Below, one piece after another: positions 1 to 64,000 of a stretch of 64,000 nt of DNA. How positions within the stretch are numbered: the stretch's first letter is position 1; every line of letters starts with the position of its first letter. The position numbers were made by a program, and so were the translations under genes. The notes under the pieces were generated by a model, which was given only the letters and a program-made list of their open reading frames with translations, did not search any database and was not told the origin of the DNA. Location of the stretch: the NCBI GenBank assembly GCA_963782535.1, contig CAWAKE010000009.1, positions 246,222-310,221 on the forward strand, given 5' to 3'. The stretch is from an uncultured delta proteobacterium. Its GTDB lineage: Bacteria > Desulfobacterota > Binatia > Binatales > Binataceae.

Positions 1-46
1 CACGCCGAGCACTGCGCCCTCCGCTGTTCCCGCAACGTCCATAATC

Positions 47-1468
47 TCAGAAGTTGATCGCCTCGCCTTCGACCGCCAGCGCGGCCTCCATGATCGATTC
101 CGACATCGTCGGATGGGGATGGACGCTGTGGCCGAGTTCGGCCGTGGTCGTTTCCAGCGTGCGGCCGAGCACGACCTCGGAAATCAGATCGGTCGCATGA
201 TGGCCGATTATCTGGCATCCGATCACTTCGCTGAATTCCTTGGTCGCCACGATCTTGACGAAGCCTTCGACCTGGTTGATCGCGACCGCTTTGCCGTTGG
301 CGCGAAACGGAATCTTGCCGACCTTCACCTCGATCCCGCGTTCGCGCGCCTGCGCCTCGCTCAGCCCGACCAGCGCGACTTCCGGCTCGCAGTAAATACA
401 GCCGGGGATCGATAGCAGGTCGAAGCCGGGCTCGCGCACCCCCGCCATTATCTCTACCGCCGCGACGCCCTCGGCCGACGCCTTATGGGCCAGCAGGGGC
501 GGGCGCGCGACGTCGCCGATCGCATAGATACTCGGACAGGTGGTGCGAAACGAATCGTCGATCTTGATATAGCCGCCGCGGTCGCTTTCGATTCCGGCCG
601 TCTCGAGTCCCAGCTCGCGGCTGAGCGGATTTCGCCCGACCGCCACCAGCACCGCCTCGGCCTCGATCGTCTTGGACGCGCCGTCGGCCTCCAGCGCGAC
701 CGACCATCCGCCAGTACCCTTGCCCGCACGCGCCATCGATTTGAAGCCGTGGCCGGTCAGCACCTTGACTCCGCGTTTGACGAACGACCGGCGCAGCTCC
801 TCCGCGATTTCGGCGTCGAAGCCCGGCAGCATCTGCTTTTCCAGCTCCACGATCGTCACCTCGGCGCCGAAGGCCCGGTAAAAGTAGCCGAACTCCGCGC
901 CGATCGCGCCCGCGCCGATTATCGCCACCGATTTCGGCAGGCGGTCATGGATCAGCGCCTCGCGGCTGGTCATCACGCCGTCGCCCAGCGTCATTCCGGG
1001 AAACAGCTTCTCGCCCGAGCCGGTCGCGATCAGAATCCGCTCGGCTTCGAGGGTTTCGGCCGGGGGCGCGGGCTTTCCGGCTACCGGCCGCAGCGCCACC
1101 GAATTCGGTCCGGTAATCGCGCCTGCGGCCTCGATATAGTCGATTTTGTTTTTGCGCAGCAAAAAGCGCACGCCCTTCGAGAGCTTGTCGGCGGCCTCGC
1201 GGCTGCGTGCGATCACGCGCTTGAAGTCGAGCTTGATCTCGCCGACTTCAATTCCATGTTCCTTGCCGGCACCGCGAATCGCTGCCATAGTCTCGGCCGA
1301 ATTCAGCAGCGCCTTGGACGGGATACAGCCCCAGTTCAAGCACACGCCGCCCGGCAGATCGCGCTCGATCACGGCGACGCGCATTTTGAGCTGACTCGCG
1401 CGAATCGCGGCGACGTAGCCGCCCGGTCCCGATCCGATCACCAGCAGGTCGTAGCGTGAATTGGCCAA
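47..1468 (-). CDS. lpdA: dihydrolipoyl dehydrogenase (E3 component)
   Basis: 473 aa. N-terminal FAD-binding motif YDLLVIGSGPGGYVAA, redox-active disulfide GGVCLNWGCIPSKALL, NAD-binding GAGAIGAEFG and a C-terminal interface domain. Full-length pyridine-nucleotide disulfide oxidoreductase. Confidence 0.9.
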   Translation of the reverse strand: MANSRYDLLVIGSGPGGYVAAIRASQLKMRVAVIERDLPGGVCLNWGCIPSKALLNSAETMAAIRGAGKEHGIEVGEIKLDFKRVIARSREAADKLSKGVRFLLRKNKIDYIEAAGAITGPNSVALRPVAGKPAPPAETLEAERILIATGSGEKLFPGMTLGDGVMTSREALIHDRLPKSVAIIGAGAIGAEFGYFYRAFGAEVTIVELEKQMLPGFDAEIAEELRRSFVKRGVKVLTGHGFKSMARAGKGTGGWSVALEADGASKTIEAEAVLVAVGRNPLSRELGLETAGIESDRGGYIKIDDSFRTTCPSIYAIGDVARPPLLAHKASAEGVAAVEIMAGVREPGFDLLSIPGCIYCEPEVALVGLSEAQARERGIEVKVGKIPFRANGKAVAINQVEGFVKIVATKEFSEVIGCQIIGHHATDLISEVVLGRTLETTTAELGHSVHPHPTMSESIMEAALAVEGEAINF

Positions 1469-1797
1469 GTTTCACTCGCTCCTTCCGGTCACGTGCGCAT
1501 TTGCTTAAACACTACCGCAGCCACCGCCGGAAGATAAGCCGCCCCCCGAAGGCGCAAATTGTCGGCGGCCAAAAGCCCTTTTCACAGGGCGGAGCCCGCA
1601 TCTTCAGCAACGGGAAGTCTGAATCTCTGTCCTCCGAATCGCGCGCTGCGCGCTGTGCGCACGTCGCAGACTCCTTTGCTCGACTCCGCTGCGCTCCGTC
1701 TAGTGGTGAGGTTTCAGTTTCCTGAAAGAATCTAAAGTTCTGCGCTCTTCAACAACTGGTGTGCTCTCATACAGCTGCGCGCGCGTTGCGCTCCGGC

Positions 1798-2424
1798 TCA
1801 AAACAACTTGCGCTGCGCCGCTTCCTTCACCGGCGCGAAGGATCGCCGATGGATCGGGGTCGGCCCCAGCGCCGCCAGCGCCGCGAAATGGTCGGCCGTA
1901 CAGTAGCCCTTATGGCTTGCGAAGCCGTAGCCCGGATACTCGGCGTCGTACTCGACCATCATCCGGTCGCGCGTGACCTTCGCGATTATCGACGCCGCCG
2001 CGATACAGAAACTCTTGCGATCGCCGCCAACGATTTTAGTCTGCGGCAGTTTCAGATTCGGTATCAGACGGCCGTCCACCAGCACATGATCGGGCCGCCG
2101 CCCGAGCGCCGCCAGCGCCCGCTCGCTCGCCAGCATCGCGGCCCAGTACACGTTTAATTCATCGACTTCGCCCGCTCCCGCGATTCCCACGCCCAGCGCC
2201 AGCGCCTGCTCGCGAATCTGCGGAAACAGACCCTCGCGCTGCTGATGGGATAATTGCTTCGAGTCGTGGACGCCCTTGATAAAGTGTTCCGGCTCGAAGA
2301 TTACCGCGGCCGCCACCACCGGACCAGCCATCGGCCCGACCCCGGCCTCGTCCACCCCGGCGATCGACGCGAGGCCGGTCTTCCACAGGCGCCGCTCGTA
2401 GCGCAAATCCGGCCGTTTGCTCAT
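1798..2424 (-). CDS. rnhB: ribonuclease HII
   Basis: 208 aa. IAGVDEAGVGPMAGPVVAAAV catalytic DEAG motif and overall RNase HII architecture. Confidence 0.9.
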   Translation of the reverse strand: MSKRPDLRYERRLWKTGLASIAGVDEAGVGPMAGPVVAAAVIFEPEHFIKGVHDSKQLSHQQREGLFPQIREQALALGVGIAGAGEVDELNVYWAAMLASERALAALGRRPDHVLVDGRLIPNLKLPQTKIVGGDRKSFCIAAASIIAKVTRDRMMVEYDAEYPGYGFASHKGYCTADHFAALAALGPTPIHRRSFAPVKEAAQRKLF

Positions 2425-2738
2425 TTACCCGCTCGCCCCGCTATCCGTCGTCGCCGTCATCGTTCGCATCGGCTCGCATCGAATCGAAGAAACTCTAGGG
2501 CAGCCGATTTCTTTTGGCGCCGCCGCGCCCTTCCGTCTAAAAAGGAATATAATGCTAGATCGAGTCACGCACGCGGAAACTCGCCCGCACCCGCCCGGCA
2601 AGTCCGCGAATCGGGCAAGCCAGCTGACGAGCGAAAAATTATTTTACAAAACGAACCCATTTCCGCATTTTGCGAAACCGCTCCTCCGCGCCGCCCGATA
2701 GCGCCGCCGGCGGCGGGCCGCATGCGATTCGCCGCGCT

Positions 2739-3275
2739 TCAGGCCAGCCGTTTGAGCCGCGCCTGCCGCAGAATCTCGGCCACCCGCTCGGGATCGGGTA
2801 TGTCCAGCAGCCGGATCATGAAGTCCGCGCTCGCCGCCGACGCCACCCCGACGTTGCCCAGCCCCATAATCCGCTGCATCAGGCTGCGATTAACCTCGAT
2901 CGAGCGCACGTCGGCCAGCTCCATCTCGCGCCGCCGGCTTGAGAGCAGGCCGCGCCGCTCGATCAGCCGATCCGACGTCAGACTCCAACTCGTGTAGCGC
3001 CGCGCCAGATGGACCAGAGCCAGTACCGACACCGCCATCGCAATCAGCAACAGGCCCGCTTGCCGGTTCCCATGGGGTGCGAGAATCTGGAAGAGGCCGA
3101 CGGCGAAAATTATCGCCACCAGTATCAGCCCGCGCAGAAAATGCCACCACGAAGGCAGGATTCGCGTGAGCGCGTACTCATGTTTGGTCTCGGGCCGCGG
3201 CGTCATCAGGCGCGCGCCGCAACGCGAGCAGAAGGCGGCGTTGGCGACCGCCTCGAATCCGCATTGGGGGCATCT
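2739..3275 (-). CDS. zinc-ribbon plus bacterial PH-domain (YdbS/YdbT-like) membrane protein
   Basis: The track ORF runs to 3491, but its first ~70 aa (DHDAHDAHAQDD...) are low-complexity. The internal ATG at 3275 gives MRCPQCGFEAV..CSRCGARL (a CxxC..CxxC zinc ribbon), two TM helices, then a PH-like domain. Confidence 0.5.
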   Translation of the reverse strand, partial: RCPQCGFEAVANAAFCSRCGARLMTPRPETKHEYALTRILPSWWHFLRGLILVAIIFAVGLFQILAPHGNRQAGLLLIAMAVSVLALVHLARRYTSWSLTSDRLIERRGLLSSRRREMELADVRSIEVNRSLMQRIMGLGNVGVASAASADFMIRLLDIPDPERVAEILRQARLKRLA

Positions 3276-3559
3276 CATAAGCGCTGGTTCCCTGTTGATG
3301 CCGCCTCGAGTCGTTCCCGAGGCAAAGCCGTGGCGATTATGGAGCAGCGTCCGTACATGGTCAATTCCAGCCGCATCCGCGCCTGCCCGCGTATCATCGC
3401 GAGCGGCGGGTTGGTCATCTTGAGCGTGTGCATCGTGCGCATCATGATCGACCGTGCCCTCGATCCCACGCTCGATTACATACTTGATCACGTCCGCATC
3501 GGTTGCTCATCAGGCCGAGCGCTGGCCAAATCCGGCGCCTTCATGGTAGTTGTCGCGGC

Positions 3560-4402
3560 ATGAAATTCGGACTGTTCGGCATCAATATGGGTCCCTGTGC
3601 GATTCCGGCGACCGCCGCCGCAGCCGCCCGCGCCGCCGAAGCCGCCGGCTTCGAGAGTGTATGGACGGGCGAGCATATCGTATTGCCCGAACCGCAGGCG
3701 CCGCCCTCGCCAGTGCCCGCAATCACCCCCTTCATCGATACCACCGTCGCCCTGGGCTTCATCGCCGCCCATACCACGAAGCTGCGCCTCGGCACCGGAA
3801 TTATCATCCTGCCCCAGCGCAATCCGGTGGTGCTGGCCAAGGAACTGGCCTCGGTCGACGTCCTTTCGAACGGGCGCCTCACCTTCGGCATCGGGATCGG
3901 CTACCTCAAGGCCGAATTCGACGCAATCGGCGCGCCCTTCGATCACAAGGGACCCCGCACAGAGGAGTTCCTCGCCGCCATGATCGCACTGTGGTCGATG
4001 GAAAAGCCGGAATATCGCGGCCGCTTCGTCTCCTTCGGCGGGGTCAACGCGATGCCCCGTCCGGTTCAGAAGCCGCATCCGGAAATCGTCTTCGGCGGCA
4101 ATACCACGGACGCGTACGGCCGCGCGGCGCGGCTGGCTCAGGGATGGTTCGGGTTTGCGCTCGACGTTGACGCCACGGTCAAGAGTATCGAAGGGCTGCG
4201 CGCGGCCTGCAAGGCGGCCGGACGGCGCTTCGAAGACCTCGAAATCAGCGTCACTCCGCGCGGCAAGGTCGATCGCGACGGCGCCAAACGCTTTGCCGAG
4301 GCCGGCGTCCATCGCCTGATCCTGCTCCACCGGGCCAACGACGAGCGCGGCCTGATGGACTTCATCGGCGAGACCGGTCGCGAGCTGATAGGCAAGGTCT
4401 GA
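3560..4402 (+). CDS. LLM-class F420/flavin-dependent oxidoreductase
   Basis: MKFGLFGINMGP start (typical luciferase-like TIM barrel); SVWTGEHIVLP..LGTGIIILPQRNPVVLAKELASVDVLSNGRLTFGIGIGY. The track ORF starts earlier at 3503. The ATG at 3560 fits the conserved N-terminus. Confidence 0.8.
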   Translation: MKFGLFGINMGPCAIPATAAAAARAAEAAGFESVWTGEHIVLPEPQAPPSPVPAITPFIDTTVALGFIAAHTTKLRLGTGIIILPQRNPVVLAKELASVDVLSNGRLTFGIGIGYLKAEFDAIGAPFDHKGPRTEEFLAAMIALWSMEKPEYRGRFVSFGGVNAMPRPVQKPHPEIVFGGNTTDAYGRAARLAQGWFGFALDVDATVKSIEGLRAACKAAGRRFEDLEISVTPRGKVDRDGAKRFAEAGVHRLILLHRANDERGLMDFIGETGRELIGKV

Positions 4403-5019
4403 TTGCCCAAACCCCGCGCCGCCGCCGAACTCATTTCGAGGCCGCGGCGTGTGCCGATGCGGCACCAACGCATCGCCGATGTTGCGCCGATGCGTCATCT
4501 GTCGCTGATCCAAACCGCCGGCCCTCAAATCGAGTGAATTGGCCGGCGCGGCCCCGGCGCGGGTCGAGCATCGGGATAGCGGCAGACGAAGCCGCCGGAC
4601 AAGTTGCGATCGATCTGAATCAGCATCGCCCGATCTCGTCAAATCCAATGTCGATGGGGCTCGGTCATGAAAGTAAGAATTACAAATTACCGTCCGATTG
4701 TCGCAAAATAGGATACTCTAGCGACACTGAGCAGAAGTTAGGTAACCGACGAAGATTGTAGTGAATCTGCAATTCCGGACGCTTAATCATTGCAAGGTTG
4801 AAACGAGAGGTGACCAATCCTGCACAGCCACGGCGAGCATCTTCAGGCCACAATAGTGGCGAATGGCAAATTCTTGGCGCTGAATTAATGGCAATTTTGA
4901 ACGCTACCGCCCAGATATGCTCAATGCGGGGGACTTATGAGTTCCGGCACGTCAATTGCGTAGAGAAGGGCATAGTCCATCAGTGGGCGTCCAAGGAAAG
5001 CAGGGAGGTCGTTCGCCAA

Positions 5020-5223
5020 ATGAAAACAGACAACAGCCGGGTAATGACCGTCAAGGAATTGTCCGACTACCTCAAAGTTCACCCTTCGACGGTTTATCGT
5101 CAACTCAAGCGCGGACAGTTGCCGGCGTTCAAGGTCGGTAGCGACTGGCGCTTTAACGTCGAGTCGATCGACCGCTGGCGCCTCGAGCAGGACAGCTTCG
5201 GCGCCCTCGGCGAGAATTCCTGA
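5020..5223 (+). CDS. excisionase-family helix-turn-helix DNA-binding protein (HTH_17-like)
   Basis: MTVKELSDYLKVHPSTVYRQLKRGQLPAFKVGSDWRFNVESIDRW is a textbook excisionase/MerR-like HTH. AGGGAGG sits 8 nt upstream of the ATG at 5020. The longer track ORF (from 4798) runs through an AT-rich non-coding-looking stretch. Confidence 0.6.
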   Translation: MKTDNSRVMTVKELSDYLKVHPSTVYRQLKRGQLPAFKVGSDWRFNVESIDRWRLEQDSFGALGENS

Positions 5224-5256
5224 TTTACACCCCCGTCCCGCAGGGAGGGTGACGCC

Positions 5257-7230
5257 TTAGCTGGGGCCTTCGGCGGTTTGTGAAACCGGCCCAAGGTAAT
5301 CCAGAGTGAGCCAGCCCCGGATCGGCTCGACCCGGGCGATCCGCACCACGATGCGAGACTGGCTCGCGAGGTTGGGAGCGCCATGCAGGCTTCCGCGGAC
5401 GGCGTAGGCGTCGAGCTCGGCGCTTGCGCCGTCGCGTAAAGCAACCGCCTGGAGCGGGCGTCCGAGTGCGTTGAGCTCGAGGTAGCGCAGGATCCAGTAG
5501 CGTTTGGCGCGGCGCTCAAGGTCTTTGCCTTCGGCCTCGGCGGCTTCGGCGGTCGCCAGCACGGTCAGGAGTTGATCGGCCTGATAGGCGACGCACGGCG
5601 GGTCAGCGAGTGCGGCCAGGATCTGGCGTTGCAACACGAGGTCCATATAGCGCCGAATCGGCGAACTCAATTGCGCGTAGTAGTCGAGTCCGACGCCCGC
5701 GTGAAACTCCGGATGTAACGACAGTCGCGGCCGTGGTGTCGCGAATTCCCCGCCCACGGTGGGCTGTACCCGATAGATGATCGGCACACGATGGTCGGCG
5801 GCCCAGCGGGCTGCGGCATAGTTGCTCAAGACCATCAGTTCCGCCACCAATTGCCGGCTCGGTGATGTCGAGTCGATCAAGCTCAACTCGATTTCGCCGT
5901 CCTCGCGAACTTTGATTTTGGGCTCGCGCCGATGCACCAACAGGGCGCCGGCTGCCCGCCGCCGCTCACGCAGTTTGAGCGCCGCTTCGTTCATCCGCCG
6001 CAATGCCGAGGCTTGGGCGTCGTTGGAATCGCCGGCCAGGATCGCGTCGCAAGCCTCATAGTTGAGACGCGCGGCGATCCTGATGCGCGAAGGGTAAATC
6101 GAATAGCTGGCGATATCTCCTACGGCCGAAAGCCGGACGTCGGTGGTCAGGACGTGGCGCTCCTTACCCGCGATCAGGCTGGCTGCGTCGCATGCGATCC
6201 GATCGGGCAGCATCCTGATAGTTGCTTCCGGCAGATAGACCGTGGTCGCCCGCGCCGCGGCTTCCTGATCCATGGCCCCGGACATCGCGACGAAATCGGC
6301 CACCAGCGCGATATGGACGCGTACCCGCATGCCGCCGTCGGCGAGCGGTTCGCATGAAAGCGCATCGTCAACTTCGAGGGTATCGTCGTCGTCGATGGTA
6401 ACGGCGGCGGTATCGTCACCGGCGCTTCGCAGCGGGGCAACGGCGCGCTCCGCCTCGTCGAGGGCGGCAGCGGAGAAGCTGGTTCTGATGCCGCCGATCT
6501 TCACGAAACGCGGGCCCGGCGACGGCGCCCCCAGGCGTTCGAGGATTTCGTAGGCCGCTTCGGCCGGCGCGATGTCGGACACCGCCGCCTCGATCATGGC
6601 GGTCAGGTCGCGGCTGCGGGTGAATGGATTGTCGAGATAACGGCGCAGTTCGGCGATTAGCGGATCGGCCTCTTCGGGCGGCAGTACGAGGCCGTCTTCG
6701 AGAACTCCGCGAAGGAGGTTGCGGGTATGGCGGCTGGCTTCGCTGCGCAGGCGCACCTTGTCGTACTGAACCCGCAGGCGCTCGACCTGTTCGGCGCTGC
6801 GGGCGACGAACTCCAGATGGCGGCGAACGAAATAGAGGCGGTCGTTGAATAGCGCCTCGAGCATCACGGAAGTCGCGCTCGCCGACCGCTGGCCGAAGAA
6901 CAGTTCGGCCAACTCGCCGGCAGTAAAGCTCCGACCCTGCTCGCGCACTACCTCCCAGAGCAGGTTGAGATCCAACTCCGCCGCCAGGCGCGCGCGTTCG
7001 GCCTCGAGCGCCGTGACCGCGGCGGCGAGATTGTCGCGGGTGATTTTGCGATCCGGATGCCGCAGCATCACGAGGTCGCGCGCGATCGACCGTTCGCGGC
7101 CGCCGGCTTCGGTCACGGCCAACTGATTGCCCTGCTCACGCACGACCAAGGCGGGCTTCAGGCGGCCTTCGTCGAGGAACTCGACCAGCGCCCCCAGATA
7201 CTTTACATTCGACTCCACGGTAGGGTTCAT
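5257..7230 (-). CDS. RNB-domain 3'-5' exoribonuclease (RNase II/R family)
   Basis: 657 aa with a central RNB catalytic domain (..VDDALS.., HFGLGLDYYAQLSSPIRRYMDLVLQRQ-like motifs: LSLHPEFHAGVGLDYYAQLSSPIRRYMDLV). Confidence 0.8.
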   Translation of the reverse strand: MNPTVESNVKYLGALVEFLDEGRLKPALVVREQGNQLAVTEAGGRERSIARDLVMLRHPDRKITRDNLAAAVTALEAERARLAAELDLNLLWEVVREQGRSFTAGELAELFFGQRSASATSVMLEALFNDRLYFVRRHLEFVARSAEQVERLRVQYDKVRLRSEASRHTRNLLRGVLEDGLVLPPEEADPLIAELRRYLDNPFTRSRDLTAMIEAAVSDIAPAEAAYEILERLGAPSPGPRFVKIGGIRTSFSAAALDEAERAVAPLRSAGDDTAAVTIDDDDTLEVDDALSCEPLADGGMRVRVHIALVADFVAMSGAMDQEAAARATTVYLPEATIRMLPDRIACDAASLIAGKERHVLTTDVRLSAVGDIASYSIYPSRIRIAARLNYEACDAILAGDSNDAQASALRRMNEAALKLRERRRAAGALLVHRREPKIKVREDGEIELSLIDSTSPSRQLVAELMVLSNYAAARWAADHRVPIIYRVQPTVGGEFATPRPRLSLHPEFHAGVGLDYYAQLSSPIRRYMDLVLQRQILAALADPPCVAYQADQLLTVLATAEAAEAEGKDLERRAKRYWILRYLELNALGRPLQAVALRDGASAELDAYAVRGSLHGAPNLASQSRIVVRIARVEPIRGWLTLDYLGPVSQTAEGPS

Positions 7231-7287
7231 TTTGACCTGCGACGGAGCGCAAGACTATATGGATCGAGCGCAACTGCGGAAACCCCG

Positions 7288-7509
7288 ATGCCAGGCATAA
7301 GAATCGTATTGGAACTGTCAGAAGAGTTGGGCGACGAACTCGTGCGAATTACCGACGCGTTCGAGATCGCAGACGTCAACCAGGCGGCATTGATCGCGCT
7401 GTCCGACTGGATCGCGCGTCGCCGGTCGGAACTCGACGAAGGCGATCCCGAACAGCGCTATTTCATTAATGAGGCACTCGACCAACTGGTTGCAGGCAAG
7501 AAGGACTAG
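7288..7509 (+). CDS. hypothetical small acidic protein
   Basis: 73-aa ORF (MPGIRIVLELSEELGDELVRITDAFEIADV...) downstream of and divergent from the RNB gene. No recognisable domain. The track ORF (from 7057) overlaps the RNB gene, so only the distal part is plausible. Confidence 0.3.
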   Translation: MPGIRIVLELSEELGDELVRITDAFEIADVNQAALIALSDWIARRRSELDEGDPEQRYFINEALDQLVAGKKD

Positions 7510-7524
7510 ACGTCGCGTCGCAGG

Positions 7525-8232
7525 TCAATTGAGCGGCCGTTCGATCACTTCAGTGTCGCCAGTCTCGCCGTTCACCAGCAACATCTGAATACGTTTGTAA
7601 TCGCCCTTGGGAAAGAAGACGTAGCCGCTGACGGTGAAGTCGTGCCGCACATTTTGTGCGGGCAGTGCGAGGGCGGTGAGTTGGGTGCGGGCCTGGGCGT
7701 CGGCCTTGGCTGGTCCGGCAGTGGCGCCGTGGAGCGCGCCGGTCCCCGCGCCGATCGCACCGCCGAGCGCCGCACCGGTCGCCCCGCTGTGCAGCAGCGA
7801 TCCGGCGACGGCACCGATGCCAGTCCCGATCGCGCCTTCGACCAGACCGCTCGCGCCGGCGCTGAGCAATGCAGCGCGGAGTTCGCCGGCACCGCCCGCT
7901 TCGCGCGCCGCCTCGGCCGGCGGTAACGGGGCGATGCGGCTATCGGCCTCGTTCAAAGCGAAGATCTGGCTGGGCACGACCGCGCGCGGCGTGTCAGTAC
8001 CGTTGGCGATCGAAACGTAAACCGGCAATACATCGCCGATTGGCCTGCCCGGCGCCGAACTTATAGTCAATTGACCGCTGACCGGTGTGGCGACGACGTG
8101 GGGCACGTCCTTGAGCGGCGCAGGCGCGATCGCACAACCGCATGGAAAAAGCGTGAAGCCGACGACGATAGCGATCGCGAGCGAGCTGTTGCGTCGCACC
8201 GATATGAGGGTCGGCTCGGAAGGCGTCTTCAT
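7525..8232 (-). CDS. glycine-zipper lipoprotein (SlyB/Pcp-like)
   Basis: Internal start MKTPSEPTLISVRRNSSLAIAIVVGFTLFPCGC gives a signal peptide plus a lipobox-like cysteine. C-terminal Gly-zipper run GAIGTGIGAVAGSLLHSGATGAALGGAIGAGTGALHG. Confidence 0.5.
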   Translation of the reverse strand: MKTPSEPTLISVRRNSSLAIAIVVGFTLFPCGCAIAPAPLKDVPHVVATPVSGQLTISSAPGRPIGDVLPVYVSIANGTDTPRAVVPSQIFALNEADSRIAPLPPAEAAREAGGAGELRAALLSAGASGLVEGAIGTGIGAVAGSLLHSGATGAALGGAIGAGTGALHGATAGPAKADAQARTQLTALALPAQNVRHDFTVSGYVFFPKGDYKRIQMLLVNGETGDTEVIERPLN

Positions 8233-8561
8233 GGGGTCCTCCGCGTGATGGAGTCCTCTGCGTGCTGTATCGATAGCCTCAATTGATGCGCGTGGGGCTG
8301 GGTTAAGCAAGTCCCTGGCGGATATTGGCAAGAATGGGCGATGGCGAGCGGCTGGGAGGTTTGCTGCCGTAACCATTAGGGTGGCCGCGCGTCTGTAGGG
8401 AACGTCTCGCCGAAAGGCGGTGAGATTGGCATCGCCATTGCTCTATTGCTTGAGGCGATTAGAAAATCAGGGATTTTGGGTAACTTTTGGGCGACTCCGA
8501 TGTACCAAATCGTGCAGATAGCGCAGATGGGTTTTCTTCCGTCCAGCGCCGTGGGGTCTGA

Positions 8562-9710
8562 ATGAGCGAGAAATCCGAGCGCGACTTGCGCCTCGACTTC
8601 TGTCGCGGCCTCGCGCTAATCGTCATATTCATCGATCACGTGCCGGGTAACCCGCTCGCTGATTGGACGCTGCACAACTTTTCATTTTGTGACGCGGCCG
8701 AAATCTTCGTCCTGATCTCCGGAATAGCGGCATATCTGGCCTACGGATCGCGGCTGTCCCGCGTCGGTTTTGGGGCATGCGCTAAGGCGGCCGGTCGCAA
8801 TTGCTTGAGAATATACGTGACCCATCTGATGCTGATTGCGGTAATTGCCGGATCCATGATCTGGGTCGCCAGCCAATTCCCCGCGACCGACTACATTGCC
8901 TCGCTGAAGCTGCAATGGTTTGTGGAAGATCCCAAGCGCGCAATCTGGGCCGCGATGACGCTGTCTTACCTGCCGCGCTTGATGGATATTCTGCCGATGT
9001 ATATTCTATTTTTGATTTTCGCGCCGGTGTTGATCGTGTTGGTCAAGCGCGACTATCGGATAGCGTTACTGGTGTCGGCGGTAGTCTATGCGTTGACGTG
9101 GGGATTCAGCTGGAATTTGAGCGCCGGTCCGCCTGAGCGCCATTGGTACTTCGACCCGTTCGCCTGGCAGTTCCTCTATACCGTCGGCATCACGGTGAGC
9201 CATTTGAGCCGCAACCAACCGGACACGCTGCCGTGGCGGCGCGGGTGGCTGTGGGCGGCGATCGCATTTCTGGCCGTCACCGCGATCATAACGTGGCCGC
9301 TAAACGAGATGGGGATGACGGAGCTGGCGCCGCTTTCATACATCTGGCCGGCCAATAAAACCTTCCTTGCTCCGCTCCGCGTGCTCAACGTGCTGGCGCT
9401 GCTGTATGTCTTTGCTTACTGCGTTTCGCCGCGGGCGCCATGGCTTAAAAGGCGCCTCGCCGGGCTCTGCATCTCCTGCGGACGCCATTCGCTGACGGTC
9501 TATGGATTTGGCATGGTGCTGAGCTGTGTCGGCTATGTTGCGATCGAGGAGACGGCGTCCAAAGGGGCGATGAAATTTGCCGTGAACGTGATCGGCATCG
9601 CGATCCTGGTGCTGACCGCCGTGCTACTCGACCGCCGCAACGGGTTCAAGCGCGAGGCGCTTCGCGTGCCAGCGTTAGGGATGCCGACGAAGAGCAGCGC
9701 TGTCGCCTAG
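8562..9710 (+). CDS. OpgC-domain integral membrane protein (acyl/succinyl-transferase family 3-like)
   Basis: LDFCRGLALIVIFIDHVPGN opening typical of OpgC, ~10 predicted TM segments, 382 aa. Confidence 0.7.
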   Translation: MSEKSERDLRLDFCRGLALIVIFIDHVPGNPLADWTLHNFSFCDAAEIFVLISGIAAYLAYGSRLSRVGFGACAKAAGRNCLRIYVTHLMLIAVIAGSMIWVASQFPATDYIASLKLQWFVEDPKRAIWAAMTLSYLPRLMDILPMYILFLIFAPVLIVLVKRDYRIALLVSAVVYALTWGFSWNLSAGPPERHWYFDPFAWQFLYTVGITVSHLSRNQPDTLPWRRGWLWAAIAFLAVTAIITWPLNEMGMTELAPLSYIWPANKTFLAPLRVLNVLALLYVFAYCVSPRAPWLKRRLAGLCISCGRHSLTVYGFGMVLSCVGYVAIEETASKGAMKFAVNVIGIAILVLTAVLLDRRNGFKREALRVPALGMPTKSSAVA

Positions 9711-10187
9711 GCGGCGGCTGAAAAAAGTCCTTTAACGTCTGCGCCCTCGTGCTTGTCTTTTCCGATACCGGAGAGAAGTTCGAGCAAGCTGCCGTTGTCC
9801 ATGCAGGTTCTCGAAAGCGACGCCTGACCGATCGTCTAGTCGCATTTTTGCGGATTCTCGACACTCTGCCGGGGAAGCAACAGCGGGCACGGCGGATCGG
9901 TGCAACCTCAGTTCCGTTCCAGAGTCCCGTTCCAGCGAGGTTGTCGGCCGCTCGTGCGCGGGTGCCGGTGAATTGAAATTCAGCGGGCAGCTGTTTTCAG
10001 CGAGTGGCCCCTGCGCTTGTCCGCGGTCCCCCGATCATCCGGCAACGCAAGCATGGGCAATGACGTAGTGCATGCTGCTCAACCGATTGTAGGCGGATAC
10101 TTTAGCCGCTGGCGCCAACTCTCTCATCGGGGCATCGCGATGGGCTATTGTGCGGGCGCGAGCAGCACCATAAAAATCTGGAATCGT

Positions 10188-10272
10188 GCCGGGGTGGTGA
10201 AATGGCAGACACAGAGGACTTAAAATCCTCTGGAGCGTAAGCTCCGTGCGGGTTCGAGTCCCGCCCCCGGCA
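10188..10272 (+). tRNA. tRNA-Leu (anticodon TAA)
   Basis: GCCGGGG acceptor stem pairs with CCCCGGC, discriminator A, D-loop GGTGAAATGGCAGAC. Anticodon stem GAGGA/TCCTC with loop CTTAAAA (anticodon TAA), long variable arm TGGAGCGTAAGCTCCGT. T-arm GCGGGTTCGAGTCCCGC. CCA not encoded. Confidence 0.85.
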
Positions 10273-10455
10273 TTCGAAATCGAGATATTTTTCTTCGTAG
10301 AAGCGGTTAAACAAGGCGACGATTGAGCGGCTGACAGGGATGCTTGGTACCCGTCGGCCTGCGTAAACGCTGATGCTCTGATCCAGTGGGCGAAGAGTAT
10401 GCTCGCGGATTAAGGTGCTTCGAGAATCACGTCTATCTTGTCGGCTCGCTAATGC

Positions 10456-11511
10456 TTGTCGGCCATCTCATGCAGCGATAAAGCTCAAACGATTATGAAG
10501 CAGCAATACTGGGAAGTTGTCCAAGCGATGCCGGCCGCCGAGATGACTGAGCGCATGCGGCGGTTCGAGGACCTCGGAATTTACGGGGTGTGGGCACCGC
10601 AACTGCACTGGCCCCCGTTCGTAACCCTGGCCGCTGCCGCGATGGCGAGCACGCGGCTGAAGCTGGGTACCGGCGTCGCGCTGGCTTTCACGCGCAGTCC
10701 GACGGAAACGGCGTTGAGCGCTCTCGACCTCGATCGGATCAGCGCAGGCAGAGCGGTGCTCGGACTCGGCACGAGCGTGCGCATGTTCAATGAACGGTTT
10801 CACGGCGTCGTCTATGGGAAGCCGGTCGCGCATCTGCGTGAAGTCGTCGAGGCAGTTCGCGCCATCATCGAACGCGGACACCAAGGCGATCTCGGGCAAA
10901 TCGATGGCACCTACCACAAGCTCGACCTGAAGGGCTTCAACACTGGCCGTAAGCCGGTGCGAGCGGCGATTCCAATTTATCTGCCCGCCCTGTTTCAAAA
11001 CACAGTGGTCCTCGCCGCGAAGATCGCAGATGGGTTGCTCGGCCATCCGCTATGGTCTCTCCAATGGATTGTCGAGCAGGCGAAGACGCTTGAGCTAGAA
11101 CTGGCCAGGGCGGGGCGTTCACGTGAGCAGTTCCATGTTAATCTGTGGAACTACGTCGCGGTGGCAAACGAACGCAAACAGGCGATCGACGATATGCGCG
11201 GAACCGTCGCATTTTATTCGAGCATCGCGCAATACGAGAAGTACTTCGCGGCGCACGGCTTTAGCGCGCAGGCTCGTGCGGTGGTTGAAGCGGCTGGGCG
11301 AAACGATTGGGCCGCAATGTTGAAAGCGGTCCCCGACGAAATGGTTACGACCTTCGCGATTGCGGGGACTGCTGACGAAGTGCGCGAGTGCGTTGATCGG
11401 ATGTGGCGGCACGCGGACTCGCTGACGCTGTCGGCACCGCAGAATTTCCTGTCGGCGGCGCGGATTGCCGAGTATCGCGAAGCGATTGTAGCGACGCTTT
11501 ACAGGACGTAG
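10456..11511 (+). CDS. LLM-class F420/flavin-dependent oxidoreductase
   Basis: 351 aa luciferase-like fold (LKLGTGVALAFTRSPTETALSALDLDRISAGRAVLGLGTS). The track ORF begins on TTG. The ATG at MKQQYW (~10495) is an alternative start. Confidence 0.8.
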   Translation: MSAISCSDKAQTIMKQQYWEVVQAMPAAEMTERMRRFEDLGIYGVWAPQLHWPPFVTLAAAAMASTRLKLGTGVALAFTRSPTETALSALDLDRISAGRAVLGLGTSVRMFNERFHGVVYGKPVAHLREVVEAVRAIIERGHQGDLGQIDGTYHKLDLKGFNTGRKPVRAAIPIYLPALFQNTVVLAAKIADGLLGHPLWSLQWIVEQAKTLELELARAGRSREQFHVNLWNYVAVANERKQAIDDMRGTVAFYSSIAQYEKYFAAHGFSAQARAVVEAAGRNDWAAMLKAVPDEMVTTFAIAGTADEVRECVDRMWRHADSLTLSAPQNFLSAARIAEYREAIVATLYRT

Positions 11512-11553
11512 GGGACCGGTTCGAACGATTGCAAAATCACGAGGAGAAAGAAA

Positions 11554-12798
11554 TTGGCAGATCCTAAACTCCGCTTTGGCGCTTTCGTGGCCCCCTTCCA
11601 TCCGGTGGACGAAAATCCGACTTTGGCACTGGAGCGCGATCTCGATCTGATTCAGCTGATGGATCGGCTCGGCTACGACGAAGTCTGGATTGGGGAACAT
11701 CATTCCGGCGGTTACGAGATCATCGCCAGCCCCGAACTGTTTATCGCGACCGCCGCCGAACGCACACGTCATATCCGGCTCGGCACCGGAGTCGTTTCGC
11801 TGCCCTACCACAATCCGTTAATGGTCGCGCAGCGAATCAATCAGCTCGATCACATCACTCGCGGGCGGACGATGTTCGGCGTGGGTCCGGGTGCGCTGCC
11901 GTCGGACGCGATGATGCTGGGGATCGAAGTCGTCAAGCAGCGCGATCGCATGGACGAAGCGCTCGATGTCATCGTCCCACTTTTGCGCGGCGAGACCGTG
12001 ACTGCGCAGACCGATTGGTTCACGCTCAACAACGCGCGTCTGCATCTCAGTCCCTATACACGGCCGCGAATCGAGATGGCGGTCGCGAGCCAGGTTTCAC
12101 CCACCGGCGCACGTGCCGCCGGCAAACATGGCCTCGGGCTGCTCTCGATCGGGGCGACGACTACCGGCGGGTTCAATGCACTCGCTGCCAATTGGGAGAT
12201 TTGCGAGGAGACCGCGCGCGATAACGCAACCAGCGTCGATCGACAATTCTGGCGCGCGGTCGGGCCGGTACATGTCGCCGAGACGCGCGAGAAGGCGCGG
12301 GAGAACGTCCGCTTCGGACTCGAGAAATGGCTATATTATTTTCGTGAAGTCGCGGCGCTGGCGCTGGCTCCGGTAGGCGGCGCCGATCCGATCGACGCCG
12401 TCGTGGACAGCGGACTCGCGGTCATCGGCACTCCCGATGATTGCATCGCGCAAATCGAAAAGCTGCAAAAGCAATCCGGCGGGTTCGGGTGCTTCCTGCA
12501 GCTTGCGCACAACTGGGCGAACTGGGAGGCGACCCAGCATTCCTATGAGATGATCGCCCGTTACGTGATGCCGCATTTTCAGGGTTCGAACACCAATCGC
12601 GATCAATCGATCGAATTTGCCCGGAGCAATTACACCGATCTGGTGGGGCAGGCGAGGGTAGCGGTCGGCACTCGCGTTGCCCAATACGTCGCCGAGAAAG
12701 GCGCACAAAATATCCAGCCCGAAGTTCTGCAGGCATTCGAATCCGAGCTCCGCACAACGCAGGGTCCGGCGAAGAAAAGGGCGGGCGGAAAAGTATGA
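11554..12798 (+). CDS. LLM-class flavin monooxygenase, limonene-1,2-monooxygenase (LimB)-like
   Basis: 414 aa; RFGAFVAPFHPVDENPTLALERDLDLIQLMDRLGYDEVWIGEHHSGGYE is the characteristic N-terminus of the LimB-type LLM subfamily. TTG start per track. Confidence 0.8.
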   Translation: MADPKLRFGAFVAPFHPVDENPTLALERDLDLIQLMDRLGYDEVWIGEHHSGGYEIIASPELFIATAAERTRHIRLGTGVVSLPYHNPLMVAQRINQLDHITRGRTMFGVGPGALPSDAMMLGIEVVKQRDRMDEALDVIVPLLRGETVTAQTDWFTLNNARLHLSPYTRPRIEMAVASQVSPTGARAAGKHGLGLLSIGATTTGGFNALAANWEICEETARDNATSVDRQFWRAVGPVHVAETREKARENVRFGLEKWLYYFREVAALALAPVGGADPIDAVVDSGLAVIGTPDDCIAQIEKLQKQSGGFGCFLQLAHNWANWEATQHSYEMIARYVMPHFQGSNTNRDQSIEFARSNYTDLVGQARVAVGTRVAQYVAEKGAQNIQPEVLQAFESELRTTQGPAKKRAGGKV

Positions 12799-12958
12799 TG
12801 ATCGGATTCGGTTACTGACGATAGCTTCGCAACCCGCGTGAATTGTCGAAGCGTCAGTGCCGCCGATTTCTGTTGCGCCGTTCGTCTCATTGGCGTGACG
12901 GACGCTACTTCAGAGCGCGGGTGTTTCATGGCGGCGCGCCAGGGCTGACGCGGCTCGT

Positions 12959-14080
12959 TCAGTATCCGCTCAGAGTGGCGACGCGCTCGCGATGGAAGGG
13001 CGGCGCGCCGAAATAGGATTCGTTGAAGCGCGCGCGCTTGAACCACAGATGCAGATCGTGGTCCCAGGTGAAGCCGATCCCGCCATGCATCAGTACCGCG
13101 CGGTCCGCGCTGCGCATGTACACCTCGCACATTCGCGCCTTTACCATTGCGGCGGCGCGCGAGGCTTCGCGAGGCAGCGCGTCGAGTGCGTGCGCGGCGT
13201 ACCATAGCAACGAACGGGCTGGTTCCGTGTCGGCGAGGATCTCGGCGGCAGCGTGCTGCAAGGCCTGGTACGAACCGATTGGCCTGCCGAATTGCTCGCG
13301 CACCTTCGAATATTCCACCGCCATCTCGAGTGCCCGCTCAGTTCCGCCGAGCGAGTCCGCAGCGATTGCGACAGAGGCGACATCGACCAGGTGATCGTAA
13401 AGACCAGCGCCGCCGCCGAGCGCCGCCTCTGCGGGAACCACAACCGCATCGAGTTCCATTGCGCAGACCCGCCGCGTCAGGTCGAGATTTTTAAGGCGGC
13501 GGATGTAGACACCCGGATTATTCCGCTCGACCAGAAAGAGACCGAGATCGCGAACGCCCGGACCCGTACGCGCCGCCACTATCACGAAGTCTGCCACATG
13601 GGCATAAGGGACAATCATCTTGGCGCCGTTCAAGACCCATGCGCTTCCGCTCTTCCGCGCTGTAGCGTTGAGGTCGCCGGGATTGATGCTGTCGTTGGCC
13701 TCGACTATCGCGACGGTCCCGAGCGCCCGTCCTTCGGCAAGCGGCGCCAGCCAGCGATCGTTGAGATCATCGGACCCGCCGCCGGCAAGCGTCGCGGCCG
13801 CAAGCACTGACGAAAACAGAAACGGTCCGGGCAGCGCCGCGTAGCCGGATTCCTCGAGCAGCACGATCATATCGAGCATCCCGAGTCCGGCGCCGCCGAA
13901 TTTTTCCGGGACGATCAGGCCGTTCCAGCCGAGGTTGGCGATCTGCTGGTAGAGGCCGTGTGGCATCCCGGCCTCGTCGCTCATGATTTCTCGCACGCGC
14001 GTGGTCGGACATTCCCTGGATAGGAAATTGCGCGCGCTGTCCTTGAGTTGCTGTTGTTCTTCGGCGAGTCCGAAATTCAT
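12959..14080 (-). CDS. acyl-CoA dehydrogenase family protein
   Basis: 373 aa; MNFGLAEEQQQL start, FGGAGLGMLD, C-terminal YQALQH..E and GGIGFT motifs. Confidence 0.85.
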   Translation of the reverse strand: MNFGLAEEQQQLKDSARNFLSRECPTTRVREIMSDEAGMPHGLYQQIANLGWNGLIVPEKFGGAGLGMLDMIVLLEESGYAALPGPFLFSSVLAAATLAGGGSDDLNDRWLAPLAEGRALGTVAIVEANDSINPGDLNATARKSGSAWVLNGAKMIVPYAHVADFVIVAARTGPGVRDLGLFLVERNNPGVYIRRLKNLDLTRRVCAMELDAVVVPAEAALGGGAGLYDHLVDVASVAIAADSLGGTERALEMAVEYSKVREQFGRPIGSYQALQHAAAEILADTEPARSLLWYAAHALDALPREASRAAAMVKARMCEVYMRSADRAVLMHGGIGFTWDHDLHLWFKRARFNESYFGAPPFHRERVATLSGY

Positions 14081-14117
14081 TCGCGATGGCCTCAGGCGCG
14101 GTACTGTTCGATGAACC

Positions 14118-15305
14118 TCAACGCCCCTTGGGCATCTTGAGGCCGCGTTCTGCGATGATATTTTTCTGGATATGCGAGGTGCCGCCGCCGATCACGAGAC
14201 CGAGCGAGAACATCCATTCATAGGGCCAGAAGCCGCGATCCAACGCGTATTCCTCGTTGCGCGCCAACATCGAATAGTCGCCCATCACTTCCATCGCGGC
14301 AGTCGAGAGGTCGTGGTTGAGTTCGGTGCCGACCAGCTTGTTGACCATCGCGGCGATTCCAGGATTGCGCCCGTGAATCGAATCGGTGAGCTGTCGCAGC
14401 ATGTGGTACTTCATCGACTCGACGCGAATCTCGAGGTCGGCGAGGCGCTGGCGGAAGACCGGATCCTTTCCCAGTGGCCTGCCGTTGCGCATGACCGATC
14501 GGGCCAGCAGCTTAAGCCGGTTGAACAGCATCTGCGTGGTGACGGTCGAGCCCAGCGCGTTGCGTTCGTGAAAGAGCGTCGTGTTGGCGACCATCCAACC
14601 TTCATTAAGTTTGCCCACGAGGTTTTCGCGCGGGACGGAGACGTTGTCGAAGAAAACCTCGTTGAAGCCGCGGTCGCCGGTCATCTGCACCAGCGGCCGG
14701 ACAGTAATCCCGGGGGTCTTCATGTCGATGAGGATGTAGGAGATGCCGCGATGCTTCGGCGCCTCGGGATCGGTACGGACCAGGCAGAACATCCAGTCGG
14801 AGTAGTGCGCGCCGGAAGTCCAGATTTTCTGGCCGTTGACGACGAATTCGTCGCCGACGATTTCAGCGCGCGTGCGCAGCGAGGCGAGGTCGGAACCCGA
14901 GCCCGGCTCGGAATAGCCCTGGCACCAAATTTCCTCGCCGCTCAGAATTTTCGGCAGGTAGCGGCGCTTCTGATCTTCGGTACCCCAGGTGATCAAGGTC
15001 GGCCCGAGCAATGGGATACCGCCGCCGACCGGTCCGGGTGCGCGCGCCCGCACCATCTCCTCGTTGACGATCGACTGTCGCACCGGGTCCATCGCCTGTC
15101 CGCCGTACTCCTTGGGCCAGGACAGTGCGAGGTATCCCTCTTCGTGCATTCGGCGATGCCAGACCTTCATCTTTTCGAGCGTGGTCTTTTCCGCATGTGC
15201 GCGGTTATCCGCACCGCGAAGTCCGCTCTTTGGCAGGTTCTCTTCGAGCCAATCGCGAACTTCCTTCCGAAAGCTCGCCTCTTCAGCAGTGTAATTCAGG
15301 TCCAT
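14118..15305 (-). CDS. acyl-CoA dehydrogenase family protein
   Basis: Internal start MDLNYTAEEASFRKEV (typical ACAD N-terminus) at 15305. Rest of the protein has the ACAD middle beta-barrel and C-terminal helical domain (CQGYSEPGSGSDLASL, IGGGTSHIQKNIIAERGL). The 98-aa upstream extension in the track ORF is low-complexity. Confidence 0.8.
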   Translation of the reverse strand: MDLNYTAEEASFRKEVRDWLEENLPKSGLRGADNRAHAEKTTLEKMKVWHRRMHEEGYLALSWPKEYGGQAMDPVRQSIVNEEMVRARAPGPVGGGIPLLGPTLITWGTEDQKRRYLPKILSGEEIWCQGYSEPGSGSDLASLRTRAEIVGDEFVVNGQKIWTSGAHYSDWMFCLVRTDPEAPKHRGISYILIDMKTPGITVRPLVQMTGDRGFNEVFFDNVSVPRENLVGKLNEGWMVANTTLFHERNALGSTVTTQMLFNRLKLLARSVMRNGRPLGKDPVFRQRLADLEIRVESMKYHMLRQLTDSIHGRNPGIAAMVNKLVGTELNHDLSTAAMEVMGDYSMLARNEEYALDRGFWPYEWMFSLGLVIGGGTSHIQKNIIAERGLKMPKGR

Positions 15306-15546
15306 GTCGCGACCATCTCGCCGGCGTTGCCTGGGGACGCGGTCAATCAGCGTCGATTCAACATACTCAAAATCGACCGATGCTACCAAACCAGACAACG
15401 GCCTCGTCCGCGAGCGGATCTGCTTCGGCGATATTCGTCCAATCGCCTTGAAATATCCCGCGCAGTTGGCTAACGCTCGTGGCCAAGCACCAGACAGGTA
15501 TCTGAATATATGCGTGCTGCGCCCACGGCCAAGGAGTTTGCCCCCA

Positions 15547-17370
<1,824 letters not shown>

Positions 17371-17410
17371 CGAAGCGCTGCCGTGGACTTAACGGTTTGA
17401 ACAAAAGCGG

Positions 17411-17444
17411 GGGCCGGCTTAGCGCCGGCCCTCGCTTTATTTTG
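17411..17444. terminator. bidirectional rho-independent-type terminator between convergent BVMO and ACAD genes
   Basis: Perfect 8-bp stem GGGCCGGC / GCCGGCCC with loop TTAGC, followed by TCGCTTTATTTT. Lies between the stop of the + strand BVMO gene and the stop of the - strand ACAD gene. Confidence 0.5.
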
Positions 17445-17458
17445 CACTGCCGCGCGTC

Positions 17459-18619
17459 TCAGTACGATCGTGGCATTCTGAGCAGATGCTCGCCGACGTA
17501 ACTCAGGATCAGGTTGTTGGAGATCGGAGCAGTACGGTAGAGGCGAGCTTCGCGCCATTTGCGCTCGACGTGATACTCCTTGGCAAAGCCGTAACCGCCG
17601 AGCGCGTTCATAGCGGCCTCACCGGCCTCCCAAGCGGCTTCAGAAGCCATATACTTAGTCATGTTCGCTTCGGCGCCACAGGGTAGTCCGGCGTCGAAGA
17701 GTGCGGCCGCCTTGAGCCTCATCAGATCCGCTGCCTGCACGGCGACGTGAGCCTTGGCGATGGGAAACTGCACACCCTGATTCATGCCGATGGGCCGGTC
17801 GAAGACGCGGCGCTCGTTCGAATACTTGACTGAGTATTCGACAAACCAACGTCCGTCGCCGATAGATTCGCTGCCGACCAGAATGCGCTCGGCGTTGAGC
17901 GAACTTAATACATAGGAAAAACCCTTGCCTTCCTCGCCGATGAGCGCATCGCGCGGCAGGGTCAGGTTATCGATGAAGAGCTGGTTGGTCCCGTGATTGA
18001 CCATGGTGGCGATCGGCACCGCCCTGATCGCGTCGCCACACTCTCTGAGATTGACGAGAAAGAGACTCATGCCATCGGTCTTTTTCTTGACCTGGTCGAA
18101 CGGCGTTGTGCGGGTAAGCAGCAGCAGCATGTCCGAGTGCTGAAAGCGCGAGGTAAAGATTTTCTGTCCGTTGATCACGTACTGATCGCCCTGGCGGCGG
18201 GCGAAGGTTTTAATCCTGGGGGTCTCCGAACCCGCGTCCGGCTCGGTGATGCCGAAGGATTGCAGGCGCAACTCGCCCGAGGCGATGCGCGGCAGGTAAT
18301 TCTGTTTCTGACCGGCGCTGCCATGCTTGAGGATCGAGGCCATGGTGTACATTTGCGCATGGCAGGCGACCGCATTCCCGCCGCTGCAATTGATCTCTTC
18401 GAGAATGATCGACGCCTCGAGCATCCCGAGTCCGGCACCGCCATATTCCTCGGGAATCAACGCAGCGAGCCAGCCGGCCTCGCTCAAGGTTTTGACGAAT
18501 TCGTCGGGATAGGCATTTTTCTCGTCGCAACCGCGCCAATACTCATTGCCGAAACGGGCGCACAGGGCGGCGACAGCGGCGCGGATTTCCTTCTGGTTAT
18601 CGGAATACTCGAAATCCAT
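17459..18619 (-). CDS. acyl-CoA dehydrogenase family protein
   Basis: 386 aa; MDFEYSDNQKEIRAAV start, EEYGGAGLGMLEA, GITEPDAGSE, QMYTMASIL. Confidence 0.85.
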   Translation of the reverse strand: MDFEYSDNQKEIRAAVAALCARFGNEYWRGCDEKNAYPDEFVKTLSEAGWLAALIPEEYGGAGLGMLEASIILEEINCSGGNAVACHAQMYTMASILKHGSAGQKQNYLPRIASGELRLQSFGITEPDAGSETPRIKTFARRQGDQYVINGQKIFTSRFQHSDMLLLLTRTTPFDQVKKKTDGMSLFLVNLRECGDAIRAVPIATMVNHGTNQLFIDNLTLPRDALIGEEGKGFSYVLSSLNAERILVGSESIGDGRWFVEYSVKYSNERRVFDRPIGMNQGVQFPIAKAHVAVQAADLMRLKAAALFDAGLPCGAEANMTKYMASEAAWEAGEAAMNALGGYGFAKEYHVERKWREARLYRTAPISNNLILSYVGEHLLRMPRSY

Positions 18620-18741
18620 CTAATTCTCCTCTAAGACGCGGCGAGTGGCCTTCGGCGCAGATACATTTCCGACGCCTTGGCGGGCAGGACTTCAAGATAC
18701 GACCCGTGGACTTCACGACTCCACAAAATACAATCGACTCA

Positions 18742-19527
18742 TCAGCGATTTTTCCAAACCGGGGCGCGCTTTTCGTTGAATGCCGCGATGCCCTCGAGCC
18801 GGTCCTCGCTGCCGATGAGCACGTTGTAGGCCGCGATATCCAGTGCGTAGGCCGTGCGCGAGTCGCAGTCCATACCACGGTGGAGGGCGACCTTGGCCGC
18901 GCGAACCGCCATCGGCGCACTAGCGACGATCGCGTTGGCAATCTCGATTGCGGTTTCGAGCGCGCGGCCCTCCGGCACGACTCGATTAACCAGCCCCCAT
19001 TCGCAAGCAACGTCCGCCTTGATCGCGCGGCCGGTATAGATGAGCTCGCTCGCACGGCGGATTCCGATGGCGCGTGCGAGACGATGGATGCCGCCGCCGC
19101 CGGGCATGATTCCCCGCGTGATCTCCTTGACGGCGAACTCCGCGGTGTCGGAGGCGACAATGAAGTCCGTCCCGAGCGCCAGTTCGCAACCGCCCGCATA
19201 AGCGAAGCCCTCGACCGCGGCGACGATTGGCAGCGGAAAATTCCATAACGCCTCGAACATCTCTTCGATCAGATGATGTTGCTGGCGCCATTGCTCGTTG
19301 CTCATGCCGTTGCGTTCTTTGAGATCGCCGCCGGTCGAGAACGCGCGGCTGCCGGAGCCGGCCATAACCATGCATCGGAGGTCGTCGTTGTAGGACTGTT
19401 CGCGAAAGAGACTAAGAAGTTCGGTCATCATCCGGGTGTTCATGGCGTTCAGCGCGCCTGGGCGATTCAAGGTCAAAACGGCGAGGCCGGCGGTGGCGCC
19501 GGGCCAATCCAATTTCAAGGTTTCCAT
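18742..19527 (-). CDS. enoyl-CoA hydratase/isomerase family protein
   Basis: Crotonase fold: LTLNRPGALNAM, AFSTGGDLKE oxyanion-hole segment, AAVEGFAYAGGCELAL. Start trimmed to METLKLD. Confidence 0.8.
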   Translation of the reverse strand: METLKLDWPGATAGLAVLTLNRPGALNAMNTRMMTELLSLFREQSYNDDLRCMVMAGSGSRAFSTGGDLKERNGMSNEQWRQQHHLIEEMFEALWNFPLPIVAAVEGFAYAGGCELALGTDFIVASDTAEFAVKEITRGIMPGGGGIHRLARAIGIRRASELIYTGRAIKADVACEWGLVNRVVPEGRALETAIEIANAIVASAPMAVRAAKVALHRGMDCDSRTAYALDIAAYNVLIGSEDRLEGIAAFNEKRAPVWKNR

Positions 19528-19694
19528 GGCAATACCTCGATGTTCCAAACCAAATCAGGAGATCTTTCAGGCCGCAAAGCGCCGCAAAGGAATCGGATAC
19601 ATTGCGCGGATCCGGGCCACGATACTACGTAAAAGTGCAGTTGTCCGATGACGATCCGAGATGCAGCGAGACGCTAGCCCCTGTGCGCGAAGCC

Positions 19695-20609
19695 TCACGC
19701 GAGCGGGGGTGGTGAAGTCCAGCAGGGTCCGGCCTTCGGCAACATCGCGGGCAGGGGGTGTTCGAGCATCTCTTCGAACCAGCGGGAAGTTTCGACCAAT
19801 TTGTCGAGGTCGACGCCGGTCTTGATGCCCATGCCTTCGAGCATGAAGACCAGATCGTCCATCGGGATGTTGCCGGTGGCCTTCGGCGCAAAGGGGCATC
19901 CGCCGGCTCCGCCGGTAGAGGCGTCGAGCACGTCGGCGCCTGCGCTCACCGCGGCGAAGGCATTTGCGAGTCCGAGGTTGCGGGTGTTGTGGACATGAAT
20001 ACCGATCCGCACGCCGGAGAATTCCTTGCGCGCGCGCGCCAGGATGCGCTCGATTTGCGGCGGTACCGCCATCCCGACAGTATCGGCGAAATCGACTTCA
20101 GCCACTCCAGCTTCGACAAATTGCGCCGCGAGAGCGAGGACCCGGTCGGGATCGACCGCCCCCTCGAAGGGGCAGCCGAAGGAAGTTGCGATGGTGCCGG
20201 TGAGTTCGACTTGGTCGCGGCTCGCGCGCTCGAAAATTGGGCGATACGCGGCCATCGTGGCTTCGGGGAGTGCGTTAGCGTTTTTCTGGTTCATGGTATC
20301 GGTCGCGGCGACGACCAGTCGTATATAGCGCGCGCCGGCCTGAACCGCGCGATCGTAACCGCGATCGTTCAGCACCAGCACGATTGGCCGAATGCCGGGA
20401 ATTTCCGCGGCGGCGCGAAATACCTCTTCGGCATCGGCCATTTGCGGCACCCACTTGGGGCTGGCAAAGGAAGCGACCTCGATCCAGCGCATACCAGCCG
20501 CGGCGAGGCGGCGGATCAGGTCAAGTTTTTGCGCGGACGAGAGCATGATTTTTTCATTTTGAATGCCGTCGCGCGGGGCCACGTCACACAGGATGATCTG
20601 GTCGTTCAT
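19695..20609 (-). CDS. hydroxymethylglutaryl-CoA lyase-like (HMGL-like/DRE-TIM aldolase)
   Basis: ILCDVAPRDGIQNEK catalytic segment, GIHVHNTRNLGLANA and GGCPFA motifs. Internal ATG at 20609 is preceded by GGAGG. Confidence 0.8.
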   Translation of the reverse strand: MNDQIILCDVAPRDGIQNEKIMLSSAQKLDLIRRLAAAGMRWIEVASFASPKWVPQMADAEEVFRAAAEIPGIRPIVLVLNDRGYDRAVQAGARYIRLVVAATDTMNQKNANALPEATMAAYRPIFERASRDQVELTGTIATSFGCPFEGAVDPDRVLALAAQFVEAGVAEVDFADTVGMAVPPQIERILARARKEFSGVRIGIHVHNTRNLGLANAFAAVSAGADVLDASTGGAGGCPFAPKATGNIPMDDLVFMLEGMGIKTGVDLDKLVETSRWFEEMLEHPLPAMLPKAGPCWTSPPPLA

Positions 20610-20903
20610 ATTGATAACCTCCATCTGCGTGACGATGCGGCGGCACGCCCTCGCAATAACCTAATCCCTTGGAATCCATGAGACCGCTGCGATTATCGCC
20701 GATTACGAGCGGCGATCAAGCTCTGGCGAGAAATGACGGAACTCACGGCCCGGACGCTGCATCATGGCTTGCGTCTGCGAAATCCAATCGGGTGGGAGGC
20801 AGAACCGCCCGTGCGATCAGCCGCGTCGCGAAATCGCTTGCTTGCCGCGCGCCGATTTTTGTGAACATAGGCAATATCAATTGCATCGTGCGGGACGGGA
20901 ACT

Positions 20904-21878
20904 ATGAAAGTCGGCTTCATTGGCTTGGGAACGATGGGCTCGCTGATGGCGGGTAATCTGCAAAAGGCGGGGCATCAGTTGGTCGTCAACGACGCGCGGC
21001 CGGAATGTGCGGCGCCGCTTCTCGCTCACGGCGCGGTTTGGGCCGAGACCGCTGCGGAGGTTGCGGCGCAGGCGGAAGTCGTATTCAGTTCGCTGCCGGG
21101 TCCGGCGGAGGTCGAGGAAGTCGCGTTGGGCGCGCACGGAATTCTCGCCGGTATCGCCGCGGGCGGGGTGTACTTCGATCTATCGACCAACTCGCCATCG
21201 CTGGCGCGCCGCATCAACGGCGCATTTGCGGAGAAGGGATCGCAGATGCTCGACGCACCGGTGAGCGGAGGTCCGGCGGGCGCTGCTACCGGCAAGCTTG
21301 CGCTGTGGGTGAGCGGGGACGAAGCGGCCTTCGATCGCTATCGGCCGCTGCTGTTGGACATCGGGGATCAGCCGCGTTACGTCGGGCCGAGCGGTGCGGG
21401 ATCGGTCGCCAAGCTGGTGCACAATTGTGCGGGTTACATATTGAATACCGCGTTAGCGGAGGTCTTCACACTGGGGGTCAAGGCGGGGGTCGAGCCGCTC
21501 GACCTGTGGGAGGCGGTGCGCCATGGCGCGTTGGGCCGGCGGCGGCTTTTCGATCTGGTGACCGACCATTTCCTGCCCGACAAGTACGACCCGCCGAATT
21601 TTGCATTGCGGCTCGCGCACAAGGATGTGGGACTGGCGACGGCGCTGGGAAAGGAGCTTGGGGTTCCGATGCGCCTGGCAAACCTGACGCTCGAAGAGAT
21701 GACCGAGGCCTTGAACCGGGGCTGGGGGAATCGGGATTCGAGGGTGACGATGCTGCTGGAGACGGAGCGTGCAAACGTAAAAGTCGCCGTCGATCCCGAG
21801 CGGCTGCGCGCCGCGATGGCGCGCGTTGCGCGGAGTTCCCGCGAGTCCCGCGAATCCAATGACAAGCGCCGAGATTGA
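20904..21878 (+). CDS. NAD(P)-dependent 3-hydroxyisobutyrate-dehydrogenase-family oxidoreductase
   Basis: MKVGFIGLGTMGSLMAGNL Rossmann start; DAPVSGG and catalytic-Lys region GSVAKLVHN typical of the HIBADH/6PGDH-NAD-binding family. Confidence 0.75.
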   Translation: MKVGFIGLGTMGSLMAGNLQKAGHQLVVNDARPECAAPLLAHGAVWAETAAEVAAQAEVVFSSLPGPAEVEEVALGAHGILAGIAAGGVYFDLSTNSPSLARRINGAFAEKGSQMLDAPVSGGPAGAATGKLALWVSGDEAAFDRYRPLLLDIGDQPRYVGPSGAGSVAKLVHNCAGYILNTALAEVFTLGVKAGVEPLDLWEAVRHGALGRRRLFDLVTDHFLPDKYDPPNFALRLAHKDVGLATALGKELGVPMRLANLTLEEMTEALNRGWGNRDSRVTMLLETERANVKVAVDPERLRAAMARVARSSRESRESNDKRRD

Positions 21879-21893
21879 AGCTGGGGGTGCGCG

Positions 21894-22703
21894 ATGGCTG
21901 AACGACTAGCCGAATACGAGCTGTTTGCGATTCGATACGCAAGGCGCGACGCGATGCGCCGTGACCACTTCATCATGGGCGATGCGCACGATGCGCCGAT
22001 GCCGATGGATTATTTCGTGTGGGCGGCAGTTTCGCCCGAGCGGAGCGTCATCATCGACACCGGCTTTACCAGTGAGACGGCGGCAAAGCGGGGGCGGGAA
22101 TTTCTGCGCTGTCCAGTGCAATCGCTCGAGCTGATAGGTCTCGACCCGGAAAAAATCCGCGACGTGATTATCACCCATTTGCATTACGACCATGTGGGGA
22201 ACTTCCAACGCTTCGGCAACGCGCGTTTTCATCTGCAGGAGAAAGAGATTCTGTTCGCGGTCGGGCGCCACATGCGGCATCCGTTGCTGCAGCATTCGTA
22301 TGAGGTCGAAGACATCGTCGCACTGGTGCGGGCGAACTATGCGCGGCGGGTCACGCTATATGGTGGGCCCGCAGAAATCGCGCCAGGGATAACAATTCAT
22401 CCGGTCGGCGGGCACACGCCGGGGGTTCAATTCGTGCATGTGCATACGCGGCGCGGATGGGTAGTAGTGGCGTCGGACGTGACTCACTATTACGAGAACA
22501 TGGAGCGTGGCCGTCCTTTTCCGGCGGCGATAAACATACCCGACATGCTCGAGGCGTTTGAAAAGCTGGTGGAAGCGGCGCCGACGCGCAATCATATTAT
22601 ACTTGGGCACGATCCGCTGGTGATGCGGCGGTACCCGCCGGCGGCGGCGAAGCTGGAGGGAATCGTCGTCAGGCTGGATGTTGATCCGAAGATCGATCAA
22701 TAA
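21894..22703 (+). CDS. MBL-fold metallo-hydrolase, N-acyl-homoserine-lactonase-like (probable lactone hydrolase)
   Basis: YELFAIRYA start typical of AttM/AiiB-type lactonases, zinc motif ITHLHYDHVGN (HxHxDH) and later HTPG. Confidence 0.7.
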   Translation: MAERLAEYELFAIRYARRDAMRRDHFIMGDAHDAPMPMDYFVWAAVSPERSVIIDTGFTSETAAKRGREFLRCPVQSLELIGLDPEKIRDVIITHLHYDHVGNFQRFGNARFHLQEKEILFAVGRHMRHPLLQHSYEVEDIVALVRANYARRVTLYGGPAEIAPGITIHPVGGHTPGVQFVHVHTRRGWVVVASDVTHYYENMERGRPFPAAINIPDMLEAFEKLVEAAPTRNHIILGHDPLVMRRYPPAAAKLEGIVVRLDVDPKIDQ

Positions 22704-22793
22704 AGCGTGCGGGAATTTGCGATGCAGAGCAAAGTCGATCGCCCGCATGAATTGTAGCAATCGATACCAATCGAAACATTCGAGGAGGAACCA

Positions 22794-23120
22794 ATGAGTA
22801 CGACCCCATCGAAACCTGCGAATCCGCGGGAACGTCTTCGTCCGATAGTGCCCAAGCTAATCGATTTGACGGAAAAGGTGGTTTACGGCGATGTATGGGA
22901 GCGACCCGGACTCTCGAAACGGGATCGCAGCCTGGTCACGGTAGCTGCGCTGGTGGCGCTTTATCGGCCTGAGCAGCTTCGCGTACATCTGGGCCGCGCG
23001 CTCGAAAACGGAGTGACTAAAGACGAGCTCAGCGAACTCATCACACATTTGGCATTTTACTCCGGATGGCCGACGTCGATGACCGCCGCGTCGATCGCCA
23101 AAGACGTATTCGAGAGCTGA
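22794..23120 (+). CDS. carboxymuconolactone decarboxylase-family protein
   Basis: 108 aa; VVYGDVWERPGLSKRDRSLVTVAALVA..ELITHLAFYSGWP matches CMD/AhpD-like fold. GAGGAGG RBS upstream. Confidence 0.7.
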   Translation: MSTTPSKPANPRERLRPIVPKLIDLTEKVVYGDVWERPGLSKRDRSLVTVAALVALYRPEQLRVHLGRALENGVTKDELSELITHLAFYSGWPTSMTAASIAKDVFES

Positions 23121-23293
23121 TTCAGATAGTAAGTATTCGACTGCCGATCCGCGCGAAGCGGCCGGACGTAAACGTCAGGTGCGTGTAAGTGCGGCGGACC
23201 CGGATGAAAATCGCATCGATTCGTATGTAGGAGATGCGCGGGCGGTTGTGCTAGGCAGACAATAGGCGCCAGGAAATCAGGAGAGATGGGTTT

Positions 23294-24601
23294 ATGGCAG
23301 CGAGCGGAACTGTCGATTACAACGCCCTCGTGCGAGAGGACCGAGTTCATTCCCGCGTCTATACCGACCCGCAGGTTTTCGAAGACGAGATGGAACGGAT
23401 GTTTCATCGCGGATGGGTCTTCGTCGGTCATGCCAGCGAAATACCGGAACCGGGTGACTATCGGCTGGCGTGGGTCGGACGCTATCCGATTATCATGGTG
23501 CGGGGCGCCGACGGCGAGGTGCGGCTATTGTCGAACCGCTGCCGCCATCGCGCGAACACGGTATGTCAGATCGAACGCGGAAACGCGCGATTTTTCCGTT
23601 GTGACTATCACGGATGGATGTACCGGAACGATGGCGGACTGGCGTCGGTGAGTTATCCGGAGGGCTACGATCGGACGTTTCGCAAGGAAGATTACGGACT
23701 GATCCCGTTGCCGCGGGTGGCGAACTATCGGGGATTTATTTTCGGCAGTATCGCGCCGGCGGGGATGAGCCTAAATGACTATCTCGGCAAGGCAACGGAG
23801 CAGATCGATTTATTTGTAGATCTTTCGCCAGTAGGCGAAATCGACGTGCGCGGTGGAATTCATAAGTACAGTTATCACGGCAACTGGAAGTTGCAAATTG
23901 AAAATTCAATGGACGGATACCACCCGAATTTCGTCCACAAGACATTTTTCGGGATGATGGGGCGGCGGGGAATCAAAGCGCCGACGCGGCATTTCGGCGG
24001 TAGTTCGATCGCGGTCGCGCGCGATTTCGGTCACGGGCACGTGATGCTGGACTACCGCGAATGCAATCGCGATGGACAGGTGCTGAACGTAGTGCAGGGC
24101 GGAGAGAAATATCGCGAAGCGATGGATACGCACTACGGTGCGGCGCGTGCGAAGGAGATAATCAACAGCGGCGGCACGCATCTGCTGGTGTTCCCCAACC
24201 TCGTTATGATCGGAGTGCAACTCAGGGTGATTCGGCCGATCGGACCGGAGGAGACCGAAGTGTACCTCTATCCGACGCTATTGAAGGGCGTGGCGCCCGA
24301 GGTGAATCAATGGCGCCTGCGCGGTCATGAGAGCTTCTTCGGACCGGCGGGCTTCGGTGCCCCGGACGATCTCGAGATGTTCGAACGCATGCAGGTCGGC
24401 TTCAGGAACGAACTCGACCCGTGGCTGATACTGTCGCGCGGGACGCATCGGGAGCGCCGTGAGGCTGACGGCACGCGAGTCGGCCATGTGACGGACGAGG
24501 TGACGCAGCGCGGGATTTGGCGGGAATGGAAACGGGTGATGACCGGACGCGAAGACGAGTCGGAGAGCGCAGACGCGTTGCGCATGGCGGCGGCCGATTA
24601 G
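23294..24601 (+). CDS. Rieske aromatic-ring-hydroxylating dioxygenase, alpha subunit
   Basis: Rieske CxH...CxxH (CRHRANTVC ... CDYHGWMY) followed by a catalytic mononuclear-iron domain (DGYHPNFVHK...). 435 aa. Confidence 0.85.
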   Translation: MAASGTVDYNALVREDRVHSRVYTDPQVFEDEMERMFHRGWVFVGHASEIPEPGDYRLAWVGRYPIIMVRGADGEVRLLSNRCRHRANTVCQIERGNARFFRCDYHGWMYRNDGGLASVSYPEGYDRTFRKEDYGLIPLPRVANYRGFIFGSIAPAGMSLNDYLGKATEQIDLFVDLSPVGEIDVRGGIHKYSYHGNWKLQIENSMDGYHPNFVHKTFFGMMGRRGIKAPTRHFGGSSIAVARDFGHGHVMLDYRECNRDGQVLNVVQGGEKYREAMDTHYGAARAKEIINSGGTHLLVFPNLVMIGVQLRVIRPIGPEETEVYLYPTLLKGVAPEVNQWRLRGHESFFGPAGFGAPDDLEMFERMQVGFRNELDPWLILSRGTHRERREADGTRVGHVTDEVTQRGIWREWKRVMTGREDESESADALRMAAAD

Positions 24602-24616
24602 GCTGGAGTGGTTGAG

Positions 24617-25087
24617 ATGGCAAGCCTGCGCGAGCGCGTCGAGGAGTTTCTGTTTTTCGAGGCGAAGCTAATCGACGAACATCGATACGATGAATGGCTT
24701 GGGCTGTGGACTGAGGACGCCCGCTACTGGGTGCCGTGCAACACGGACGATGCTGACCCGTCGCTGCAAGCGATGATCATCTACGATAATCGCGCCCGCC
24801 TGAACGAGCGGATATATCGGATGACCAGCGGGGCGGCTTGGGCGCAACAGCCGCGGTCGCGCACGCGGCGGCTAATCGCGAACGTCGAGGTGCGCGAAAT
24901 TGACGGCGGCTATGCGGTGGAATCGAATTGCATAATCGCGGAATTGCGACGGTCGCGGCAGGATATTTTCGCCGCGCGAATGCTGCATACGCTGCGGCCA
25001 TCTGGCGACAGCTTTCGTATCGCCCTCAAGAAAGTACTGTTGCTCAACAATGACGAGCCGATCGATAATCTGACCTTCCTGGTCTGA
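24617..25087 (+). CDS. ring-hydroxylating dioxygenase beta subunit
   Basis: NTF2-like beta-subunit signature EEFLFFEAKLIDEHRYDEWLGLWTEDARYWVP. Begins 16 nt after the alpha stop (ATG at MASLRE; the track lists a GTG 9 nt earlier). Confidence 0.8.
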   Translation: MASLRERVEEFLFFEAKLIDEHRYDEWLGLWTEDARYWVPCNTDDADPSLQAMIIYDNRARLNERIYRMTSGAAWAQQPRSRTRRLIANVEVREIDGGYAVESNCIIAELRRSRQDIFAARMLHTLRPSGDSFRIALKKVLLLNNDEPIDNLTFLV

Positions 25088-25243
25088 TCCCCTTCCGCTT
25101 CTGATTTTGCCCTGTGCGCGCGACGCCCGTGTTGAAAGCACCGCGTCTGCAGGCGTCCTTATCAATAACCTCATCGGCACGCGCGCCACAGCTTAACCAA
25201 GCCGCGAGATTGTAGCGATACAGGCGCGAGCCGGCGGCCTGGT

Positions 25244-26575
25244 CTATTTGGTTCCCAAGGCCGCGAGCGGACCGCGATCCACTACTGGTACACGCTTGGA
25301 TCCCTGCGCCAGTGCGACGCTACCGGGGGTGCGCTGGAACGGATCGCGAAGGTCGATTTCCTGCGCATGAGCCTTGAGGGCAGGGATTACTTCCTCGGCA
25401 AACAGTCGCATGCTGGTGCGCCGGTCGTCGTCGCCGATGGGACCTTGAATACTCAGAATAATAAAAATCCCGGTGCGCAGAACGCTCATGATTGACTTGA
25501 TCTTGGGGATCAAGGTTTTCGGCGTGCCGGCGAGGACCTGCATGTTCTGTTGTCCGCGCATCAACGCGGCGTGCAGTTTGCGCCGGATCTCCGCGTAATC
25601 GAGTGCGCCGTCATCGCTGCCGTGCATCTGCTGGCGCACCTTCTCGCCGCTGATGCCGAGCCACGCGCTGGTCTGCTGTTTCGCCAGTATGCGAATTGCG
25701 GCCTTGGAGTTGTAGCCGGGGGGCATCGTGAACTCCGGCGCCGAGAACGCATTCTGGCCACCGCCGTAAACGAATCCTTCCGCGACCTTTTGCGCCTTTT
25801 CTTCCGTTTCTCCGACGGCGGTCGCAACCATGTAGCCAAAGTTTTCAGGGCCGGCCTGATACCCATGCTTGGCGGCTTCGTCGGCGTAAAAGTCCCACAG
25901 GTCGCAAGTTGGCGCGAGCGGGGTGCCGAGCCCGATGTAGGGGTAGCGATGCGCGGCGCACCACTGCACGGTTTCGGGACTGAGCGTGCCGGGAATCCAC
26001 ATCGGCGGATGCGGCTTCTGATACGGCAGCGCCCACGGATTGACGTGCCGATAATGAAAATGCTTGCCCTCGTAACGCCACGGGCCGGGCCGCGTCCACG
26101 CCTGCACGATGAAGTCGTGGGCCTCGTTGAACATCTCGCGGTTGTAAGCCGGATTCGCGTTGTTGAAGAATTGCTCGGAGCCGGCGCCACGGACCCATCC
26201 GGTGACGAGGCGGCCGCGCGAAATGAGATCGATCTCGGCCAGCTCCTCGGCCATCCGCAACGGATGCTTGATCACCGGGAGCGGATTGCCAATCAGCACG
26301 AGGCGTACGCGCTTGGTCCGATACGCGAGCACCGACGCCTCGACGTTCATCACCGAGCCCATGCAAATGGGGTTGCCGTGATGTTCGTTGAGCGCGACTA
26401 CGTCGAAACCCAGGTCCTCGGCGTAACAGTTTTCGTCGAGGTAGTAATGGTAGTCGTCGGCCGCTTTTTCACGGTCGTATAATTTATTCGATATGCCGAA
26501 AAACGCACCGTTGCGGAGAATCTCTTCTTCGGGGAGCCAGCGATAGGGCCGTTCGGTGAAATAACCTATCTGCAT
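25244..26575 (-). CDS. LLM-class flavin-dependent oxidoreductase (long, LimB-like subgroup)
   Basis: Trimmed to MQIGYFTERPY; NEHHGNPICMGSVMNV, LVLIGNPLPVIKHPLRMAEELAEIDLIS. 444 aa. The track ORF (504 aa) has an implausible Arg/Ser-rich leader. Confidence 0.8.
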   Translation of the reverse strand: MQIGYFTERPYRWLPEEEILRNGAFFGISNKLYDREKAADDYHYYLDENCYAEDLGFDVVALNEHHGNPICMGSVMNVEASVLAYRTKRVRLVLIGNPLPVIKHPLRMAEELAEIDLISRGRLVTGWVRGAGSEQFFNNANPAYNREMFNEAHDFIVQAWTRPGPWRYEGKHFHYRHVNPWALPYQKPHPPMWIPGTLSPETVQWCAAHRYPYIGLGTPLAPTCDLWDFYADEAAKHGYQAGPENFGYMVATAVGETEEKAQKVAEGFVYGGGQNAFSAPEFTMPPGYNSKAAIRILAKQQTSAWLGISGEKVRQQMHGSDDGALDYAEIRRKLHAALMRGQQNMQVLAGTPKTLIPKIKSIMSVLRTGIFIILSIQGPIGDDDRRTSMRLFAEEVIPALKAHAQEIDLRDPFQRTPGSVALAQGSKRVPVVDRGPLAALGTK

Positions 26576-26926
26576 CGCGATGTCCTTTTTTGTCGGTATC
26601 GTTAATAAAATACGTGCGGCGAAGCGAGCAAATCGGCCAGTACCGGAGCCTCGGCGAGATTCGCAAGCCTGCGCCCGTCCGCGCGGCGCCGAGTGGACCC
26701 GCACCATCCGAGGATACCGGACTTCAGGATTACTAGCCCGAATGGAAGTAATGGGCAATAAAGAACGCTCAAGCGGCGGCGGCCGAGGGCGCGAGCGGGC
26801 TCGATCAAGCGCAAAACCGCTAACCCCCGGTCCGCCTCATGCGCTAGAATCAGCACCCCGCGGTTCCATTGAGCCAGTTGCCTTGAGTGTCGGAGCCGCG
26901 ATGCCTTTTCGCGAAAGGAAAACACG

Positions 26927-27892
26927 ATGGCACGATGCGGCATTTCACTTTCACCGATGTCGGGAATTCCCCATCCGGAGTTCATACAACTCGCACGCGA
27001 GGTCGAGGACGCCGGCTTCAGCGGGGTCTTCATTCCGGAGGCCAACAATGACGGGTTGATGTGTTGCTACGCAGTCGCCGGCGCGACCAAGCGGGTCGAG
27101 ATCGGGACCTGGATCGTCAATATTTATTTGCGCGAGCCCACCCTATGCGCGGCCGCAGCCGAAATGGTTCAAGACGCCGCCGGTGGCCGCTTCATCCTGG
27201 GTTTGGGCGTGAGTCATCGTCCGGCCCTGGAAGCGCGCGGAATCCAGATGGGCAACGCCCGCGACCGCCTGCGCCGCGACACACAGATTATTCGCGCGAC
27301 GCTCGGCGGCGAGACCGCAATGTTCGGGATGAAATTTCGCCAGCCAAAAAACCCGATTCCTATCTACTTTGCGGCTCTCGCACTCGAAACTGCCCGCCTC
27401 GCCGGCGAAATTGCGGACGGCCTGATGCTTTACCTGTGCCCGCCGGAGCGGATGCGCAAATCGATCGATGTCGCACACGCAGCGGCCCAGCAGCACGGTC
27501 GCAAGCCGTCGGCGATCGCGGCGACGGTCGGATTGCCGGTTTTTCTGCACAGCGACCTAAAGGTCGCGTACGCTGCGGCTCAACGCGGACTTGCCTTCTA
27601 TGGGGCGCTGCCGTTTTACAATCGCCTGATTGCGCGCAGCGGCTTCGAATCCGCCGCGAATGCGATCATGGCGGCGGCCAAGCGCAACGACGCCAGCGCG
27701 ATGGCGGCTGCGGTGACGGAGCCGATGATCGATTCACTGGCGCTCGTTGGCCCCGAATCTCGATGCTTCGAGCGGCTGGAGCAGTACCGCGAACACGGCG
27801 CCGAGCTTCCAATCATAGTTCCCAACGCGGTTAACGAGGATTACACAACTGCCGTGCGCCGCATTGTGAAGTCATTCGCGAAGCTCAATTAG
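26927..27892 (+). CDS. LLM-class F420-dependent oxidoreductase
   Basis: AAAGGA RBS 7 nt upstream. GFSGVFIPEANND..FILGLGVSHRPALEARG and C-terminal AVNEDY pattern of F420-type LLMs. Confidence 0.8.
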   Translation: MARCGISLSPMSGIPHPEFIQLAREVEDAGFSGVFIPEANNDGLMCCYAVAGATKRVEIGTWIVNIYLREPTLCAAAAEMVQDAAGGRFILGLGVSHRPALEARGIQMGNARDRLRRDTQIIRATLGGETAMFGMKFRQPKNPIPIYFAALALETARLAGEIADGLMLYLCPPERMRKSIDVAHAAAQQHGRKPSAIAATVGLPVFLHSDLKVAYAAAQRGLAFYGALPFYNRLIARSGFESAANAIMAAAKRNDASAMAAAVTEPMIDSLALVGPESRCFERLEQYREHGAELPIIVPNAVNEDYTTAVRRIVKSFAKLN

Positions 27893-27918
27893 CCGCGGCA
27901 AGAAATAAGGAAGGGCAA

Positions 27919-28479
27919 ATGACTTTATTACCATATCTCGACGAGCGAGACGCCTCACCGGAGGTGCTGAAAATCCTCAAGGCCCAGCCGCAGGTGCTCA
28001 ACGTCCAGCGGGTGATGGCCAACGCTCAGGGTATTTTCCCTCATCGCAGCAAACTGAGTAACGCGCTCTTTACTCAGATCAAACTGGACCCGCGGTTGCG
28101 GGAAATCGCGATTCTGCGCACTGCGAAGGTCTGCCATTCAATTTACGAGTGGACCCAGCATGTACCTGCGGCCCGCCACGTCGGAGTCACCGAGGAGCAG
28201 ATTGCGGCGATCGAGCAATGGGGCGGAGCCGGCTGCTTCAGCGAAGTTGAGCGCCTGGTGTTGCAGTTGACCGACGAGGTCAACGCAAACGTCAAGGGCA
28301 GGCGCGAAACGGTCGAAGCACTGAAGAGAATTCTGAGCCCGGCGGAAATAATCGAGTTACTCATTATAATTGGCCACTGGCGCCAAACCGCGAGCGTTCT
28401 CGAAACCATCGAGGTCGATCTGGAAGACTTCGCGGGAACCATGAATATCCTCGAGGGGATCGCGCGCAAGCCGGCCTAG
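27919..28479 (+). CDS. carboxymuconolactone decarboxylase-family protein
   Basis: 186 aa, two CMD-like halves (..LREIAILRTAKVCHSIYEWTQH.. and ..ELLIIIGHWRQ..). AAGGAAG RBS. Confidence 0.7.
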   Translation: MTLLPYLDERDASPEVLKILKAQPQVLNVQRVMANAQGIFPHRSKLSNALFTQIKLDPRLREIAILRTAKVCHSIYEWTQHVPAARHVGVTEEQIAAIEQWGGAGCFSEVERLVLQLTDEVNANVKGRRETVEALKRILSPAEIIELLIIIGHWRQTASVLETIEVDLEDFAGTMNILEGIARKPA

Positions 28480-28523
28480 GGCCTTGACCTGATCAATCGA
28501 GCAGAACTTGGAGTCGAAAGGAT

Positions 28524-29336
28524 TTGCCGGTGGATAGAACTGACTTTCGATATTTGCTGGTTGAAGACGACGGGATGATCCGCCGCCTGACGCTGAATCG
28601 TCCGGACCGTCTGAATGCGCTCAATTTTCGAATCGGCGCAGAATTGCTGGACGCATTGGAAGATTGCGATCGAAATCCTGACGTCCGGGTGGTGATTCTG
28701 ACCGGGGCCGGGCGCGCGTTTTGCGCCGGAGACGATCTGCGCGGAATGAACGAGCCGGGAGAACCGGACCGCAGGTACCTCGATCCGATCAAGCAATACG
28801 TCGAAGGCGAGGGCCGGTGGCCGTTGATTGTCGCGCGAATGAGGGCGCTTTCGAAGCCGGTAATTGCGATGATCAACGGACATGCGCACGGCGCGGGGTT
28901 TAACCTGGCGCTGGGCTGCGACCTGCGCGTAATTGCGGACTCGGCCACTATGTCGATTCCGTTCGCGAAGCGCGGAATCGCCACCGGCACAAATTTGCTG
29001 CAACAGTTCGTTGGCATCGGCAAAGCGATGGAATGGGCGCTGCTCGGCCCGGTATTGTCGGCGGCGGAGGCTGAGCGCTGGGGATTGGTGAGCCGGGTGA
29101 CGCTGCTCGCCGAGCTGGAGCATGAGACCATGAAGCTCGCGCGGGAGCTGTCCGAAGGTCCGACGCTGGTGCTCGGCTACACCAAATCAGCGGTGGTTCA
29201 TGGGTGGCAGGCGCCACCGGAGACCGCCTACCGATATCAAGGCCAAGCAGTAACCCAATGTCAGCGAACTGAGGATTTCACCGAAGGTATTCAGGCCTTT
29301 CGGGAAAAGCGACCACCGCGTTTTCGCGGACGCTAA
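28524..29336 (+). CDS. enoyl-CoA hydratase/isomerase family protein
   Basis: LTLNRPDRLNAL, AFCAGDDLRG, AMINGHAHGAGFNLALGCDLRV crotonase motifs. TTG start per track. Confidence 0.8.
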   Translation: MPVDRTDFRYLLVEDDGMIRRLTLNRPDRLNALNFRIGAELLDALEDCDRNPDVRVVILTGAGRAFCAGDDLRGMNEPGEPDRRYLDPIKQYVEGEGRWPLIVARMRALSKPVIAMINGHAHGAGFNLALGCDLRVIADSATMSIPFAKRGIATGTNLLQQFVGIGKAMEWALLGPVLSAAEAERWGLVSRVTLLAELEHETMKLARELSEGPTLVLGYTKSAVVHGWQAPPETAYRYQGQAVTQCQRTEDFTEGIQAFREKRPPRFRGR

Positions 29337-29443
29337 GCCCACGGCGCGGCCCGATTGCCGAGTCGCGGGTGCGCGCCGACACCTACTGGCGAAGAAGAAT
29401 CCGGATACCCACGCCGGCGCGCCGGCGTGGGTATCTCGCTAAA

Positions 29444-30520
29444 TCACACCGCAGCGAAATGCGGCATCACCTCGTCCATCAGCATGCGCTGGGAGTTCGC
29501 CCAGCCTTCGGAATTTTCCGATTGATCGAAAGTAAGTACGAGCAAGCAGCCGAAGCCGCCGGTGTCGTGCTGCATGTGTCCCAATTTTTCGGTGACGGTT
29601 TTGGGCGAGCCGACGAGCCAGCAATGGTCAGCCAGGTATTCAATCGTGACATCCGAATCCGGCACTTCCGGATGATGTTTGTACAAGCTGACCATGCCGA
29701 AGGATTTGAACAGCGGCAGCAGATAATCCCGATAGACTCGTCCGAGCATGCCATTGATGGCTTGATCGCGCGCTTCCTTATCGGTTTCTGCTATATACAC
29801 TTCGCGCGCAACCCGCCAGTCTTTGCGAGACGGAGTGCGGCCGGTTTTTTCGGCACCCGCGACTACCGCGTTCCAATGGGTCTTCAGGTAGCTATCGCTG
29901 AGGGCGACACTCATCGGCATGAAGCCGCGCTCGCCGGCGAATTTCAACGTATCCGAGCCCGGCGTCAGACCGGCAATTCCGATTGGCGGATGCGGTTTCT
30001 GGAACGGTCGAATATGAAATTTCAAGGTGTCGAGCATCGTATCGATACGGTTCACCGTCCAGTACTTGCCCACGTATTCGAAGGGCTCGGTGCTTTCCCA
30101 CAGACGCAGGATGATGTCGAGGGCCTCGAGCGTCATGCGTCGGTTTTCGCCGCCGGCGCCATCGACGTTAAACAGCTTCCAGTCGCTGGGCAGGCCGCTG
30201 GTGCCGACGCCAAACATGAAGCGGCCTTGCGCCAGGTGATCCAAATACGCCACGCGATGCGCCAGCTCGGCCGGATGATGATAGGGCAGCAGGTGAGCTC
30301 CGGGGCAGAGCTTGATTTTTTTGGTGCGCAGCAGGCCTTGCGCGATGAGTAAGTCCGGCGCCGGATTCGGCTCCCACGGGGAGGTGAAGTGCTCACCCAT
30401 CCAGGCTTCTTCGAAACCCAGCTTGTCGCACAGTTCGAGATGCTCCAGGTCCCATTGATGACCCGCGAGAAGAGTCCTCTCCGGTGGGTGGGAGGGCATC
30501 ATGAATACACCTGCTTTCAT
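29444..30520 (-). CDS. LLM-class flavin-dependent oxidoreductase (LimB-like)
   Basis: Trimmed to MKAGVFMMPSHPPERTL; EEAWMGEHFTSPWEP, KLCPGAHLLPYHHPAELAHRVAYLDHLAQGRFMFGVG. The 34-aa leader in the track ORF is not protein-like. Confidence 0.8.
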   Translation of the reverse strand: MKAGVFMMPSHPPERTLLAGHQWDLEHLELCDKLGFEEAWMGEHFTSPWEPNPAPDLLIAQGLLRTKKIKLCPGAHLLPYHHPAELAHRVAYLDHLAQGRFMFGVGTSGLPSDWKLFNVDGAGGENRRMTLEALDIILRLWESTEPFEYVGKYWTVNRIDTMLDTLKFHIRPFQKPHPPIGIAGLTPGSDTLKFAGERGFMPMSVALSDSYLKTHWNAVVAGAEKTGRTPSRKDWRVAREVYIAETDKEARDQAINGMLGRVYRDYLLPLFKSFGMVSLYKHHPEVPDSDVTIEYLADHCWLVGSPKTVTEKLGHMQHDTGGFGCLLVLTFDQSENSEGWANSQRMLMDEVMPHFAAV

Positions 30521-30844
30521 ACGATCTCCTTGCCGACAGCTTGCTGTTCCATCGCACATTAAGGGATCGGAGCGCGTGCGGTCAAAGACCCCGGAAGTCG
30601 CGCGCAGAGTCCCGTCAACCATCGAGATCTATCTGTTGGCAGCCGAAAAGTCACCTGTTCTGGCCGCCGAAATCCTGGCCGCGATCAGCCGGGATTTGCC
30701 GCTGAAATTACAGTGGACGTGTTAGGATCGACTTCGAGCGAATCGCCGCGTGAAATTCCGGCAAGATTTGAGTATCGTGCATCCCGCCTCGAGTAGCGTG
30801 CAAACTTTTTCGATGAGCGCCATTATGGGCGCAGGAGAGCTTCG

Positions 30845-31729
30845 ATGGACATAGGCATTCTGGTCGCGACCACGGCTCGAACGGGAGCTATAGATGCGAT
30901 CGCTCGGGCGGTCGAGAACGGCGGATACGAATCGCTCTGGATACCCGAACATCCGGTGATTCCGGTCGGGTTCAAGACCGCAGTTCCCGGCGGTGGCAAG
31001 TTGCCCGAACACTACGGCCGCTGGGTCGATCCGTTCGTCGCGCTTTCAATCGCCGCAGCCGTGACGAAGCGAATCAAGCTTGCGACCGGCATCTGTCTGT
31101 TGCCGGAGCGCGAGCCGCTGATCACGGCCAAGTCGGTAGCGAGCCTCGACCTCTACTCTGGAGGCCGCGTGGTGCTGGGCGTTGGCGCGGGATGGCTGCG
31201 GGAAGAGACCGAGGCGATGGGCGCCCACTTCGGATCGCGCTGGAAGCGGCTGCGCGAGACGGTCGAGGCGATGCGCGTGCTCTGGTCAGAACCGGAGCCG
31301 GCCTACGCGGGCGAGTTGGTTCATTTCCCCGCCGTCAGATGCGAACCGAAGCCCTTGCAGAAGCCCTATCCGCCAATTCTTCTCGGCGGTCACGGACCGA
31401 AGGCCCTCGAGCGGGTGGCGCGGACCTATGATGGGTGGATGCCGCTGGTGCCCAACCCTGAATCGCTCAAGCGCGATGTGACGGCGTTGCGGAAACTCGC
31501 TGCCGACCACGGACGCGACCCCAAGGCGTTGCATATCACCGCGCTGGTTGATCCGGGCGAAAACGGACCGTCGTCAGACGAGCTGCAGAAGTACGCCGAG
31601 GCCGGAGCAAGCCGCGTAGTGCTCTTCTCGCAACGGATGGCGATTGCGATCGCCGACGGTGCAGCACTCGAACTGATCAAACGTTTCGAGCCAGTCGTGG
31701 AACAGGCGCGAAAGATCGGGACAAAGTGA
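30845..31729 (+). CDS. LLM-class F420-dependent oxidoreductase
   Basis: 294 aa; MDIGILVATTAR.., ESLWIPEHPVIP, KLATGICLLPEREPLITAKSVASLDLYSGGRVVLGVGAGW. Confidence 0.8.
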   Translation: MDIGILVATTARTGAIDAIARAVENGGYESLWIPEHPVIPVGFKTAVPGGGKLPEHYGRWVDPFVALSIAAAVTKRIKLATGICLLPEREPLITAKSVASLDLYSGGRVVLGVGAGWLREETEAMGAHFGSRWKRLRETVEAMRVLWSEPEPAYAGELVHFPAVRCEPKPLQKPYPPILLGGHGPKALERVARTYDGWMPLVPNPESLKRDVTALRKLAADHGRDPKALHITALVDPGENGPSSDELQKYAEAGASRVVLFSQRMAIAIADGAALELIKRFEPVVEQARKIGTK

Positions 31730-32198
31730 TCGACGCGGGCGAGAATTGCCGCATCAGCCGATGGTTCGTGTAAGCGGGTCGGTCCGGTGCATCGGCGGTG
31801 CGGTGCCTCATATCGTAGTGGCAGCGTGATGGGCGCGATGATCCGAGATCGCCCGCGCCGCTTGCTAATCGGTACCGTTGCCTATTCAATTGCAGAGCTA
31901 TGCGCAGCATTCGGTAAGTTCGCGCGCTCCGGTCGGCGGTCGGCACCTGATCCTCCTCATCTCCGAAATTACCCTTCCAGAACCGCGCATTCGAATCTGA
32001 ATCATACCGCTAGCCCCCGCATGGGGTTTGGGCTATAACCGGCGGACTCAACTTTGAGTGGCGGGCAACCCAGGAGCATGAGAGACTCCTGCGCCGCCAG
32101 GGTGGCCAGCTAATTTGCCACTGGCCGAACGCTTGCTAATCCGGGCGGAGAAAAGCACGGTGTGCATGCCGGGGGCGTTTTGAGAGCGAGGTGTACCA

Positions 32199-33260
32199 AT
32201 GAGTAGGGGACAGGGAGCGAGGCACGACAGGTTGAAATCGATCTGGATACTGGCGCTGTGCGTCGGCCTGATCATCGCCGGTTGGCCAACAGGGGCATCC
32301 GTTGCAGCTGCGGCATCGCCGGGGCTGGGCGTCGGGCGTGCCAGCCGGCCATGGGAGAACTATTTCGGAGTTGCGCTATTGCAGGCAGATCGCGCGGTGG
32401 TGGTCGGCGATAAGGGCGTCGTGATGACCTCGGCGAATCGCGGGAGCACGTGGACCCGCATCCAACTCAAGAAAGACGACAAATATTACGATCTGTACAG
32501 CGTAGCCTTCGCCCCGGACGGATCCAGTGGGTGGGCGGTAGGAGACGGCGGAGCGATTTTTCACACCGGCGACAGTGGCGCGACATGGACCCTGCAAAAA
32601 TCCGGAGGGTCCACGGCATTGCTCAAAATCGCTGTGATCGACTCCCAAAAGGCGTGCGTGGCCGGTGAGCACGGCTTGATACTCTGCACGGTTGACGGCG
32701 GCGCCAATTGGGTAGCCACGAAATTCGAGGACCTGGTCTTCTTCGACATCGCCTTTACGGACCCGAACCATGGATGGGCCGTGGGCGAATTCTCAACCAT
32801 CGTGCGCACGATTGATGGGGGAAAGACCTGGACCGTTCAGGTTGGCGGCAAGCGGCTGGTGACACTTGACCCGTATTTCGCGCTCGATTTCAAGGACGCC
32901 GAAAACGGCATGGTGCTTGGGCTAAACGGTATTTATATGGCTACCAGCGACGGCGGTAATACGTGGAAAGCCGGCAAACTACCCAATCAGAACCATTCCT
33001 TTTACGCGGAGGTAGCTGCACCGGTGGACGGATCGGTCGCCTACTATGCCGGCGGCGAGAACGGGATGACCGGGCGCATCGTCGATGAGAAGGTAATCCG
33101 CACCGCCACGGCCACCTCGAACTCGATCACTTCCATTGCTTTTAAGTCCAACTTCGGACTGGCGGTCGGTTTATCGGGCACCGTCATGCGGAGCGAAGAT
33201 GGCGGCCAGACGTGGACCCAACTGCAGGGTAGTCGACTCGTCGAAACCCTAGCTAAATAG
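32199..33260 (+). CDS. secreted BNR/Asp-box beta-propeller protein (Ycf48/photosystem-II-assembly-factor-like)
   Basis: Signal-anchor LKSIWILALCVGLIIAG followed by at least five Asp-box-like repeats (SANRGSTWT, TGDSGATWT, TVDGGANW, TIDGGKTWT, TSDGGNTWK, SEDGGQTWT). Confidence 0.65.
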   Translation: MSRGQGARHDRLKSIWILALCVGLIIAGWPTGASVAAAASPGLGVGRASRPWENYFGVALLQADRAVVVGDKGVVMTSANRGSTWTRIQLKKDDKYYDLYSVAFAPDGSSGWAVGDGGAIFHTGDSGATWTLQKSGGSTALLKIAVIDSQKACVAGEHGLILCTVDGGANWVATKFEDLVFFDIAFTDPNHGWAVGEFSTIVRTIDGGKTWTVQVGGKRLVTLDPYFALDFKDAENGMVLGLNGIYMATSDGGNTWKAGKLPNQNHSFYAEVAAPVDGSVAYYAGGENGMTGRIVDEKVIRTATATSNSITSIAFKSNFGLAVGLSGTVMRSEDGGQTWTQLQGSRLVETLAK

Positions 33261-33269
33261 GCAATCACA

Positions 33270-35684
33270 ATGAGAAATCCATCATTCAGTATCGGCGCCC
33301 TTATTTTGCGTTTCCGGGCTCCAATTGGCGCTCTGCTGTTGTCGGTTACGCTCTTCATGGTGTATGCGGCCACGCACGTGGAAGTCGGAACTCGATTCGT
33401 CGATTTCTTTCCGAGCTATCATCCGTACGTCCTGCTCAACGAAAAGTTTCAGCGATCGTTCGGCGGAGCGGAAACGCTCGCGATAATGGTCCACGTCAAG
33501 GACGGCAACATTTTCAATGAGACGACCTTGAAGAAACTTCAAGGTCTGACGGAAGCGATGAACGCGCTCCCGGGCGTAAATCACGAAGAGGTGTTTTCGC
33601 TCGCGTCGTTCCGCATCAACTTCGTCAAGGCTGAGTCAGGCGCACTGATCACCCAAGCGTACATGTACCCGAAAGTGCCGACCACGGCGCAGGGTATCGC
33701 CAAGCTAAAGGCCAATGTAATCGAGCATCAGGACGCCCTGCGCCAACTTGTCAGTGAGGATTTTAAAAGTGCGATGGTCACGGCGTCCTTCAATGACGCT
33801 GCGATCAACTACCGCGTATTCTTCACGGATGTTCAGAACATAATTAAGAAGTACCAGGATGCGAACAATCGCATCTACGTAGCGGGCGAGCCAATTACCC
33901 GAGGATGGGGATACCATTATCTGCCAACCCTGGTAGCTGTCATTTTTATATCGCTCGCGATCATCGTGCTGGTCCATTATTACGGCATTCGCGGGATCGC
34001 CCGATGGTGGGCACCGCTGATGACGGGGGCTTGTTCCGCGCTATGGGGTATGGGCTTTACCGGATTAATCGGATTTCAACTGGACCCGGTGATGCTCGTT
34101 ATACCGTTCATTCTGACGGCGCGTGACGTCAGCCACGGTATTCAGTGGCAGCGCCGTTTCTATAGCGAAATCGAGAGAAGCGGTGGTGACGTCTATAGTG
34201 CGGTAGTTTCGACTACCAACTTGATGTTGCCTCCCGGTCTGGTTTCGATTCTGGCCGACATCTTCGGAATCATCTTCGTTTCTTTCAGCGGTATTCCGGT
34301 CCTCCATCATATAGCGCTTACCGGCGCCGTCTGGGTGGCTGCAAGCCTCCTGATGGTATTTGTGTTCCAGCCGATCGTGATGAGCTATATGCCGCCGCCG
34401 AGACTCGAAGGCAAAATCGATGAACATCTGTCTGGCGGGCTCGAAGGACAGATTGATCGGATGATTGCGAACCTCGTGGAATTTCCGGTTCGTCCCGGGT
34501 GGGCGCGTACTATCATTCTGTGGGGCGCGGCCGGCTTTATAGTCCTGGGCCTGTTATCCGGTCAGCACGCGAGCATTGGTTACAGAACGATCGGTACTCC
34601 GCTGTATCGCTCCACGGCCAAGGTAAACCGGGACATCCAGTCCATCGCCCAGTACTTCCCCGTGGACGAAGGTTGGGTGGTCCTCGAAACGCCGTCCTAT
34701 CCTAGTCCCGAATCCACCCTGGGCCCGAATGCACTTCGCTCGGCGGACGACCTGCGCGACTACTTGCGCGAGCGTGATCCTAACGTATTGCAGGTCATCT
34801 CGTTTGCGTCGGACATCGAGAAGCCATTCAACCAGATGTTCCATTACGCGCATCCGAAATTTCTTCGTATTCCCGAGAATACCGAATTAGCCGGAAATCT
34901 CTGGTACCTGTACCTATCGGGAACCGCTCCCGGCGAAATGGAACGGTACATTCCGAATTCTCAGGCGGATGCTACCTGCATTCGGATTTTACTGCGCGAC
35001 CACACCTACGACACGCTGAATCGCCTGCTCTCTGAGGTCCAGCAGTTCAAAAGGACGCGCGTGCAACCGGATCCGACTCTGAGCAAGCTCAAGATGGCGT
35101 ATCTCGGAGGTATTGCGGGTCTGTACGCGGCCGCCAATCAGGTACTGAAGTATACCGACTTCTTCAATTTGACGCTGACTTTGTGTGCTGTCGGGATATG
35201 CTGTGCAATCGAGTTCCGTTCCTTCACGGCGGGCATCCTGTTTATCGCGGCGAGCGTGCTGGCGAATTTCGGGGCCTTCATTTACATGAATGCCAGGGGA
35301 CTCACTCTCACGATCGATACTATTCCGGTTGTGTCGCTCGGCATCGGACTAGGAATCGACTATGGTATTTACACAGTGGCCGCGATACGAGACGAGGTAA
35401 TCGGCGGAAAAGAGATTACCGAGGCAATTATGATTGCGATGAGGGGTACAGGAGGCGCGGTTCTCAATACCCTGTTCGTAATGCTCGGCGGTCTGTCAGT
35501 CTGGATGTTTTCGCCCATTGACTTTCATGTACGCATGGCCGAACTGTTGATTTTTCTGATGATCACCAACGCAATAACCGGTGTGGTCGTTTTGCCCAGC
35601 TTTATCTCTGCATTCCGGCCGGCGTTCATCAACCGCTATGTTCAACAGGCGCAGGCCGAGCGGGAGCGAAAAATCGCCACATAG
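33270..35684 (+). CDS. RND-superfamily exporter with sterol-sensing-domain topology (MMPL/HpnN-like)
   Basis: 804 aa, two blocks of ~6 TM helices each preceded by a large periplasmic loop. Begins 9 nt after the BNR gene stop, so they are probably co-transcribed. Confidence 0.8.
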   Translation: MRNPSFSIGALILRFRAPIGALLLSVTLFMVYAATHVEVGTRFVDFFPSYHPYVLLNEKFQRSFGGAETLAIMVHVKDGNIFNETTLKKLQGLTEAMNALPGVNHEEVFSLASFRINFVKAESGALITQAYMYPKVPTTAQGIAKLKANVIEHQDALRQLVSEDFKSAMVTASFNDAAINYRVFFTDVQNIIKKYQDANNRIYVAGEPITRGWGYHYLPTLVAVIFISLAIIVLVHYYGIRGIARWWAPLMTGACSALWGMGFTGLIGFQLDPVMLVIPFILTARDVSHGIQWQRRFYSEIERSGGDVYSAVVSTTNLMLPPGLVSILADIFGIIFVSFSGIPVLHHIALTGAVWVAASLLMVFVFQPIVMSYMPPPRLEGKIDEHLSGGLEGQIDRMIANLVEFPVRPGWARTIILWGAAGFIVLGLLSGQHASIGYRTIGTPLYRSTAKVNRDIQSIAQYFPVDEGWVVLETPSYPSPESTLGPNALRSADDLRDYLRERDPNVLQVISFASDIEKPFNQMFHYAHPKFLRIPENTELAGNLWYLYLSGTAPGEMERYIPNSQADATCIRILLRDHTYDTLNRLLSEVQQFKRTRVQPDPTLSKLKMAYLGGIAGLYAAANQVLKYTDFFNLTLTLCAVGICCAIEFRSFTAGILFIAASVLANFGAFIYMNARGLTLTIDTIPVVSLGIGLGIDYGIYTVAAIRDEVIGGKEITEAIMIAMRGTGGAVLNTLFVMLGGLSVWMFSPIDFHVRMAELLIFLMITNAITGVVVLPSFISAFRPAFINRYVQQAQAERERKIAT

Positions 35685-35960
35685 AAGCGATTGTCGGGGA
35701 GCCATTACGTGTCAGAACGGCTCCGGGCGACTAGAAGAAGCATTTCGCTTTGAGGGTCAATTGCGAAGCTAACTCGATTCACGCGGGCGTGCCCACGACG
35801 CCCGCGTGAATCGGTTCCGCTGAGGAACCGAACCGTTCACTCTTGCGAGGACCGATCCGACCACCAATCGAAGTAACTATTTGGCGCGGCGTCTGGTCCG
35901 CAGTCGCTGATGTGCCTCCGAATAGTCAGTTGGCGGCGCGAGTGGATAATCCGGCAGGCG

Positions 35961-37019
35961 TCAGCGCCAGATACCGAAGACACGGAATCCCGTTGATACC
36001 CACGACGTGAAGTGAGCCGTGACCTCCATCGGGCGTGCGCCCATGATGCCCGCAGCAACAATCCAGTTGCGTAACTCATGATCGCCGTTGTTCTCGATAT
36101 CCGGCGAGTCGTAGTCGGCCAACAGGCTCCCTTGTCCGCGTTCGAACCAGTGCATCTTTTCAATATTGCCTTCGAAATCCATGCGCATGCGATCGTATTT
36201 CCTGGTAAGCCATGTGTGCGACCAGGTTGAACTCGGACAAATCATTACGCGCTCTGGTCGTCGCATGAGGACCTGGCGAATTGCCCGGCCCATCGCATAG
36301 AGGCGGTGTGAGGTCGGCGCGGGCGGATACCCGCTGGTCGATTTAGCCTCCAACCCCTGTCCCGACGCCATGGTTCCGAAAATGTTGAGATCGGAGCCAT
36401 AGCAGTTAATCATGATCGGGACGAGCGGGTACTTGCCTCCATCGTTGTGCAGAAAGAGCTGAGTATTGGCGTGTGCGTGGCCCAAGCCGTTTTGCCAGCG
36501 GTCGCTATTCAGATCATTGGAGGAAGCGATGTCGAATTCATTTCTAATCAATTCATCGCGAATAGCCACTGCCAATTCGGAATGACAAGGCCACGAATAG
36601 CGATGATCAGCGGCAACACCCCAGGTGGCCTTGATATATTCCACATCCCCGGGCAGGCGCGACATATTAAACGGCTTTGCGTCCACCTCGTTGCCAACAT
36701 AGATAGCGTAAGGGGGGAGGTTATTGGCCTGGAAGCATTGAGCCTGATCGTCACCGATCATCAGGATCGCGTCCGGGGAGACTTCATCGATGTATTCGCG
36801 CAACCGGTTGAACGCCTGCCAATGCAAATGATGATGCTCCTCGCCCACTTTTGTGGGGTTGTCGCCAAGCTGCGCGACGGCTTCCGGTGGATCCTGGAAC
36901 GGTCGTCCATCCAGCTTTTCCACCATCTTGCAGAGCATCTGGCGCATCCGAAACATGTTTTGCGGCGCGCTCATGAGATAGGGCACGTGAGAAGTCCCGA
37001 TGCCAAAAATTTCTCCCAT
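35961..37019 (-). CDS. class III extradiol ring-cleavage dioxygenase (LigB family)
   Basis: MGEIFGIGTSHVPYL N-terminus and His-rich active-site region (EEHHHLHW.., ..HAHAN..) consistent with LigB/AmnB-type catechol extradiol dioxygenases. 352 aa. Confidence 0.6.
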   Translation of the reverse strand: MGEIFGIGTSHVPYLMSAPQNMFRMRQMLCKMVEKLDGRPFQDPPEAVAQLGDNPTKVGEEHHHLHWQAFNRLREYIDEVSPDAILMIGDDQAQCFQANNLPPYAIYVGNEVDAKPFNMSRLPGDVEYIKATWGVAADHRYSWPCHSELAVAIRDELIRNEFDIASSNDLNSDRWQNGLGHAHANTQLFLHNDGGKYPLVPIMINCYGSDLNIFGTMASGQGLEAKSTSGYPPAPTSHRLYAMGRAIRQVLMRRPERVMICPSSTWSHTWLTRKYDRMRMDFEGNIEKMHWFERGQGSLLADYDSPDIENNGDHELRNWIVAAGIMGARPMEVTAHFTSWVSTGFRVFGIWR

Positions 37020-37033
37020 CGAATTGCCTCCTG

Positions 37034-38029
37034 TCAGGTTCGCAGCGCCAGCTTGAGCAGATCCAGCGCGTTAGCGGCGAGGATTTTGTTTTCGGCCTCG
37101 CGCTCGAGACCCAGCGCCTGGATCTCCTGCACTGGATGAGCTACGCCCGCCGGCAGCGGATAATCAGTGCCGACCACGAAACGCTCGGCTCCGTAACAAC
37201 CCACCAGATGGCGCAACATCGGTGGATTGAGCGCGATGGTATCGAACGAGAGTTGTTCGAGGTAACTCGAGGGCAAACGCGGAATTGCGCTGCGGCATTC
37301 AGGTAAAAGTTTGTAGCCCATGTCCAGCCGCCCGATTATGCTCGGCAAGGTGCCGCCGGCATGGTAAAGCACAACCCGCAGCGAAGGATGCCGCTCGAGC
37401 ACTCCACCATAGATCAGCAGCGCCGCCGCGAGGCCAGTATCGAAGAGATTCCCCACTAGATTGCCAAGAAAATAGCGTGCGAACGCGCCGCGCGGTGCGG
37501 CTTCGAACGGATAAACGCACACCGCGATGCCGAGCGCGGCGGCGGCTTCCCAAAATACCTCGAACGCAGGCTCGTCCAGCTGCCGTTCGATCACTCTTGG
37601 TGGTATTTCCACTCCGCGAAATCCCAGCTTGGCAGCGCGTTCGAGCTCCTTGGCAGCCAGCGCGGGATCCTGCATAGGTACTGAAGCCAACGGAACAAAA
37701 CGATCGGGGTTGCTCGCGCCGACAGCCGCCAGCGCCTCGTTGTTCACTTGCGCAATAGCCAGTCCCAGTTCAGGCGCGACTTCGGGATACATCAGGAACG
37801 GCACGCACGATACCGCTTGCACCGTCACTCCTTCGCGATCCATGTCCGCGATACGCGCACGGATATCCGAGATCGGTCCCTCGATCGGCCTCATTGCGGA
37901 TTCTTGGATAACAAAAAAGCGGCGACCGCCACGTTCGATAATTCGTGTCGAGTAGTGTTCACGCTCGCGTGCGAGAAACGCGATCACCTCGGGTGCGACC
38001 ATGTGGTTGTGCATGTCGACTACTTGCAT
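37034..38029 (-). CDS. amidohydrolase-2 family enzyme (ACMSD/LigW/LigJ-like hydrolase or decarboxylase)
   Basis: Trimmed to MQVVDMHNHMV (metal-binding HxH), later HAGG and VVGTDYPLP (metal Asp) motifs of the PF04909 TIM-barrel. The upstream 74 aa of the track ORF are Arg/Gly-rich and implausible. Confidence 0.7.
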   Translation of the reverse strand: MQVVDMHNHMVAPEVIAFLAREREHYSTRIIERGGRRFFVIQESAMRPIEGPISDIRARIADMDREGVTVQAVSCVPFLMYPEVAPELGLAIAQVNNEALAAVGASNPDRFVPLASVPMQDPALAAKELERAAKLGFRGVEIPPRVIERQLDEPAFEVFWEAAAALGIAVCVYPFEAAPRGAFARYFLGNLVGNLFDTGLAAALLIYGGVLERHPSLRVVLYHAGGTLPSIIGRLDMGYKLLPECRSAIPRLPSSYLEQLSFDTIALNPPMLRHLVGCYGAERFVVGTDYPLPAGVAHPVQEIQALGLEREAENKILAANALDLLKLALRT

Positions 38030-38073
38030 GGTTGCTCCCAAGCCAATCGCCCGGCGGATAGTAGTGAGACCCG

Positions 38074-38568
38074 CTATAAGATGATGCTGACCTTGCCGTG
38101 CGGACGCAGCGTCTCTAAATCCAGAACGGCCTTGCGTTCCCGGATCTTCAGCGCGCCCTCGCGCCGCACCAATTTGAATTCGTAATGGCCCACGTATGCG
38201 TCGACCGTTTCGAAGCGCATCCGATAGACGACGAAGTTTGCCGTCACGCAAATATTTTCGCCGTCGGCTCCGAGCACTCGAACATTAGTAATCAGGCGGC
38301 GGGTGCGCGAGTGAGGTGTCTCAGCGTGCGCCGACTTGCCCGTCAATTGCTTCACGCGCGAATGCAGCCGGACCGCATCGTCCGCGATCAGGAACAGTGT
38401 GTCGCTGGGATTGCCGTCAGGGTTGTCCGTCGGCGGCACATAATAGGAAATGTCATCGGTCAACATCCCGAGCCATTCTTCGAGACGCCAGCCGTCCAGC
38501 AGCGCGGCCTCAGCATAAAGTAGCTGCTCAACCTCGGCTGGTGTGGGTAGATCTGCGCTGCTTGTCAT
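38074..38568 (-). CDS. ring-hydroxylating dioxygenase beta subunit
   Basis: LLYAEAALLDGWRLEEWLGMLTDDISYYVP NTF2-like beta-subunit signature. ATG at 38566-38568 overlaps the alpha-subunit stop (ATGA). Confidence 0.8.
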   Translation of the reverse strand: MTSSADLPTPAEVEQLLYAEAALLDGWRLEEWLGMLTDDISYYVPPTDNPDGNPSDTLFLIADDAVRLHSRVKQLTGKSAHAETPHSRTRRLITNVRVLGADGENICVTANFVVYRMRFETVDAYVGHYEFKLVRREGALKIRERKAVLDLETLRPHGKVSIIL

Positions 38569-39851
38569 GCCGCCTTCCGCGCGCGGCGGGCTTGCGGCGC
38601 CGTTATCAGTGTGTGCCATCGGCGCCAGAATGTACGCATCTGCAGCTCGTCGGAGACCCCGGGCTCGTCGCGCTTCATCCCCCGCGAGATGTCAGACCAT
38701 TCGACTTCGGGATTGGCAAATCCGCGCTGGCACGATTCGAGCGCCTCGACGTCGTCAGGCGTTGCAAATCCGCCGGGCCCGAGAAAAGTCAGAAAATTGT
38801 CGAGCCGAAGGGCGAGATCCTCGGGTCTTTCCTTCACTGGAGAAAGCGCCCATGCGTCCACTTCCATGTAATCGGGCGCGATCGGGAAAAACGTGCGGAT
38901 AGTTATCGCCATGATGTCGTTGATGACGAGATTTGGGAAAATCAACAGATTACGACAGGTATGCGCGATCCGCCCCGCGCGCTCGGGGCCGCACCGATCT
39001 TCGAGCGCACGATAGATTTCATCGATGCGTGCCCTGCGCTCTTGGCCGAACAACGGAATCCATTGCGCGATAGGACGACCGAACGGCGCCGAGTACTCGA
39101 TCACGGCATGGCCGTTGCCGAGATCCACGACCTTTTGACGCCACAACATTTCGCCTTTCAGATTGACTCCGCTGTCGGCCAGGAAATTGAAATAGCGCTG
39201 ATGCGTCGGAAGTGCGTGATAGCCGTCGATGCTGTTCTCGGCCAACAGCTTCCAGTTCGCGCGGATGCTGTACGATTGTGTGCCGCCGACAATTTTCATC
39301 CCGGTTTCCGATTGGTCGCAAACCAGATCCAGATACTCTGTAGCGCCGGCAAGATAATCGACCAGCCGCGGCACCGTACGACTGAAGCTCACGAAGATGA
39401 ACCCGCGATAGCTATCGGCCTGTGGCGCAGGAACGAGTCCCAACTCCTCGCGTTTGAATGCCCGCCCGTAGGAATCCTCGCCCGGAATCCCCACCAGATC
39501 GCCGCGTGTATTGAAAGTCCATGCGTGGTACGGGCACTGAAACGTCCGCGCATTACCGCATTTTTCACGGCAGACCATGGCGCCCCGATGGGTGCAGGTG
39601 TTGAGCAACACTCGCACTGTTCCATCGTCGCCGCGCACGATGATCAACGGGCGACCGGCCACCCGCCGCGCCCGATAGTCGCCCGGAAGCGGCACTTCGG
39701 ACTCGTGACCGGCATAAATCCAGCAATTCGCGAATATCCGCTCGCGCTCCATCTCCAGATATTCCGGCCCGACCATGACCCGGCGATTCACGCGAAATAA
39801 TCCTGCTGTCCGATCATCAATGATCAGATTCGATGGCGACGTGCTGTTCAT
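38565..39851 (-). CDS. Rieske aromatic-ring-hydroxylating dioxygenase, alpha subunit
   Basis: Rieske CTHRGAMVC ... CPYHAW plus catalytic domain (DGYHALPTHQ). 428 aa. Confidence 0.85.
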   Translation of the reverse strand: MNSTSPSNLIIDDRTAGLFRVNRRVMVGPEYLEMERERIFANCWIYAGHESEVPLPGDYRARRVAGRPLIIVRGDDGTVRVLLNTCTHRGAMVCREKCGNARTFQCPYHAWTFNTRGDLVGIPGEDSYGRAFKREELGLVPAPQADSYRGFIFVSFSRTVPRLVDYLAGATEYLDLVCDQSETGMKIVGGTQSYSIRANWKLLAENSIDGYHALPTHQRYFNFLADSGVNLKGEMLWRQKVVDLGNGHAVIEYSAPFGRPIAQWIPLFGQERRARIDEIYRALEDRCGPERAGRIAHTCRNLLIFPNLVINDIMAITIRTFFPIAPDYMEVDAWALSPVKERPEDLALRLDNFLTFLGPGGFATPDDVEALESCQRGFANPEVEWSDISRGMKRDEPGVSDELQMRTFWRRWHTLITAPQARRARKAA

Positions 39852-39884
39852 TTTGACGATCCTCCGTGCGAGGTTGGCGGCGCG

Positions 39885-40709
39885 CTATTCACGAGGCTCC
39901 GACGGATCCCAGGCCCAATAACGCGACACCGTTCCCGCGTCGACCCGCAAGTCGGTTCCCGTGATCATTTCTGCGTCGTCGGAGGCGAGAAATACGGCCG
40001 CGCGAGCATAATGCTGCGGACTCGGCAGCTTTTGCATCGGAGTGCGCCTGCGAAATGGTTCGAACATTTCCACGATGCGCTCGGCGTGCGGAACGGCGCG
40101 GCCCCAACGCGCCGCTCGATCCAAGCTTTCCGCCGGGTCTGTGGCCGTTGGCGTGAGGCTGTTGACGCGAATTCCGTGATCCACCAATTCCATCGCAACC
40201 GACCGCGTGAAATTCAGCAGCCCGCTCTTGCCGGTGCAATAGGCGACGTTGCGCGGCTGCCCCTGATGGCCGGCTGTTGAAATGATATTGATGATGCTGC
40301 CTTTGCGCCCCTGCTCGATCATCAGGTGCGCTGCATACTTGGTAAACAGGAATGTGCCGGTCAGTATGATTGCTGTTTGCCGCGTCCATTCTGCGAGCGT
40401 CATATCGAGCACGCCCTTCTGATTGAAGATCGCGGCGCCGTTGATCAGGATATCGACCCCGCCGAATTCGTTGCGCGCCCGGGCGACCGCGGCTTTGACT
40501 TGTTCCTCGTCGGTGACGTCGCAGGTCACGCCGATGGCGCGTCCGCCGGCGTTAACGATCGCTCGCGCACAGTCGGCCGCATTCTCGGCTTTGTAGTCAA
40601 CGCAAACGATTGCGGCTTGCTCGGCCGCCAGTCCTTCGGCGATTCCCCCGCCGATATTTGCGCTCGTTCCAGTGACTATCGCAACCTTACCGTCGAGCTT
40701 CATGGTCAT
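39885..40709 (-). CDS. SDR-family oxidoreductase (cis-dihydrodiol-dehydrogenase-like)
   Basis: GKVAIVTGTSANIGGGIA cofactor motif, NGAA, catalytic YCTGK. 274 aa, immediately upstream of the dioxygenase alpha gene on the same strand. Confidence 0.85.
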   Translation of the reverse strand: MTMKLDGKVAIVTGTSANIGGGIAEGLAAEQAAIVCVDYKAENAADCARAIVNAGGRAIGVTCDVTDEEQVKAAVARARNEFGGVDILINGAAIFNQKGVLDMTLAEWTRQTAIILTGTFLFTKYAAHLMIEQGRKGSIINIISTAGHQGQPRNVAYCTGKSGLLNFTRSVAMELVDHGIRVNSLTPTATDPAESLDRAARWGRAVPHAERIVEMFEPFRRRTPMQKLPSPQHYARAAVFLASDDAEMITGTDLRVDAGTVSRYWAWDPSEPRE

Positions 40710-41108
40710 GCCCCGTCGCTGATATCCTCCGTTTCACTCCGTTGCTCCATCGCGCAACGCCCCATCTACCAGCTATCGCTGGCGCGCGTGGCCGGGAAGG
40801 CAAACCTCGCCCTTTCCGCGAGAGTACGGCTTTTCGCACGAAATCATCAACCCGAACTTTTGCCCGTGCGGTTCGAAATCTTCTTGAGGCTTTTCGGTCT
40901 GAGCGAACTATGGACACGGTTTCCAGGTGATGCTTCGCGTGCCGAAGCATCGAGAGATTCCGATACTGACGCAGAACGATGCGACTCGGCTCTCCGCGCG
41001 ATTTCCATGAGGGCCCGCGCCGGATAAAACGGCGGCAGCACGGCATTCGGCGATTCAGCGCGAGCGCAGGTTCAGTTCACTGGCAATCTGGTCGTGCGAC
41101 TATCGCAC

Positions 41109-42398
41109 TTATGATTCGCCGTTCTGGCTGATCATGCGGTGAAACTGCACGCTCGCCGCGACCGCCGGGAGGAATCGGGTCTTGAACGCCTCGGGCGAAA
41201 GATTGGTCTCTTTCGCGAGCCGCGTGAGCATCGGTTCCTCCAGATCCTCGGCCTCAAGTCGAATCATGTACGAGCGCGCCACCTGATACGATTCCGCCGT
41301 CACGTCAACGCTGCGCGTGCGCACTCGGCCGGTTGCTGGGTCGAGCATCTCGTCGAGTTTGATCGGTTTGATCCGCCCGTTGACGACCGCGATCATTGCG
41401 CCCGAATTACCGCCGAGCAGATAGCGCACCGCACCGTAGCCAAGCGTGCGGGTATAGTCGATGTCGAACGGAAGCGGTCTCGCACAGCGCAACTCATAGC
41501 CGATCTCTTTGTTGACCACAGTCATCTGGATCCCGAGTCCGGCCAACGCCTCACGTACGTTGTCGCGCAGAAATAGCCCGAGCGGAATCTCTCCCAGCCG
41601 TCGATGGCCGTAAGCATCGCGCTCGACGCTTTCTGCCTGCGGCAGCGACGCCGGATCGATGAGTGCGGCAATGCCCTCGGCAATTACTGCCACACCGTCG
41701 GGCCGCCCGTTGGCCCAGCGCTTGATAATTGCGCCCGCGATCAAATCGACCACGGTCGTGAGTTCAAGCTTCGAATCCAGAAACTCCTCGGGGATCAGCG
41801 CCAGGGTCGCGCCCGCAGCCTTGCACATGCCAAGCGCAAGGGCGCCGGAAGTACGCCCCATTGTAACCACCGTGTACCAGCGCCCCGTGGTCAGCGCATC
41901 CTCCATCAAGGACTCGACCACCGTGGTGCCAAACGAACGCGCCGTCTCGAAGCCGAAAGTTGGCAGGTTCTCGGGCAAAGGCAGGTCGTTATCGATAGTT
42001 TTCGGCACCGTGACTATGCTCAGCTTGTGCCCGGCGCGCTCCGCGATCTTGGCCGCGGCAGTTGTCGTGTCGTCACCCCCGATACACACCAGGTAACGGA
42101 CCGAAAGCTCTTCCAGCGACCGCACCGCGCGCTCGAGACTCGCCTCCTCTCGCGCCGGATTGGTGCGCGAGGTTCCGAGAATCGAGCCGCCGGTGAAATG
42201 AATTCGGCTCACATCGGAGATTTTAAGCTCGACCGCGCGCGACGTGTCACCGCGCGCCAGCCAGTGGTACCCTTGTGGAATTCCGATTACCCGCAGCCCC
42301 GAGTTGATTGCCTCGATAGTCGCCGCTGCAATCACTGCGTTGATCCCGGGGGCGGGTCCACCGCCTACCAAGATCGCCAATGTCTGCTTCTGTGGCAT
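41109..42398 (-). CDS. pfp: 6-phosphofructokinase, pyrophosphate-dependent type
   Basis: LAILVGGGPAPGINAVI, GGDDT (Asp where ATP-PFKs have Gly) and PKTIDND (Lys where ATP-PFKs have Gly), MGR substrate motif. Start trimmed to MPQKQTL. Confidence 0.75.
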   Translation of the reverse strand: MPQKQTLAILVGGGPAPGINAVIAAATIEAINSGLRVIGIPQGYHWLARGDTSRAVELKISDVSRIHFTGGSILGTSRTNPAREEASLERAVRSLEELSVRYLVCIGGDDTTTAAAKIAERAGHKLSIVTVPKTIDNDLPLPENLPTFGFETARSFGTTVVESLMEDALTTGRWYTVVTMGRTSGALALGMCKAAGATLALIPEEFLDSKLELTTVVDLIAGAIIKRWANGRPDGVAVIAEGIAALIDPASLPQAESVERDAYGHRRLGEIPLGLFLRDNVREALAGLGIQMTVVNKEIGYELRCARPLPFDIDYTRTLGYGAVRYLLGGNSGAMIAVVNGRIKPIKLDEMLDPATGRVRTRSVDVTAESYQVARSYMIRLEAEDLEEPMLTRLAKETNLSPEAFKTRFLPAVAASVQFHRMISQNGES

Positions 42399-42952
42399 GA
42401 TTATAGACCTTGTACCCACCCGCCTCCTGACGGCCTTTCAGCGCCAGGTTGTGATTGTTGTTCTGGCGCAATAGTTCGAGATCGCTGGCGAAGAAATTGC
42501 GAAAGTGAATCGGAGCGCGTCTCTTCGCCGGCGAATCCCACAATCGAGCAACCGATGCCGTGTTGGCTTTTCGCGTCCCCTATAAGAATTATCCCTCGGA
42601 CCGGCGCCAGTCGAATGCCCTTCATTCTGCTGATGCGATTATCCCCCTGTTCGCGCCCCGCACGTCCGTCGCAGTTACTGGGGTTCCGCAGCCTGCCGAC
42701 CGGCGCCAGCGCACCGGCTGTGACCGATCCATGAGTTACCATTGCCATCGCCGAAGCCGCCGATTGCTCACACATCACCTGATAAGCAATTTTTGCTCCC
42801 GTGCGGTCCCTCGCACTGCTTACTCTCATAAGAGGTGGCTATTCGAAATTCACGCAGTAGGGTCAACGCAGGCCTTGCGCAGTTCCGGATTGTTGTAATA
42901 GATGAGCTATCGACAGATTAGTAATTGAGACGACGCTTCATAAGGAGAAATC

Positions 42953-43330
42953 ATGGCTGCCAATTGCGAAAAAGTTGTTAGCGATCTGTTCGCGGCGTGG
43001 ACCCGTCTGAACGTCGATGACGTCATGACATATTTCACCGAGGATGCCGTATGGGACAATGTCCCCATGGGCCCGGCCAAAGGGCAGGCCGCCATCCGTG
43101 AGATGACGCATGGTTTCATGAAGGATGCGAGCACGTTCAGCGCCAAGATCCTCAAGACCGCTCATGTCGACAACGTGGTCTTCAACGAGCGTGTGGACAC
43201 GATCGTTATGAAGAACGGCAAGAAGGCCGATATTCCGGTCGCTGGAATGTTCGAGCTGAATGACGCCGGCAAAATTAAAGTCTGGCGCGACTATTTCGAC
43301 CTCGGGACTTTCACCAAGCAGGTTTCCTAG
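42953..43330 (+). CDS. limonene-1,2-epoxide hydrolase family protein (LimA-like, NTF2 fold)
   Basis: 125 aa; ends ...KVWRDYFDLGTF. The WRDYFDL heptapeptide is identical to the Rhodococcus LimA active-site segment. NERVD (catalytic Arg/Asp) and DNVPM (Asn) are also present. Strong AAGGAGA RBS. Confidence 0.8.
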   Translation: MAANCEKVVSDLFAAWTRLNVDDVMTYFTEDAVWDNVPMGPAKGQAAIREMTHGFMKDASTFSAKILKTAHVDNVVFNERVDTIVMKNGKKADIPVAGMFELNDAGKIKVWRDYFDLGTFTKQVS

Positions 43331-43478
43331 GTGCGTAGTTACAGGCGGCGCGCCTGACCGCCATCTTGCTCAATCACTTGCCCTTGCCGCGCGCATTCCC
43401 ACGGTAGATGCGTACGCGTATCGATTGGTATTCCTCGTTCGGAAGTTGGCGCCGTGATACTCACGAGAAACCTGAGAG

Positions 43479-44707
43479 ATGAATCGAACTCAAGCAGAAA
43501 ACGAAAAGAGGCCGCCGGCTGATGAAGCGCGTCTGGCCGGCCGGCTTCTGATCGAGCGGGCAATAGGACTCGCTGCGGGATTGCGCGAAAGATCCGACGA
43601 AGGCACCCGCCTTCGCCGCCTGCCCGATGGAAGCTGGAATGCGTTGCTCGATTCGGGCGTGCTACGAGGGCTGCAACCGTCCCGCTGGGGCGGGGGGAAA
43701 CAAATCTCCGCGACTTTTTTACCGCGGTTTCGGAGGTCGCAAGAGCCGACGGTTCCGCCGGTTGGGTGGCCGGAATTGTCGGCGTGCATCCATGGCAACT
43801 CGCATTTTTCCCAATCGAAACCCAACAGGAAGTTTGGGGCGGCGATCCGACCGTGATGCACTCCTCGTCCTATGCCCCTACCGGGCGAGCGGAAAAGGTC
43901 AGCGGTGGATATCGGCTGAATGGGCGCTGGTCCTTTTCGACCGGTTGCGATCACTGCCAATGGGTCAATCTCGGCGCGGTCACCGGCCCAATCGAAATCG
44001 ACGGAACCCCGGTCCAGGATTTTCGCTCGTTTATGCTGCCGCGTCGCGATTATAAAATCGACGACAACTGGCGCGTCGCCGGACTCTGCGGCACCGGCAG
44101 CAAGGATATCGTGGTAGAAAATGCGTTCGTGCCTGCACACCGCAGCCAATCGCATTGGGACTACATGCTGGGACGCGAAATGCCGGGATGGGAGTTCAAT
44201 CCGGCGCCGCTCTATCGCTTGCCGTTCGCGGCAGTTTTCAATTACGCGCTGTCCGCCTCCGTCCTCGGCGCCACGCGCGGATTCCTCGATGCCTGGATTG
44301 AGAGCACCCGGCCCCGCAAACTGGGTCTCGGCGGAATAGCCAGTGAAGATCCCTTCATCCAGAAGCTCCTCTCCGAAGCCGATTACGCGATTGACGCGGG
44401 CATGCTCAAGCTCCGCCGCGACTGCGACGAGTTGATGGACGCGGGCCGCGCGAGCGTCAGCCTCTCCCTGCAACGCCGCGCGGCAATTCGCTACAACGCC
44501 TGCCGCTCGGCGCAATTGGCCGCTCGCGCAATCGACCGCCTGTTTGAGTCGAGTACCGGCAAAGCGATTTTCCTCGATCATCCGCTGCAGCGGCGCTACC
44601 AGGATATCAAGGCGATGCTCGGCCACGCTTACCTCACTGCCGACAGTCCTGCGCGCATGCACGGCGCCATCGCGCTTGGCCAACCGGTAGTCAATCCGAT
44701 GCTGTGA
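43479..44707 (+). pseudogene. ACAD-fold flavin-dependent monooxygenase (HsaA/DszC/HpaH-like), frameshifted
   Basis: N-terminal 70 aa (frame of 43479) read ..LPDGSWNALLDSGVLRGLQPSRWGGG. The continuation ETNLRDFFTAVSEVARADGSAGWVAGIVGVHPWQLAFF... to the C-terminus is in the +1 frame (track ORF 43766..44707). The break falls in the G6 run at about 43692-43697. One extra G would restore a single ~410-aa ORF. Confidence 0.6.
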
Positions 44708-45120
44708 GCGACCTCCGTTTGCGATCGCAAAGGCCGTGCGGCGTCTCCTCATAAGGTACGGCCAATAAGTGACGGCACACTCCGGACAGTGTCGATTTAC
44801 GCCCGTTCACCTTACCGAACCTGTGCTGCGGCCAAATCGGACCCCTTTGATTATCTCGCTGGCCGCCGTTTTTCGCAATCCGACGCTGGTCATTAGGGCG
44901 GCGCCTGCTCCTCGATGCGGCATCTGTCCGCCGATCCGCGCCTCCCTCTCCAAACCAGTCGCGGGTTCGCTGCGTCACCGGTAATCTTAGCGGAATTATG
45001 ATGACCGACTGGCTACGCTCGGAGCATCAGGGTAATCGTTGCACTGGCGGCCGTCGGGTTACTATTCGCAGTTAGGCCCAGGGCTGTGGCATCTCGCGCC
45101 CAGGCTGACGAGCTCGAAGA

Positions 45121-46743
45121 ATGAAGCGGGAAAGTGGAATGAATATCGGTGACGCGAACGCGGTGATTGCCGCTAACTTGAGTGGGCGCGGGCGTTTGAG
45201 TCGCGTAGCCGTGCCGCGTTGTCGGCGTTTACTCAGATCCATCGCGGTCACGGCAATACTTGTAATCGCATTAGTTGAACCCGTAAAAGTCCACGCGGCA
45301 ATCGACCTGTTAACTATCGCCGGTCAACCGGTAGTGCTGAGCGCAACCGAACAAAACCGCGAACAGGTCTGGAACTGGTTCCCTGCCACCGACCCGGCGC
45401 AGGGGCCGGATTACCAGAACCGCTATAACTTCATGGGTAGCTGGATTCGGGTCGGCCTCGGTTACCAACTCGACGGTATCAAAGCCTTCGCCGAACTGAT
45501 GAGCCCATTTCTTATAAACCTGCCGGACGATGCGATTGTCGCTCCGCCGCCGGGTAAGGTCGGACCGCAAGGGCTGCTAGGTCTCGGCGCCAACTACTAT
45601 CAACCGCATCAGAATCCGAACGACGCCAGCGTCTTTCTCAAGCAGGCCTACCTCGAATTCGGACGCAACCTGATGCCCGGCTTCAATTTCAAGGGCGGCC
45701 GCTTCGAATTATTCGACGGGCTCGAATACCTGCCTGCGGAACTCAACCCGCAGCTCAGGTGGCTGGCCACCAACCGCATCGCACAGCGGCTGATCGGTAA
45801 TTTCGGCTTCAGTGACATCATGCGATCGTTTGACGGTGCGGTCGCAACCTACGGTAACGATACGTGGCAGGCGACCGTTATGTACGGTGTCCCGACCAAG
45901 GGCGTGTTCGACCTCAACGCCATGGAAGAGGTGCGCAATATGGACGTGGCCTATGCGTCGCTCAACGCTGGGCCGAGCGCTTTTCAATCCGATCTGTGGG
46001 GCGATTCTATCGGCCGGTTCTTCTATATCTATTACAACGACAGTCGCGGGCTGGCGCTGGTGGATAATCGCAGCCTGAGCGCAACGGCGGCTACGGGACC
46101 CGTCTCGATTGACACGGTGGGCGCGGATTACGCTCGCACGCTGACCGTGGGTCCGGGCAGCGCAGACTTTCTATTGTGGGGCGCAGGACAGTTCGGGTCC
46201 TGGGGTGCGCTCAGCCAGCGCGCCTACGCGATGGTGGCTGAGACCGGATATCGGTTTACCCATGCGCCCTGGAAGCCATGGCTACGCCTTGGTTACACCA
46301 TCGGTTCAGGCGACGGTAACAACCATGACTCGACCCACGCCACCTTCTTTCAGATTCTTCCCACCGCCCGGATTTACGCGATGACACCGATTTACAATAT
46401 GATGAATATCAACGACGCTATGGCGCAGTTGATGCTCGACCCGCTCACGAATCTCCAGATCCAAAGTGCGCTCCATGGATTGTGGCTCGACGCCAAAAAG
46501 GATCGCTGGTACGCGGGCGGAGGCGCTTTCGACAACCGAATCTTTGGTTATGCTGCGCGGCCCAGCAATGGTTACGGCTATCTCGGCACCCTGGCGGATT
46601 GTCAGATGACGTGGAAGGCTAACTCGCACTTTGCGTTGCAGCTTTACTACGGTCACGTCTTTGGTGGCAGTGTAGTCGGCAGTATCTATCCCGCGGGCCG
46701 CGAGTCTGACTACGGCTTTATTCAGACAACGTGGTCCCTCTAG
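45121..46743 (+). CDS. putative outer-membrane beta-barrel protein (alginate-export/DUF1302-like)
   Basis: N-terminal signal-like hydrophobic segment (LLRSIAVTAILVIALVEPVKVHAA), Gly/Tyr/Asn-rich alternating amphipathic strands throughout, aromatic C-terminal residue (..TTWSL). Family assignment is by general resemblance only. Confidence 0.45.
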   Translation: MKRESGMNIGDANAVIAANLSGRGRLSRVAVPRCRRLLRSIAVTAILVIALVEPVKVHAAIDLLTIAGQPVVLSATEQNREQVWNWFPATDPAQGPDYQNRYNFMGSWIRVGLGYQLDGIKAFAELMSPFLINLPDDAIVAPPPGKVGPQGLLGLGANYYQPHQNPNDASVFLKQAYLEFGRNLMPGFNFKGGRFELFDGLEYLPAELNPQLRWLATNRIAQRLIGNFGFSDIMRSFDGAVATYGNDTWQATVMYGVPTKGVFDLNAMEEVRNMDVAYASLNAGPSAFQSDLWGDSIGRFFYIYYNDSRGLALVDNRSLSATAATGPVSIDTVGADYARTLTVGPGSADFLLWGAGQFGSWGALSQRAYAMVAETGYRFTHAPWKPWLRLGYTIGSGDGNNHDSTHATFFQILPTARIYAMTPIYNMMNINDAMAQLMLDPLTNLQIQSALHGLWLDAKKDRWYAGGGAFDNRIFGYAARPSNGYGYLGTLADCQMTWKANSHFALQLYYGHVFGGSVVGSIYPAGRESDYGFIQTTWSL

Positions 46744-46914
46744 CAAGGCGATGAACGCGGTTCCGAGTAGTATGAACGATCGCCTCACTCTGTATCATGG
46801 TTCGATGTGCGAATGGGCTGATGATGGCTGGACACCGGCTCAAGTGAAGTCCGAGTGCGAATTTGAGCATGAATAATCAGCGACCATGCAAGTCGTCTGC
46901 GAGATGGATTAATT

Positions 46915-47523
46915 ATGGCCAAACATAAGCATGGCGAACACGGCGGCGACGATCGGCATGGCGCACGGCAACCCGAGCGGTTCGATCCTGCCCGCGCGGC
47001 GCTGCTCGACGATCCTGCGCGCTTCGAATATTTGCCGCCGGACGAAGTATTCGCGCTGTCGGCAGCGCCGGCCGGTGGCCGCGTTGTGGATTTCGGCACC
47101 GGAACGGGAGCCTATGCAATCGAGCTTGCCAAGCGGCGGCCCGACCTTGAGGTGATTGCGCTCGACGAACAGGCGCAGATGCTCGATCTGCTGCGGGCGA
47201 AGCCAGCGGCGATAAAGCTCGCAAATCTCAGTCCGGTTCACACTGCCGAAATCGCGCGGCTGCGCGGCACCGCCGATCGGGTGCTCGCGCTCAACGTATT
47301 GCACGAGGTCGGCGATGAGGCCTTGCTTGCGCTGGCGGCTCTGCTCAAGCCCGATGGCGCGGCGCTCATCGCTGACTGGAACGCCGGCGTCGAGCGCGCG
47401 GTGGGTCCGCCGCCAGACCATGTATACACGGTCGCGGAAGCCTGTGAGCGGATCCAGCGCGCCGGCCCCCGCATCGAGAGCGAGCACATGTTGAAATATC
47501 ATTACGCACTGATCGCGCGTTAG
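46915..47523 (+). CDS. class I SAM-dependent methyltransferase (small, His-rich N-terminus)
   Basis: Motif I VVDFGTGTGAYAIELA, acidic post-I residue (ALDE), motif II/III region. N-terminus MAKHKHGEHGGDDRHG. No conserved Cys triad, so not a canonical ArsM. Confidence 0.7.
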   Translation: MAKHKHGEHGGDDRHGARQPERFDPARAALLDDPARFEYLPPDEVFALSAAPAGGRVVDFGTGTGAYAIELAKRRPDLEVIALDEQAQMLDLLRAKPAAIKLANLSPVHTAEIARLRGTADRVLALNVLHEVGDEALLALAALLKPDGAALIADWNAGVERAVGPPPDHVYTVAEACERIQRAGPRIESEHMLKYHYALIAR

Positions 47524-47681
47524 CAGTTTCAACGTTGGCCCGACCGCGGGGGACCCGGAGCGGCTCGAAGCGATGGCGATGAGCCATCGTGCGCGGAGAG
47601 GCCGGCGAAATGCCCTTCCCCGCGCAGAATCGTCGGGCTCGCCCGGGCCGGCCCGAAGCGGAAAATGCGACTGATTCCCGA

Positions 47682-48212
47682 TCAGCAGCATGCTCCCGGT
47701 TTGCGCGGTTGCGCGGTATCGTGTGAGGCCGCGGGCACGCAGCAGGGCGCGTCTGAGGCTTCGGCGGCGGAGCTTTTACGATTGTGAAGCGGGATGCAAC
47801 AAGGCTCACCGTCAGAGCGCCTCATGCTCGTATCGTTGCCAAAGATTGGCACTTCGCCGAGAGTCTGAAAGTTCTCCCAAGCAAGGCCCTGCGGGTCGAG
47901 CACCCAATATTTGTTTCCCTTGGCGTAGCAACATTCGACCTCGGTCTCTTTTAAAGCCGCGGCCCCGCTCGCCTGCTCGGCGCGCATACTCAGTTCCGCG
48001 AGTTCCGCCGAATCCTCGGCCTGAAATCCCAAGTGATTGAGGCCGGGTTGGTGACCGCGCGCTGAAATCGCAAAATTTATGCGCGGCTCCTCCAGCATCC
48101 ACTTGGCATAATCGGCTCGCACAACCGTCGGCTGGATGCCGAACAAATCGGTATAGAACTTGATACTTACTTCCAGATTTTCCACTGCAACGTGAACATG
48201 AAAGCGTTTCAT
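47682..48212 (-). CDS. ArsI/CadI-family VOC (glyoxalase-fold) metalloenzyme
   Basis: Glyoxalase-like betaalphabetabetabeta start (MKRFHVHVAVENLEVSIKFYTDLFG), vicinal cysteine pair ..ETEVECCYAKG.. at about residues 94-95, and a C-terminal tail with three more Cys pairs (EPCCIPLH, APCCVPAAS, GACC). Confidence 0.6.
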   Translation of the reverse strand: MKRFHVHVAVENLEVSIKFYTDLFGIQPTVVRADYAKWMLEEPRINFAISARGHQPGLNHLGFQAEDSAELAELSMRAEQASGAAALKETEVECCYAKGNKYWVLDPQGLAWENFQTLGEVPIFGNDTSMRRSDGEPCCIPLHNRKSSAAEASDAPCCVPAASHDTAQPRKPGACC

Positions 48213-48593
48213 AGAGGCCTCCTCATTCTTGTTTAAAGAAATCTTGCGACAGGCTCGCCGGATGCCGCCGATTGCTTAACTCGCTCGAGCTTCAAGCTTG
48301 ACTGACGCTACTTATAATTCTATAAATATAAAACTATAGAGATGTCAAGCGGGCGACCTGCAGCCGTCGCCGAAATCCGCGGCCGACGCTCAACCTGGGA
48401 CCTCTCAATACCGAAGTGTAGGGAATCCAGGCGTGGACAGTTCGTTTAGTGGTCCCACTTTGCGAGGTAAGCGAGTTTTCGTGAATCAGAGGTTAACGCA
48501 GCGTTACGTCTTGGTTTGTTTTCGGTTGAATCACGCGAACGCAAGCCTTCGAAGATTGATTTCATCAAGGCATAACTCTAGACAGGTAGAACT

Positions 48594-48974
48594 ATGAGGA
48601 AATCGAATGTCATCTCGGGGTTGAGTGCCTTAGCTCAGGAAACCCGTCTCGATATCTTCCGGCTGCTGGTGACGAGAGGGCCCGAGGGACTGCCGGCGGG
48701 TGAAATCGGCATGCGTCTTGGACAGCCCTCGCCCACGCTTTCGTTTCATTTGAATCAGCTCAGGTTCGCTGGGCTCGTGACTTCACGCCGTGAGAGCCGC
48801 TCAATTCTTTACAGCGCAAACTTCAAGGCGATGAACGATTTACTCGCTTATCTGACGGAAAACTGCTGTGGTGGACGCTCGGACTTGTGCGCTCTCGATG
48901 CGTCCGCAACTCGCGAATCAATTCCGGCCTCGATAAAAGCCACGCGTGGCAATAGGACCGACGGTAAAAAATAG
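48594..48974 (+). CDS. arsR: ArsR/SmtB-family metalloregulator
   Basis: LAQETRLDIFRLLV...EIGMRLGQPSPTLSFHLNQLRFAGLV winged-HTH core plus C-terminal Cys cluster ENCCGGRSDLC (type-2 As(III)-binding site arrangement). Divergent from the VOC gene, upstream of acr3. Confidence 0.8.
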   Translation: MRKSNVISGLSALAQETRLDIFRLLVTRGPEGLPAGEIGMRLGQPSPTLSFHLNQLRFAGLVTSRRESRSILYSANFKAMNDLLAYLTENCCGGRSDLCALDASATRESIPASIKATRGNRTDGKK

Positions 48975-49230
48975 GAGAGGGCTCAATGGCCCGTCGCGAA
49001 TTAAACTACCGGTATCGACGATGCAAAGCGCAAATTCTTTTCCCGCATCTATTCGGAACTGGAGAATCGCATAAAAATCATTGCCAGCTTGCCGATCGAT
49101 GCCCTCGACCGCCAGAAGCTGGAGAATCATGCACGCGAGATTGGCAAGGTGAAGCTTCCGAGTAAGGAAGAACGTTGAACACGCCCGTTCGCGATTTGAT
49201 AATGTCCCAACCCGCACCCAGGAGAATACC

Positions 49231-50370
49231 ATGAGCGCGATTCCGGCGAAGCCGGATACTCACATCATGAGGCGGTTGTCGTTTCTCGACCGCTACCTGA
49301 CGCTTTGGATATTTTTTGCGATGGCGCTGGGAGTCGCGATGGGAAATATCCGGCCCGGCGTGAAAGGAGCATTCGATCGACTGACTATCGGAACGACATC
49401 CGTACCGATTGCGATCGGGCTGATCTTGATGATGTATCCGCCGCTGGCAAAAGTAAATTACGACGAACTCGGCGACGTGTTTCGGAACTGGAAGATTCTG
49501 GGCCTATCGCTGGTGCAGAACTGGATCATCGGTCCCGTCCTGATGTTCGCGCTCGCAGTGATCTTTCTGCGCGACCGCCCCGAGTACATGATCGGTCTCA
49601 TCATGATCGGTATCGCGCGCTGTATCGCGATGGTGATCGTGTGGAACGACCTGGCCGATGGCGACGCCGAATATTGCGCCGGATTGGTGGCCTTCAACTC
49701 AATTTTTCAAGTGCTCTTCTATTCGGTCTATGCCTTTGTCCTGATTACTGTTGTCCCGCGGTGGTTCGGGCTTGCCGGTTCGGTCGTGCACATCACGATC
49801 GGTCAAATTGCCGAAAGCGTGGCGATCTACCTCGGGATGCCTTTTGTAGCGGGATTCGCTACATGGAAGGTGCTTACCCATCGCAAGGGTAAGCTCTGGT
49901 ATCGAGAACATTTTATTCCGAAGGTGAGTCCGCTCACCTTGATTTTTCTTCTATTCACTATTGCTGTGATGTTTTCGATCAAGGGTGCTGCGATCCTTCA
50001 ACTGCCGCTCGACGTTGTACGAATCGCGGTACCGTTGCTGCTCTATTTCGCGATCATGTTCGGCGTCTCTTTCATACTGAGCATGAAGGCGGGCGCGACT
50101 TATCCGCAGACGGCTACGCTCTCATTCACTGCCGCATCCAATAATTTTGAACTCGCGATCGCGGTCGCGGTGGCGACCTTCGGCATCGACAGTGGGGCCG
50201 CCTTCGCCGCTGTCATAGGGCCATTGATCGAAGTTCCGGTAATGATCGGATTAGTTGACGTAGCGCTGTGGGCGCGGCGCAGATATTTCGCCGATTCGAC
50301 GGCCACGATCTCCGCGGCGGAATGTTGCAACACGGCGGTCGAAAGCGCCCGCCGCAACCGGCGGATATGA
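49231..50370 (+). CDS. acr3: ACR3-family arsenite efflux permease
   Basis: [21 protein letters not shown] hallmark, conserved TM4 cysteine in [17 protein letters not shown], 10 TM helices, 379 aa. Confidence 0.9.
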
Positions 50371-50434
50371 GTATTCAGGTTGGTTCGCAGCCCTTATGCT
50401 GGACAACCGCGGCGTGTCGCATTACTGCTAGCTC

Positions 50435-50728
50435 ATGGCCATCGACAAGCACGAGTACATAGCCGCTTATGAATCGCACCACGTAGGTTATCTCGAGAGC
50501 TTCGGCGATTACGAAATGGCCGCGCAGTTCCTTCATGGCTGGACCACTGACGTGCATACGTGGCCGATCTGCATCTACGACAGTGCCGACAACCACTTAT
50601 GGCTATGGTGTGGATATAGGACGCTTGATATCAGCCGCGAATCGGCACTCGAAGACGCCCGCGCAATTCTCCGGCTCGGAGCAGATCATCAATTCAGCAA
50701 GATCGAAACAATGGCCGAGAATTTGTGA
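50435..50728 (+). CDS. hypothetical protein (orphan, lower GC)
   Basis: 97-aa ORF MAIDKHEYIAAYESHHVGYLESFGDYEMAAQFLHGWTTDVHTWPICIYDS... No recognisable domain. Lies between acr3 and the IS5 left end. Confidence 0.3.
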   Translation: MAIDKHEYIAAYESHHVGYLESFGDYEMAAQFLHGWTTDVHTWPICIYDSADNHLWLWCGYRTLDISRESALEDARAILRLGADHQFSKIETMAENL

Positions 50729-50759
50729 GCGATGACGATCAAGGGATAGCCGGCGTTAG

Positions 50760-51932
50760 GGAGCCTCTGCACAGGTCGTCATACAGCGGCAGTTCGACAT
50801 AGTAATGAGGATTATGAGGAGGAACGGCAGCAGCGCGCTGGGGTGATCGCTGCTGAGAAGCCATCAGGAGCATTGGTTGCCTCTGGTTCTTGTTCACAAC
50901 CCACACCAGGCCCCGGCTGGGAGCAACCGATGCCGGAGTTGGTAGAGATTGGCCAGCGCGAACATGGTTTCGGCCCGAGCCAGATTCTTGGCCAGCCCGC
51001 GATATCTAACCTTGCTGAAGCCCCACAACTGCTTGAGTACGCGGAAGGCATGCTCGCCGCAAGCGCGGGTGCGCGAACGCACCCGGTTGATCATCCGCCA
51101 GCGCTTGCTCAACGGCCGCTGCGCGGTAGGACGGCGATTGATCCGATAATGTATTCCCCGCGATTCAAGGAAGCTGCGGTCATCTTCCTTCCAATACGCC
51201 TGGTCGCCGAACACCTCGCGCTCGTACCCGTGCAAAAGCTCCGGCAGTTGGGTGACATCGGCGACCGCGGCGTCGGTCGCGGTTACGCTGTGCACGATGC
51301 CACGCTGGTCAGCCCCGATGTGCAGTTTCATCCCGAAGTGCCAGTTCTGGCCCTTACGAGTCTGCTTCATCTCGGGGTCGCGCGTCCCACTGGCGTTCTT
51401 GGTGGAACTCGGCGCCGCGATGATGGTCGCGTCCACAATCGTCCCCGAGCGCAGCAACAGGCCGCGGGTCTCGAGCAGACCGCCGATCGCGGCGAAGATT
51501 GCCTTGGTCAAATTGTGCTTCTCGAGCAGATGACGAAAACGCAGAATCGTGGTCTCATCCGGCACCGTGTCCTCGCCCAGCTCCACCTTGGCAAACCGAC
51601 GCATCGACTCACTGTCGTAGATCGCGTCCTCGGCCTGCGGGTCGGAGAGATTGAACCATTGTTGCAGGAAGTAGATGCGCAGCATCTTCTCCAGCCCCAG
51701 TGGCTGGCGCCCGTTGCCGGCTTTGGGGTAATGAGGCTCGATCAGGCGCAAAAGCCGCGCCCACGGAATCACCGCATCCATCTCGCCCAGGAATCGCTCG
51801 CGCCGGGTAACTTTGCCTTTCCCATTCCATGCCATCGATGCGAACGTCCGCTGATTCCCCATCACCGCACCTCCACTCCTGCCGCTCCCACTTATGATTT
51901 ATACCAAACCGAAACACTTGTGCAGAGGTTCC
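50760..51932 (-). mobile_element. IS5-family insertion sequence (IS5 group), intact, with 4-bp TTAG target-site duplication
   Basis: Imperfect terminal inverted repeats GGAGCCTCTGCACAGGTCGT (left, from ~50760) and GGAACCTCTGCACAAGTGTT (right, reverse complement, ending ~51932), 16 of 20 identical. Flanked by TTAG at 50756-50759 and 51933-51936. Encloses one transposase ORF. Confidence 0.8.
50894..51865 (-). CDS. IS5-family DDE transposase
   Basis: 323 aa with the IS5 signature KQTRKGQNWHFGMKLHIGADQRGIVHSVTATDAAVADVTQ...GDQAYW (DDE triad region). Confidence 0.9.
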   Translation of the reverse strand: MMGNQRTFASMAWNGKGKVTRRERFLGEMDAVIPWARLLRLIEPHYPKAGNGRQPLGLEKMLRIYFLQQWFNLSDPQAEDAIYDSESMRRFAKVELGEDTVPDETTILRFRHLLEKHNLTKAIFAAIGGLLETRGLLLRSGTIVDATIIAAPSSTKNASGTRDPEMKQTRKGQNWHFGMKLHIGADQRGIVHSVTATDAAVADVTQLPELLHGYEREVFGDQAYWKEDDRSFLESRGIHYRINRRPTAQRPLSKRWRMINRVRSRTRACGEHAFRVLKQLWGFSKVRYRGLAKNLARAETMFALANLYQLRHRLLPAGAWCGL

Positions 51933-51943
51933 TTAGTGATTGA

Positions 51944-53506
51944 CTAGGAGTCCGTCCGAGAAATTTCGCCGGTTAAGTTGATCTCCGGATTGGAGCGATT
52001 GGCTATTGATGATGCCGGTCGCCCCAGGATCCTGCGAAGCGCCGGCTGGTCGGCTGGCGACTACAAAGAGGTGCGCGTTTTGCTGCGGTATTTCTCGTGA
52101 CCGCCTGGATGACGGTTACGCATTGCAGAGCCGGTGCAACTTCAAAATGTTGTGGGTGAGACAGACCAGCGCCCACTCGCCCCGGACTTTAGCCAAGCCG
52201 CGCAAAAGAAAGCGGCGAAACCCGCGGGCCTCTTTGATCTGGCCGAAGACCGGCTCCACGATCGTTTTCCGTGTCACATAGATTGCCCGCCCCACCTTAG
52301 TCTGAAGCTTGCGTTTCATGCGGTCGACCCGCGTCGCATTGCGCGGTAACGGTCCGCGCGAGCAGGGCTGGCGGTATTCGTCATGCTTCTGCTTGCCAGT
52401 CGCGATATAGCAATCGATCGGGTCTCCAGACTGACCGAGAGCCGCCAGATACGCGAGGTTCTTCTCCGAGCAATAGCCACTGTCGGCCACGAGGCCGGTG
52501 GGTCGCTGTCCGCTCTGTTGCTCGATCACCTGGACCATCGGTTCGATTTGCTGTTTATCGTTGGCTGCCGGCGTCACGCTCTGCCCCACGATTAACTGCA
52601 ACACCGGCTCCACTGCCGCCTGCGCATTGTAGCCTTGCACCAGACCGTCGCTGCCCTGCATCAGGCGCGACTCCGGGTCGGTGAAATTGTATTGATCTTT
52701 GTCCGCGGGCTTCGCCGATTGCACTTCTGCGCGCGGCTTTCCGGCCTTCTCCGCCGACTGCCGCGCCCGCTCTTCCAGCGCCCGTTGCGCCGCGCGAATC
52801 TTCCTTAGCCGGCTCTCGCGCCGCTGCAACTCTGCGGGTAGCTCGTCGCCCCGCCGATCGGCCCCGTAGTGCGCGTCTTCGGCGGCGTCCACCGCCTCGG
52901 CCTGGGCCAGCAGTTCCCGGACCTCTGCGCGCAGTTGCCGTTGCCGCTCCTGCATCCGGCCATAGCTCATCGCTTTGTGCTTGCTGGCGTTGGCTTTCAG
53001 CTTGGTGCCGTCCAACGCCACCCGCCCCAGTTTCAGCGCTCCCGCTTCCAGCGCGATCTTCAGCACCTCTTCAAACAGCCCGGCCAGCGTCGCCAGATGG
53101 AGCTTGCGAAAATCTGCGATGGTACGGAAGTTCGGCGCGTTGCCCGCCGCCAGCACGCGAAACCCCACGTCCTCGATTAAACGCCGCTCGATGCGCCGCG
53201 AGCTAAATACCCCCACGCAATACCCATACACCAGCACCTTGGTCATCATCCGCGGATCGTAGGGCGGCTGCCCGCGTTGCTCGTCCCCATACGCCGCATC
53301 CAGCGCCGATAGGTTCAGATTGTCGACCACATCGCTGACGAAGTAGACCAGATGATTCTCGGGCAACCATTCACGCAGGCTCGGGGGAAGCAGAAACTCT
53401 TGATCCGGATGGTACGGTCGGTAGCTCTTACCCATGCCTAATTATCTACTACTCACACCCCGTTTTCTTCCTCAGTCAAATAACTATTTCTCGGACACGC
53501 TCCTAG
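51944..53506 (-). mobile_element. IS1182-family insertion sequence
   Basis: 21-bp imperfect IRs CTAGGAGTCCGTCCGAGAAAT (51944-51964) and CTAGGAGCGTGTCCGAGAAAT (reverse complement of 53486-53506), 18 of 21 identical. Encloses one 439-aa transposase gene. Begins 7 bp from the IS5 right-hand TSD. Confidence 0.7.
52116..53435 (-). CDS. IS1182-family transposase
   Basis: MGKSYRPYHPDQEFLLPPSLREWLPENHLVYFVSD N-terminus characteristic of IS1182-family transposases. Coiled-coil middle and C-terminal DDE domain (DSGYCSEKNL). Confidence 0.85.
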   Translation of the reverse strand: MGKSYRPYHPDQEFLLPPSLREWLPENHLVYFVSDVVDNLNLSALDAAYGDEQRGQPPYDPRMMTKVLVYGYCVGVFSSRRIERRLIEDVGFRVLAAGNAPNFRTIADFRKLHLATLAGLFEEVLKIALEAGALKLGRVALDGTKLKANASKHKAMSYGRMQERQRQLRAEVRELLAQAEAVDAAEDAHYGADRRGDELPAELQRRESRLRKIRAAQRALEERARQSAEKAGKPRAEVQSAKPADKDQYNFTDPESRLMQGSDGLVQGYNAQAAVEPVLQLIVGQSVTPAANDKQQIEPMVQVIEQQSGQRPTGLVADSGYCSEKNLAYLAALGQSGDPIDCYIATGKQKHDEYRQPCSRGPLPRNATRVDRMKRKLQTKVGRAIYVTRKTIVEPVFGQIKEARGFRRFLLRGLAKVRGEWALVCLTHNILKLHRLCNA

Positions 53507-53594
53507 GCCCCCGACGCGCTGTGCATCGGGGGCCTACCTCACGTGATTTCAACAACGTTCGCGATAGTAAGTCGGAAGAATTCAGATGGCGGCT

Positions 53595-54713
53595 TCAGGC
53601 GGCCACATGAGCCGTCATCGTGAGATCCGCGGGCTCCTGCAAGGGCTCGGTCTTCCAGCTCTTGACTTCGGGCATCACGTGTTTGACGAAGCATTTCAAG
53701 TTTCGCTCGGCTTCGTCGTATGGCATGCCGGCGTAGCTGAAGTTGAGCATGAAGCCGTTCGCGTCGATGGTCTCGCGGATCGTAGAGAGCTTCTCGATCA
53801 CCTGGCCCGGGGTCCCCCACGGCATCAATTTCGCAAAGTCGGCGGCCGCACCATCGATTCCGTGCTTAGCGATAAACTTGCCGACCTGACTATAGAATTC
53901 ATAACCCTTCTGACTGCCGAATTTGGACGAGGTCATTTCATAATGTTTAATCACCGTCCGGTATTGTGCGGATAGCCACTTCATCGCCTGCTCTTCGGCG
54001 CGGTCCTTGTTCTCATCGACAAACACGAAGCCTCCGCTCAGCGGTTTCGGCGCCGGTGTGGCTCCGTTAACTTCGCGCCACACGCGATGGTAGTTTTCGA
54101 AATCGACCTTTACGGCCTCCCACGGCTTCTGGGGAATGACCAGCAGACCGACGCCAAGCTTGGCCATGATCGGCATCGATTCTGGCGATACCGCGGCGGC
54201 ATAGGTGCGGCCTTTGAAGGACTTAAAAGGAAAGGGCCGAATTTCGCGGCGCGGCTGCTTGGTGTAGGCGCCGCCTTCCATGTAACCGGTTTCGAGGGCT
54301 CGCGTGATCAGCTGTGCATATTCGACGAAGAGATTCCGCCCTTCGTTTTGATCGAGGCGAAAGCCATCGTACTCGATTGGCGCAAGTCCGCGGCCGATCC
54401 CGAAGAGAAAGCGGCCGTCTGATACATGGTCGAGCATTGAGGCCTGCTCGGCGACACGAATCGGGTCATGCCAGGGGAGGACCACGACCATCGAGCCGAG
54501 CTTCACATGCTTGGTTCGCCCTGCCATGTAAGTCAGAAATTGAACGGGATCGGGACACATTGTGTAATCATCAAAATGATGTTCAATCGACCAGACGGAA
54601 TCGAAACCCAAGGGCTCGGCCATCTCGGCGAGTCGGATTTCATTGCGCCAGACCTCGCGGTCGGAGAGTTGATTATTGGGGTTTTGAAAGACTAATCCAT
54701 AACCGACGTGCAT
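53595..54713 (-). CDS. LLM-class flavin-dependent oxidoreductase
   Basis: Trimmed to MHVGYGLVFQNP; FDSVWSIEHHFDDYTMCPDPVQFL, KLGSMVVVLPWHDPIRVAEQASMLDHVSDGRFLFGIGRG. Confidence 0.8.
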   Translation of the reverse strand: MHVGYGLVFQNPNNQLSDREVWRNEIRLAEMAEPLGFDSVWSIEHHFDDYTMCPDPVQFLTYMAGRTKHVKLGSMVVVLPWHDPIRVAEQASMLDHVSDGRFLFGIGRGLAPIEYDGFRLDQNEGRNLFVEYAQLITRALETGYMEGGAYTKQPRREIRPFPFKSFKGRTYAAAVSPESMPIMAKLGVGLLVIPQKPWEAVKVDFENYHRVWREVNGATPAPKPLSGGFVFVDENKDRAEEQAMKWLSAQYRTVIKHYEMTSSKFGSQKGYEFYSQVGKFIAKHGIDGAAADFAKLMPWGTPGQVIEKLSTIRETIDANGFMLNFSYAGMPYDEAERNLKCFVKHVMPEVKSWKTEPLQEPADLTMTAHVAA

Positions 54714-54798
54714 AGTAGCCTCCTCGGGGGCAGAATTTTCCACGAAAGTTGACCGCACTCGCCACCGACAAATCTCTCAGGTTTTTATCGTCGCCATA

Positions 54799-55656
54799 TC
54801 AGAAACGGGCCTTCGGTACCGGAAGTCCCGCGATTTCCGAGCGCGCACGAAAGACGGTGCCCTTGAGATCGCGATTCTCAGTATTGTTTGCGGTAACCAC
54901 ATAGAGATCGCACATATCCGGACCGCCAAACGCGAGGCTCGTCACGGTTCGCGCTGGGATCTTGATTCGTTGGTCGAGCGTGCCGTTGCTTTTGAAGCGG
55001 ACTACTTCACCGGGACCGGCGACGACCGCAACCCAGACCCCGCCTTCCGCGTCAATCGTCAATCCATCCGGCATACCCTCGGGCAGCCGCGCAAATACGC
55101 GGCGATCACTGACGGTACGGTCCGGACGTACGTCATGCACCCAAATCGCGCGCGTGGTTGAATCGCTATGATAAAGCAGCTTGCGATCGCGGCTGAATCC
55201 AAGGCCATTAGTCACTTCCACGCCTTCCCACAATTTGGTGACTTTTCCCGGCGGATCGATCCGGAAAAGTGAACCGGGCGGAGGGGTGCTCTTGAAGTCG
55301 AACTGGTTAATGTCGCAGCCGAAGGTTCCACTCCATATACTACCTTGGTCGTCGACAGTTAGGTCATTCATGCCGAAGAGTGGTTTTCCCTCCCACTGCG
55401 CAAACAAATCGGTGATGCGTCCGCTTTTCTCATCCCAATGCGCCAGTGTCGCTCCGGTGACGATCAATCCGCCCGAAGCGTTCAAGGCGATACCGCCCAC
55501 GGACTTGCGTCCCGGTATCAGAGTTTCAATCGCGCCATCGGGACTGCGCCGGAAAACGCCACCACCGCGTATGTCGCTATAGTAAAGGCGATTTTGCTCA
55601 TCGGTCCGCGGTCCTTCGAGTAGGCCGTAGCCGGTTGCCAAGGTTTCGAATTGCAT
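54799..55656 (-). CDS. SMP-30/gluconolactonase/LRE-family six-bladed beta-propeller hydrolase
   Basis: 285 aa. EGP..D...LYYSD opening, repeated ..DG.L.. blades, PDGLTIDAEGGVWVA. Confidence 0.8.
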   Translation of the reverse strand: MQFETLATGYGLLEGPRTDEQNRLYYSDIRGGGVFRRSPDGAIETLIPGRKSVGGIALNASGGLIVTGATLAHWDEKSGRITDLFAQWEGKPLFGMNDLTVDDQGSIWSGTFGCDINQFDFKSTPPPGSLFRIDPPGKVTKLWEGVEVTNGLGFSRDRKLLYHSDSTTRAIWVHDVRPDRTVSDRRVFARLPEGMPDGLTIDAEGGVWVAVVAGPGEVVRFKSNGTLDQRIKIPARTVTSLAFGGPDMCDLYVVTANNTENRDLKGTVFRARSEIAGLPVPKARF

Positions 55657-56095
55657 AGGCCTGTTCCTTTACGCCGTCGCTAAAACTATGATTCCTGATC
55701 GGGCAAGACTCGCGATGTCGAGATCTTGCGGTACACCCCCAACGACGCCGCGAGCGAAGCCGCAGCGAGTACGCAATCTTCAATCCGTTCCGCGGGGCCG
55801 GTCACCAGCGAACCCGCGGAGTCGCCACCATAATTGTCCGAAACTTACCGCTGTTGCATTATTGACTGCAAACGGTATTGGAGACTGGGCAAAGGTGGGG
55901 ATGGGGAACCGACCCTGCGCACGCGATACGCGATATCCTTGGCGCTGGCTGTTGCGCCAATAGGGTGGTAATCAGTCACATGTCGAACCGATCGCTCGGC
56001 CCGCAATTTGGACGGAGGCTAACGGGTGGAATGGGGTTAAGCCTATTCATCGCGAATGCTCGATTGGCGCGGCGATTTAACAATGGGAGAGCAAA

Positions 56096-56881
56096 ATGAC
56101 GGAATCGAAATATGGCGACGTGTCGGTCGAGGTCAAGAACTATGTAGCGTGCGTCGAGATTCATCGGCCGCCGCACAATTTTTTCGATGTTCAACTCATC
56201 CGCGACCTCGCCACTGCGTTCAACGCGCTGGATGAGGATGCGGCGTGTCGGGCCTCTGTCCTGTGTGCTGAGGGCAAGTCATTTTGCGCAGGCGCCAATT
56301 TCGCGAATCGCAACGCTACCGGCGTCGAACCCGGCGTCGAAAAGCGCAACCCGCTCTATTCCGAAGCGGTGCGTCTGTTTGCCTGCAAGAAACCTATAGT
56401 CGGTGCAATTCAAGGTGCGGCGATCGGCGGCGGCCTCGGACTCGCGCTGGTTCCCGACTTTCGCGTTGCAGCTCCGGAGGCGCGCTTCGCCGCGAACTTT
56501 GTCAAAATTGGCTTCCATCCGGGATTCGGCCTCACTTATATCCTGCCGCGACTGATCGGCGTCCAGAAAGCCAACCTGATGTTTCTTACGGGCCGGCGCA
56601 TTTCGGGCGAGGAGGCTTTTGCATGGGGACTCGCCGATATGCTGGTCCCGGCCGATCGGCTGCGTGCGACAGCGATGGAACTCGCGGCCGAAATCGCGGA
56701 AAATGCGCCTCTGGCAGTGGTTTCAACTCGCACGACTGGCCGTCGCGGACTCAGTGAAGCAGTACAGGCACAGACCGATCTCGAGTTCGTCGAGCAAGAT
56801 CGGCTGATGCGTACCGAGGACCATCGCGAGGGAATCAAAGCCGTCGCCGAACGTCGTCCCGGACGCTTCGTTGGTAAGTGA
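56096..56881 (+). CDS. enoyl-CoA hydratase/isomerase family protein
   Basis: EIHRPPHNFF, SFCAGANFAN, AIQGAAIGGGLGLALVPDFRV crotonase motifs. Confidence 0.8.
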   Translation: MTESKYGDVSVEVKNYVACVEIHRPPHNFFDVQLIRDLATAFNALDEDAACRASVLCAEGKSFCAGANFANRNATGVEPGVEKRNPLYSEAVRLFACKKPIVGAIQGAAIGGGLGLALVPDFRVAAPEARFAANFVKIGFHPGFGLTYILPRLIGVQKANLMFLTGRRISGEEAFAWGLADMLVPADRLRATAMELAAEIAENAPLAVVSTRTTGRRGLSEAVQAQTDLEFVEQDRLMRTEDHREGIKAVAERRPGRFVGK

Positions 56882-56952
56882 CAGGCGCGCAGACAGAATC
56901 GAAGATTCAACCGGACTCATAACGCCGACACGGCGCAAGCAGGAATCGAGCA

Positions 56953-58119
56953 ATGACGAAGGTGCAGGTAGACGGCAAGTGCGACGCGCGTTTTGAGCGC
57001 ATGCGCGAGGCGTTCGTCCGGAATTTCGTCAGCCGTGGCGACGTTGGCGCCGCGGTCGCCGTGACCATCGATGGCAAAATGGCCGTTGACCTGTGGGGCG
57101 GCCACGCCGACAAAGAGCGCACGCGGCCTTGGCGGCGTGACACGATTGTGAATGTCTATTCGGCGACCAAGGGTGTTGCCGCAACCTGTTTCAATCGACT
57201 CGTCGATCAAGGTCGAGTCGATCTTGACGCACCGGTTGCGACCTATTGGCCGGAATTCGCGCAGGCCGGAAAAGAGACTATTCCAGTACGGTGGCTGTTG
57301 AGTCATCGCGCGGGCTTGCCTGCAATACGAAAAACACTGCCCTCGGATGCATTACTCAGTTGGGACATGATGACAACGGCGCTGGCGGAACAGGCACCAT
57401 GGTGGGAACCCGGCACCAGACACGGATATCACGCGCTGACCTTTGGCTATCTGGTGGGCGAGGTGGTGCGCCGGGTGAGCGGAAGGAGTCTTGGCCAGTA
57501 CTGTCGCGAGGAAATCAGCGGTCCGTTGGCGATTGACTTTCATATCGGTCTCGATGCGAGCGATGACGCGCGTTGCGCCGAGGTAATCGCGGCGCTACCA
57601 CCGCTGGCCGGAGTATCGAATCCGCTCAACGATGCGGTGACGAGCGATCCCGAGTCGATGCCGGCGAAGGCGTTGAACAATCCGGTGGGCGCGTTGAAGC
57701 TGAGTATGATCAATTCGCCAGCCTGGCGTCGCGCGGAGATTCCAGCGGCCAATGGCCACACCAACGCCCGGGCGCTCGCACGCTTTTATGGAGCGCTGGC
57801 GTGCGGCGGCGAGCTGGATGGCGTACGCATACTGAGTCCGGTCCAGGTCGAGCGGTGTTACGCGGAGGAAGCGAGCGGTATCGATGCCGTACTGTCAGTG
57901 CCGATGCGCTTTGGTCTCGGCTACCGGCTGACCCAGCCCGCGGCTCCATACGGACCGAATCCGCACACCTTCGGCCACACGGGCGCAGGCGGTTCACTTG
58001 GGTTCGCCGATCCCGACGCACGCATCGGGTTTGCTTACACGATGAATCAAATGGGATCGCAGATACTGCTCGACTCACGGGTTTCCGTACTCCTCGACGC
58101 GCTGTATTCGGCGGTATAG
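56953..58119 (+). CDS. serine hydrolase, beta-lactamase/esterase (EstB-like) family
   Basis: SxxK nucleophile motif SATKGV, later YHA and HTGAGGS elements of class-C-like serine hydrolases. 388 aa. Confidence 0.75.
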   Translation: MTKVQVDGKCDARFERMREAFVRNFVSRGDVGAAVAVTIDGKMAVDLWGGHADKERTRPWRRDTIVNVYSATKGVAATCFNRLVDQGRVDLDAPVATYWPEFAQAGKETIPVRWLLSHRAGLPAIRKTLPSDALLSWDMMTTALAEQAPWWEPGTRHGYHALTFGYLVGEVVRRVSGRSLGQYCREEISGPLAIDFHIGLDASDDARCAEVIAALPPLAGVSNPLNDAVTSDPESMPAKALNNPVGALKLSMINSPAWRRAEIPAANGHTNARALARFYGALACGGELDGVRILSPVQVERCYAEEASGIDAVLSVPMRFGLGYRLTQPAAPYGPNPHTFGHTGAGGSLGFADPDARIGFAYTMNQMGSQILLDSRVSVLLDALYSAV

Positions 58120-58178
58120 CAGGAGGTTGCAATAGCCAGTCGCGGATTGCGCAGAGCCGATCATTCAAAGTGCTTCTG

Positions 58179-59189
58179 CTAATTTGTCAGGGCGGAGCGC
58201 GTGACCTTCGCAAGTTTGACTATTGTGCGCAGGGGCCGGGAAGTATCTTTTCTCGGAAACCACAGTTCGGCGGTCACGGATACTTCACCGACATAAATGT
58301 CGCCGGCGGAATCCACTGCGATGCCGTGAGGAGCGATCATCTGGTTCGGTCCATCGCCTTGCGCATTGTCGAGCAGATTCGCTCTGAGTTTTCCGTCTAG
58401 ACTATAGATGCTAATTCGCGGTCCGCAGGCGGGTTGATTGCAAATCTCCCAAAGCTCTTTCGCGTTTTGACACCACCAAGCCGAGGATAGCTCGCCGATG
58501 TAACAGGTTTGCGAGCCGCGGGTGTCGATGTACATACCACACGGACGGGCCATTCCGGTCCATATATCTTCGAGTTTGCCGTTCGGAGTAAATATCTGGA
58601 CACGCTGGTTCTCGCGATCTGCAACGTAAACGTATCCGTCGCGGTCGGTGGCTATATTGTGCGGGAGATTGAATTGCCCTGGGCGATTTCCCGGCTCTCC
58701 CCATGAATTGAGCAATCGCCCGTCGGGAGTGTACTTGTGCACGCTGGCGTTGCCGTAGCCGTCGGAGACGAATAACTCTCCACTGACAGGGTGAATCGCG
58801 AGGTGAGTACATCGGCAGAAGGGCAGGCCGCTCATGCTCCTGGCGGGTTTGCCGCTGGTGCCAAGCGTCAGCAGGACCTTGCCGTCGGGGGTGCATTTTC
58901 TGACTGTGTGGTCCAGCGTATCGGTCAGCCAAATGGAGTCGTCAGGGCCGACCGTCACCGCGTGCGCGTTGGGAAACATGGATTTGTCGCCCCAGGAGCG
59001 GACGAATTCACCGTGGCGATCCAACACGATCACGGGACGCTTGCCGCGATTGAATAAATATACGTGTCCCCTGGAATCCACGCCCACGCCGGCTACGTCG
59101 GAGGTCCCGTCGATGCCGGTTGCGCCCGACATGCCCCAGCCTTCCACGATTTCGTAGGTGTATTCGTCGTTGCCAGTCAGTATTGACAT
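58179..59189 (-). CDS. NHL-repeat six-bladed beta-propeller protein
   Basis: Trimmed to MSILTGNDEYTYE. Repeated NHL-like units (..PHGIAVDSAGDIYV.., ..PHNIATDRDGYVYVAD.., ..HAVTVGPDDSIWLTD..). Confidence 0.65.
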   Translation of the reverse strand: MSILTGNDEYTYEIVEGWGMSGATGIDGTSDVAGVGVDSRGHVYLFNRGKRPVIVLDRHGEFVRSWGDKSMFPNAHAVTVGPDDSIWLTDTLDHTVRKCTPDGKVLLTLGTSGKPARSMSGLPFCRCTHLAIHPVSGELFVSDGYGNASVHKYTPDGRLLNSWGEPGNRPGQFNLPHNIATDRDGYVYVADRENQRVQIFTPNGKLEDIWTGMARPCGMYIDTRGSQTCYIGELSSAWWCQNAKELWEICNQPACGPRISIYSLDGKLRANLLDNAQGDGPNQMIAPHGIAVDSAGDIYVGEVSVTAELWFPRKDTSRPLRTIVKLAKVTRSALTN

Positions 59190-59227
59190 CGCAGTTCTCC
59201 CGAGGAGGCAGTGATGCGGTTCATCAG

Positions 59228-60370
59228 TTACCACAGCTTTTGCGAGGCGAGTTTTGCGCCCTCTGACATCGATTTCAATTTCGCCCAAGTGATTGTCGGG
59301 TCAACCGGAGTATAGTTCGCAACCGTTGCAAACCCACAGTCGCTGCCAACGATCACGTTTTCGCGGCCCACCACGCCGGCGAGATTACAAATACGCTGGG
59401 CGATGAGTTCCGGATGCTCGATGTAGTTATTGGTGGAGTCGATTACCCCCGGTATCAAGATTTTTCCGGCGGGCAGTTTGACGTCTCTGAACACCGCCCA
59501 TTCGTGTTCGTGGCGGGGGTTGGCGCCCTCGTACGAGATGCCCGCCGCATGAGCTTTGAACACGATATCGATGATGTCGCGGATGGGAATGTCGCGGTGG
59601 TGCGGCCCTTCGTAGTTTCCCCAGCACAGATGGATGCGGACGCGGTCTTCTGGAATATCGGCGAGCGCATGATTGAGCGCTTCGACGTGCATTTCGAGAT
59701 GCTTGCGAAACTCGGCTACAGTCGCGTCGGGAAATTGAATGTGACGCCCCATCGCGAAGTCCGGACAATCGACCTGGAGGATAAATCCGGCCTGATGGAT
59801 AGCATTATATTCGGCCTTCATCGCGTCGGCGAGCGCAGCCAGATAGGCTTCGTGAGTTTTGTAGTAGTGATTGCCTAAAAAGATCGAAATCACCCCCGGC
59901 GACGCCGCGCTGAGGAAGGCTTCGGCGGGGTTGAAATCGGCGACAGCGGCTTTGAGATTGGCGATATCCCGGCTGACGGCGCCGTGTTCCCGATAGGTAA
60001 TCGCCTCAGTGCACGCGGGTCGTTTGAGGGTCTCGAGCACGCCTTGACGGGCGAAGCGCTCGCCAAATTCCGGGTAATCTGCGATGTCGCCGATGGCCAT
60101 CACGTCCGCTTCGCCCTGAAACCCGGTCAGGCGATCCTTGACGTAGGTGGCATAGGAGGGCTTGCTGGCCTCGCCGTCATTGACGATATCGACCCCAGCG
60201 TCGATTTGCTGACGCACGACCTCGGTGACGGCCGAACGAACGCGTGCGTCGAGCCGCGCGACGTCGGCTTGCTGACAACTCTCGGCGGCTGCGAAAAGCG
60301 GAAGCAAATCGTTCGGTCGCGGCAGGCTTCCGGTATGGGTAGTGAGGATGCGTTCGGTGCTGCGTTTCAT
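59228..60370 (-). CDS. cobalamin-independent methionine-synthase (MetE C-terminal domain)-like protein
   Basis: TTHTGSLPRP opening and Zn-ligand-like His/Cys/Glu pattern (..IHLCWGNYEG.., ..GSDCGF..) of the UroD/MetE TIM-barrel family. 380 aa, AAAGGAG RBS. Confidence 0.7.
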   Translation of the reverse strand: MKRSTERILTTHTGSLPRPNDLLPLFAAAESCQQADVARLDARVRSAVTEVVRQQIDAGVDIVNDGEASKPSYATYVKDRLTGFQGEADVMAIGDIADYPEFGERFARQGVLETLKRPACTEAITYREHGAVSRDIANLKAAVADFNPAEAFLSAASPGVISIFLGNHYYKTHEAYLAALADAMKAEYNAIHQAGFILQVDCPDFAMGRHIQFPDATVAEFRKHLEMHVEALNHALADIPEDRVRIHLCWGNYEGPHHRDIPIRDIIDIVFKAHAAGISYEGANPRHEHEWAVFRDVKLPAGKILIPGVIDSTNNYIEHPELIAQRICNLAGVVGRENVIVGSDCGFATVANYTPVDPTITWAKLKSMSEGAKLASQKLW

Positions 60371-60528
60371 GGCGATCTCCTTTCATGCCGACTCTGGCGC
60401 GGTGGCAGGCGAGGGCTTAGAAAAGTGGGTTTGTTTTGTGAGAAAATAATTTTGCACTTCGCCGACGATCCGGCAACCAGCCGATAACCTGTATCGGCGA
60501 CCGCGGCATCCCGGCAAGCTATCGCATC

Positions 60529-60831
60529 ATGGACAGCTTCGGCTCGCACTCCTTCCAGTGGGTAAACGCCGCGGGCGAAGCGGTCCCGGTGAAATACCAT
60601 TTCAAGTTCGAACAGGGGATCGCAACTCCGCCCGCCGGGGAGGCCGCGCGACTGGCCGGCGCGCTTTATCGATTGATGAACGAGGCCGAAAAACAGCGGC
60701 TGACCGCAAATACTGAGGACCGTCTTGGGCGGGTGAGCAAGGACGAGATAGTTGAGCGGCCGATCATGAATTTCCGCAAGGCCGATCCCGATTATGGTGA
60801 AAGTGTGGGGACGGCGGTGGCGGCGAAGTGA
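60529..60831 (+). pseudogene. catalase remnant (5' half missing, internal in-frame deletion)
   Basis: FGSHSFQWVNAAGEAVPVKYHFKFEQGI matches the catalase core segment (FGSHTFK.VN..G.....KFH.K..QG). ..ALYRLMNEAEKQRLTANT...IMNFRKADPDYGESV matches the catalase C-terminal helical region. These normally lie ~200 aa apart but are contiguous here. Nothing catalase-like lies upstream of 60529. Confidence 0.65.
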
Positions 60832-61044
60832 GCCGCGTGTTAGCCGACGCGCGTCATGCGGCAGACGACCGGCGATCGCACGGCACGATTCGGGTCACCC
60901 CGGCGACATCGCTTGACGCGGACGCCACGCGCGGGCCAAGTTAAAATGACTTGGTGACTAATGGGTCAAGGTCCCACTAGTCGTTTTGAGCGATGAGGTA
61001 AGCGTCGAACTCGCGAGCGCAAAGCTGCGCTGGAATGCTAGTCT

Positions 61045-62094
61045 ATGAAAGTCACTTTCGCGGTTAGTATCGACCCGGGCGGGCCACTTATCAGTCGCGC
61101 TGATGTTGACCGCTACTTCGACCTGGTGAAGATGGCTGAAGACTACGGCGCAGTAGCGATCGGCACGTACGATTCGGCCTTTATCGGCGGCGACGCTTTC
61201 GTCAGGGCGACCCTGATCGCGCAAGCTTCGTCACGCGCTCGAGTGGGCTTGCGGCCGACCAATCCAATCACGCGCGAGCCTCAAGTGATGGCGTCGTTTC
61301 TGGCGTCGATCGACAGCCTCACGGACGGACGCGCGTTCATGGATATAGCGAGCGGCGACAGCGCCGTGCTCAATATTGGCTATAAAATCGCGTCGCGTGC
61401 ACGTATCGAAGAGTACATAACCTGCGTACGCGATTTGCTGGCGAAAGGAGAAGCCACTTATCGCAACCGTCCGCAGCGGGTTCGCTGGAGCGGCACCGCG
61501 GTGCGCAATCGAGTGCCGATTTCGATCTGCGCCGAAGGACCCAAAATGCTGCATCTGGCCGGGCGAGTCGGCGACGGCGTGATAGCCGGGACCGGGCTTT
61601 CCCCGGAGGTGATAGCGGATACGATTGCGAGAGTCGAGGCTGGCGCGCGTGCGGCCGAACGCGACCCGGCGGAGGTCGATATCTGGTTCACGACGCGAAC
61701 CTCGCTGCATGAGGATCGTGATCGCGCGATCGAGAATGTAAAGGCGTCGGTGTCGTCGATACTCAATCACTCGATGCGCTACAGCCTGGAGGGCAAGTGC
61801 GTACCGCCCGATTTGAGTTCCAAAATACAGGCCTATGTCGATGGTTATGTACTTTACGATCACGTATTGCAGGCGGGGCAGAATCCGCGGCGGATGGATG
61901 AACTCGGACTGACCGATTATGCGATTCGGCGTTTTGCGCTGGCCGGGAACGCGAGCGACTGGATATCGCGTATCGAAGAAGTTGCACAAGCGGGCGCTTT
62001 TCAGTTGTGGGTAAGCCCGGGAAGGGGCCGGCTCGAACGCCAGTTGCATTACATGCGGATTCTGGGCGGTGAGGTAATGGCGCATTTTGTCTGA
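61045..62094 (+). CDS. LLM-class F420-dependent oxidoreductase
   Basis: 349 aa; MKVTFAVSIDPGGP.., VAIGTYDSAFIGGDAF, ICAEGPKMLHLAGRVGDGVI typical of F420-type (MER-like) luciferase-like reductases. Confidence 0.75.
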   Translation: MKVTFAVSIDPGGPLISRADVDRYFDLVKMAEDYGAVAIGTYDSAFIGGDAFVRATLIAQASSRARVGLRPTNPITREPQVMASFLASIDSLTDGRAFMDIASGDSAVLNIGYKIASRARIEEYITCVRDLLAKGEATYRNRPQRVRWSGTAVRNRVPISICAEGPKMLHLAGRVGDGVIAGTGLSPEVIADTIARVEAGARAAERDPAEVDIWFTTRTSLHEDRDRAIENVKASVSSILNHSMRYSLEGKCVPPDLSSKIQAYVDGYVLYDHVLQAGQNPRRMDELGLTDYAIRRFALAGNASDWISRIEEVAQAGAFQLWVSPGRGRLERQLHYMRILGGEVMAHFV

Positions 62095-62174
62095 CAGCAG
62101 GCACACTGCGACATCGTCCGCATTGCGGAGCATAATCGAAGATTCTCGGCACAACCGATACTGAGGTGCATTAG

Positions 62175-62690
62175 ATGTCACGTGGGCTTAGCTTTATCTT
62201 CGGTGTCATCACGACGATCGTAGTTTTAATTGCGGGCACGATTCTGTTCGTCAAAGGCGGGGGATTTCCCATGGCAACCTCTGCGCCGCCGCTTCCATTC
62301 GAAGCGACGCTCGCCGACATGGCGCTGCACGCGAGCATCGGTGACGCAGCGGCTCAGAAGAATCCGCTGCCGATGAACGAGAGCAACCTGCTGGCCGGCG
62401 CGCAGGTTTTCAAAGAGCATTGCGCAGGATGCCACGGCATGCCGGGCAATCCGCCCACGGCGATGTCAAAAGAAATGTTCCCGCTGCCGCCGCAATTGTT
62501 TACGCCGGACGAAATGGTAACCGACGATCCCGAAGGTGAGACCTTCTGGAAAGTGACTAATGGGATTCGGCTTTCCGGCATGCCGGGATTTGGCTCGACG
62601 CTACCGGAAAACCAACGCTGGCAGGTGACGATGCTGGTGGCGCATGCGGACAATCTACCGCCACCGGTGAAGTCGGCGCTCAGCCATTAA
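62175..62690 (+). CDS. membrane-anchored monohaem c-type cytochrome
   Basis: N-terminal TM anchor GLSFIFGVITTIVVLIAGTILFV, haem-binding CAGCHG, distal Met candidates (..IRLSGMPGFG..). Confidence 0.75.
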   Translation: MSRGLSFIFGVITTIVVLIAGTILFVKGGGFPMATSAPPLPFEATLADMALHASIGDAAAQKNPLPMNESNLLAGAQVFKEHCAGCHGMPGNPPTAMSKEMFPLPPQLFTPDEMVTDDPEGETFWKVTNGIRLSGMPGFGSTLPENQRWQVTMLVAHADNLPPPVKSALSH

Positions 62691-62743
62691 CCGGCGGCCG
62701 AGCGCGCCGACCGACTAATAGCCCGCGCGCGATTGCCACCCCT

Positions 62744-63199
62744 TTACTCATTGAACGGTTCGATCAGTTCGAGAAATGTACCGTCGGGATCCTTGAAGCA
62801 GAAAAACTTCGCTCCGGCCTTGTTGCGAAACCGGATTTCGACCGGCTCCGAAACCATCGTAACGCCGGCCGCCTTGAGGCGCTTATATTCATCGTCGATG
62901 TTTTTCGTGAACAGCGCTATGCGCGCGATCCCGGTGTGATACAGATGCGGCGGCGCCTCGCCTTCGGTCTTGGGCTTCTTCCATTCGATCAAATCGATGC
63001 GGGTTGCGCGCGGATCATCGCTCAAAGCCAATAACGCCGCGCGCGCGACGCTGTTGGGGATGTTGAGGCCGACGTCGTTGCCGGGGTTCGGACCCTCGCC
63101 GATGTCGAGGATCACCTTGAATCCCACGGTCTCATAGAAGGCAAGTGAGCGATCGAAATCGGTCACATTAATGTTGACGTGAAAGATTGACTTGATCAT
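62744..63199 (-). CDS. VOC-family (glyoxalase/bleomycin-resistance/extradiol-dioxygenase fold) protein
   Basis: Trimmed to MIKSIFHVNINVTDFDRSLAFYETVGFKV. C-terminal second betaalphabetabetabeta unit (..HTGIARIALFTKNIDDEYKRLKAAGVTMV..). Confidence 0.7.
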   Translation of the reverse strand: MIKSIFHVNINVTDFDRSLAFYETVGFKVILDIGEGPNPGNDVGLNIPNSVARAALLALSDDPRATRIDLIEWKKPKTEGEAPPHLYHTGIARIALFTKNIDDEYKRLKAAGVTMVSEPVEIRFRNKAGAKFFCFKDPDGTFLELIEPFNE

Positions 63200-63323
63200 G
63201 GCGTATGCTCCCTGGGTTATGCGCTTTGCAATATAGCGCTGTTCGAGCAATACCATAATCCGGCGATGACTCGTTATCGGTTACGGGCGATGGGTAATTC
63301 ACTCGCATCGAGCGAGCCGTAGC

Positions 63324-64000
63324 TCATAATCGGGCGGATTCCGGTTCTGCCAGTCGGCGATCCGATTGATCCGGAGTGCGCCACATGATCCATCCGAGCA
63401 GCAGCAGCGCCGGCACCGTGGCAACGGTGGTGAGCAGAAAGAACGGTACCCAGCCCAGGCGGTCGGCGAGGACTCCGCTCGATGATGCGATCAGCGTGCG
63501 GCCGACGGCGGCGAGAGATGAGAGCAATGCGTACTGGGTTGCGGTAAAGGCCGGCGAGCACAGGCTCGATAGATAGGCTATCAGTGCGGCGCCCGCCATC
63601 GCGCCGCTGAGGTTTTCGGCGGCGACGCACAGCGCTAGATAGTCGAGTCGATGGCCGCCGACGGCCTGCAATACGTAAAACAGATTACCGGCGGATTGCA
63701 GGATCCCGCACAGAATCAGCGCGCGCATCATGCCGAAGCGCACCGTCACGACGCCACCGATGATAGCGCCGACGATCGTGGCGCAAAAGCCGACCAGTTT
63801 GGAGATCGCCGCAATCTCGGCAAGCGAATAGCCGAGGGCGATATACAGCGGCATCGCCATCACGCCCGCCATCGCTTCGCCGAGTTTGTAGCCAACGATG
63901 AATATCAGAATCGCGAGCCATTGCGGGCGGTGCATGAAATCGGCGAACGGCGCGACCACGGCGGTCGCAAACCAATGCTCCAGCCCGCCAGCTTCACCCG
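63324..64000 (-). CDS. MFS transporter (AmpG-like), N-terminus beyond window edge
   Basis: Seven hydrophobic helices in 211 aa with an MFS loop motif (..RFGMMRALI..). The reading frame stays open to the end of the window, so the gene is truncated here. Confidence 0.6.
   Translation of the reverse strand, partial: GEAGGLEHWFATAVVAPFADFMHRPQWLAILIFIVGYKLGEAMAGVMAMPLYIALGYSLAEIAAISKLVGFCATIVGAIIGGVVTVRFGMMRALILCGILQSAGNLFYVLQAVGGHRLDYLALCVAAENLSGAMAGAALIAYLSSLCSPAFTATQYALLSSLAAVGRTLIASSSGVLADRLGWVPFFLLTTVATVPALLLLGWIMWRTPDQSDRRLAEPESARL

Follow-up and report, generated by a model that had tools for sequence, protein, structure and literature searches.

The window, by which we mean the whole stretch of 64,000 nucleotides analysed here, belongs to an uncultured soil bacterium of the Binataceae and contains a gene for an HsaA-like flavin monooxygenase whose reading frame is broken by the absence of a single base at a tract of six G residues. 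The gene is otherwise intact, none of its relatives has such a lesion at this site, and the lesion is present in two assemblies. We infer that the six-G allele is true DNA rather than a read-level error, and we see about an even chance that it is a very young null allele, i.e. a pseudogene with a single lesion and not a regulated feature, which may still be polymorphic in the population. The case is one of an ordinary young null allele or of an assembly error, and it involves no new mechanism.

The broken reading frame and its repaired product

The sequence at the lesion is ...CCGTCCCGCTGGGGC GGGGGG AAACAA..., where the six G residues occupy positions 43692-43697 (+) and positions 43680-43701 read TCC CGC TGG GGC GGG GGG AAA C; one base is absent here relative to every in-frame orthologue. 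From translation and the corresponding tblastn piece, the 5' part of the gene (43479-43697, +) comprises codons 1-73 in frame 0 (MNRT...PSRWGGG). The ORF starting at ATG 43479 has a length of 125 aa and reads MNRT...LQPSRWGGG followed by 52 out-of-frame codons (43698-43856, +; KQISATFL...AAIRP*) with a stop at 43854-43856. This out-of-frame tail is without homology, no Pfam match to it was present in the Logan gene call of the 125-aa ORF, and when the 125-aa frameshift product was used as a homology query for the same allele elsewhere, zero matches were obtained. The ATG start and the MNRT N-terminus are common to the proteins of L023, P0001, L001, L005 and L006. The 3' part (43697-44707, +) comprises codons 74-409 and the TGA stop in the -1 frame (ETNLRDFF...VVNPML*), a frame which stays open from a point before 43628 until the stop at 44705-44707 and which from 43697 translates as ETNLRDFFTAVSEVARADGSAGW... 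and encodes ETNLRDFFTAVSEVARADGSAGWVAGIVGVHPW....

The initial annotation had described a conserved segment split between two frames at the six G residues around 43692-43697, and both the ORF translations and tblastn agree with this: with the repaired protein as query, two pieces were obtained in different frames, covering residues 1-74 (145 bits) and 71-409 (696 bits). Insertion of one base at the tract gives a protein of 409 aa, close to the approximately 410 aa that had been predicted for the addition of one G, and this protein aligns to the HsaA structure 2rfq with no gap across the junction. The public records hold only the 307-aa C-terminal ORF (P0004; 43784-44707, +, with a GTG start), located on a contig of 528,431 bp from NCBI/ENA.

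In the repaired protein, residues 257-386 match the Pfam family Acyl-CoA_dh_2 (PF08028, E 8.7e-20), and the best NCBIfam model is HsaA (NF045629) with 363.3 bits over residues 31-408. Since the equivalog cut-off of 450 bits is not reached, the protein is not established as an HsaA equivalog, nor is its substrate. Over approximately 380 residues it matches the structures 2rfq (E 5e-84, residues 25-408 to 13-393), 2or0 (E 1.5e-74) and 3afe (E 5e-72), with weaker matches to the C2 oxygenase 2jbr (E 1e-45) and to XiaF (E 1e-35), and the scores for other NCBIfam models are far below their cut-offs (HpaH 203 versus 650 bits, SfnB 33 versus 431, DszC 18 versus 850). Homologues numbered 2,202 matches, of which the best 120 are 58-80% identical to the query, except for the 100% identical fragment P0004, and the named homologues among these best 120 come from Candidatus Binataceae MAGs. 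Judged by sequence, the repaired product is an HsaA-like group D flavin monooxygenase of the ACAD fold, presumably the oxygenase component of a two-component system. The HsaA-like part of the original "HsaA/DszC-like" designation is thus retained at the level of 363 bits, below the cut-off; by the same profile scores the DszC-like label is unwarranted beyond the shared fold, the relationship being remote only.

The gene has its own upstream region, as was proposed initially, consisting of 148 nt of intergenic sequence (43331-43478, +) between the stop codon at 43330 of a LEH/SnoaL-fold gene and ATG 43479. The LEH/SnoaL-fold protein (42953-43330, +; 125 aa; Pfam LEH E 1.4e-18) is syntenic in the closest relative L023 and 96.8% identical to its counterpart there at the amino-acid level. 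The outer-membrane protein gene said to follow the oxygenase is also present; it encodes an Alginate_exp protein of 540 aa (45121-46743, +; Pfam Alginate_exp E 8.9e-29) and is likewise syntenic in L023. Upstream, on the opposite strand, are genes for a Rieske dioxygenase, an SDR, a weakly matching LigB-type protein, an amidohydrolase and an MMPL transporter, and the only meta-cleavage candidates near the gene are the weakly matching LigB-type and amidohydrolase genes on that other strand. No Flavin_Reduct match was found among the scanned ORFs of the window, and the flavin reductase could be encoded elsewhere in the genome.

By analogy, an oxygenase of the HsaA type would take reduced flavin from a separate reductase and ortho-hydroxylate a phenolic ring to a catechol, which would then undergo extradiol (meta) cleavage, a reaction proposed here from homology and from the gene context of relatives. 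The orthologues L001 and L003 (73-74% identity) sit in hsa/bph-like meta-cleavage operons, where the neighbouring genes include an SDR, a BphC/HsaC-type extradiol dioxygenase, an HsaD-like alpha/beta hydrolase, a hydratase of the FAA-hydrolase fold, an acetaldehyde dehydrogenase and a DmpG-like aldolase, and Rieske oxygenase subunits lie next to the gene in several orthologous loci. The operons of the orthologues support, by analogy, a putative role in phenolic ring hydroxylation before extradiol cleavage.

The window as a whole is unusually dense in luciferase-like (Bac_luciferase) monooxygenase genes, with at least nine in 64 kb (3503-4399, 10456-12795, 25247-27889, 29447-31726, 53595-54758 and 61045-62091); it also contains two alpha/beta pairs of Rieske oxygenase genes and three genes each for acyl-CoA dehydrogenases and enoyl-CoA hydratases. 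A single RNA gene was found, a tRNA-Leu (anticodon TAA; 10187-10273, +) situated in a gap of 746 nt between protein-coding genes.

The site and the gene in relatives

A comparison with orthologues, which had been proposed as a check, gave a uniform picture. Each of the 45 orthologous loci with coverage of the site is in frame at this point and encodes W-G-G-(G/A/L/V/F)-E; their G runs are interrupted, e.g. GGC GGC GGC GAR, and none of the 45 has a run of six or more G residues at the site. Therefore the G tract is not conserved. Closest to the window is L023 (JGI metagenome 3300081965), which is 91% identical at the nucleotide level and syntenic over 21 kb; no other known sequence exceeds 81% identity to the gene. 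At the site L023 is in frame and reads GGC GGA GGG GAG, and alignment of the two (GGCGG-GGGGAA in the window versus GGCGGAGGGGAG in L023) shows that exactly one base is absent from the window. Because L023 has an A at the missing position, an ancestral homopolymer of seven G residues need not have existed; instead of a seventh G, it may be the wobble base of the middle glycine codon that was lost. Repair by one base stands, and the assumption that the missing base was a G is not required.

A protein-guided scan of metagenome contigs produced 31 loci, none above 81% identity and none with more than one reading frame when checked by tblastn. When metagenome contigs were scanned for the exact pattern of the site with six to eight bases in the tract, nothing was returned, and no contig encoding P0004 or the porin was found by exact matching.

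L023 carries a lesion of its own in the same gene, a one-base insertion of a T outside any repeat, located 89 nt upstream (L023 position ~9961, equal to window position 43605; L023:9950-9975 reads GGC T ACA CCC versus GGC ACC CGC in the window), because of which the L023 gene is called as only 354 aa. These two lesions are the only coding indels in the 21-kb alignment with a length not divisible by three, and two events in the same 1.2-kb gene amount to a coincidence of about 6% under either random errors or random mutations. A frameshift of its own, caused by another lesion, in the L023 copy fits a dispensable gene, and the coincidence slightly favours dispensability; the low dN/dS, however, argues against long-standing relaxed selection.

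With respect to the remainder of the gene, 116 homologues define 128 columns with a conservation of at least 95%, and of these the repaired protein retains 127; the one exception, L110F, is common to L023. The dN/dS ratio versus L023 is 0.114 (22 non-synonymous and 54 synonymous differences), which is mid-range compared with the 0.03-0.32 of 16 neighbouring genes, and neither a second indel nor a premature stop in the correct frame was found in the repaired gene. Since the gene has been under purifying selection for essentially the whole divergence and has no second lesion, the frameshift must be very recent, if real. Hallmarks of a pseudogene beyond the single lesion, such as more lesions or relaxed selection, are absent, and the further disabling mutations that the initial annotation had named as confirmation of a pseudogene did not turn up in the gene.

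Some simpler readings of the lesion could be rejected. A two-base insertion instead of a one-base deletion is excluded by the L023 alignment and by the residue spacing in homologues, and a functional split gene giving two polypeptides is excluded by the position of the first start in the downstream frame (GTG 43766), which falls after the conserved ARADGSAGW. A templated mutation at a quasi-palindrome was considered, as the G tract can pair with TCTCCGC (43705-43711) ahead of the six T residues, but was rejected because the loss of an A from an L023-like GGA lowers the complementarity of the arms. The same pairing, followed by GAC TTTTTT, gives an intrinsic-terminator-like hairpin with a T6 run at the frameshift site (43690-43721, +); its stem is weak, with seven pairs of which two are G-U, and the T run encodes Phe-Phe.

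Null allele, assembly error or regulated feature

On the null-allele reading, one nucleotide would have been lost within the Gly-Gly-Gly-Glu codons, converting an ancestral GGC GGN GGG GAA into the GGC GGG GGG AA of the window. Translation from ATG 43479 would leave the frame after residue 73 and stop at 43856, the 336 downstream codons lack a start before the conserved ARADGSAGW segment, and full-length enzyme would be made in at most trace amounts via spontaneous slippage. Gene decay and mobile DNA are also seen elsewhere in the window, in the form of a catalase relic (60529-60828) and a pair of IS elements missing from L023 (50757-53506).

As regards these elements, the 100-aa ORF at 60529-60828 (+) matches positions 185-229 of 383 of the Catalase profile joined to a Catalase-rel domain, and it looks like a real gene relic, left over from a catalase gene that has lost an internal part. 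The two IS elements are adjacent, and in L023 they are replaced by 6 nt in place of 2,742 nt; their DDE transposase genes lie at 50897-51865 and 52119-53435 (both -), and their imperfect terminal inverted repeats of 20-21 nt at 50757-50776 with 51916-51935 and at 51944-51964 with 53486-53506.

The most serious competitor is an artefact of assembly or basecalling, to which we assign somewhat less than an even chance. The gene would then be intact and encode 409 aa with either GGC GGG GGG GAA or GGC GGN GGG GAA at the site, long-read basecalling or consensus would have dropped one base, and the k-mer assembly of the same reads would repeat this systematic error. Dropping one base from a G tract that lies beside another G run is a classic error, and a single lesion without relaxed selection in a gene that is otherwise flawless (dN/dS 0.11, 127/128 columns) is what an artefact would look like; moreover, two independent and very recent inactivations of a gene under purifying selection would be an unlikely coincidence. 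Frameshifts among the orthologues are confined to long-read MFD MAG loci (one frame change in L010, three in L021 and two in L022), L023 and the window, and there is none in the remaining loci, including those with contig names pointing to short-read assemblies. Many of the genome-derived relatives are long-read MFD MAGs, and the MFD-LR MAGs are Nanopore-only Flye assemblies that received one round of Medaka polishing (PMC12313526). Bins below 40-fold coverage are said to be possibly still in need of polishing (PMC9262707). The source of the window is probably also a Nanopore-only, Medaka-polished MAG, judging by the 528-kb contig, its ENA/NCBI source and its relatives in the MFD long-read catalogue; that a Nanopore origin is only probable speaks against an artefact.

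Several other observations also oppose an artefact. In a search with a self-trained codon model and Pfam scans, no other split gene was found among the approximately 55 genes of the window, so that the lesion is the only frameshift in about 56 kb of coding sequence. The window contains no G or C run of seven or more; two other G6 tracts within genes (25718-25723 and 36712-36717) leave their ORFs intact, and a C6 tract at 1542 lies between genes. The Logan k-mer assembly of run ERR11571143 covers positions 37270-49448 of the window (12.2 kb) with two contigs that show one substitution, no gaps and the same six G residues, an agreement that would also be compatible with a systematic basecalling error in GGGGCGGGGGG if ERR11571143 represents the Nanopore reads behind the MAG. 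Since most homopolymers below 11 bp are reported to come out correctly in R10.4 Nanopore consensus sequences (PMC9262707), a consensus error from seven to six G residues in a clean region would be unusual. Furthermore, the errors in the poor MFD MAGs are random indels outside homopolymers, and errors of that kind would strike the six G residues by chance with a probability below 1%. Three findings narrow the decision between a genuine recent pseudogene and an error of sequencing, namely the lack of further lesions in the gene, the lack of any other frameshift in the window and the six G residues in an independent assembly.

The poor quality of these MAGs is apparent at L021:6001-7227 and L022:6001-7127, which have 29-39 gap positions versus L001 over 5-6.6 kb, all of them single-base indels outside homopolymers. 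The L021 and L022 MAGs are error-rich and their gene calls are not to be trusted. In the window, the frame of an RNase II/R-like gene (5260-7230) stays open for 111 more codons directly past its stop (4924-5256, -), and coding potential is mildly positive over the 51 codons that precede the first start; this extension may represent either a small gene of its own or a tail cut off by a nonsense mutation.

The pair of lesions in the window and L023 may be read in another way, namely that separate and very recent events inactivated the same conserved oxygenase in both known members of this Binataceae clade (by -1 at 43694 in the window and by +1 located 89 nt upstream in L023), reflecting recurrent adaptive loss, or reversible on/off switching, of a flavin oxygenase that became uncoupled once out of its meta-cleavage operon. 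We regard this as improbable, the alternative being two coincidental events or two errors.

Phase variation, in which replication slippage in the G tract would toggle the oxygenase on and off within a population, is in our judgement very improbable, and the slippage-prone switch suggested in the initial annotation does not fare well in the comparison. It is true that the frameshift lies exactly in the G tract, that one added G restores the full gene, and that both known clade members carry alleles in the off state. However, the tracts of known contingency loci are typically at least eight residues long, so that six or seven G residues fall short, and the tract is not conserved, since none of the 45 loci, all in frame, has six or more G residues at the site and L023 reads GGA GGG G. 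Nor is the L023 lesion part of the same switch, because its inserted T is outside any repeat. Variants in tract length were not found in the sequence records and contigs searched.

Least credible of all, and to our minds close to negligible, is a programmed -1 ribosomal frameshift, or transcriptional slippage, at the G tract that would yield full-length enzyme from the split gene. The required shift is indeed -1, and a slip on GGG GGG or GGG AAA would give exactly the canonical WGGGE. A slippery heptamer X XXY YYZ is nevertheless absent from frame 0, where the codons are GGC GGG GGG AAA and G GGA AAC is in the wrong frame, and six G residues are too short for efficient slippage of RNA polymerase. 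A proximal hairpin can be drawn from 6-7 nt after the tract (-11.3 kcal/mol), but it is not significant (z -1.5), with 16 of 200 shuffled sequences folding as well. The strong hairpin at 43745-43783 (+), within the coding region, has -27.4 kcal/mol and z -3.9, with none of 200 shuffles as stable, but it is 47 nt downstream and coincides in part with the conserved ADGSAGWVAGIVG codons; orthologues, which need no shift, retain only 64% of its pairs, versus 32-44% in slid controls. From the sequence comparison this hairpin is probably a by-product of the conserved codons. Since there is no heptamer and no significant hairpin at frameshifting distance, and since all 45 orthologues are in frame, a programmed recoding or a switch is unlikely; in addition the shift is not conserved, as L023 shifts in the opposite direction and elsewhere in the gene. 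Even jointly, the switch and recoding readings remain a small minority possibility. In the stem of the strong hairpin, L023 has three changes, all from C to U and opposite a G.

Should the lesion be an artefact, then an intact HsaA-like ring hydroxylase is under-annotated in the public record, where it is called as a fragment of 307 aa, and the case illustrates the residual indels of long-read MAGs. If it is real, a catabolic gene has been caught at the moment of its inactivation in an uncultured soil lineage, which would be of modest interest for the turnover of aromatic and steroid degradation genes in Binatota. The significance beyond annotation is small in both cases.

Comparison with known systems

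Like the contingency loci of Neisseria, Campylobacter and Haemophilus, which are switched on or off by the length of a G tract, the oxygenase gene has its tract in the 5' part of the coding region. Unlike them, it has a tract that is short and unconserved, with no length polymorphism seen, and it encodes a catabolic enzyme and not a surface or restriction-modification function.

With the frameshift errors of Nanopore-only MAGs (PMC9262707, PMC12313526) the lesion shares the one-base indel in a G-rich tract and the probable origin in a long-read MAG, and MFD loci have one to three frame changes in the same gene. The differences are that the rest of the window is clean, that the tract has only 6-7 nt and that the Logan assembly agrees.

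With regard to the enzyme, the nearest characterized system is HsaA of HsaAB, the 3-hydroxy-9,10-secoandrosta-1,3,5(10)-triene-9,17-dione 4-hydroxylase of Rhodococcus jostii RHA1 and Mycobacterium tuberculosis (2rfq, 3afe/3aff), with which the repaired protein shares a full-length alignment and the C-terminal Acyl-CoA_dh_2 domain. In contrast to HsaA, the window gene scores below the equivalog cut-off, is broken in its reading frame and is located outside a meta-cleavage operon, between the LEH/SnoaL and porin genes, and no HsaB-type flavin reductase gene accompanies it among the ORFs scanned in the 64-kb window. The score of the protein is far under the family cut-offs of HpaH, DszC and SfnB. 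With the C2 oxygenase of p-hydroxyphenylacetate 3-hydroxylase (Acinetobacter baumannii, 2jbr), XiaF, DszC and SfnB it has in common the ACAD fold and the two-component logic.

Follow-up and report, generated by a model that had tools for sequence, protein, structure and literature searches.

Evidence for a layered history of an arsenic-resistance locus and two neighbouring insertion sequences in an uncultured bacterium, most likely of the Binataceae

The interval 46744-53540 of the 64-kb stretch of DNA analysed here (64,000 nucleotides, hereafter the window) very probably consists of three layers of differing age: an arsenic-resistance (ars) module, a gene for a 97-residue protein that is part of an LLM/SGL/crotonase block, and two insertion sequences (IS) that were added later. 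The original prediction had taken the interval for a single 6.8-kb resistance islet associated with IS elements, a reading that the comparison with relatives does not support. One syntenic relative sufficed to separate the three layers of the locus history. This relative, L008, is a metagenome contig with ~91% nucleotide identity to the window and the sole close syntenic relative compared. It carries the genes in the order AlgE–MT–arsI–arsR–acr3–97aa–LLM with no IS element, and its synteny with the window has the Rieske gene at one end and the MetE-like gene at the other.

For ACR3, for ArsI, and for the LLM protein of the flank, all named best matches come from Candidatus Binataceae, and the genome most likely belongs to this uncultured family (phylum Binatota). 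Domain searches identified catabolic-type genes in the flanks, encoding Rieske oxygenase, SDR, LEH, ACAD, LLM, SGL, and crotonase proteins. As for the interval itself, the predicted gene content and coordinates were borne out by domain and profile searches, which recovered the methyltransferase, arsI, arsR, acr3, the 97-aa ORF, and an IS5-family and an IS1182-family element. The predicted spacer after the outer-membrane protein (Alginate_exp) gene on the left also exists and is 171 bp long. On the right, an IS1182-family element indeed lies at the proposed boundary, but 53540 is too far, as the element ends at 53502 (53506 with its CTAG). The features are as follows.

46775-46834, plus strand: probable 3' remnant of a rhodanese (sulfurtransferase) gene, within the spacer between the Alginate_exp and methyltransferase genes
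46915-47523, plus strand: class-I SAM-dependent methyltransferase (MT), 202 aa
47682-48212, minus strand: arsI, ArsI/CadI-family C-As lyase, 176 aa
48290-48360, no strand: AT-rich block, conserved, between the divergent arsI and arsR genes, containing the palindrome TCTATA-N10-TATAGA
48594-48974, plus strand: arsR, ArsR/SmtB metalloregulator of the AfArsR type, 126 aa
49011-49169, plus strand: arsC 3' remnant (last ~53 codons) of the LMW-phosphatase type, found by tblastn
49231-50370, plus strand: acr3, ACR3-family arsenite efflux permease, 379 aa
50435-50728, plus strand: conserved 97-aa ORF, no family match
50760-51932, minus strand: IS5-family element, 1173 bp (50756-51936 with repeats), transposase at 50894-51865
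51948-53502, minus strand: IS1182-family element, 1555 bp (51944-53506 with CTAG), transposase at 52116-53435
53507-53533, minus strand: hairpin downstream of the LLM gene, GCCCCCGA-N11-TCGGGGGC, read from the sequence

Genes and scars of the ars module

The module, at ~46.75-50.42 kb, comprises arsI, arsR-acr3 in divergent orientation to it, an adjacent MT that is not of the ArsM type, and scars of a rhodanese gene and an arsC gene. ACR3 covers model positions 1 to 327 of the 327 in TIGR00832 and scores well above the curated cutoff (438.9 versus 282.8), and it shares 94% identity with its L008 counterpart and 87% with a protein from a Candidatus Binataceae MAG. ArsR exceeds the cutoff of the winged-helix ArsR model NF033788 (63.1 versus 55), and its best PDB match is ArsR of Acidithiobacillus ferrooxidans (6J05, E 1e-24). 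The segment LTENCCGGRSDLC pairs with LTENCCHGTRD-C of 6J05, so that the C-terminal LTENCC...C, which binds As(III) in AfArsR, is aligned in the window protein; unlike AfArsR, the latter has one extra residue between the cysteine pair and the third cysteine. These features place the protein, as far as its sequence tells, in the AfArsR type.

ArsI scores barely over the cutoff of NCBIfam NF041414 (121.2 versus 116 bits). Its best PDB match by phmmer is ArsI of Thermomonospora curvata (5C4P/5D4F, E 2.5e-20), and its vicinal cysteine pair lies in ECCYA, aligned to ACCYA of the T. curvata protein. Elsewhere in the alignment, NHLG pairs with DHLG and WE with WE, while His5 stands opposite Gln. We take the aligned residues to be organoarsenical and metal ligands of the VOC fold, as assigned from published structures. 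Together, the model score, the cysteine pair, and these presumed metal residues identify the protein as a member of the ArsI/CadI family and a putative C-As lyase.

From family membership, the AfArsR-type repressor would leave its promoter or promoters once As(III) is bound by the C-terminal cysteines, ArsI would free arsenite from methylarsenite or aromatic arsenicals by cutting their C-As bond, and ACR3 would export the arsenite. A candidate promoter or ArsR operator is the AT-rich block of ~70 nt in the arsI/arsR spacer, which has few mismatches with L008 in a spacer that is 83% identical overall. A promoter and terminator scan gave no excess over shuffled sequences, and an Rfam search over 46-54 kb gave no match.

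The spacer between arsR and acr3, 256 bp long in both the window and L008, holds the arsC remnant. When compared by tblastn with the ArsC of locus L017 (LMWPc, 172 aa), it matches residues 118-169 with 49% identity (E 5e-12). Only these residues of the 172 are recognisable, and the intact reading frame and N-terminal CX5R catalytic loop of an ArsC are absent. We regard the remnant as an apparent pseudogene scar from which the catalytic N-terminal two thirds have been deleted, and the capacity for arsenate reduction would have been lost from this locus. Substitutions relative to L008 fall 3/9/9 by codon position in the remnant, with no excess at position 3, whereas position 3 takes 64% of the substitutions in arsI, 70% in acr3, and 74% in the 97-aa gene. 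The codon-position pattern indicates purifying selection on arsI, arsR, acr3, and the 97-aa ORF and none on the arsC remnant; the intact ars genes would thus have been retained under purifying selection since the split from L008.

A second scar was sought, like the first, by comparison with ars-linked proteins from related loci. The translation LTLYHGSMCEWADDGWTPAQ from the spacer at the left edge aligns with the ars-linked rhodanese of locus L021, which has 297 residues, over its final 21 (275-295). Its Smith-Waterman score of 59 was reached by none of 1000 shuffles (mean 30, maximum 51), and the same frame and position in L008 score 44, a value reached by 7 of 1000 shuffles. The remnant is short, and its tblastn E-value, taken alone, is not significant at 0.053. 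A phmmer search of the remnant against the PDB gave nothing meaningful; the matches returned there for the short remnant peptides, a designed repeat protein and DNMT3B, were rejected as spurious, and the same peptides had no match in Pfam or NCBIfam. The rhodanese remnant probably marks the left junction of the module, directly after the Alginate_exp stop codon.

The MT matches Pfam Methyltransf_23/25/12/11 (E 1e-11 to 4e-7). In NCBIfam, no model was matched above cutoff and ArsM was absent among the matches. The protein has a single cysteine, and a tblastn search with the ArsM-like MT of L021 did not match it, although E-values up to 10 were admitted. Having neither the ArsM-type sequence nor its conserved cysteines, it appears to be a non-ArsM methyltransferase. 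Its amino acid identity to L008 is 88%, with 50% of the substitutions at codon position 3, which points to relaxed constraint. This apparent relaxation and a GC content of 0.655 set the MT apart from the ars genes. A GC3-based gene picker favoured an antisense ORF at 46909-47691 over the MT frame; we rejected it as a shadow ORF because the MT frame has the Pfam matches and an excess of substitutions at position 3.

In its shared ACR3, ArsR/SmtB regulator, and vicinal-cysteine ArsI, the module resembles chromosomal arsR-(arsC)-acr3 clusters with an accessory arsI, the C-As lyase known as ArsI in Bacillus sp. MD1 and T. curvata (5C4P). It differs from them in that arsC and the rhodanese gene, both seen in relatives, are reduced to scars, in the non-ArsM MT beside arsI, and in its host, an uncultured Binataceae lineage.

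Age of the module and its place in the family

The module would already have been present in the common ancestor with L008. Its identity to L008 is 89.5%, compared with 90.9% and 92.1% for the flanks; by segment, the module genes are 91-92% and the flanking genes 91-96% identical, the spacers 81-84% in both, and GC per gene is nearly the same in the window and L008. A different picture emerges from L012, a metagenome contig from a more distant, intermediate relative. L012 retains the genes from the MetE-like gene through the LLM-97aa pair and then diverges, and AlgE, MT, and the ars genes are absent there. Variability between the window and L012 is not confined to the ars genes but covers all of 31730-50417, or 18.7 kb.

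Across the Binataceae, ars genes occupy at least four unrelated neighbourhoods, that of the window and L008 included. L009-L011 have a lone acr3 that follows an ABC transporter. In L017-L020, arsI is divergent from rhodanese-arsR-arsC-acr3 beside ACAD genes, an arrangement that shares with the window the divergence of arsI from arsR-acr3. In L021-L022, ArsM-like MT-arsI-rhodanese occurs with gapdh-MFS-acr3. No genome in which AlgE is directly followed by LLM was found in genome and metagenome contig scans with the Alginate_exp protein, whose relatives all had <=70% amino acid identity and were not syntenic.

An unlikely alternative is that the module belongs to an ancestral, vertically inherited Binataceae core that was lost by deletion or rearrangement in lineages such as that of L012, leaving only the IS elements as accessory. 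The nearest homologues are indeed all from Binataceae, the module is bounded by no mobility gene, tRNA, or direct repeat, and it has diverged together with its flanks. Moreover, the GC content of acr3 lies under the local mean in every Binataceae locus examined, so its low GC need not imply a foreign origin. However, four unrelated neighbourhoods within one family do not fit a fixed core, the truncated rhodanese and arsC genes indicate past rearrangement at and within the module, and the difference from L012 extends over 18.7 kb, beyond the ars genes. We favour, in a weaker sense and on an older timescale than that proposed originally, the view that the module is accessory across the family, either gained or relocated in this lineage or lost in that of L012. 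The age and direction of this gain or loss rest on two comparisons, since one close and one intermediate relative were compared. The proposal that the interval stands outside the core catabolic cluster accordingly keeps its force for MT-arsI-arsR-acr3, which the L012 locus lacks, but not for the 97-aa ORF, and the catabolic array is itself not conserved.

The claim of lower GC likewise survives in part. A stretch at ~48000-50750, consisting of the 5' part of arsI, arsR, acr3, the 97-aa ORF, and spacers, has a GC content of 0.536 and contains the 2-kb segment that is poorest in GC across the 64 kb (z = -3.1 for GC and +2.7 for tetranucleotides). The whole patch, however, at 0.583, equals its flanks (left 0.601, right 0.586; window mean 0.597), and the MT and the two IS (IS5 0.606, IS1182 0.612) lie at or above the window mean. 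GC3 is low in arsR (z = -2.1) and arsI (z = -1.5), unremarkable in acr3 (z = -0.6), and high in both transposases.

The 97-residue protein and the two insertion sequences

The 97-aa protein had no match in Pfam or NCBIfam. It is 94% identical at the amino acid level to its counterpart in L008 and 76% to that in L012, where its gene is also convergent with LLM and no ars genes adjoin; homology to L012 sets in 17 bp before its start codon ATG, at 50418. Among 1.84 billion representatives, the real clusters at the 50% level number only four. The protein appears to be lineage-restricted, and its fold, although confidently predicted, seems to have no clear counterpart among solved structures. By its neighbourhood in L012, the ORF appears to belong to the conserved block on the LLM side, outside the ars module, and not to be an orphan of the patch, as had been proposed.

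The IS5-family element encodes a 323-aa DDE transposase (NF033581, 327 versus a cutoff of 140), has inverted repeats matching at 15 of 17 positions, and is flanked by TTAG at 50756-50759 and 51933-51936. IS5-group elements in ISfinder are ~1.2 kb long, with one transposase and a 4-bp YTAR-type target duplication. The window element, with 1173 bp, a single DDE transposase, inverted repeats, and a 4-bp TTAG duplication, corresponds to this group, and L008 shows the empty site. We consider it undescribed because its nearest plasmid-borne relatives, in a PLSDB search, are only ~68% identical over the transposase core.

The IS1182-family element is assigned by its size (1555 bp), its 439-aa transposase (NF033551, 358.8 versus a cutoff of 270) with DUF772 and DDE_Tnp_1_6 domains, inverted repeats matching at 14 of 17 positions, and many copies. 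Copies of the identical transposase are spread over 10 contigs, and 566 members make up its 90% cluster, those listed lying mostly on ~1.5 kb contigs; together with assembly breaks at the end of the element, these counts speak for IS activity. The PLSDB plasmid search gave no close relative of this element (~64-66% identity), and for the two IS together the matches were only about 64-71% identical and confined to the transposase cores. Neither element had a further copy elsewhere in the 64-kb window or in the fetched loci. CTAG flanks the element at 51944-51947 and 53503-53506; as it is palindromic, it could belong to the terminal repeats instead of being a target duplication. L008 has exactly 4 bp (AAAG) at this place, which favours a duplication. 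A literature search on IS1182 target duplications yielded no usable information.

The alignment with L008 is collinear, with its sole break at window positions 50763-53504. The empty site in L008 reads GGATAGCCGGCG-ATAG-TGATCGA-AAAG-GCCCCC, and the window site reads GGATAGCCGGCG-TTAG[IS5]TTAG-TGATTGA-CTAG[IS1182]CTAG-GCCCCC. Without the two IS and the second copy of either repeat, the window sequence has exactly the length of the empty site. The LLM terminator hairpin at 53507-53533 is conserved in the IS-free L008 and is native to the LLM gene, outside the IS. We infer that the two elements inserted independently, 7 bp apart, after the split from L008, and that both landed in the short stretch that separates the 3' ends of the 97-aa gene and the LLM gene, which converge there. 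In such a place they probably do no harm.

The reading in which the IS elements brought in the whole 6.8 kb, or could mobilise it, by composite or one-ended transposition is therefore very improbable. IS elements do adjoin resistance genes here, as in composite transposons and IS-bounded islets (e.g., those bounded by IS26 or IS1), the gene functions are unrelated to those of the flanks, and within the window GC is lowest, and tetranucleotide usage deviant, at 48.0-50.75 kb. However, in contrast to such islets, the two IS are of different, mutually unrelated families, lie side by side to the right of the ars genes, and have their own 4-bp repeats, and the cargo is IS-free in a relative. L008 is also the kind of relative that the original prediction had named as contrary to it, with the ars genes at the same place in identical order, equal composition, and a divergence like that of the flanks. 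L008 is unlikely to be a secondary derivative by precise excision because its ATAG and AAAG differ from the TTAG and CTAG of the window. In addition, no same-IS pair or IS ends bracket the cargo, and the 97-aa ORF of the conserved LLM block stands between acr3 and the IS elements. The left edge has no IS end or IS-end repeat, inverted repeat, integrase, or tRNA. An integrase-type genomic island finds no support either, given that no integrase is among the patch genes and the module is present in L008; the single tRNA of the window lies at 10187-10273. The IS elements neither delivered nor bracket the ars genes.

The idea that the IS mark a chimeric join of the MAG contig and that the ars-LLM adjacency is unreal can be practically dismissed: IS1182 is multi-copy and short-read (Logan) contigs from the same sample break at its end, one of them 27 bp inside, but the IS-free L008 joins both sides in the same order and orientation, and matching 4-bp repeats stand on either side of each IS.

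Significance for the Binataceae

The MT stands after a probable rhodanese remnant in the window, and its sole sizeable plasmid homologue comes after a sulfurtransferase gene, in Rubrobacter. It is a long shot that the MT belongs to an undescribed sulfurtransferase-methyltransferase pair that would work alongside ArsI, with thio-arsenicals or other species of chalcogens or metalloids as substrates, and, separately, that the 97-aa protein assists the LLM monooxygenase as a new small partner. The locus is ordinary biology. For two undescribed IS elements of uncultured Binataceae, it offers a clean empty-site comparison in which the ends and the target repeats are exact. It also serves as a correction, in that resistance genes beside IS elements and a local GC dip do not amount to IS-mediated acquisition at this locus. 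Overall, our analysis documents a typical but decaying ars module of the Binataceae, from which arsC and the rhodanese gene appear to have been lost, and it implies no new mechanism.

Gene content and a relative without insertion sequences

The interval 46744-53540 of the window had been read as one IS-associated resistance islet. An ORF listing and family scans bore out the gene list of the original prediction, as follows.

Features of the interval and its left flank
45121-46743: Alginate_exp outer-membrane protein, left flank
46915-47523, +: class-I SAM methyltransferase, 202 aa (generic Pfam matches; no NCBIfam model above cutoff)
47682-48212, -: ArsI/CadI enzyme (NF041414, 121.2 bits vs cutoff 116)
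48594-48974, +: ArsR/SmtB regulator (NF033788, 63.1 bits vs cutoff 55)
49231-50370, +: ACR3 arsenite exporter (TIGR00832, 439 bits vs cutoff 283)
50435-50728, +: 97-aa ORF (no match in family scans)
50760-51932: IS5-family element, 1173 bp (inverted repeats 15/17 matched; TTAG at both sides)
50894-51865, -: IS5-family transposase (NF033581, 327 bits vs cutoff 140)
51948-53502: IS1182-family element, 1555 bp (inverted repeats 14/17 matched; CTAG at both sides)
52116-53435, -: IS1182-family transposase (NF033551, 359 bits vs cutoff 270)

Farther left of Alginate_exp lie ACAD, LEH, PFK, SDR, Rieske oxygenase, amidohydrolase, and LigB genes, and the right flank comprises LLM, SGL, crotonase, and a beta-lactamase-family protein.

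The closest ACR3 homologue beyond the source genome (P0002, 94% identity) is encoded on a 34.6-kb JGI metagenome contig, L008, with the gene order Rieske-SDR-PFK-LEH-ACAD-AlgE-MT-ArsI-ArsR-ACR3-97aa-LLM-SGL-crotonase-beta-lactamase (AlgE, Alginate_exp; MT, methyltransferase), which is that of the window but without any IS. By blastn, two collinear blocks, L008 1-11532 against window 39248-50762 (90.2% identity) and L008 11539-18558 against window 53505-60519 (91.9%), leave window 50763-53504 as the sole structural difference. Identity is 91-92% in the module genes (methyltransferase to acr3), 91-96% in flanking genes, and 81-84% in spacers on both sides, and overall the module is 89.5% identical, with the left flank at 90.9% and the right at 92.1%; GC is nearly equal gene by gene. 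The same order and composition without IS elements are what the original prediction itself had named as a refutation of the islet.

Relative to L008, the Acyl-CoA_dh_2 gene (43640-44710) lacks 1 nt of a G-run at 43693 and so falls into two frames, which reflects a frameshift or an error of assembly; a 420-aa ORF at 43490-44752 (-), without Pfam match, is the antisense shadow of this gene. Of a catalase gene, window 60520-60830 keeps only ~135 bp and a 100-aa fragment ORF; at the matching place (18559-20653), L008 has ~2 kb containing fragments of both Catalase and Catalase-rel.

The two IS insertions

The homologous site in L008 reads GGATAGCCGGCG ATAG TGATCGA AAAG GCCCCC. Once the two elements are taken out together with a single copy of each 4-bp repeat, the window reads GGATAGCCGGCG TTAG TGATTGA CTAG GCCCCC and equals L008 in length; the elements therefore inserted independently, each as a simple insertion, with 7 bp between them. 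Both lie within the ~130-bp spacer of the convergent 97-aa and LLM genes, and the LLM terminator hairpin (53507-53533), kept in L008, adjoins the IS1182 element. The identical IS1182 transposase is present on 10 contigs and falls in a 90% cluster of 566 members (among those listed, mostly on contigs of ~1.5 kb), and the Logan contig L001 (run ERR11571143, same sample) ends at 53480, 27 bp inside the IS1182 end, all of which fits an active multi-copy IS1182 element. No further copy of either IS was found within the window or any fetched locus, and their nearest plasmid relatives are only ~64-71% identical. At the left edge of the interval, no IS end, integrase, or tRNA was found.

Borders and history of the ars module

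L012, a more distant metagenome contig (~78% nt identity) reached via its LLM protein (P0123, 89% aa), retains MetE-like-NHL-crotonase-SGL-LLM and then the 97-aa gene (76% aa), here too in convergent orientation to LLM. Alginate_exp, the methyltransferase, and the ars genes are absent at this locus, and homology to the window reaches only to 50418, within the 64 bp that separate acr3 from the 97-aa gene. The conserved pairing and this end point place the 97-aa ORF in the conserved LLM block and the right border of the module at ~50371-50417. Beyond the 97-aa gene, L012 carries five unrelated genes, then homologues of window 30.8-27.9 kb. Relative to L012, the entire 31730-50417 (18.7 kb; YCF48-like, MMPL, LigB, amidohydrolase, Rieske, SDR, PFK, LEH, ACAD, AlgE, MT, ars) is thus variable, and the "catabolic array" is a patchwork in its own right. 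PsiE stands in L012 where the window has its beta-lactamase-family gene (56953-58119). The closest Alginate_exp homologue found in metagenome contigs (L006 6292-7077; 70% aa, truncated after ~225 residues) is surrounded by genes of nitrate/nitrite assimilation in a cluster; the porin-like gene, too, thus lacks a fixed neighbourhood.

An arsC remnant and a probable rhodanese remnant lie in spacers of the module. With the ArsC of the related locus L017 as query, the final ~53 residues of an LMW-phosphatase-type ArsC are recognisable in window 49011-49169 (49% identity, E 5e-12), without the catalytic N-terminal part; codon positions in this remnant show no substitution bias against L008. The 256-bp spacer holding it is equally long in L008, and the arsC deletion is therefore older than their split. 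The 171-bp spacer that follows the Alginate_exp gene has a frame reading LTLYHGSMCEWADDGWTPAQ, which aligns to the rhodanese C-terminus of locus L021 with a score of 59 (shuffles mean 30, max 51; 0/1000 reach 59; 7/1000 for the L008 position). Alone this is weak (tblastn E 0.053), yet its position coincides exactly with the left border proposed for the module. Among plasmid homologues of the methyltransferase, the single sizeable one follows a sulfurtransferase gene, in Rubrobacter.

Related loci have their ars genes in unrelated neighbourhoods: acr3 alone behind an ABC transporter (L009-L011), rhodanese-arsR-arsC-acr3 with divergent arsI adjoining ACAD genes (L017-L020), or an ArsM-like methyltransferase-arsI-rhodanese group near gapdh-MFS-acr3 (L021-L022). 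Wherever a best match of ACR3, ArsI, or the flanking LLM is named, it belongs to Candidatus Binataceae. The ars genes appear native to this family yet mobile, or at any rate variable in position, within it. The Logan contig L003 (ERR11571143), like L001 99.97-100% identical to the window, ends inside acr3 at 49448, a break that might stem from acr3 being present twice in that genome or sample.

Overall, the observation in the original prediction holds in part, and so does its interpretation. The interval does contain an accessory ars module, but this module predates the IS elements and is independent of them. It spans only ~46.75-50.42 kb, shorter than claimed, and is compositionally distinct in part only; the remainder of the supposed single unit is a conserved small gene and two recent IS insertions.

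Composition and predicted function

The lower GC ascribed to the whole patch holds for ~48000-50750 (0.536), which includes the 2-kb stretch with the lowest GC in all 64 kb (z = -3.1) and has a deviant tetranucleotide profile (z = +2.7). It does not hold for the patch as a whole (0.583; left 0.601, right 0.586), nor for the methyltransferase (0.655) and IS elements (0.606 and 0.612), which are at or above the window mean (0.597). GC3 is low in arsR (z = -2.1) and arsI (z = -1.5), ordinary in acr3 (z = -0.6), and high in the transposases. As acr3 GC is 0.03-0.06 under the local mean in three other sets of related loci too, the dip is a property of these genes in the family and does not show recent import. 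Elsewhere in the window, GC is low in the MMPL/LigB region (33000-36500; ~0.545, z to -2.3) and high in 1-8500 (~0.64, z to +2.5), both matching the ars core in tetranucleotide deviation.

ArsR aligns with the A. ferrooxidans ArsR structure 6J05 (E 1e-24), including its C-terminal Cys-Cys...Cys motif, and ArsI with the T. curvata C-As lyase 5C4P (E 2.5e-20), including the vicinal cysteines. Third positions take 64-74% of substitutions in arsI, arsR, acr3, and the 97-aa gene, and only 50% in the methyltransferase, which is not an ArsM. Judging from these families, the module is likely a working unit in which As(III) would derepress export via ACR3, and ArsI would likely supply ACR3 by removing methyl or aryl groups from trivalent organoarsenicals; the locus has lost arsenate reduction. 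In the arsI/arsR spacer (83% identity to L008 overall), an almost invariant AT-rich block at ~48290-48360 with a TCTATA-N10-TATAGA palindrome is a candidate promoter/ArsR operator. The 158-bp spacer (GC 0.69) of the convergent methyltransferase and arsI genes contains a GC-rich palindrome, TCGGGCTCGCCCGGGCCGGCCCGA (47633-47656), which may be a bidirectional terminator.

Every component of the interval is of a well-known kind, and within those kinds the two particular IS elements and the ars arrangement of these Binataceae are members not previously described.

Follow-up and report, generated by a model that had tools for sequence, protein, structure and literature searches.

A probable, partly decayed arsenic-resistance cluster of Candidatus Binataceae with an ArsI-like gene divergent from arsR

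Genes and regulatory features of the locus

The locus lies within a stretch of 64,000 nucleotides (64 kb), which was analyzed as a whole and is referred to here as the window. It contains the following features:

46915-47523, plus strand: 202-residue class I SAM-dependent methyltransferase, outside the module and convergent with the arsI-like gene
47590-47656: two GC-rich inverted repeats (arms 47590-47599/47617-47626 and 47633-47644/47645-47656) in the 158-bp spacer between the methyltransferase and arsI-like genes
47682-48212, minus strand: arsI-like gene, encoding a 176-residue VOC/glyoxalase-fold protein of the ArsI/CadI family
48296-48350: conserved 55-bp intergenic element in which two predicted sigma-70-like promoters diverge and overlap
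48298 (TTGACT) and 48321 (TATAAA), 17-nt spacer, plus strand: predicted promoter towards arsR
48348-48343 (TTGACA) and 48325-48320 (TTATAG), 17-nt spacer, minus strand: predicted promoter towards the arsI-like gene
48594-48974, plus strand: arsR, encoding a 126-residue ArsR/SmtB repressor with a C-terminal C91-C92-X6-C99 site
49005-49178, plus strand: arsC pseudogene remnant, the last ~53 codons of an arsenate reductase of the low-molecular-weight (LMW) phosphatase type
49231-50370, plus strand: acr3, encoding a 379-residue ACR3-family arsenite efflux permease
50435-50728, plus strand: orf97, outside the module, a backbone gene for a 97-residue conserved protein of unassigned function restricted to Binataceae
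50757-53506, minus strand: two IS elements 7 bp apart, a later insertion that does not flank the ars module
50757-50776 and 51916-51935: repeats of the IS5-family element (transposase 50894-51865; NCBIfam IS5_4, 327 bits)
51944-51964 and 53486-53506: repeats of the IS1182-family element (transposase 52116-53435; NCBIfam IS1182, 359 bits)

The cluster itself consists of four parts: the arsI-like gene on the minus strand, and arsR, the arsC stump, and acr3 on the plus strand. All four reading frames named in a preliminary description of this DNA (methyltransferase, arsI-like gene, arsR, and acr3) are present at the positions listed above; the arsC remnant and the bidirectional promoter element had been overlooked. 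A related locus, L090, has this module at the corresponding site, is collinear with the window at ~90% nucleotide identity, and lacks both IS elements. Relative to L090, the intact genes have dN/dS values of 0.07-0.32, and all are under purifying selection.

arsR and acr3 are canonical, and their reading as an arsenic unit holds, with both products scoring above curated profile cut-offs. ArsR matches NF033788 at 63.1 bits (cut-off, 55) and the Pfam domain HTH_20 (6.5e-13), is 76% identical to its counterpart in a rhodanese-arsR-arsC-acr3 operon (L082), and has a dN/dS of 0.14; the C-terminal CC..C site noted earlier was found as C91, C92, and C99. Acr3 matches TIGR00832 at 438.9 bits (cut-off, 282.8) and is 87% identical to the L082 permease, with a dN/dS of 0.11. 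Its anticipated conserved cysteine is C131 in the motif RCIAMV, accompanied by E334 in EVPVM; these correspond to the conserved Cys and Glu of the family.

The 256-bp spacer between arsR and acr3 was considered as a regulatory region and rejected, as it holds the remains of arsC. In a tblastn search, residues 118-169 (of 172) of the L082 LMWPc protein align with positions 49011-49169 at 49% identity (E = 4e-13). The remnant lacks a start codon and is preceded by an in-frame stop; nothing is left of the catalytic N-terminal region with its Cys loop. Its dN/dS against L090 is 0.61, above the 0.07-0.32 range of the intact genes, indicating relaxed constraint. Since only this 3' stump of arsC is left, the cluster no longer encodes arsenate reduction; no other arsC was found within the 64-kb window.

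When the intergenic regions on the VOC gene side of four diverged loci (the window, L090, L089, and L082) are aligned, the 55-bp element stands out as the sole block of strong conservation; it occurs in L001, L082-L085, and L090. Its two -35 boxes are arranged as a 7-bp inverted repeat (GCTTGAC/GTCAAGC), and its core motif is found nowhere else in the window, where 0 matches are expected by chance. Positions 48296-48350 presumably form the ArsR operator region. Judged by its sequence, the element ties the arsI-like gene and the arsR operon together. A generic scan for promoters and terminators returned no more sites than shuffled sequence did; it passed over the conserved element, whose two promoters went uncalled on account of -10 boxes ending in A or G. 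An Rfam search of positions 46000-51000 at E <= 1 gave no match, leaving the long spacers without an explanation as riboswitches or small RNAs.

The ArsI-like protein and its cysteine-rich tail

The ArsI-like protein comprises a core (residues 1-122) and a Cys-rich tail (residues 123-176). The preliminary description of a glyoxalase-fold protein resembling ArsI or CadI, with a vicinal CC at 94-95, is confirmed by profile, alignment, and fold. The NCBIfam model NF041414, which covers ArsI and CadI together and does not split the two, matches at 121.2 bits (cut-off, 116) across all of its positions (1-147 of 147). This margin is narrow, at only 5 bits. A phmmer comparison with ArsI of Thermomonospora curvata (TcArsI; 5c4p) gave an E value of 2.7e-20, and in the alignment H5/H60/E113 correspond to Q8/H65/E117, C94-C95 to C98-C99, Y35 to Y38, and K101 to K105. 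In TcArsI, Gln8/His65/Glu117 form the Fe(II) triad, Cys98-Cys99 binds the trivalent organoarsenical, and Tyr38, Gln103, and Lys105 are second-sphere residues, with Gln103 reported to contact Fe(II) via water (PMC6138428, PMC12607644). The preliminary description had tied its assignment to this triad, which is intact in the window protein; H5/H60/E113, C94-C95, Y35, and K101 are moreover invariant in 81/81 relatives. The position of TcArsI Gln103 is occupied by G99 here and by Ser in 78 of the 81 relatives.

For a structural view, we used an AlphaFold2 (AF2) model built from a 114-sequence alignment; a 20-sequence alignment had given a pLDDT of 50 and was set aside. The core is predicted with pLDDT >90 and the tail with pLDDT <50. 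Foldseek ranks 1-15 in the PDB are all C-As lyase entries (E down to 2.6e-12; target-normalised TM, 0.80-0.88), and the next-best VOC protein reaches a TM of 0.67. The gene has a dN/dS of 0.19 relative to L090. Based on these residues and the modelled fold, the protein is apparently an intact enzyme of the C-As lyase type, one that we would expect to be active.

Relatives of this protein are numerous, with the clade spanning at least 595 species-level loci and at least 169 plasmid records. Among 80 species-level loci, arsR lies directly upstream of the ArsI-like gene in 74 and acr3 is nearby in 48. The close Binataceae homologues adjoin either rhodanese-arsR-arsC-acr3 or arsM, arsJ with its GAPDH gene, and acr3. 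The arsI-like gene of the window is divergent from arsR; in most relatives it is downstream of arsR.

We considered whether the VOC protein could instead be a metal(loid) binder of the CadI or chaperone type, using its eight cysteines to hold Cd(II) or As(III) and having no C-As lyase activity. NF041414 spans both families, the protein carries four CC pairs, its disordered Cys-rich tail resembles those of metallochaperones, and vicinal pairs are known to bind As(III) in ArsD (PMC12607644). However, the Fe(II) triad, Y35, and K101, all invariant among the 81 relatives, would be needless in a mere thiol sink, and As(III) is reported not to bind ArsI significantly (PMC12607644). The genomic context, too, is specific to arsenic (arsR with its Cys triad, acr3, arsC, arsM, arsJ), with no Cd or Zn transporter nearby. 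We therefore regard this alternative as unlikely and favor the C-As lyase assignment.

Three further CC pairs lie in the tail (138-139, 157-158, and 175-176). They had been pointed out in the preliminary description and are indeed there, but they are nothing special, since CC-rich tails are universal in this ArsI clade: each of the 81 relatives has one to five CC pairs, and a tail with three is the family norm. The tail is intrinsically disordered in the structural model. One speculative role is that of a built-in As(III) acceptor, which would take the released As(III) and hand it to the pump, in the manner of an ArsD-like chaperone fused to the enzyme; we consider this doubtful. In Binataceae, the Acr3 pump has itself gained a C-terminal CC pair (at 365-366 in the window), putatively cytoplasmic, that would fit such a hand-over. 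As a general partner of CC tails, this pair was rejected: it is confined to Binataceae Acr3 and occurs in 5/49 Acr3 tails examined. The searchable literature yielded no statement on the universal CC-rich tail of the ArsI clade, which is apparently unstudied and makes a cheap experimental target.

Composition and surroundings of the cluster

The module had been described as lower in GC and, on that basis, as consistent with horizontal acquisition. The arsI-like gene (GC, 0.573), arsR (0.551), and acr3 (0.553) are modestly low (0.55-0.57 versus 0.60), but the methyltransferase gene (0.655) is among the most GC-rich in the window. Compared with 53 other genes (mean, 0.600; standard deviation, 0.032), the ars genes have z scores of -0.85 to -1.5, and five to nine other window genes are as low or lower. 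The description of a lower-GC module is not borne out as it stood, and codon usage is host-like. By the length-corrected Karlin B statistic, acr3 (rank 39/56), the VOC gene (47/56), and the methyltransferase gene (55/56) are typical, and arsR alone is somewhat deviant (rank 5/56; z = 1.7).

These data bear on the possibility that the module was recently gained from a lower-GC donor and mobilised by the IS elements beside it. In favor of this, no 2.7-kb stretch of the window has a lower GC than the block running from the VOC gene to acr3 (0.544, within the lowest 1.6% of sliding windows), the IS5 and IS1182 transposase genes lie 0.4 kb downstream, and orthologues of orf97 elsewhere have no ars genes upstream, which implies that the module was inserted at some time. 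Yet the low GC of the block is due in part to two long, AT-richer spacers (0.49 and 0.52). Gene by gene, GC stays within 1.5 standard deviations of the host genes, and the native orf97 is lower still (0.531). The nearest relatives of all three ars genes are from Binataceae and have equal GC (acr3, 0.554-0.561; arsR, 0.571-0.572; VOC gene, 0.573-0.595, in other Binataceae contigs), so the dip is a trait of the gene families rather than a mark of foreignness.

Each IS element is bounded by inverted repeats of its own and shows a target duplication (TTAG/CTAG). Both are on one side of the module, and L090, although collinear elsewhere, lacks segment 50763-53504; the pair is a later insertion specific to the window. 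A composite transposon or genomic island was rejected accordingly, since the IS elements are on one side only and L090 keeps the module without them. A near-identity search of 72,556 plasmids gave no close match, returning only a 75% acr3 fragment in Xanthomonas. Finding the module at the same site in a 90%-identical relative does not support recent foreign acquisition, which appears quite improbable; the case for horizontal transfer is weak.

The methyltransferase and orf97 are backbone genes that flank the cluster. orf97 was tried as an ars companion, as it starts 64 bp downstream of acr3 and has a dN/dS of 0.067, and was rejected on the non-ars backbone contexts of its orthologues: in other genomes its neighbours are SGL, ECH, and luciferase-like genes, ars genes are lacking from the vicinity, and none of its 82 homologues is annotated. 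The methyltransferase does have the reported His-rich N-terminus (H4, H6, H9, and H15) and lacks the Cys triad of ArsM, as had been noted. It matches only generic Pfam methyltransferase domains, no ArsM model is among the 16 NCBIfam matches, and its best solved relative is a protein of uncharacterised function (3dh0; E = 4e-15).

The suggestion that this methyltransferase is a functional ars partner, for instance one that methylates arsenic or a thiol co-substrate, does not hold up and is very improbable. It adjoins the arsI-like gene in the window, L001, and L090, and the VOC homologues in L086 and L089 do adjoin a methyltransferase; however, the one in L086 is a true ArsM (NF008823; 376 bits) unrelated to that of the window (tblastn E >1). 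The window enzyme is absent from 80/80 ArsI-like loci, and ars genes are absent from 80/80 loci with its orthologues. Orthologues at 75-81% identity occur in sulfur- or redox-type neighbourhoods, and the genes found beside the orthologues are instead rhodanese, metallo-beta-lactamase-fold, AhpD-like, and PrdB-like genes. The single cysteine, C177, is not conserved, being Arg in orthologues, and the GC and codon usage of the gene are unlike those of the ars genes. Finally, the gene converges on the arsI-like gene, does not share the conserved promoter, and is separated by the GC-rich hairpins, which are possibly transcription stops.

Proposed function and comparison with known systems

Taken together, positions 47682-50370 are likely to be an ordinary, partly decayed arsenic-resistance cluster typical of Candidatus Binataceae, for which we propose a mode of action that includes C-As cleavage. 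ArsR would occupy the 55-bp element and repress both the arsI-like gene and the transcription unit of arsR, the arsC stump, and acr3. As in other members of its family, binding of As(III) or methylarsenite at C91/C92/C99 would free ArsR from the DNA. The ArsI-like enzyme could then hold a trivalent organoarsenical at C94-C95 while Fe(II), bound by H5/H60/E113, and O2 cleave the C-As bond to give As(III), a step that the residues and fold make plausible. Acr3, by its family membership, would export the As(III).

The value of the locus is modest: it places an apparently intact ArsI-type gene, presumably under ArsR-type control, in a widespread uncultured lineage of soil and peat. In sister genomes, the arsI-like gene lies directly beside arsM and arsJ, so Binataceae may both make and unmake methylarsenicals, which would be relevant to arsenic speciation in soil. 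Two points go beyond what annotation pipelines report, namely, the arsC stump and, in Binataceae, a conserved element predicted to be a bidirectional promoter in place of the usual co-directional arsR-arsI operon.

The closest structural comparison is with TcArsI (PDB 5C4P, 5CB9, 5V0F, and others), which shares the single-domain VOC fold (TM up to 0.88), the substrate Cys pair, the metal-binding His and Glu, and the second-sphere Tyr and Lys. The window protein is 33-37% identical to it and differs in having His rather than Gln as first ligand, Gly in place of Gln103, and H7, invariant in its clade, where TcArsI has Ala. It also continues beyond the core for 54 residues as a CC-rich tail; the solved chains stop once the core is complete, at 123-126 residues. 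CadI, a cadmium-induced protein of Mycobacterium tuberculosis, is covered by the same NF041414 model; the window gene is in a purely arsenic context, whereas CadI presumably belongs with TcArsI to an actinobacterial Gln-type branch and lies beside the Cd sensor CmtR.

The window ArsR shares with the Acidithiobacillus ferrooxidans-type repressor (AfArsR) a winged-helix core that is followed, beyond the DNA-binding domain, by a vicinal CC and one further Cys. Its spacing is CC-X6-C, compared with CC-X5-C for the AfArsR site (C95, C96, and C102). The three CC pairs of the tail resemble the several vicinal Cys pairs of ArsD, each a potential As(III) site (PMC12607644). The resemblance comes with no relation in sequence or fold; the tail is predicted to be disordered, and the partner ArsA is absent.

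ArsI of Bacillus sp. MD1, YqcK of B. subtilis, and NsArsI of Nostoc PCC 7120 are assayed or proposed C-As lyases. The Bacillus ArsI has a His variant of the triad in place of Gln (His5/His62/Glu115; PMC12607644), the same His-His-Glu type as in the window protein. Published NsArsI primers (PMC5258700), which we translated, encode an M-K-T-H N-terminus, an internal P-D-Y-A-K, and a K-S-C-C-A C-terminus; over these primer-encoded stretches, the window protein corresponds with MKRFH, DYAKW, and its terminal CC. The Bacillus and Nostoc arsI genes are downstream of arsR in one operon, whereas the window gene is divergent. The arsR-arsI-(arsC)-acr3 operons of Burkholderiales and others encode members of the same clade (46-64% identity, the same invariant residues, CC tails), labelled by PGAP as "ArsI/CadI family heavy metal resistance metalloenzyme". 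In 74/80 of these loci arsR is immediately upstream on the same strand; the Binataceae arsI-like gene instead lies on the opposite strand and shares a predicted bidirectional promoter element with arsR, and in the window arsC has decayed.

The ArsI-like protein and its arsenic context

For each gene, the best homologues belong to metagenome-assembled genomes of Candidatus Binataceae or Binatus, which places the window in the Candidatus Binataceae lineage. The region is arranged as follows.

Features of the ars region
45121-46743: alginate-export-type porin gene, upstream edge of the region
46915-47523, + strand: class I SAM methyltransferase (MT), 202 aa
47682-48212, - strand: glyoxalase/VOC-fold protein (VOC protein), 176 aa
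48296-48350: conserved 55-bp element, GCTTGACTGACGCTACTTATAATTCTATAAATATAAAACTATAGAGATGTCAAGC, in the 381-bp spacer between the VOC gene and arsR
48594-48974, + strand: arsR
49005-49178: 3' stump of an arsC of the low-molecular-weight-phosphatase (LMWP) type, in the 256-bp spacer between arsR and acr3, recognized by alignment with a protein of the related locus L082
49231-50370, + strand: acr3
50435-50728, + strand: orf97, a 97-aa open reading frame
50757-53506: IS5-family and IS1182-family elements, separated by 7 bp and inserted in the spacer that leads from orf97 to a luciferase-like gene; downstream edge of the region

The motifs listed in the preliminary description are real: vicinal Cys pairs at residues 94-95, 138-139, 157-158, and 175-176 of the VOC protein, the C-terminal Cys site of ArsR (C91, C92, C99), the conserved Cys of Acr3 (C131 in RCIAMV), and a His-rich N-terminus in MT, with four His among its first 15 residues. 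Acr3 also has E334 in EVPVM. The VOC protein narrowly passes the NCBIfam model "ArsI/CadI family heavy metal resistance metalloenzyme" (121.2 bits; curated cutoff, 116 bits), and its only solved relatives by sequence are entries for the C-As lyase of Thermomonospora curvata, TcArsI (E 2.5e-20). In TcArsI, the Fe(II) ligands are Gln8, His65, and Glu117 (His5, His62, and Glu115 in Bacillus ArsI), the substrate cysteines are Cys98 and Cys99, and Tyr38, Gln103, and Lys105 lie around the metal (PMC6138428, PMC12607644). The aligned residues in the VOC protein are H5/H60/E113, C94-C95, and Y35/G99/K101, respectively; among these functional residues only Gln103 is not kept, and the first metal ligand is the same His variant as in Bacillus ArsI. 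The Fe(II) ligand triad of ArsI, whose absence the preliminary description had named as a refutation, is thus present. When the orthologous open reading frame was taken from 80 species-level genomes (46-64% identity; 81 sequences with the window), we found H5, H7, Y35, H60, C94, C95, Y96, K101, and E113 invariant in all 81. An AlphaFold model built from 114 homologues is confident over a core of residues 1-122 (pLDDT mostly >90) and predicts a disordered tail (pLDDT <50). Foldseek ranked C-As lyase entries 1 to 15 against the PDB (target-normalized TM, 0.80-0.88; rmsd, 1.9-3.4 Å), with the next VOC protein at 0.67. Judged by its sequence and modeled fold, the VOC protein is a bona fide ArsI/CadI family member whose predicted catalytic apparatus is intact.

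H7 shares a strand with the metal ligand H5, two residues further on; the solved T. curvata enzyme has Ala at this site. Where TcArsI has Gln103, the VOC protein has Gly and most of the clade has Ser (position 99, 78/81 sequences). Either feature could alter the metal environment.

The three extra Cys pairs singled out in the preliminary description are not special to this protein, as CC pairs past the core occur in 81/81 sequences (one in 8, two in 47, three in 19, four in 5, and five in 2), with the recurring pattern ACC(V/A)P ... CC-end. In the TcArsI structures the chain ends with the core (123-126 residues), whereas the VOC protein carries a CC tail. Printed primers for the assayed Nostoc enzyme, NsArsI, translate to a terminal K-S-C-C-A, so at least one characterized ArsI ends in a CC pair; in the searchable literature we found no statement on the function of the CC-rich tail. 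A vicinal CC pair is also seen in the C-terminal tail of Binataceae Acr3, namely, in the window (residues 365-366, 50323-50328), in the related loci L082-L085, and in the collinear relative L090; it is found in 5/49 Acr3 tails and missing in the 44 others adjoining ArsI-like genes.

The main rival reading makes the VOC protein a thiol binder, CadI-like or chaperone-like, that lacks lyase activity. This is disfavored by the invariance of the catalytic residues among relatives and by a gene context that is arsenic-only. The ArsI-like family, named ArsI/CadI by PGAP, is very common, with at least 595 species-level genome loci and 169 plasmid records. Of 80 loci, 74 have a co-directional arsR immediately upstream of the ArsI-like gene, and 48 have an acr3 after it. 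The closest homologues of the VOC protein (74-78% identity) are all Binataceae-like and embedded among arsenic genes: in L082-L085 the ArsI-like gene is divergent from a rhodanese-arsR-LMWP arsC-acr3 operon, in loci L086 and L087 a true arsM (NF008823, 376 bits) precedes it and arsJ (565 bits), the ArsJ-associated GAPDH gene (553 bits), and acr3 are nearby, and in locus L089, where arsR is the divergent partner, a frameshifted arsM comes after the ArsI-like gene. The gene context as a whole argues for arsenic rather than cadmium. In L086 (616-7599), from a sister genome, the strand opposite gapdh-arsJ-acr3 carries a phosphate-binding-protein gene, arsM, the ArsI-like gene, and a rhodanese gene; arsM and the ArsI-like gene are 71 bp apart on the same strand, and thus an arsenite methyltransferase adjoins a putative demethylase.

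A conserved intergenic element and an arsC remnant

Two features escaped the preliminary description. When the spacer between the VOC gene and arsR was aligned among the window, L090, L089, and L082, a single block (48296-48350) remained conserved while the rest diverged. This block reads as two overlapping divergent promoters, with promoter-like TTGACT, 17 nt, TATAAA on the + strand towards arsR and TTGACA, 17 nt, TTATAG on the - strand towards the ArsI-like gene; the -35 boxes form a 7-bp inverted repeat. The core of the element is unique in the window (chance expectation, 0 matches), recurs in L001, L082-L085, and L090, and is common to those Binataceae loci where the ArsI-like gene is set opposite an ars operon. 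It would be a natural place for an ArsR operator governing both transcription units. Within the ~245-nt arsR leader predicted if the conserved promoter is used, 48391-48462 contains an imperfect inverted repeat of 18 nt, with 78% complementarity and a 36-nt loop.

The second feature is the arsC stump. Residues 118-169 of the L082 LMWP-type protein align to 49011-49169 (49% identity, E 4e-13), with an in-frame stop upstream and the start codon absent. The stump is common to the window and L090, and its dN/dS between the two is 0.61, against 0.07-0.32 for intact genes; it evolves under relaxed constraint. We found no other arsC, and no arsM, arsJ, or rhodanese gene, in the 64-kb window.

Origin of the cluster and the neighboring methyltransferase

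MT (METHYLTRANSFERASE) had been proposed as an unrecognized companion of the ars genes, a role that its distribution does not bear out. MT was found in 0/80 ArsI-like genome loci, and an ArsI-like gene, arsR, or acr3 within 5 kb in 0/80 metagenome loci with MT orthologues, many of these contigs being short. In the window, the MT and ArsI-like genes are convergent, with GC-rich hairpins in between. MT matches only generic methyltransferase domains, its best solved relative is 3dh0 (E 4e-15), an uncharacterized protein from Aquifex, comparison with the true L086 ArsM detected no similarity, and its single Cys is Arg in orthologues. It is a well-conserved Binataceae gene (orthologues at 60-94% identity) with the second most typical codon usage in the window (rank 55/56 by deviation from the rest), and a neighbor of the ars cluster rather than a companion. 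Orthologues at 75-81% identity occur in two contexts, a rhodanese - metallo-beta-lactamase-fold - MT - AhpD-like cluster and a position adjoining a PrdB-like gene with an in-frame TGA, plus a small rhodanese. In locus L091 (4561-5361; also L093, L094, L109, L111, and L113) the PrdB/GrdB-like gene was called as two open reading frames (162 + 91 aa), which share a frame with a single in-frame TGA between them and so probably encode a selenoprotein; the small rhodanese-like frame follows. Other recurrent neighbors are an AhpD-like "peroxidase-related enzyme," a 297-aa rhodanese, and a metallo-beta-lactamase-fold gene. Together these neighbors suggest a sulfur/selenium redox role for the MT family.

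The low GC noted earlier held in part. The VOC gene (0.573), arsR (0.551), and acr3 (0.553) are low but not outliers among the 53 other window genes (mean, 0.600; sd, 0.032), and MT is at 0.655. The 2.7-kb ars block is the window's lowest-GC stretch, chiefly owing to the AT-richer spacers within it; among single genes, the backbone gene orf97 falls lower still, at 0.531, and a value of 0.540 was obtained for an MMPL transporter gene (33-36 kb). GC this low is not confined to the ars region: a second such stretch (33270-37019; 0.54-0.55) contains the genes for this MMPL-family membrane protein and for a LigB-type ring-opening dioxygenase. The data do not support recent acquisition of the cluster from a foreign donor of lower GC: acr3, the VOC gene, and MT show typical codon usage, and arsR alone deviates, mildly; orthologous ars genes in other Binataceae have the same GC; and L090, a JGI metagenome contig, is collinear at ~90% nucleotide identity over 40932-50762 and 53505-56253, with identical order (porin-MT-VOC-arsR-stump-acr3-orf97) and spacer lengths. 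The window's 2.7 kb extra to L090 are the two IS elements, each having separate inverted repeats and a duplication of 4 bp (TTAG, CTAG). In more distant Binataceae, orf97 orthologues adjoin the same SGL-lactonase and enoyl-CoA hydratase genes without ars genes, indicating an earlier insertion of the cluster here, for which a source within the family is the simplest assumption. The orf97 family is small (82 members) and Binataceae-like throughout, and it matches nothing in Pfam or NCBIfam; a luciferase-like monooxygenase gene is its third usual neighbor. The 97-aa product is strongly constrained (dN/dS, 0.067).

A model for the unit

We consider it probable that the cluster is a standard ArsR-controlled detoxification unit. 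ArsR would sense trivalent arsenic through its C-terminal Cys cluster, and its release would free the bidirectional promoter in both directions. The ArsI-type dioxygenase would turn methyl- or aryl-As(III) into As(III), which Acr3 would expel, the cluster's own arsenate reductase having been lost. The analysis establishes the family memberships, residues, fold, synteny, and selection, and from these the enzyme activity, inducer specificity, and operator binding are inferred. The gene arrangement is lineage-specific, in an otherwise known kind of ars unit.

Follow-up and report, generated by a model that had tools for sequence, protein, structure and literature searches.

Evidence for a complete IS5-group insertion sequence at a TTAG target between convergent genes of an uncultured delta proteobacterium

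Introduction

The locus studied here raises the question of what kind of mobile element has entered the space between two convergent host genes, where exactly that element begins and ends, and whether it arrived on its own. The locus belongs to an uncultured delta proteobacterium (Binataceae; assembly GCA_963782535.1), and by "the window" we mean the whole stretch of DNA that was analysed, which is 64 kb long (positions 246,222 to 310,221 of contig CAWAKE010000009.1). An earlier note, made from the sequence alone, had described an intact IS5-family element with a perfect TTAG target duplication, lying in a plastic locus between an orphan small open reading frame (ORF) and another insertion sequence (IS).

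Our answer is that this is almost certainly a complete, structurally intact element of the IS5 family and IS5 group, which carries a single-gene DDE transposase and was inserted at TTAG, a YTAR target, with duplication of 4 bp. The protein is already public under the label 'IS5 family transposase', and the element belongs to a thoroughly known kind. The details of the locus are set out below, starting with the ends of the element.

Ends of the element

The following features define the element and its immediate borders:

50756-50759, no strand: left TTAG, one copy of the 4-bp target-site duplication, YTAR class (window sequence)
50760-51932, minus strand: body of the IS5-group element, 1173 bp (sequence, repeat search, end comparison)
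50760-50779, no strand: transposase-distal terminal inverted repeat, GGAGCCTCTGCACAGGTCGT (16/20 against the opposite end)
51913-51932, no strand: transposase-proximal terminal inverted repeat, reverse complement GGAACCTCTGCACAAGTGTT (repeat search, end comparison)
51933-51936, no strand: right TTAG, the other copy of the 4-bp target-site duplication (window sequence and comparison with contig L093)

Read along the window, the order is ...GCCGGCG, TTAG, GGAGCCTCTGCACAGGTCGT ... ACACTTGTGCAGAGGTTCC, TTAG, TGATTGA.... The inverted repeats of the two ends are identical at 16 of 20 positions and differ at the other four, and the match stops there. For any one given pair of sites, agreement at 16 or more of the 20 bases would arise by chance with a probability of 3.9e-7, and the pair was also picked up by an independent repeat search of the window. 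The direct repeat is exactly 4 bp long, since the next outward base fails to continue it on either side. Both the 16/20 terminal repeats and the TTAG on each side, as given in the earlier note, are confirmed in the sequence; the interval 50756-51936 that it gave for the element comprises the element together with both copies of the duplication.

The GC content is 60.6% for the element and 59.7% for the window. There is one copy of the element within the 64-kb window (n=1), and the distal 20-nt inverted repeat likewise has its sole occurrence there when up to 3 mismatches are allowed.

Transposase and family assignment

The element contains one gene:

50894-51862, minus strand: transposase gene, 322 aa from ATG (ORF, Pfam, NCBIfam, alignment with InsH1)

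The ORF is indeed full length, as the earlier note had it: counted from an alternative GTG at 51865, the minus-strand frame 50894-51865 comprises 323 codons. A GGAGG at 51874-51870 is 7 nt upstream of the ATG at 51862 and 4 nt upstream of the GTG. Because of this spacing, and because a public gene call (P0222) of 322 aa is 100% identical over 322 residues, the ATG is the likelier start. This exact transposase (P0222) is on record from two contigs. A consensus scan found no sigma-70-like promoter upstream of the gene.

Several lines of evidence place the transposase in the IS5 group. Pfam recognises an N-terminal DUF772 domain (PF05598, 76 bits) followed by DDE_Tnp_1 (PF01609, 87 bits). The NCBIfam IS5 model NF033581 scores 327 bits against a curated cut-off of 140, whereas the transposase scores below the cut-offs of the NCBIfam models for IS1182 and for other IS5 subgroups (NF033578/79/80). 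Compared with InsH1, the transposase of E. coli IS5, the protein is 45% identical over its full length (319 aligned residues). We also aligned it with InsH1 (NC_000913.3) and seven diverse relatives, and across these nine sequences D144 (in VDATII), D220 (in GDQAY) and E270 (in RACGEHAFRVLK) are invariant, with the R(3)E(6)K pattern present around E270. The D-D-E residues are the catalytic triad of IS4/IS5-type DDE transposases. The assignment to the IS5 family and IS5 group that had been proposed from the sequence is thus borne out by the two Pfam domains, by NF033581, by the identity with InsH1 and by the invariant D, D and E.

The layout of the element agrees with this assignment, as a single ORF of 322/323 codons occupies the 1173 bp without a programmed frameshift, which fits the class of about 1.0-1.5 kb. 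The IS427 group, by comparison, has a two-ORF frameshift layout. Elements of the IS5/IS5 group make 4-bp repeats, and the duplication is 9 bp in the IS903 group and 2 bp in most IS427-group elements (PMC3281130). We considered the other IS5 groups (IS903, IS427, IS1031, ISL2 and ISH1) and rejected them, given that the duplication is exactly 4 bp, that there is a single ORF and that NF033578/79/80 remain below cut-off. The traits of the IS5 group found together in this element are the transposase model, the DDE residues, the single ORF, the imperfect inverted repeats, the 4-bp duplication and the YTAR target.

Annotated plasmids gave no megablast match to the DNA of the element, and the distant mode returned only IS5-family genes that are about 64-71% identical; in E. 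coli genomes, the matches were confined to short stretches of other IS5-like elements, and IS5 itself was not among them. No DNA copy more than 96% identical to the element was retrieved in the plasmid, genome and metagenome searches.

Boundaries and target preference in related copies

In a scan of one genome per species, 558 relatives were found. The closest in this genome scan, at 84-89% protein identity, are in metagenome-assembled genomes (MAGs) labelled Binataceae or 'delta proteobacterium'. Several of these MAGs are multi-copy, and CAWFIF01 has at least 12 loci.

We compared the ends of 26 complete copies in genome contigs, which are 78-84% identical to the window element in DNA and have both ends located. 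All 26 start with GGAA... and finish with ...TCC at the homologous base, with lengths of 1171-1196 bp; when the copies in contigs L090, L091 and L095 are added, the ends agree and the lengths span 1171-1202 bp. At the proximal end, the alignments of relatives begin at its position 1. No boundary is therefore shifted by other copies, and the ends assigned in the window are the same as in the 26 copies and the three further ones.

Every one of the 52 tetramers that flank the 26 copies is CTAG, TTAG or CTAA, all of which are YTAR, and the left and right flanks form an identical pair in 21 of the 26 copies. L095 (90% DNA identity) has CTAA on both sides and L090 (81%) has CTAG on both sides, while L091 (96%) ends at the same terminal base and then continues with CTAG in an unrelated context. 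IS5 has been reported to duplicate YTAR (PMC5009759), and the claim of a YTAR-type target, as preferred by the IS5 group, stands: the window copy and the related copies are flanked by CTAG, TTAG or CTAA only.

Two observations concern individual copies. In the CAWFIF01 MAG, the two flanks of L012, L015 and L020 are not identical, with TTAG to the left of the element and CTAG to its right; copies may have recombined, a point mutation may have arisen, or the first duplicated base may allow some looseness. In addition, a scan of JGI metagenomes for the exact distal 20-mer inverted repeat found two contigs, namely L090, which carries the 81% relative, and L089. In L089, positions 1104-1133 contain the exact distal 20-nt repeat and a few flanking bases, preceded by TAG, and no recognisable IS5-type sequence follows. 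The L089 site may represent a solo end or a MITE-like derivative; it may also belong to another element that shares this inverted repeat.

The insertion site and its host genes

Two features of the host DNA frame the insertion:

50435-50728, plus strand: conserved 97-aa gene upstream of the insertion (82 homologue clusters; synteny in relatives)
53504-53536, no strand: GC-rich hairpin between the convergent genes, part of the pre-insertion gap (sequence kept in L093 and L086-L088)

The element was inserted 27 bp past the stop codon of the 97-aa gene, in a gap of 130 bp between this gene, which is downstream of arsR-acr3, and a convergent luciferase-like monooxygenase gene. As the insertion is located after the stop codon and before the hairpin, coding sequence is intact. 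The insertion may nevertheless cut the arsR-acr3-97aa transcription unit off from its terminator.

The small ORF had been taken for an orphan, and this description does not hold: the gene is conserved and syntenic, its homologues fall into 82 clusters (58-100% identity), nearly all of them exactly 97 aa long, and its neighbourhood is kept in L083-L088 and L093. The 97-aa protein gave no Pfam or NCBIfam family match. Its labelled members come from Binataceae and 'Deltaproteobacteria' MAGs, and in several lineages they lie beside luciferase-like monooxygenase genes. For the luciferase-like protein of the window, taken from a GTG start, an exact look-up returned no match; public calls probably use a later start, giving 372 aa.

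The arms of the hairpin are TAGGCCCCCGACGC and GCATCGGGGGCCTA. The hairpin may be a terminator shared by the convergent genes; it is without a T-run and was not called by the terminator scan. The CTAG target of the neighbouring IS1182-family element overlaps the base of the hairpin, and the IS5-type insertion is 11 bp further upstream. The hairpin could have been a structural cue for insertion, or the gap could simply have been the sole non-coding DNA available.

Further upstream, the arsR gene and the gene for the ACR3 arsenite-efflux protein form a pair (48594-50370) that precedes the 97-aa gene both in the window and in L093; in L083 and L086-L088, a divergent luciferase-like gene is in the place of arsR-acr3. 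The GC content is 52.5% over 48001-50000, against 59.7% for the whole window. The low GC content and the presence of another gene there in the distant relatives suggest that the arsR-acr3 pair is an older acquisition at the same locus.

An empty site in a related contig

The 90% cluster of the 97-aa protein led us to L093, a 34.6-kb JGI contig whose genes are arranged as in the window: glyoxalase, arsR, acr3, the 97-aa gene, and then the convergent luciferase-like, SGL-family, enoyl-CoA hydratase and beta-lactamase-family genes. Its alignment covers 44439-50762 of the window at 89.3% identity and 53505-59458 at 91.9%, with nothing between. In the more distant relatives L086-L088, too, the hairpin and the convergent luciferase-like gene come straight after the 97-aa gene.

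Across both insertions, the window reads

GCCGGCG TTAG [IS5-type] TTAG TGATTGA CTAG [IS1182-type] CTAG GCCCCCGACG

and L093 reads

GCCGGCG ATAG TGATCGA AAAG GCCCCCGACG

L093 thus carries one tetramer, ATAG, at the position of the IS5-type insertion. The convergent genes are 130 bp apart in L093 and 2866 bp apart in the window, and 2866 - (1173+4) - (1555+4) = 130. Since these lengths balance, each of the two elements added its own length and exactly one 4-mer. The empty site that the earlier note had proposed to look for is therefore at hand, in a contig that is collinear on both sides, has no IS, retains one tetramer and has a gap that balances to the base.

It is important to emphasize that L093 offers an orthologous empty site rather than the exact sequence that the insertions entered, as it has diverged by about 10% and has YTAR at neither position. 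The pre-insertion sequence GCCGGCGTTAGTGATTGACTAG had no exact match in JGI metagenomes. The description of the transposition as recent is upheld in part, in a relative sense: it took place after the L093 lineage had split off, and the copy bears no sign of decay. That the locus is plastic is well supported, with two ISs 7 bp apart that are both absent from a relative that is about 90% identical.

Two short-read contigs from run ERR11571143 match the locus. L082, which matches the window on one side, breaks off 26 bp into the IS5-type element; L092, which matches the other side, breaks off about 25 bp into the IS1182-type element. Both insertions are thus present in the ERR11571143 sample, where they break the assembly as repeats do.

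The neighbouring IS1182-family element

On the far side of the right TTAG, two further features follow:

51937-51943, no strand: original intergenic DNA between the insertions, TGATTGA, 7 bp (matches TGATCGA in L093)
51944-53506, minus strand: IS1182-family element with its CTAG pair, separate from the IS5 element (inverted repeats, NCBIfam, L081 copy)

The body of this element occupies 51948-53502 (1555 bp), with CTAG at 51944-47 and 53503-06. Its transposase (52116-53435, 439 aa) scores 359 bits with the NCBIfam IS1182 model NF033551, above the cut-off of 270, and its inverted repeats (51944-51964/53486-53506) are 86% identical over 21 nt, a figure that includes the flanking CTAGs. The neighbour is thus another IS, as had been supposed, and its family follows from NF033551, the inverted repeats and the CTAG duplication. 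A copy identical at 1563 of 1563 positions is present in a different context in L081 (ENA ERZ25039495), where it also lies between CTAGs. The exact transposase is recorded from about 10 contigs, and 566 proteins belong to its 90% cluster. Of the two elements, the IS1182-family one at present appears the more clearly active.

A 4-bp repeat has been reported for ISPse1, an IS1182-family element (PMC3281130). It is conceivable that the duplication of the IS1182-family element is instead a 3-bp TAG, with one more base in each inverted repeat, as both known copies (in the window and in L081) sit between CTAGs. We keep to the 4-bp CTAG duplication for this element. Because the 7 bp between the duplications of the two elements is host DNA, they are neither nested nor did they arrive as a unit.

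An open frame antisense to the transposase gene

The codon-aligned frame antisense to the transposase is free of stops across the whole element (window 50760-51943, plus strand), and the ORF list includes an antisense ORF at 50843-51943 on the plus strand. Of 22 distinct related copies, about 16 keep this frame open over their whole length, although they are only 78-90% identical. The codons TTA, CTA and TCA are absent from the transposase gene, against about 3 expected from 40 host ORFs; only one of those 40 ORFs lacks them as well.

One might explain this pattern by a maintained overlapping gene, or by an element that purges TA-containing tetramers as self-targets. We consider these explanations very improbable. 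The frame is interrupted in five relatives whose transposase genes are intact, no Pfam family matches the antisense translation, and the equivalent frame of E. coli IS5 contains four stops. In view of these three observations, we prefer an ordinary GC-rich shadow ORF, which is far more likely than either an antisense gene or tetramer purging. A significant depletion of YTAR inside the element was also considered and rejected (1 observed versus 3.2 expected, P=0.17).

Mechanism, mobility and alternative explanations

In the mechanism that we propose, the transposase would recognise the two imperfect terminal inverted repeats (GGARCCTCTGCACARGT...) and cut the element out. The element would then be joined into a staggered 4-bp cut at a YTAR site, here TTAG, and repair of the gaps would leave TTAG on both sides. 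The landing site was the 130-bp gap between convergent host genes, so that no gene was broken, and the IS1182-family element inserted independently at CTAG, 7 bp away. Cut-and-paste chemistry is assumed here by analogy with IS5 and other DDE elements.

We infer that this copy is probably still mobile and that its insertion is selectively neutral. Activity is favoured by a gene that is intact and keeps its catalytic residues, by a good ribosome-binding site, by the perfect duplication and by the occurrence of the identical protein on a second contig; it is disfavoured by the one copy in the window and the lack of a recognisable sigma-70 promoter. These same traits bear on an alternative in which the copy is structurally complete but immobile, as a young fossil for which too little time has passed for decay. 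Besides the single copy in the window and the failure of the consensus scan to find a promoter-like site, the imperfect inverted repeats (16/20) and the fact that no other DNA copy more than 96% identical was retrieved would be expected of such a fossil. However, relatives with 1-3 inverted-repeat mismatches reach at least 10 copies in single MAGs, which indicates that imperfect repeats are no bar to spread. Given also that the ORF is intact with invariant D-D-E residues, that a good Shine-Dalgarno sequence precedes the ATG, that the duplication is perfect and that an identical protein exists on a second contig, we regard an immobile copy as unlikely.

To each of the other two alternatives we assign only a minimal chance. 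The flanking TTAGs might be the outermost bases of the element, as an extension of the inverted repeat with a palindromic TA core, or might match by chance. The inverted repeat does run three bases into the flanks (TAG/CTA), and most relatives are flanked by CTAG, which fits both readings: CTAG is its own reverse complement, so that such flanks cannot separate a duplication from an extended repeat. The decision therefore falls to non-palindromic pairs. TTAG/TTAG is a direct and not an inverted repeat, and, with the window included, six copies have direct pairs (TTAG/TTAG or CTAA/CTAA) versus one of the inverted type, from which we conclude that the flanks are a duplication. Moreover, CTAG, TTAG and CTAA vary among copies with identical ends, and L093 has one tetramer, with lengths that balance only if one 4-mer came with the element. 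The comparison of flanks in 26 copies and the L093 empty site together effectively refute the reading of TTAG as inverted repeat. It is similarly hard to maintain that the two neighbouring elements, of the IS5 group and the IS1182 family, came in jointly as a compound unit, even though they are 7 bp apart, have the same orientation and are both missing from L093. Each has its own inverted repeats and its own perfect 4-bp duplication (TTAG and CTAG), and the intervening 7 bp is host DNA that is also in the L093 empty site; on these grounds we rejected a compound transposon. In addition, the IS1182-family element occurs alone, 100% identical, in L081, relatives of the IS5-group element occur alone at many sites, and no other locus was seen in which both elements are joined by TGATTGA within a single outer duplication. 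We thus retain two separate insertions, each with its own 4-bp duplication.

The annotation should show a mobile element with exact ends at 50760-51932 and no gene call for the long antisense ORF. The locus is a base-resolved case of two ISs that target YTAR/CTAG, 7 bp apart between convergent genes and with an empty-site relative, and it would be useful for strain typing or for surveys of IS activity in Binatia-like soil bacteria. The insertions also explain why short-read assemblies break here, with L082 and L092 ending about 23-27 bp inside the ISs. Beyond annotation, the significance is small.

Comparison with known systems

One point of comparison is E. coli IS5 (IS5A, InsH1; NC_000913.3 273955-275149), which is 1195 bp long, compared with 1173 bp here. 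In both elements a single transposase gene fills most of the length, the D, D, E and R(3)E(6)K positions are common to InsH1 and the window transposase, and a 4-bp YTAR duplication is likewise shared (PMC5009759). The ends begin with GGAAGG... in IS5 and with GGAACC... and GGAGCC... in the window element, and the inverted repeats differ beyond the first four bases. The two elements also differ in that their DNA is too diverged to align, that the antisense frame is open in the window element and has four stops in IS5, and that the host of the window element is an uncultured soil lineage, probably a Binatia-like bacterium to judge by how the nearest relatives are labelled.

ISPha2 and ISPmar3 were captured experimentally in Paracoccus (Alphaproteobacteria) and are elements of the IS5/IS5 group with a single ORF, a 4-bp direct repeat, imperfect inverted repeats (16/15 and 18/14, respectively) and lengths of 1282-1387 bp (PMC3281130). 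The window element is like them in its single ORF, imperfect repeats and 4-bp duplication, and is shorter.

The closest counterparts are the elements in Binatia and 'delta proteobacterium' MAGs (CAWFIF01, CAVTIS01 and CAWILO01; L001-L036) together with those in L091 and L095, which are 78-96% identical to the window element in nucleotides and 84-98% in protein. In most of the Binatia-type relatives, the stretch of about 130 bp from the stop codon to the distal repeat is poorly conserved, and the alignments stop near position 1039. These elements have the same ends, length and 4-bp YTAR flanks as the window element, and they are inserted at different sites.

Follow-up and report, generated by a model that had tools for sequence, protein, structure and literature searches.

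The open reading frame of 100 codons at positions 60529-60831 on the plus strand of the 64-kb stretch of DNA analyzed here (the window) is, with high probability, a non-functional pseudogene of a small-subunit haem catalase gene. An earlier sequence-only reading had called it a decayed monofunctional catalase, and truncation of the gene, loss of its catalytic residues, a neutral-like pattern of substitution and start and stop codons that are not conserved all bear that description out.

Two parts of a catalase are joined in one frame

The translated product of the frame, MDSFGSHSFQWVNAAGEAVPVKYHFKFEQGIATPPAGEAARLAGALYRLMNEAEKQRLTANTEDRLGRVSKDEIVERPIMNFRKADPDYGESVGTAVAAK, matches two Pfam families, and both matches exceed the curated cut-offs. 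PF00199 (Catalase) covers residues 1-45 at profile positions 185-229 of 383 and scores 33.4 bits where the cut-off is 25 (E=3.6e-08), and PF06628 (Catalase-rel) covers residues 43-96 at profile positions 11-64 of 65 and scores 58.1 bits where the cut-off is 30.1 (E=1e-15). The catalase core thus runs directly into the C-terminal helical region within a single frame, as had been proposed, with both families significant. The parts of the remnant are as follows.

60451..60528, plus strand: 5' remnant beyond the open reading frame, catalase residues ~167-192, ending in ...GDRGIPASYRI; no in-frame start codon
60529..60660, plus strand: N-terminal part of the frame, catalase core piece MDSFGSHSFQWVNAAGEAVPVKYHFKFEQGIATPPAGEAARLAG, residues ~193-236 of intact catalases; tblastn identity 57-63%
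60652..60663, plus strand: deletion junction CTG GCC GGC GCG (L-A-G-A), its Ala-Gly common to both breakpoints in intact homologues
60661..60831, plus strand: C-terminal part of the frame, catalase helical domain ALYRLMNEAEKQRL...NFRKADPDYGESVGTAVAAK with a TGA stop; residues ~428-485

The core piece had been thought to stop at KYHFK; it extends 22 residues beyond that point, to ...EAARLAG. Two blocks were also recovered from the top PDB match, the E. faecalis catalase 1si8 (chain residues 191-234 and 419-474), while residues 430-482 of Helicobacter pylori KatA (1qwl) match the C-terminal part of the frame. The leading PDB matches, 1si8, 1qwl and 4e37, have E values of 6e-17 to 3e-11, compared with 0.005-0.03 for the large-subunit HPII-type chains. 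By sequence comparison the catalase homology of the frame is far above chance, and the PDB ranking by itself suggests an affiliation with clade 3, the small-subunit clade to which we take the E. faecalis, H. pylori and P. aeruginosa KatA enzymes to belong.

About a quarter of the gene is left

We searched the whole window by tblastn with three intact catalases of 485-488 aa taken from GTDB genome loci. The queries matched the remnant with E values of 1e-19 to 3e-21 in two blocks that share the same frame (+1), one at 60451-60660 corresponding to residues 167-236 (57-63% identity) and one at 60655-60807 corresponding to residues 426-476 (59-63% identity). No other piece of a monofunctional catalase was found in the 64-kb window, where the remaining tblastn matches have E>0.2. 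The earlier statement that nothing catalase-like lies upstream therefore holds for any further piece of the gene, but not for the DNA immediately before the start codon. There the sequence ...GDRGIPASYRI directly precedes the M of MDSFGSH with which the frame begins, and catalase homology starts ~45-78 nt 5' of the ATG. At the DNA level this upstream alignment is firm from ~60482-60494 and tenuous over 60450-60490, where it requires several small indels.

What survives had been described as the 3' half of the gene. Our alignments correct this to a central piece and the C-terminal tail, ~25% of the gene (~120 of 485 residues), with ~166 codons lost from the start of the gene and 191 from its interior. 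In haem catalases a distal His and Asn, a proximal Tyr and an Arg have established roles in the enzyme. In the numbering of an intact homologue (L003) these residues fall at ~56 (distal His), ~130 (distal Asn), ~335 (Arg) and ~339 (proximal Tyr), all of them in the missing parts. Homology starts only at residue ~167, beyond the motifs RVVHA and GNNTP that contain the distal His and Asn, and RLFAYxD, the motif of the proximal Tyr and Arg, falls within the 191 codons missing between residues 236 and 426; all three motifs are absent. Without the haem-pocket His and Asn or the proximal Tyr and Arg, the remnant is unable to work as a catalase; judged by these losses, its product can neither bind haem in the manner of a catalase nor turn over peroxide. 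The C-terminal motif NFRKADPDYG is still present in the mutated remnant.

The internal deletion and its junction

An internal deletion of roughly 200 aa had been proposed, and aligning the fragment against 78 intact loci maps its endpoints and gives 191 codons. The missing stretch measures 573 nt, in frame, in 56 of the 78 loci (range 567-582 nt). The two tblastn blocks overlap on an Ala-Gly pair at 60655-60660 (GCC GGC). Among the 40 intact homologues listed of the 78, the N-side breakpoint reads ...(L/I/A/T)AG|E/A/K..., with GG in one, and the C-side breakpoint reads ...QAG|(N/A/D)LYRLM. At the nucleotide level the N-side site is CTGGCCGGCGAG in L013, L052 and L058 and the C-side site is CAGGCCGG... 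in L034, L041, L048 and L020, and the window reads CTGGCCGGCGCG at the junction. Because Ala-Gly is present at both breakpoints in intact homologues, a microhomology-mediated deletion between short direct repeats of ~6-8 nt is plausible, and a direct repeat such as GGCCGGCG would be a candidate flank of the 573-nt deletion. A look for short direct repeats at the junction had been suggested; the shared Ala-Gly of intact homologues is consistent with such repeats, and proof would need the ancestral sequence.

The same junction occurs in a different organism

A protein search with the window protein (P0001) returned a protein of 111 aa (P0002) that is about 76-77% identical and carries both Pfam domains. 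It is encoded on a related metagenome contig of 3.5 kb (L001, ENA ERZ27256814) from a different organism. Gene order on L001 matches that of the window, with a MetE-like gene on the minus strand, the remnant and a luciferase-like monooxygenase (LLM) gene, and the junction is identical (...EAARLAGALYRLMNEAEKQRL...). A further copy, identical to that of the window, is present in a Logan assembly of run ERR11571143 (L002), so that three separate assemblies show the remnant structure, namely L001, L002 and the 528-kb contig of the source genome (NCBI/ENA). Because L001 carries the same join, both deletions are, on this comparison, older than the split between the window organism and the L001 organism. 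MetE-like or LLM neighbors were found at none of the 80 other catalase loci listed from GTDB genomes, among which the source genome is not included. A scan of JGI metagenomes gave no further copy of the remnant, its single locus (L085) being an intact catalase.

The remnant diverges in a neutral-like manner

We compared the remnant and its two neighbors between the window and L001, the one orthologue pair on which the selection tests rest. The differences at codon positions are given in the order first/second/third.

Remnant: 87.5% nucleotide and 76% amino acid identity; dN 0.12, dS 0.19, omega 0.65; codon positions 14/12/14
MetE-like gene: 95.1% nucleotide identity; dN 0.020, dS 0.161, omega 0.126; codon positions 12/4/40
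LLM gene: 95.4% nucleotide identity; dN 0.015, dS 0.153, omega 0.101; codon positions 8/2/38

The omega of the remnant lies below 1 but is indistinguishable from it (p=0.32), its differences are spread uniformly over the codon positions (p=0.90), and its ratio of nonsynonymous to synonymous changes is unlike that of both flanking genes (p=4e-4 and 3.5e-5). Its divergence of 12.5% equals or exceeds that of the flanking intergenic DNA (8-10%; 89.9% and 91.6% identical), and no stretch of the locus is less conserved than the body of the open reading frame. The upstream remnant at 60451-60507 is 90.9% identical to L001.

Neither end of the frame is conserved. The ATG of the window is ATT in L001 and the GTG start of L001 is ATC in the window, while L001 has CGA in place of the TGA stop of the window and its frame continues for 4 more codons. 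No Shine-Dalgarno-like motif precedes either start, a point of little weight, as such a motif is seen at only 19 of 56 long window ORFs. At columns conserved in at least 95% of 76 intact catalases (a reference set that is mostly Streptomyces, making for a somewhat generous conservation threshold), the window is mutated at 16 of 61 and L001 at 11 of the 49 it covers, compared with 0.39 such changes on average and a maximum of 7 in the intact catalases. Two of these changes are found in the window only and five in L001 only. Because some near-invariant columns are mutated in one lineage only, decay is proceeding independently in the two lineages.

The frame has nevertheless stayed open. In the 321 nt common to both ORFs there are no frameshifts, premature stops or indels; indels are confined to the 5' remnant outside the frame, where window and L001 differ by a 2-nt indel at ~60499. 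From the 3 indel events in 353 nt of flanking non-coding DNA, the Poisson probability of none in the shared 321 nt is 0.065, and the frame is still free of stop codons in 32% of simulations that introduce 40 random substitutions. The joint neutral chance of an open and indel-free frame is thus ~0.02 (0.065 x 0.32) before correction for ascertainment. We do not take this value as a sign of selection because L001 was found via a protein database, in which only open frames are represented, and because only 3 indel events underlie it. We propose instead that the 100-codon frame is still open because little time has elapsed.

A retained small protein is unlikely

The open frame could alternatively encode a haem-less protein of ~100 aa, a hairpin followed by a four-helix domain, that has been retained for a new role such as binding or regulation, with the join itself under selection. 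We consider this unlikely. An intact family of small proteins in relatives had been named as the finding that would overturn the reading as a relic; a syntenic ORF does exist in L001, but it evolves at a neutral rate. The indel-free frame in two lineages 12.5% apart, with its low joint neutral probability before ascertainment, is a point in favor of a retained protein, and it is set against an omega indistinguishable from 1, uniform codon-position differences, start and stop codons that are not conserved and the independent mutation in each lineage of residues invariant in the parent fold. An AlphaFold model of the product gives a beta-hairpin and four helices at a mean pLDDT of 67.7, with 48-65 in the hairpin and 70-82 in most of the helical half. 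The predicted confidence of the helical half would suit a retained protein; the hairpin and helices are plausible as modeled, and the model is neutral as to a stable folded product.

A family of such proteins would be expected to show in database searches. A phmmer search against 1.84 billion cluster representatives returned 750 matches, and among the best 150 of these only P0001, whose 50% cluster includes P0002, has E<=1e-30, the next best being 3.3e-18. From ~15 billion proteins, P0001 and P0002 are the only two with this architecture among the matches listed, which speaks against a retained small protein. We examined two other short matches, P0004 and P0005, as candidate members of a small-protein family and rejected both, neither being orthologous to the remnant. 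P0004 (93 aa) is the C-terminal piece of a frame-broken catalase at L083:2658-4279 (GCA_000721965.1, KL585614.1), in which residues 1-394 lie in one frame and residues 393-485 in another, ~150 nt apart, with a FUR-family gene adjoining. Either pseudogene formation or faulty assembly accounts for this split catalase. As the tail of a broken gene, P0004 counts against a retained small protein.

P0005 (161 aa; L084:2382-2867, Logan SRR22870116 contig 10855) starts at catalase residue ~115, and an internal deletion within it, also in frame, has brought KYHY directly next to TQAGDLYRLM. Its neighbors are an amino-acid permease gene on one side and a FUR-family gene on the other. It is an independent catalase relic in another lineage, not orthologous to the window locus. 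Its C-side breakpoint is at most 2-3 residues from that of the window, and such an independent fusion could be read in favor of a selected join. The likeness is partly selection bias, however, because the search favors short proteins that keep both segments, and P0005 was picked by a search rewarding this very architecture. A domesticated haem-less protein, open in two lineages and echoed by the P0005 fusion, is accordingly given little credence here; if it were true, the Catalase-rel domain would be a module able to function alone. P0004 and P0005 are evidence that such remnants recur, not evidence of a family.

Database 'catalases' of 175-447 aa (P0006, P0010, P0021 and P0041) have internal gaps at other positions, and partly deleted catalase ORFs would therefore seem not to be rare in public protein sets.

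Neighboring genes and the surrounding window

Upstream of the remnant the window contains the following gene.

59228-60370, minus strand: MetE-like gene, 380 aa, PF01717 E=1e-12, match limited to the cobalamin-independent methionine synthase catalytic domain

This gene is probably a paralogue within the MetE family rather than MetE itself. Purifying selection acts on it (omega 0.13 against L001), and its ribosome-binding site, AAGGAGA, is clear. A MetE-like gene had been described as ending on the opposite strand next to the remnant; the strand is right, but the two are divergent and it is the start codon of the MetE-like gene, not its end, that faces the remnant, which begins ~80 bp away. On the other side, the spacer at 60829-61044 between the remnant and the LLM gene is 91.6% identical to L001, compared with 87.5% for the ORF of the remnant. 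This spacer may hold candidate regulatory sequence for the downstream LLM gene.

We have also considered that the dead gene is kept as regulatory DNA, a promoter or operator for the MetE-like gene or for the downstream LLM gene. Its closeness to the MetE-like start codon would fit such a role, as would the somewhat better conservation of 60451-60507 and of the downstream spacer in comparison with the ORF body. These differences in conservation rest on few sites, however, the ORF body is the least conserved part of the locus, a scan of 60200-61200 gave no sigma-70-like promoter or terminator, and no Rfam family matches the remnant region, and we regard retention as regulatory DNA as very unlikely. 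Least credible of all is a collapsed or chimeric assembly of a catalase gene that is truly intact: although the assembly is of the uncultured type, metagenome assemblies do contain chimeras and the broken catalase of L083 is a database example of such a defect, an artefact is ruled out by the agreement of three separate assemblies, one (L002) identical to the source genome and one (L001) 87.5% identical with the same junction and flanks.

A Pfam survey of 50 window ORFs of at least 130 aa places the catalase pseudogene among many oxygen-using enzymes. Nine luciferase-like monooxygenase (PF00296) genes are present in the 64 kb. The main features of this survey and of the Rfam search, in which a tRNA is the sole match in the window, are the following.

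3503-4402, 10456-12798, 25244-27892, 29444-31729, 53595-54758 and 61045-62094: luciferase-like monooxygenase (PF00296) stretches
23294-24601 and 38565-39851: Rieske ring-hydroxylating dioxygenase alpha subunits (Pfam); one beta subunit is also in the window
50894-51865 and 52116-53435, minus strand: two DDE transposase genes next to each other (DUF772 + DDE_Tnp_1); the remnant lies 7-9 kb away and does not adjoin them
10188-10272, plus strand: single tRNA gene (Rfam)

Pfam matches further identify an FMO-like protein, a LigB-like protein and three glyoxalase/dioxygenase-superfamily proteins, together with acyl-CoA dehydrogenases and enoyl-CoA hydratases. The set of oxygen-using enzymes is unusually dense, and the description of the genome as crowded with oxygenases is accurate for the 64-kb window. 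No peroxidase, Mn-catalase or second catalase was found among the 50 surveyed ORFs. The DDE transposases are a sign of local genome plasticity.

A proposed course of decay

We propose that an ancestral catalase gene of ~485 codons was struck by two deletions, and we infer both their order and that the remnant is not expressed. One deletion would have removed the promoter and approximately the first 166 codons, bringing the rest of the gene to within ~80 bp of the divergent MetE-like gene. The other would have taken out 573 nt (191 codons) in frame, probably by slippage or illegitimate recombination between the Ala-Gly-encoding repeats. Since the window and L001 organisms separated, substitutions have built up in the remnant at about the synonymous rate of the neighboring genes.

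The remnant shows that an ancestor of this lineage had a monofunctional catalase at the locus and lost it before the two sampled relatives diverged. Because the window is rich in O2-using enzymes, what removes peroxide now is a reasonable question. The remnant also bears on annotation. Gene callers report it as a protein with two catalase domains, and an automated survey could therefore wrongly score the organism as catalase-positive.

Comparison with known systems

Catalase-type pseudogenes are well known in bacteria; our literature search on catalase pseudogenes returned no match. The remnant is an ordinary pseudogene and one more case of gene decay. Its pieces are 57-63% identical to small-subunit haem catalases (1si8, 1qwl KatA and the Streptomyces-type L003-L082) and occur in the same order and frame, the intact comparison catalases coming from Streptomyces, Acidimicrobiia, Methylomirabilis and other MAGs. 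In contrast to these enzymes it is without most of the beta-barrel, the wrapping loop and the haem-pocket residues, and whereas intact catalases are under constraint the remnant evolves without it. With catalase homology and the Catalase-rel domain present and the catalytic residues absent, it is, as far as its sequence can tell, not a functional member of the haem catalases. P0005 and P0004 are similar truncated catalase ORFs that differ from it in breakpoints, neighbors and lineage.

A parallel is found in Mycobacterium leprae, where the KatG and AhpD genes are pseudogenes (PMC8252540). As with the remnant, M. leprae katG is the gene of a peroxide-removing enzyme that has been lost by deletion and decay with recognizable fragments left. 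KatG is, however, a catalase-peroxidase of unrelated fold in a massively reducing genome, while the remnant derives from a monofunctional catalase and, unlike M. leprae katG, lies in a window that is otherwise rich in intact genes and carries an internal deletion that happens to be in frame.
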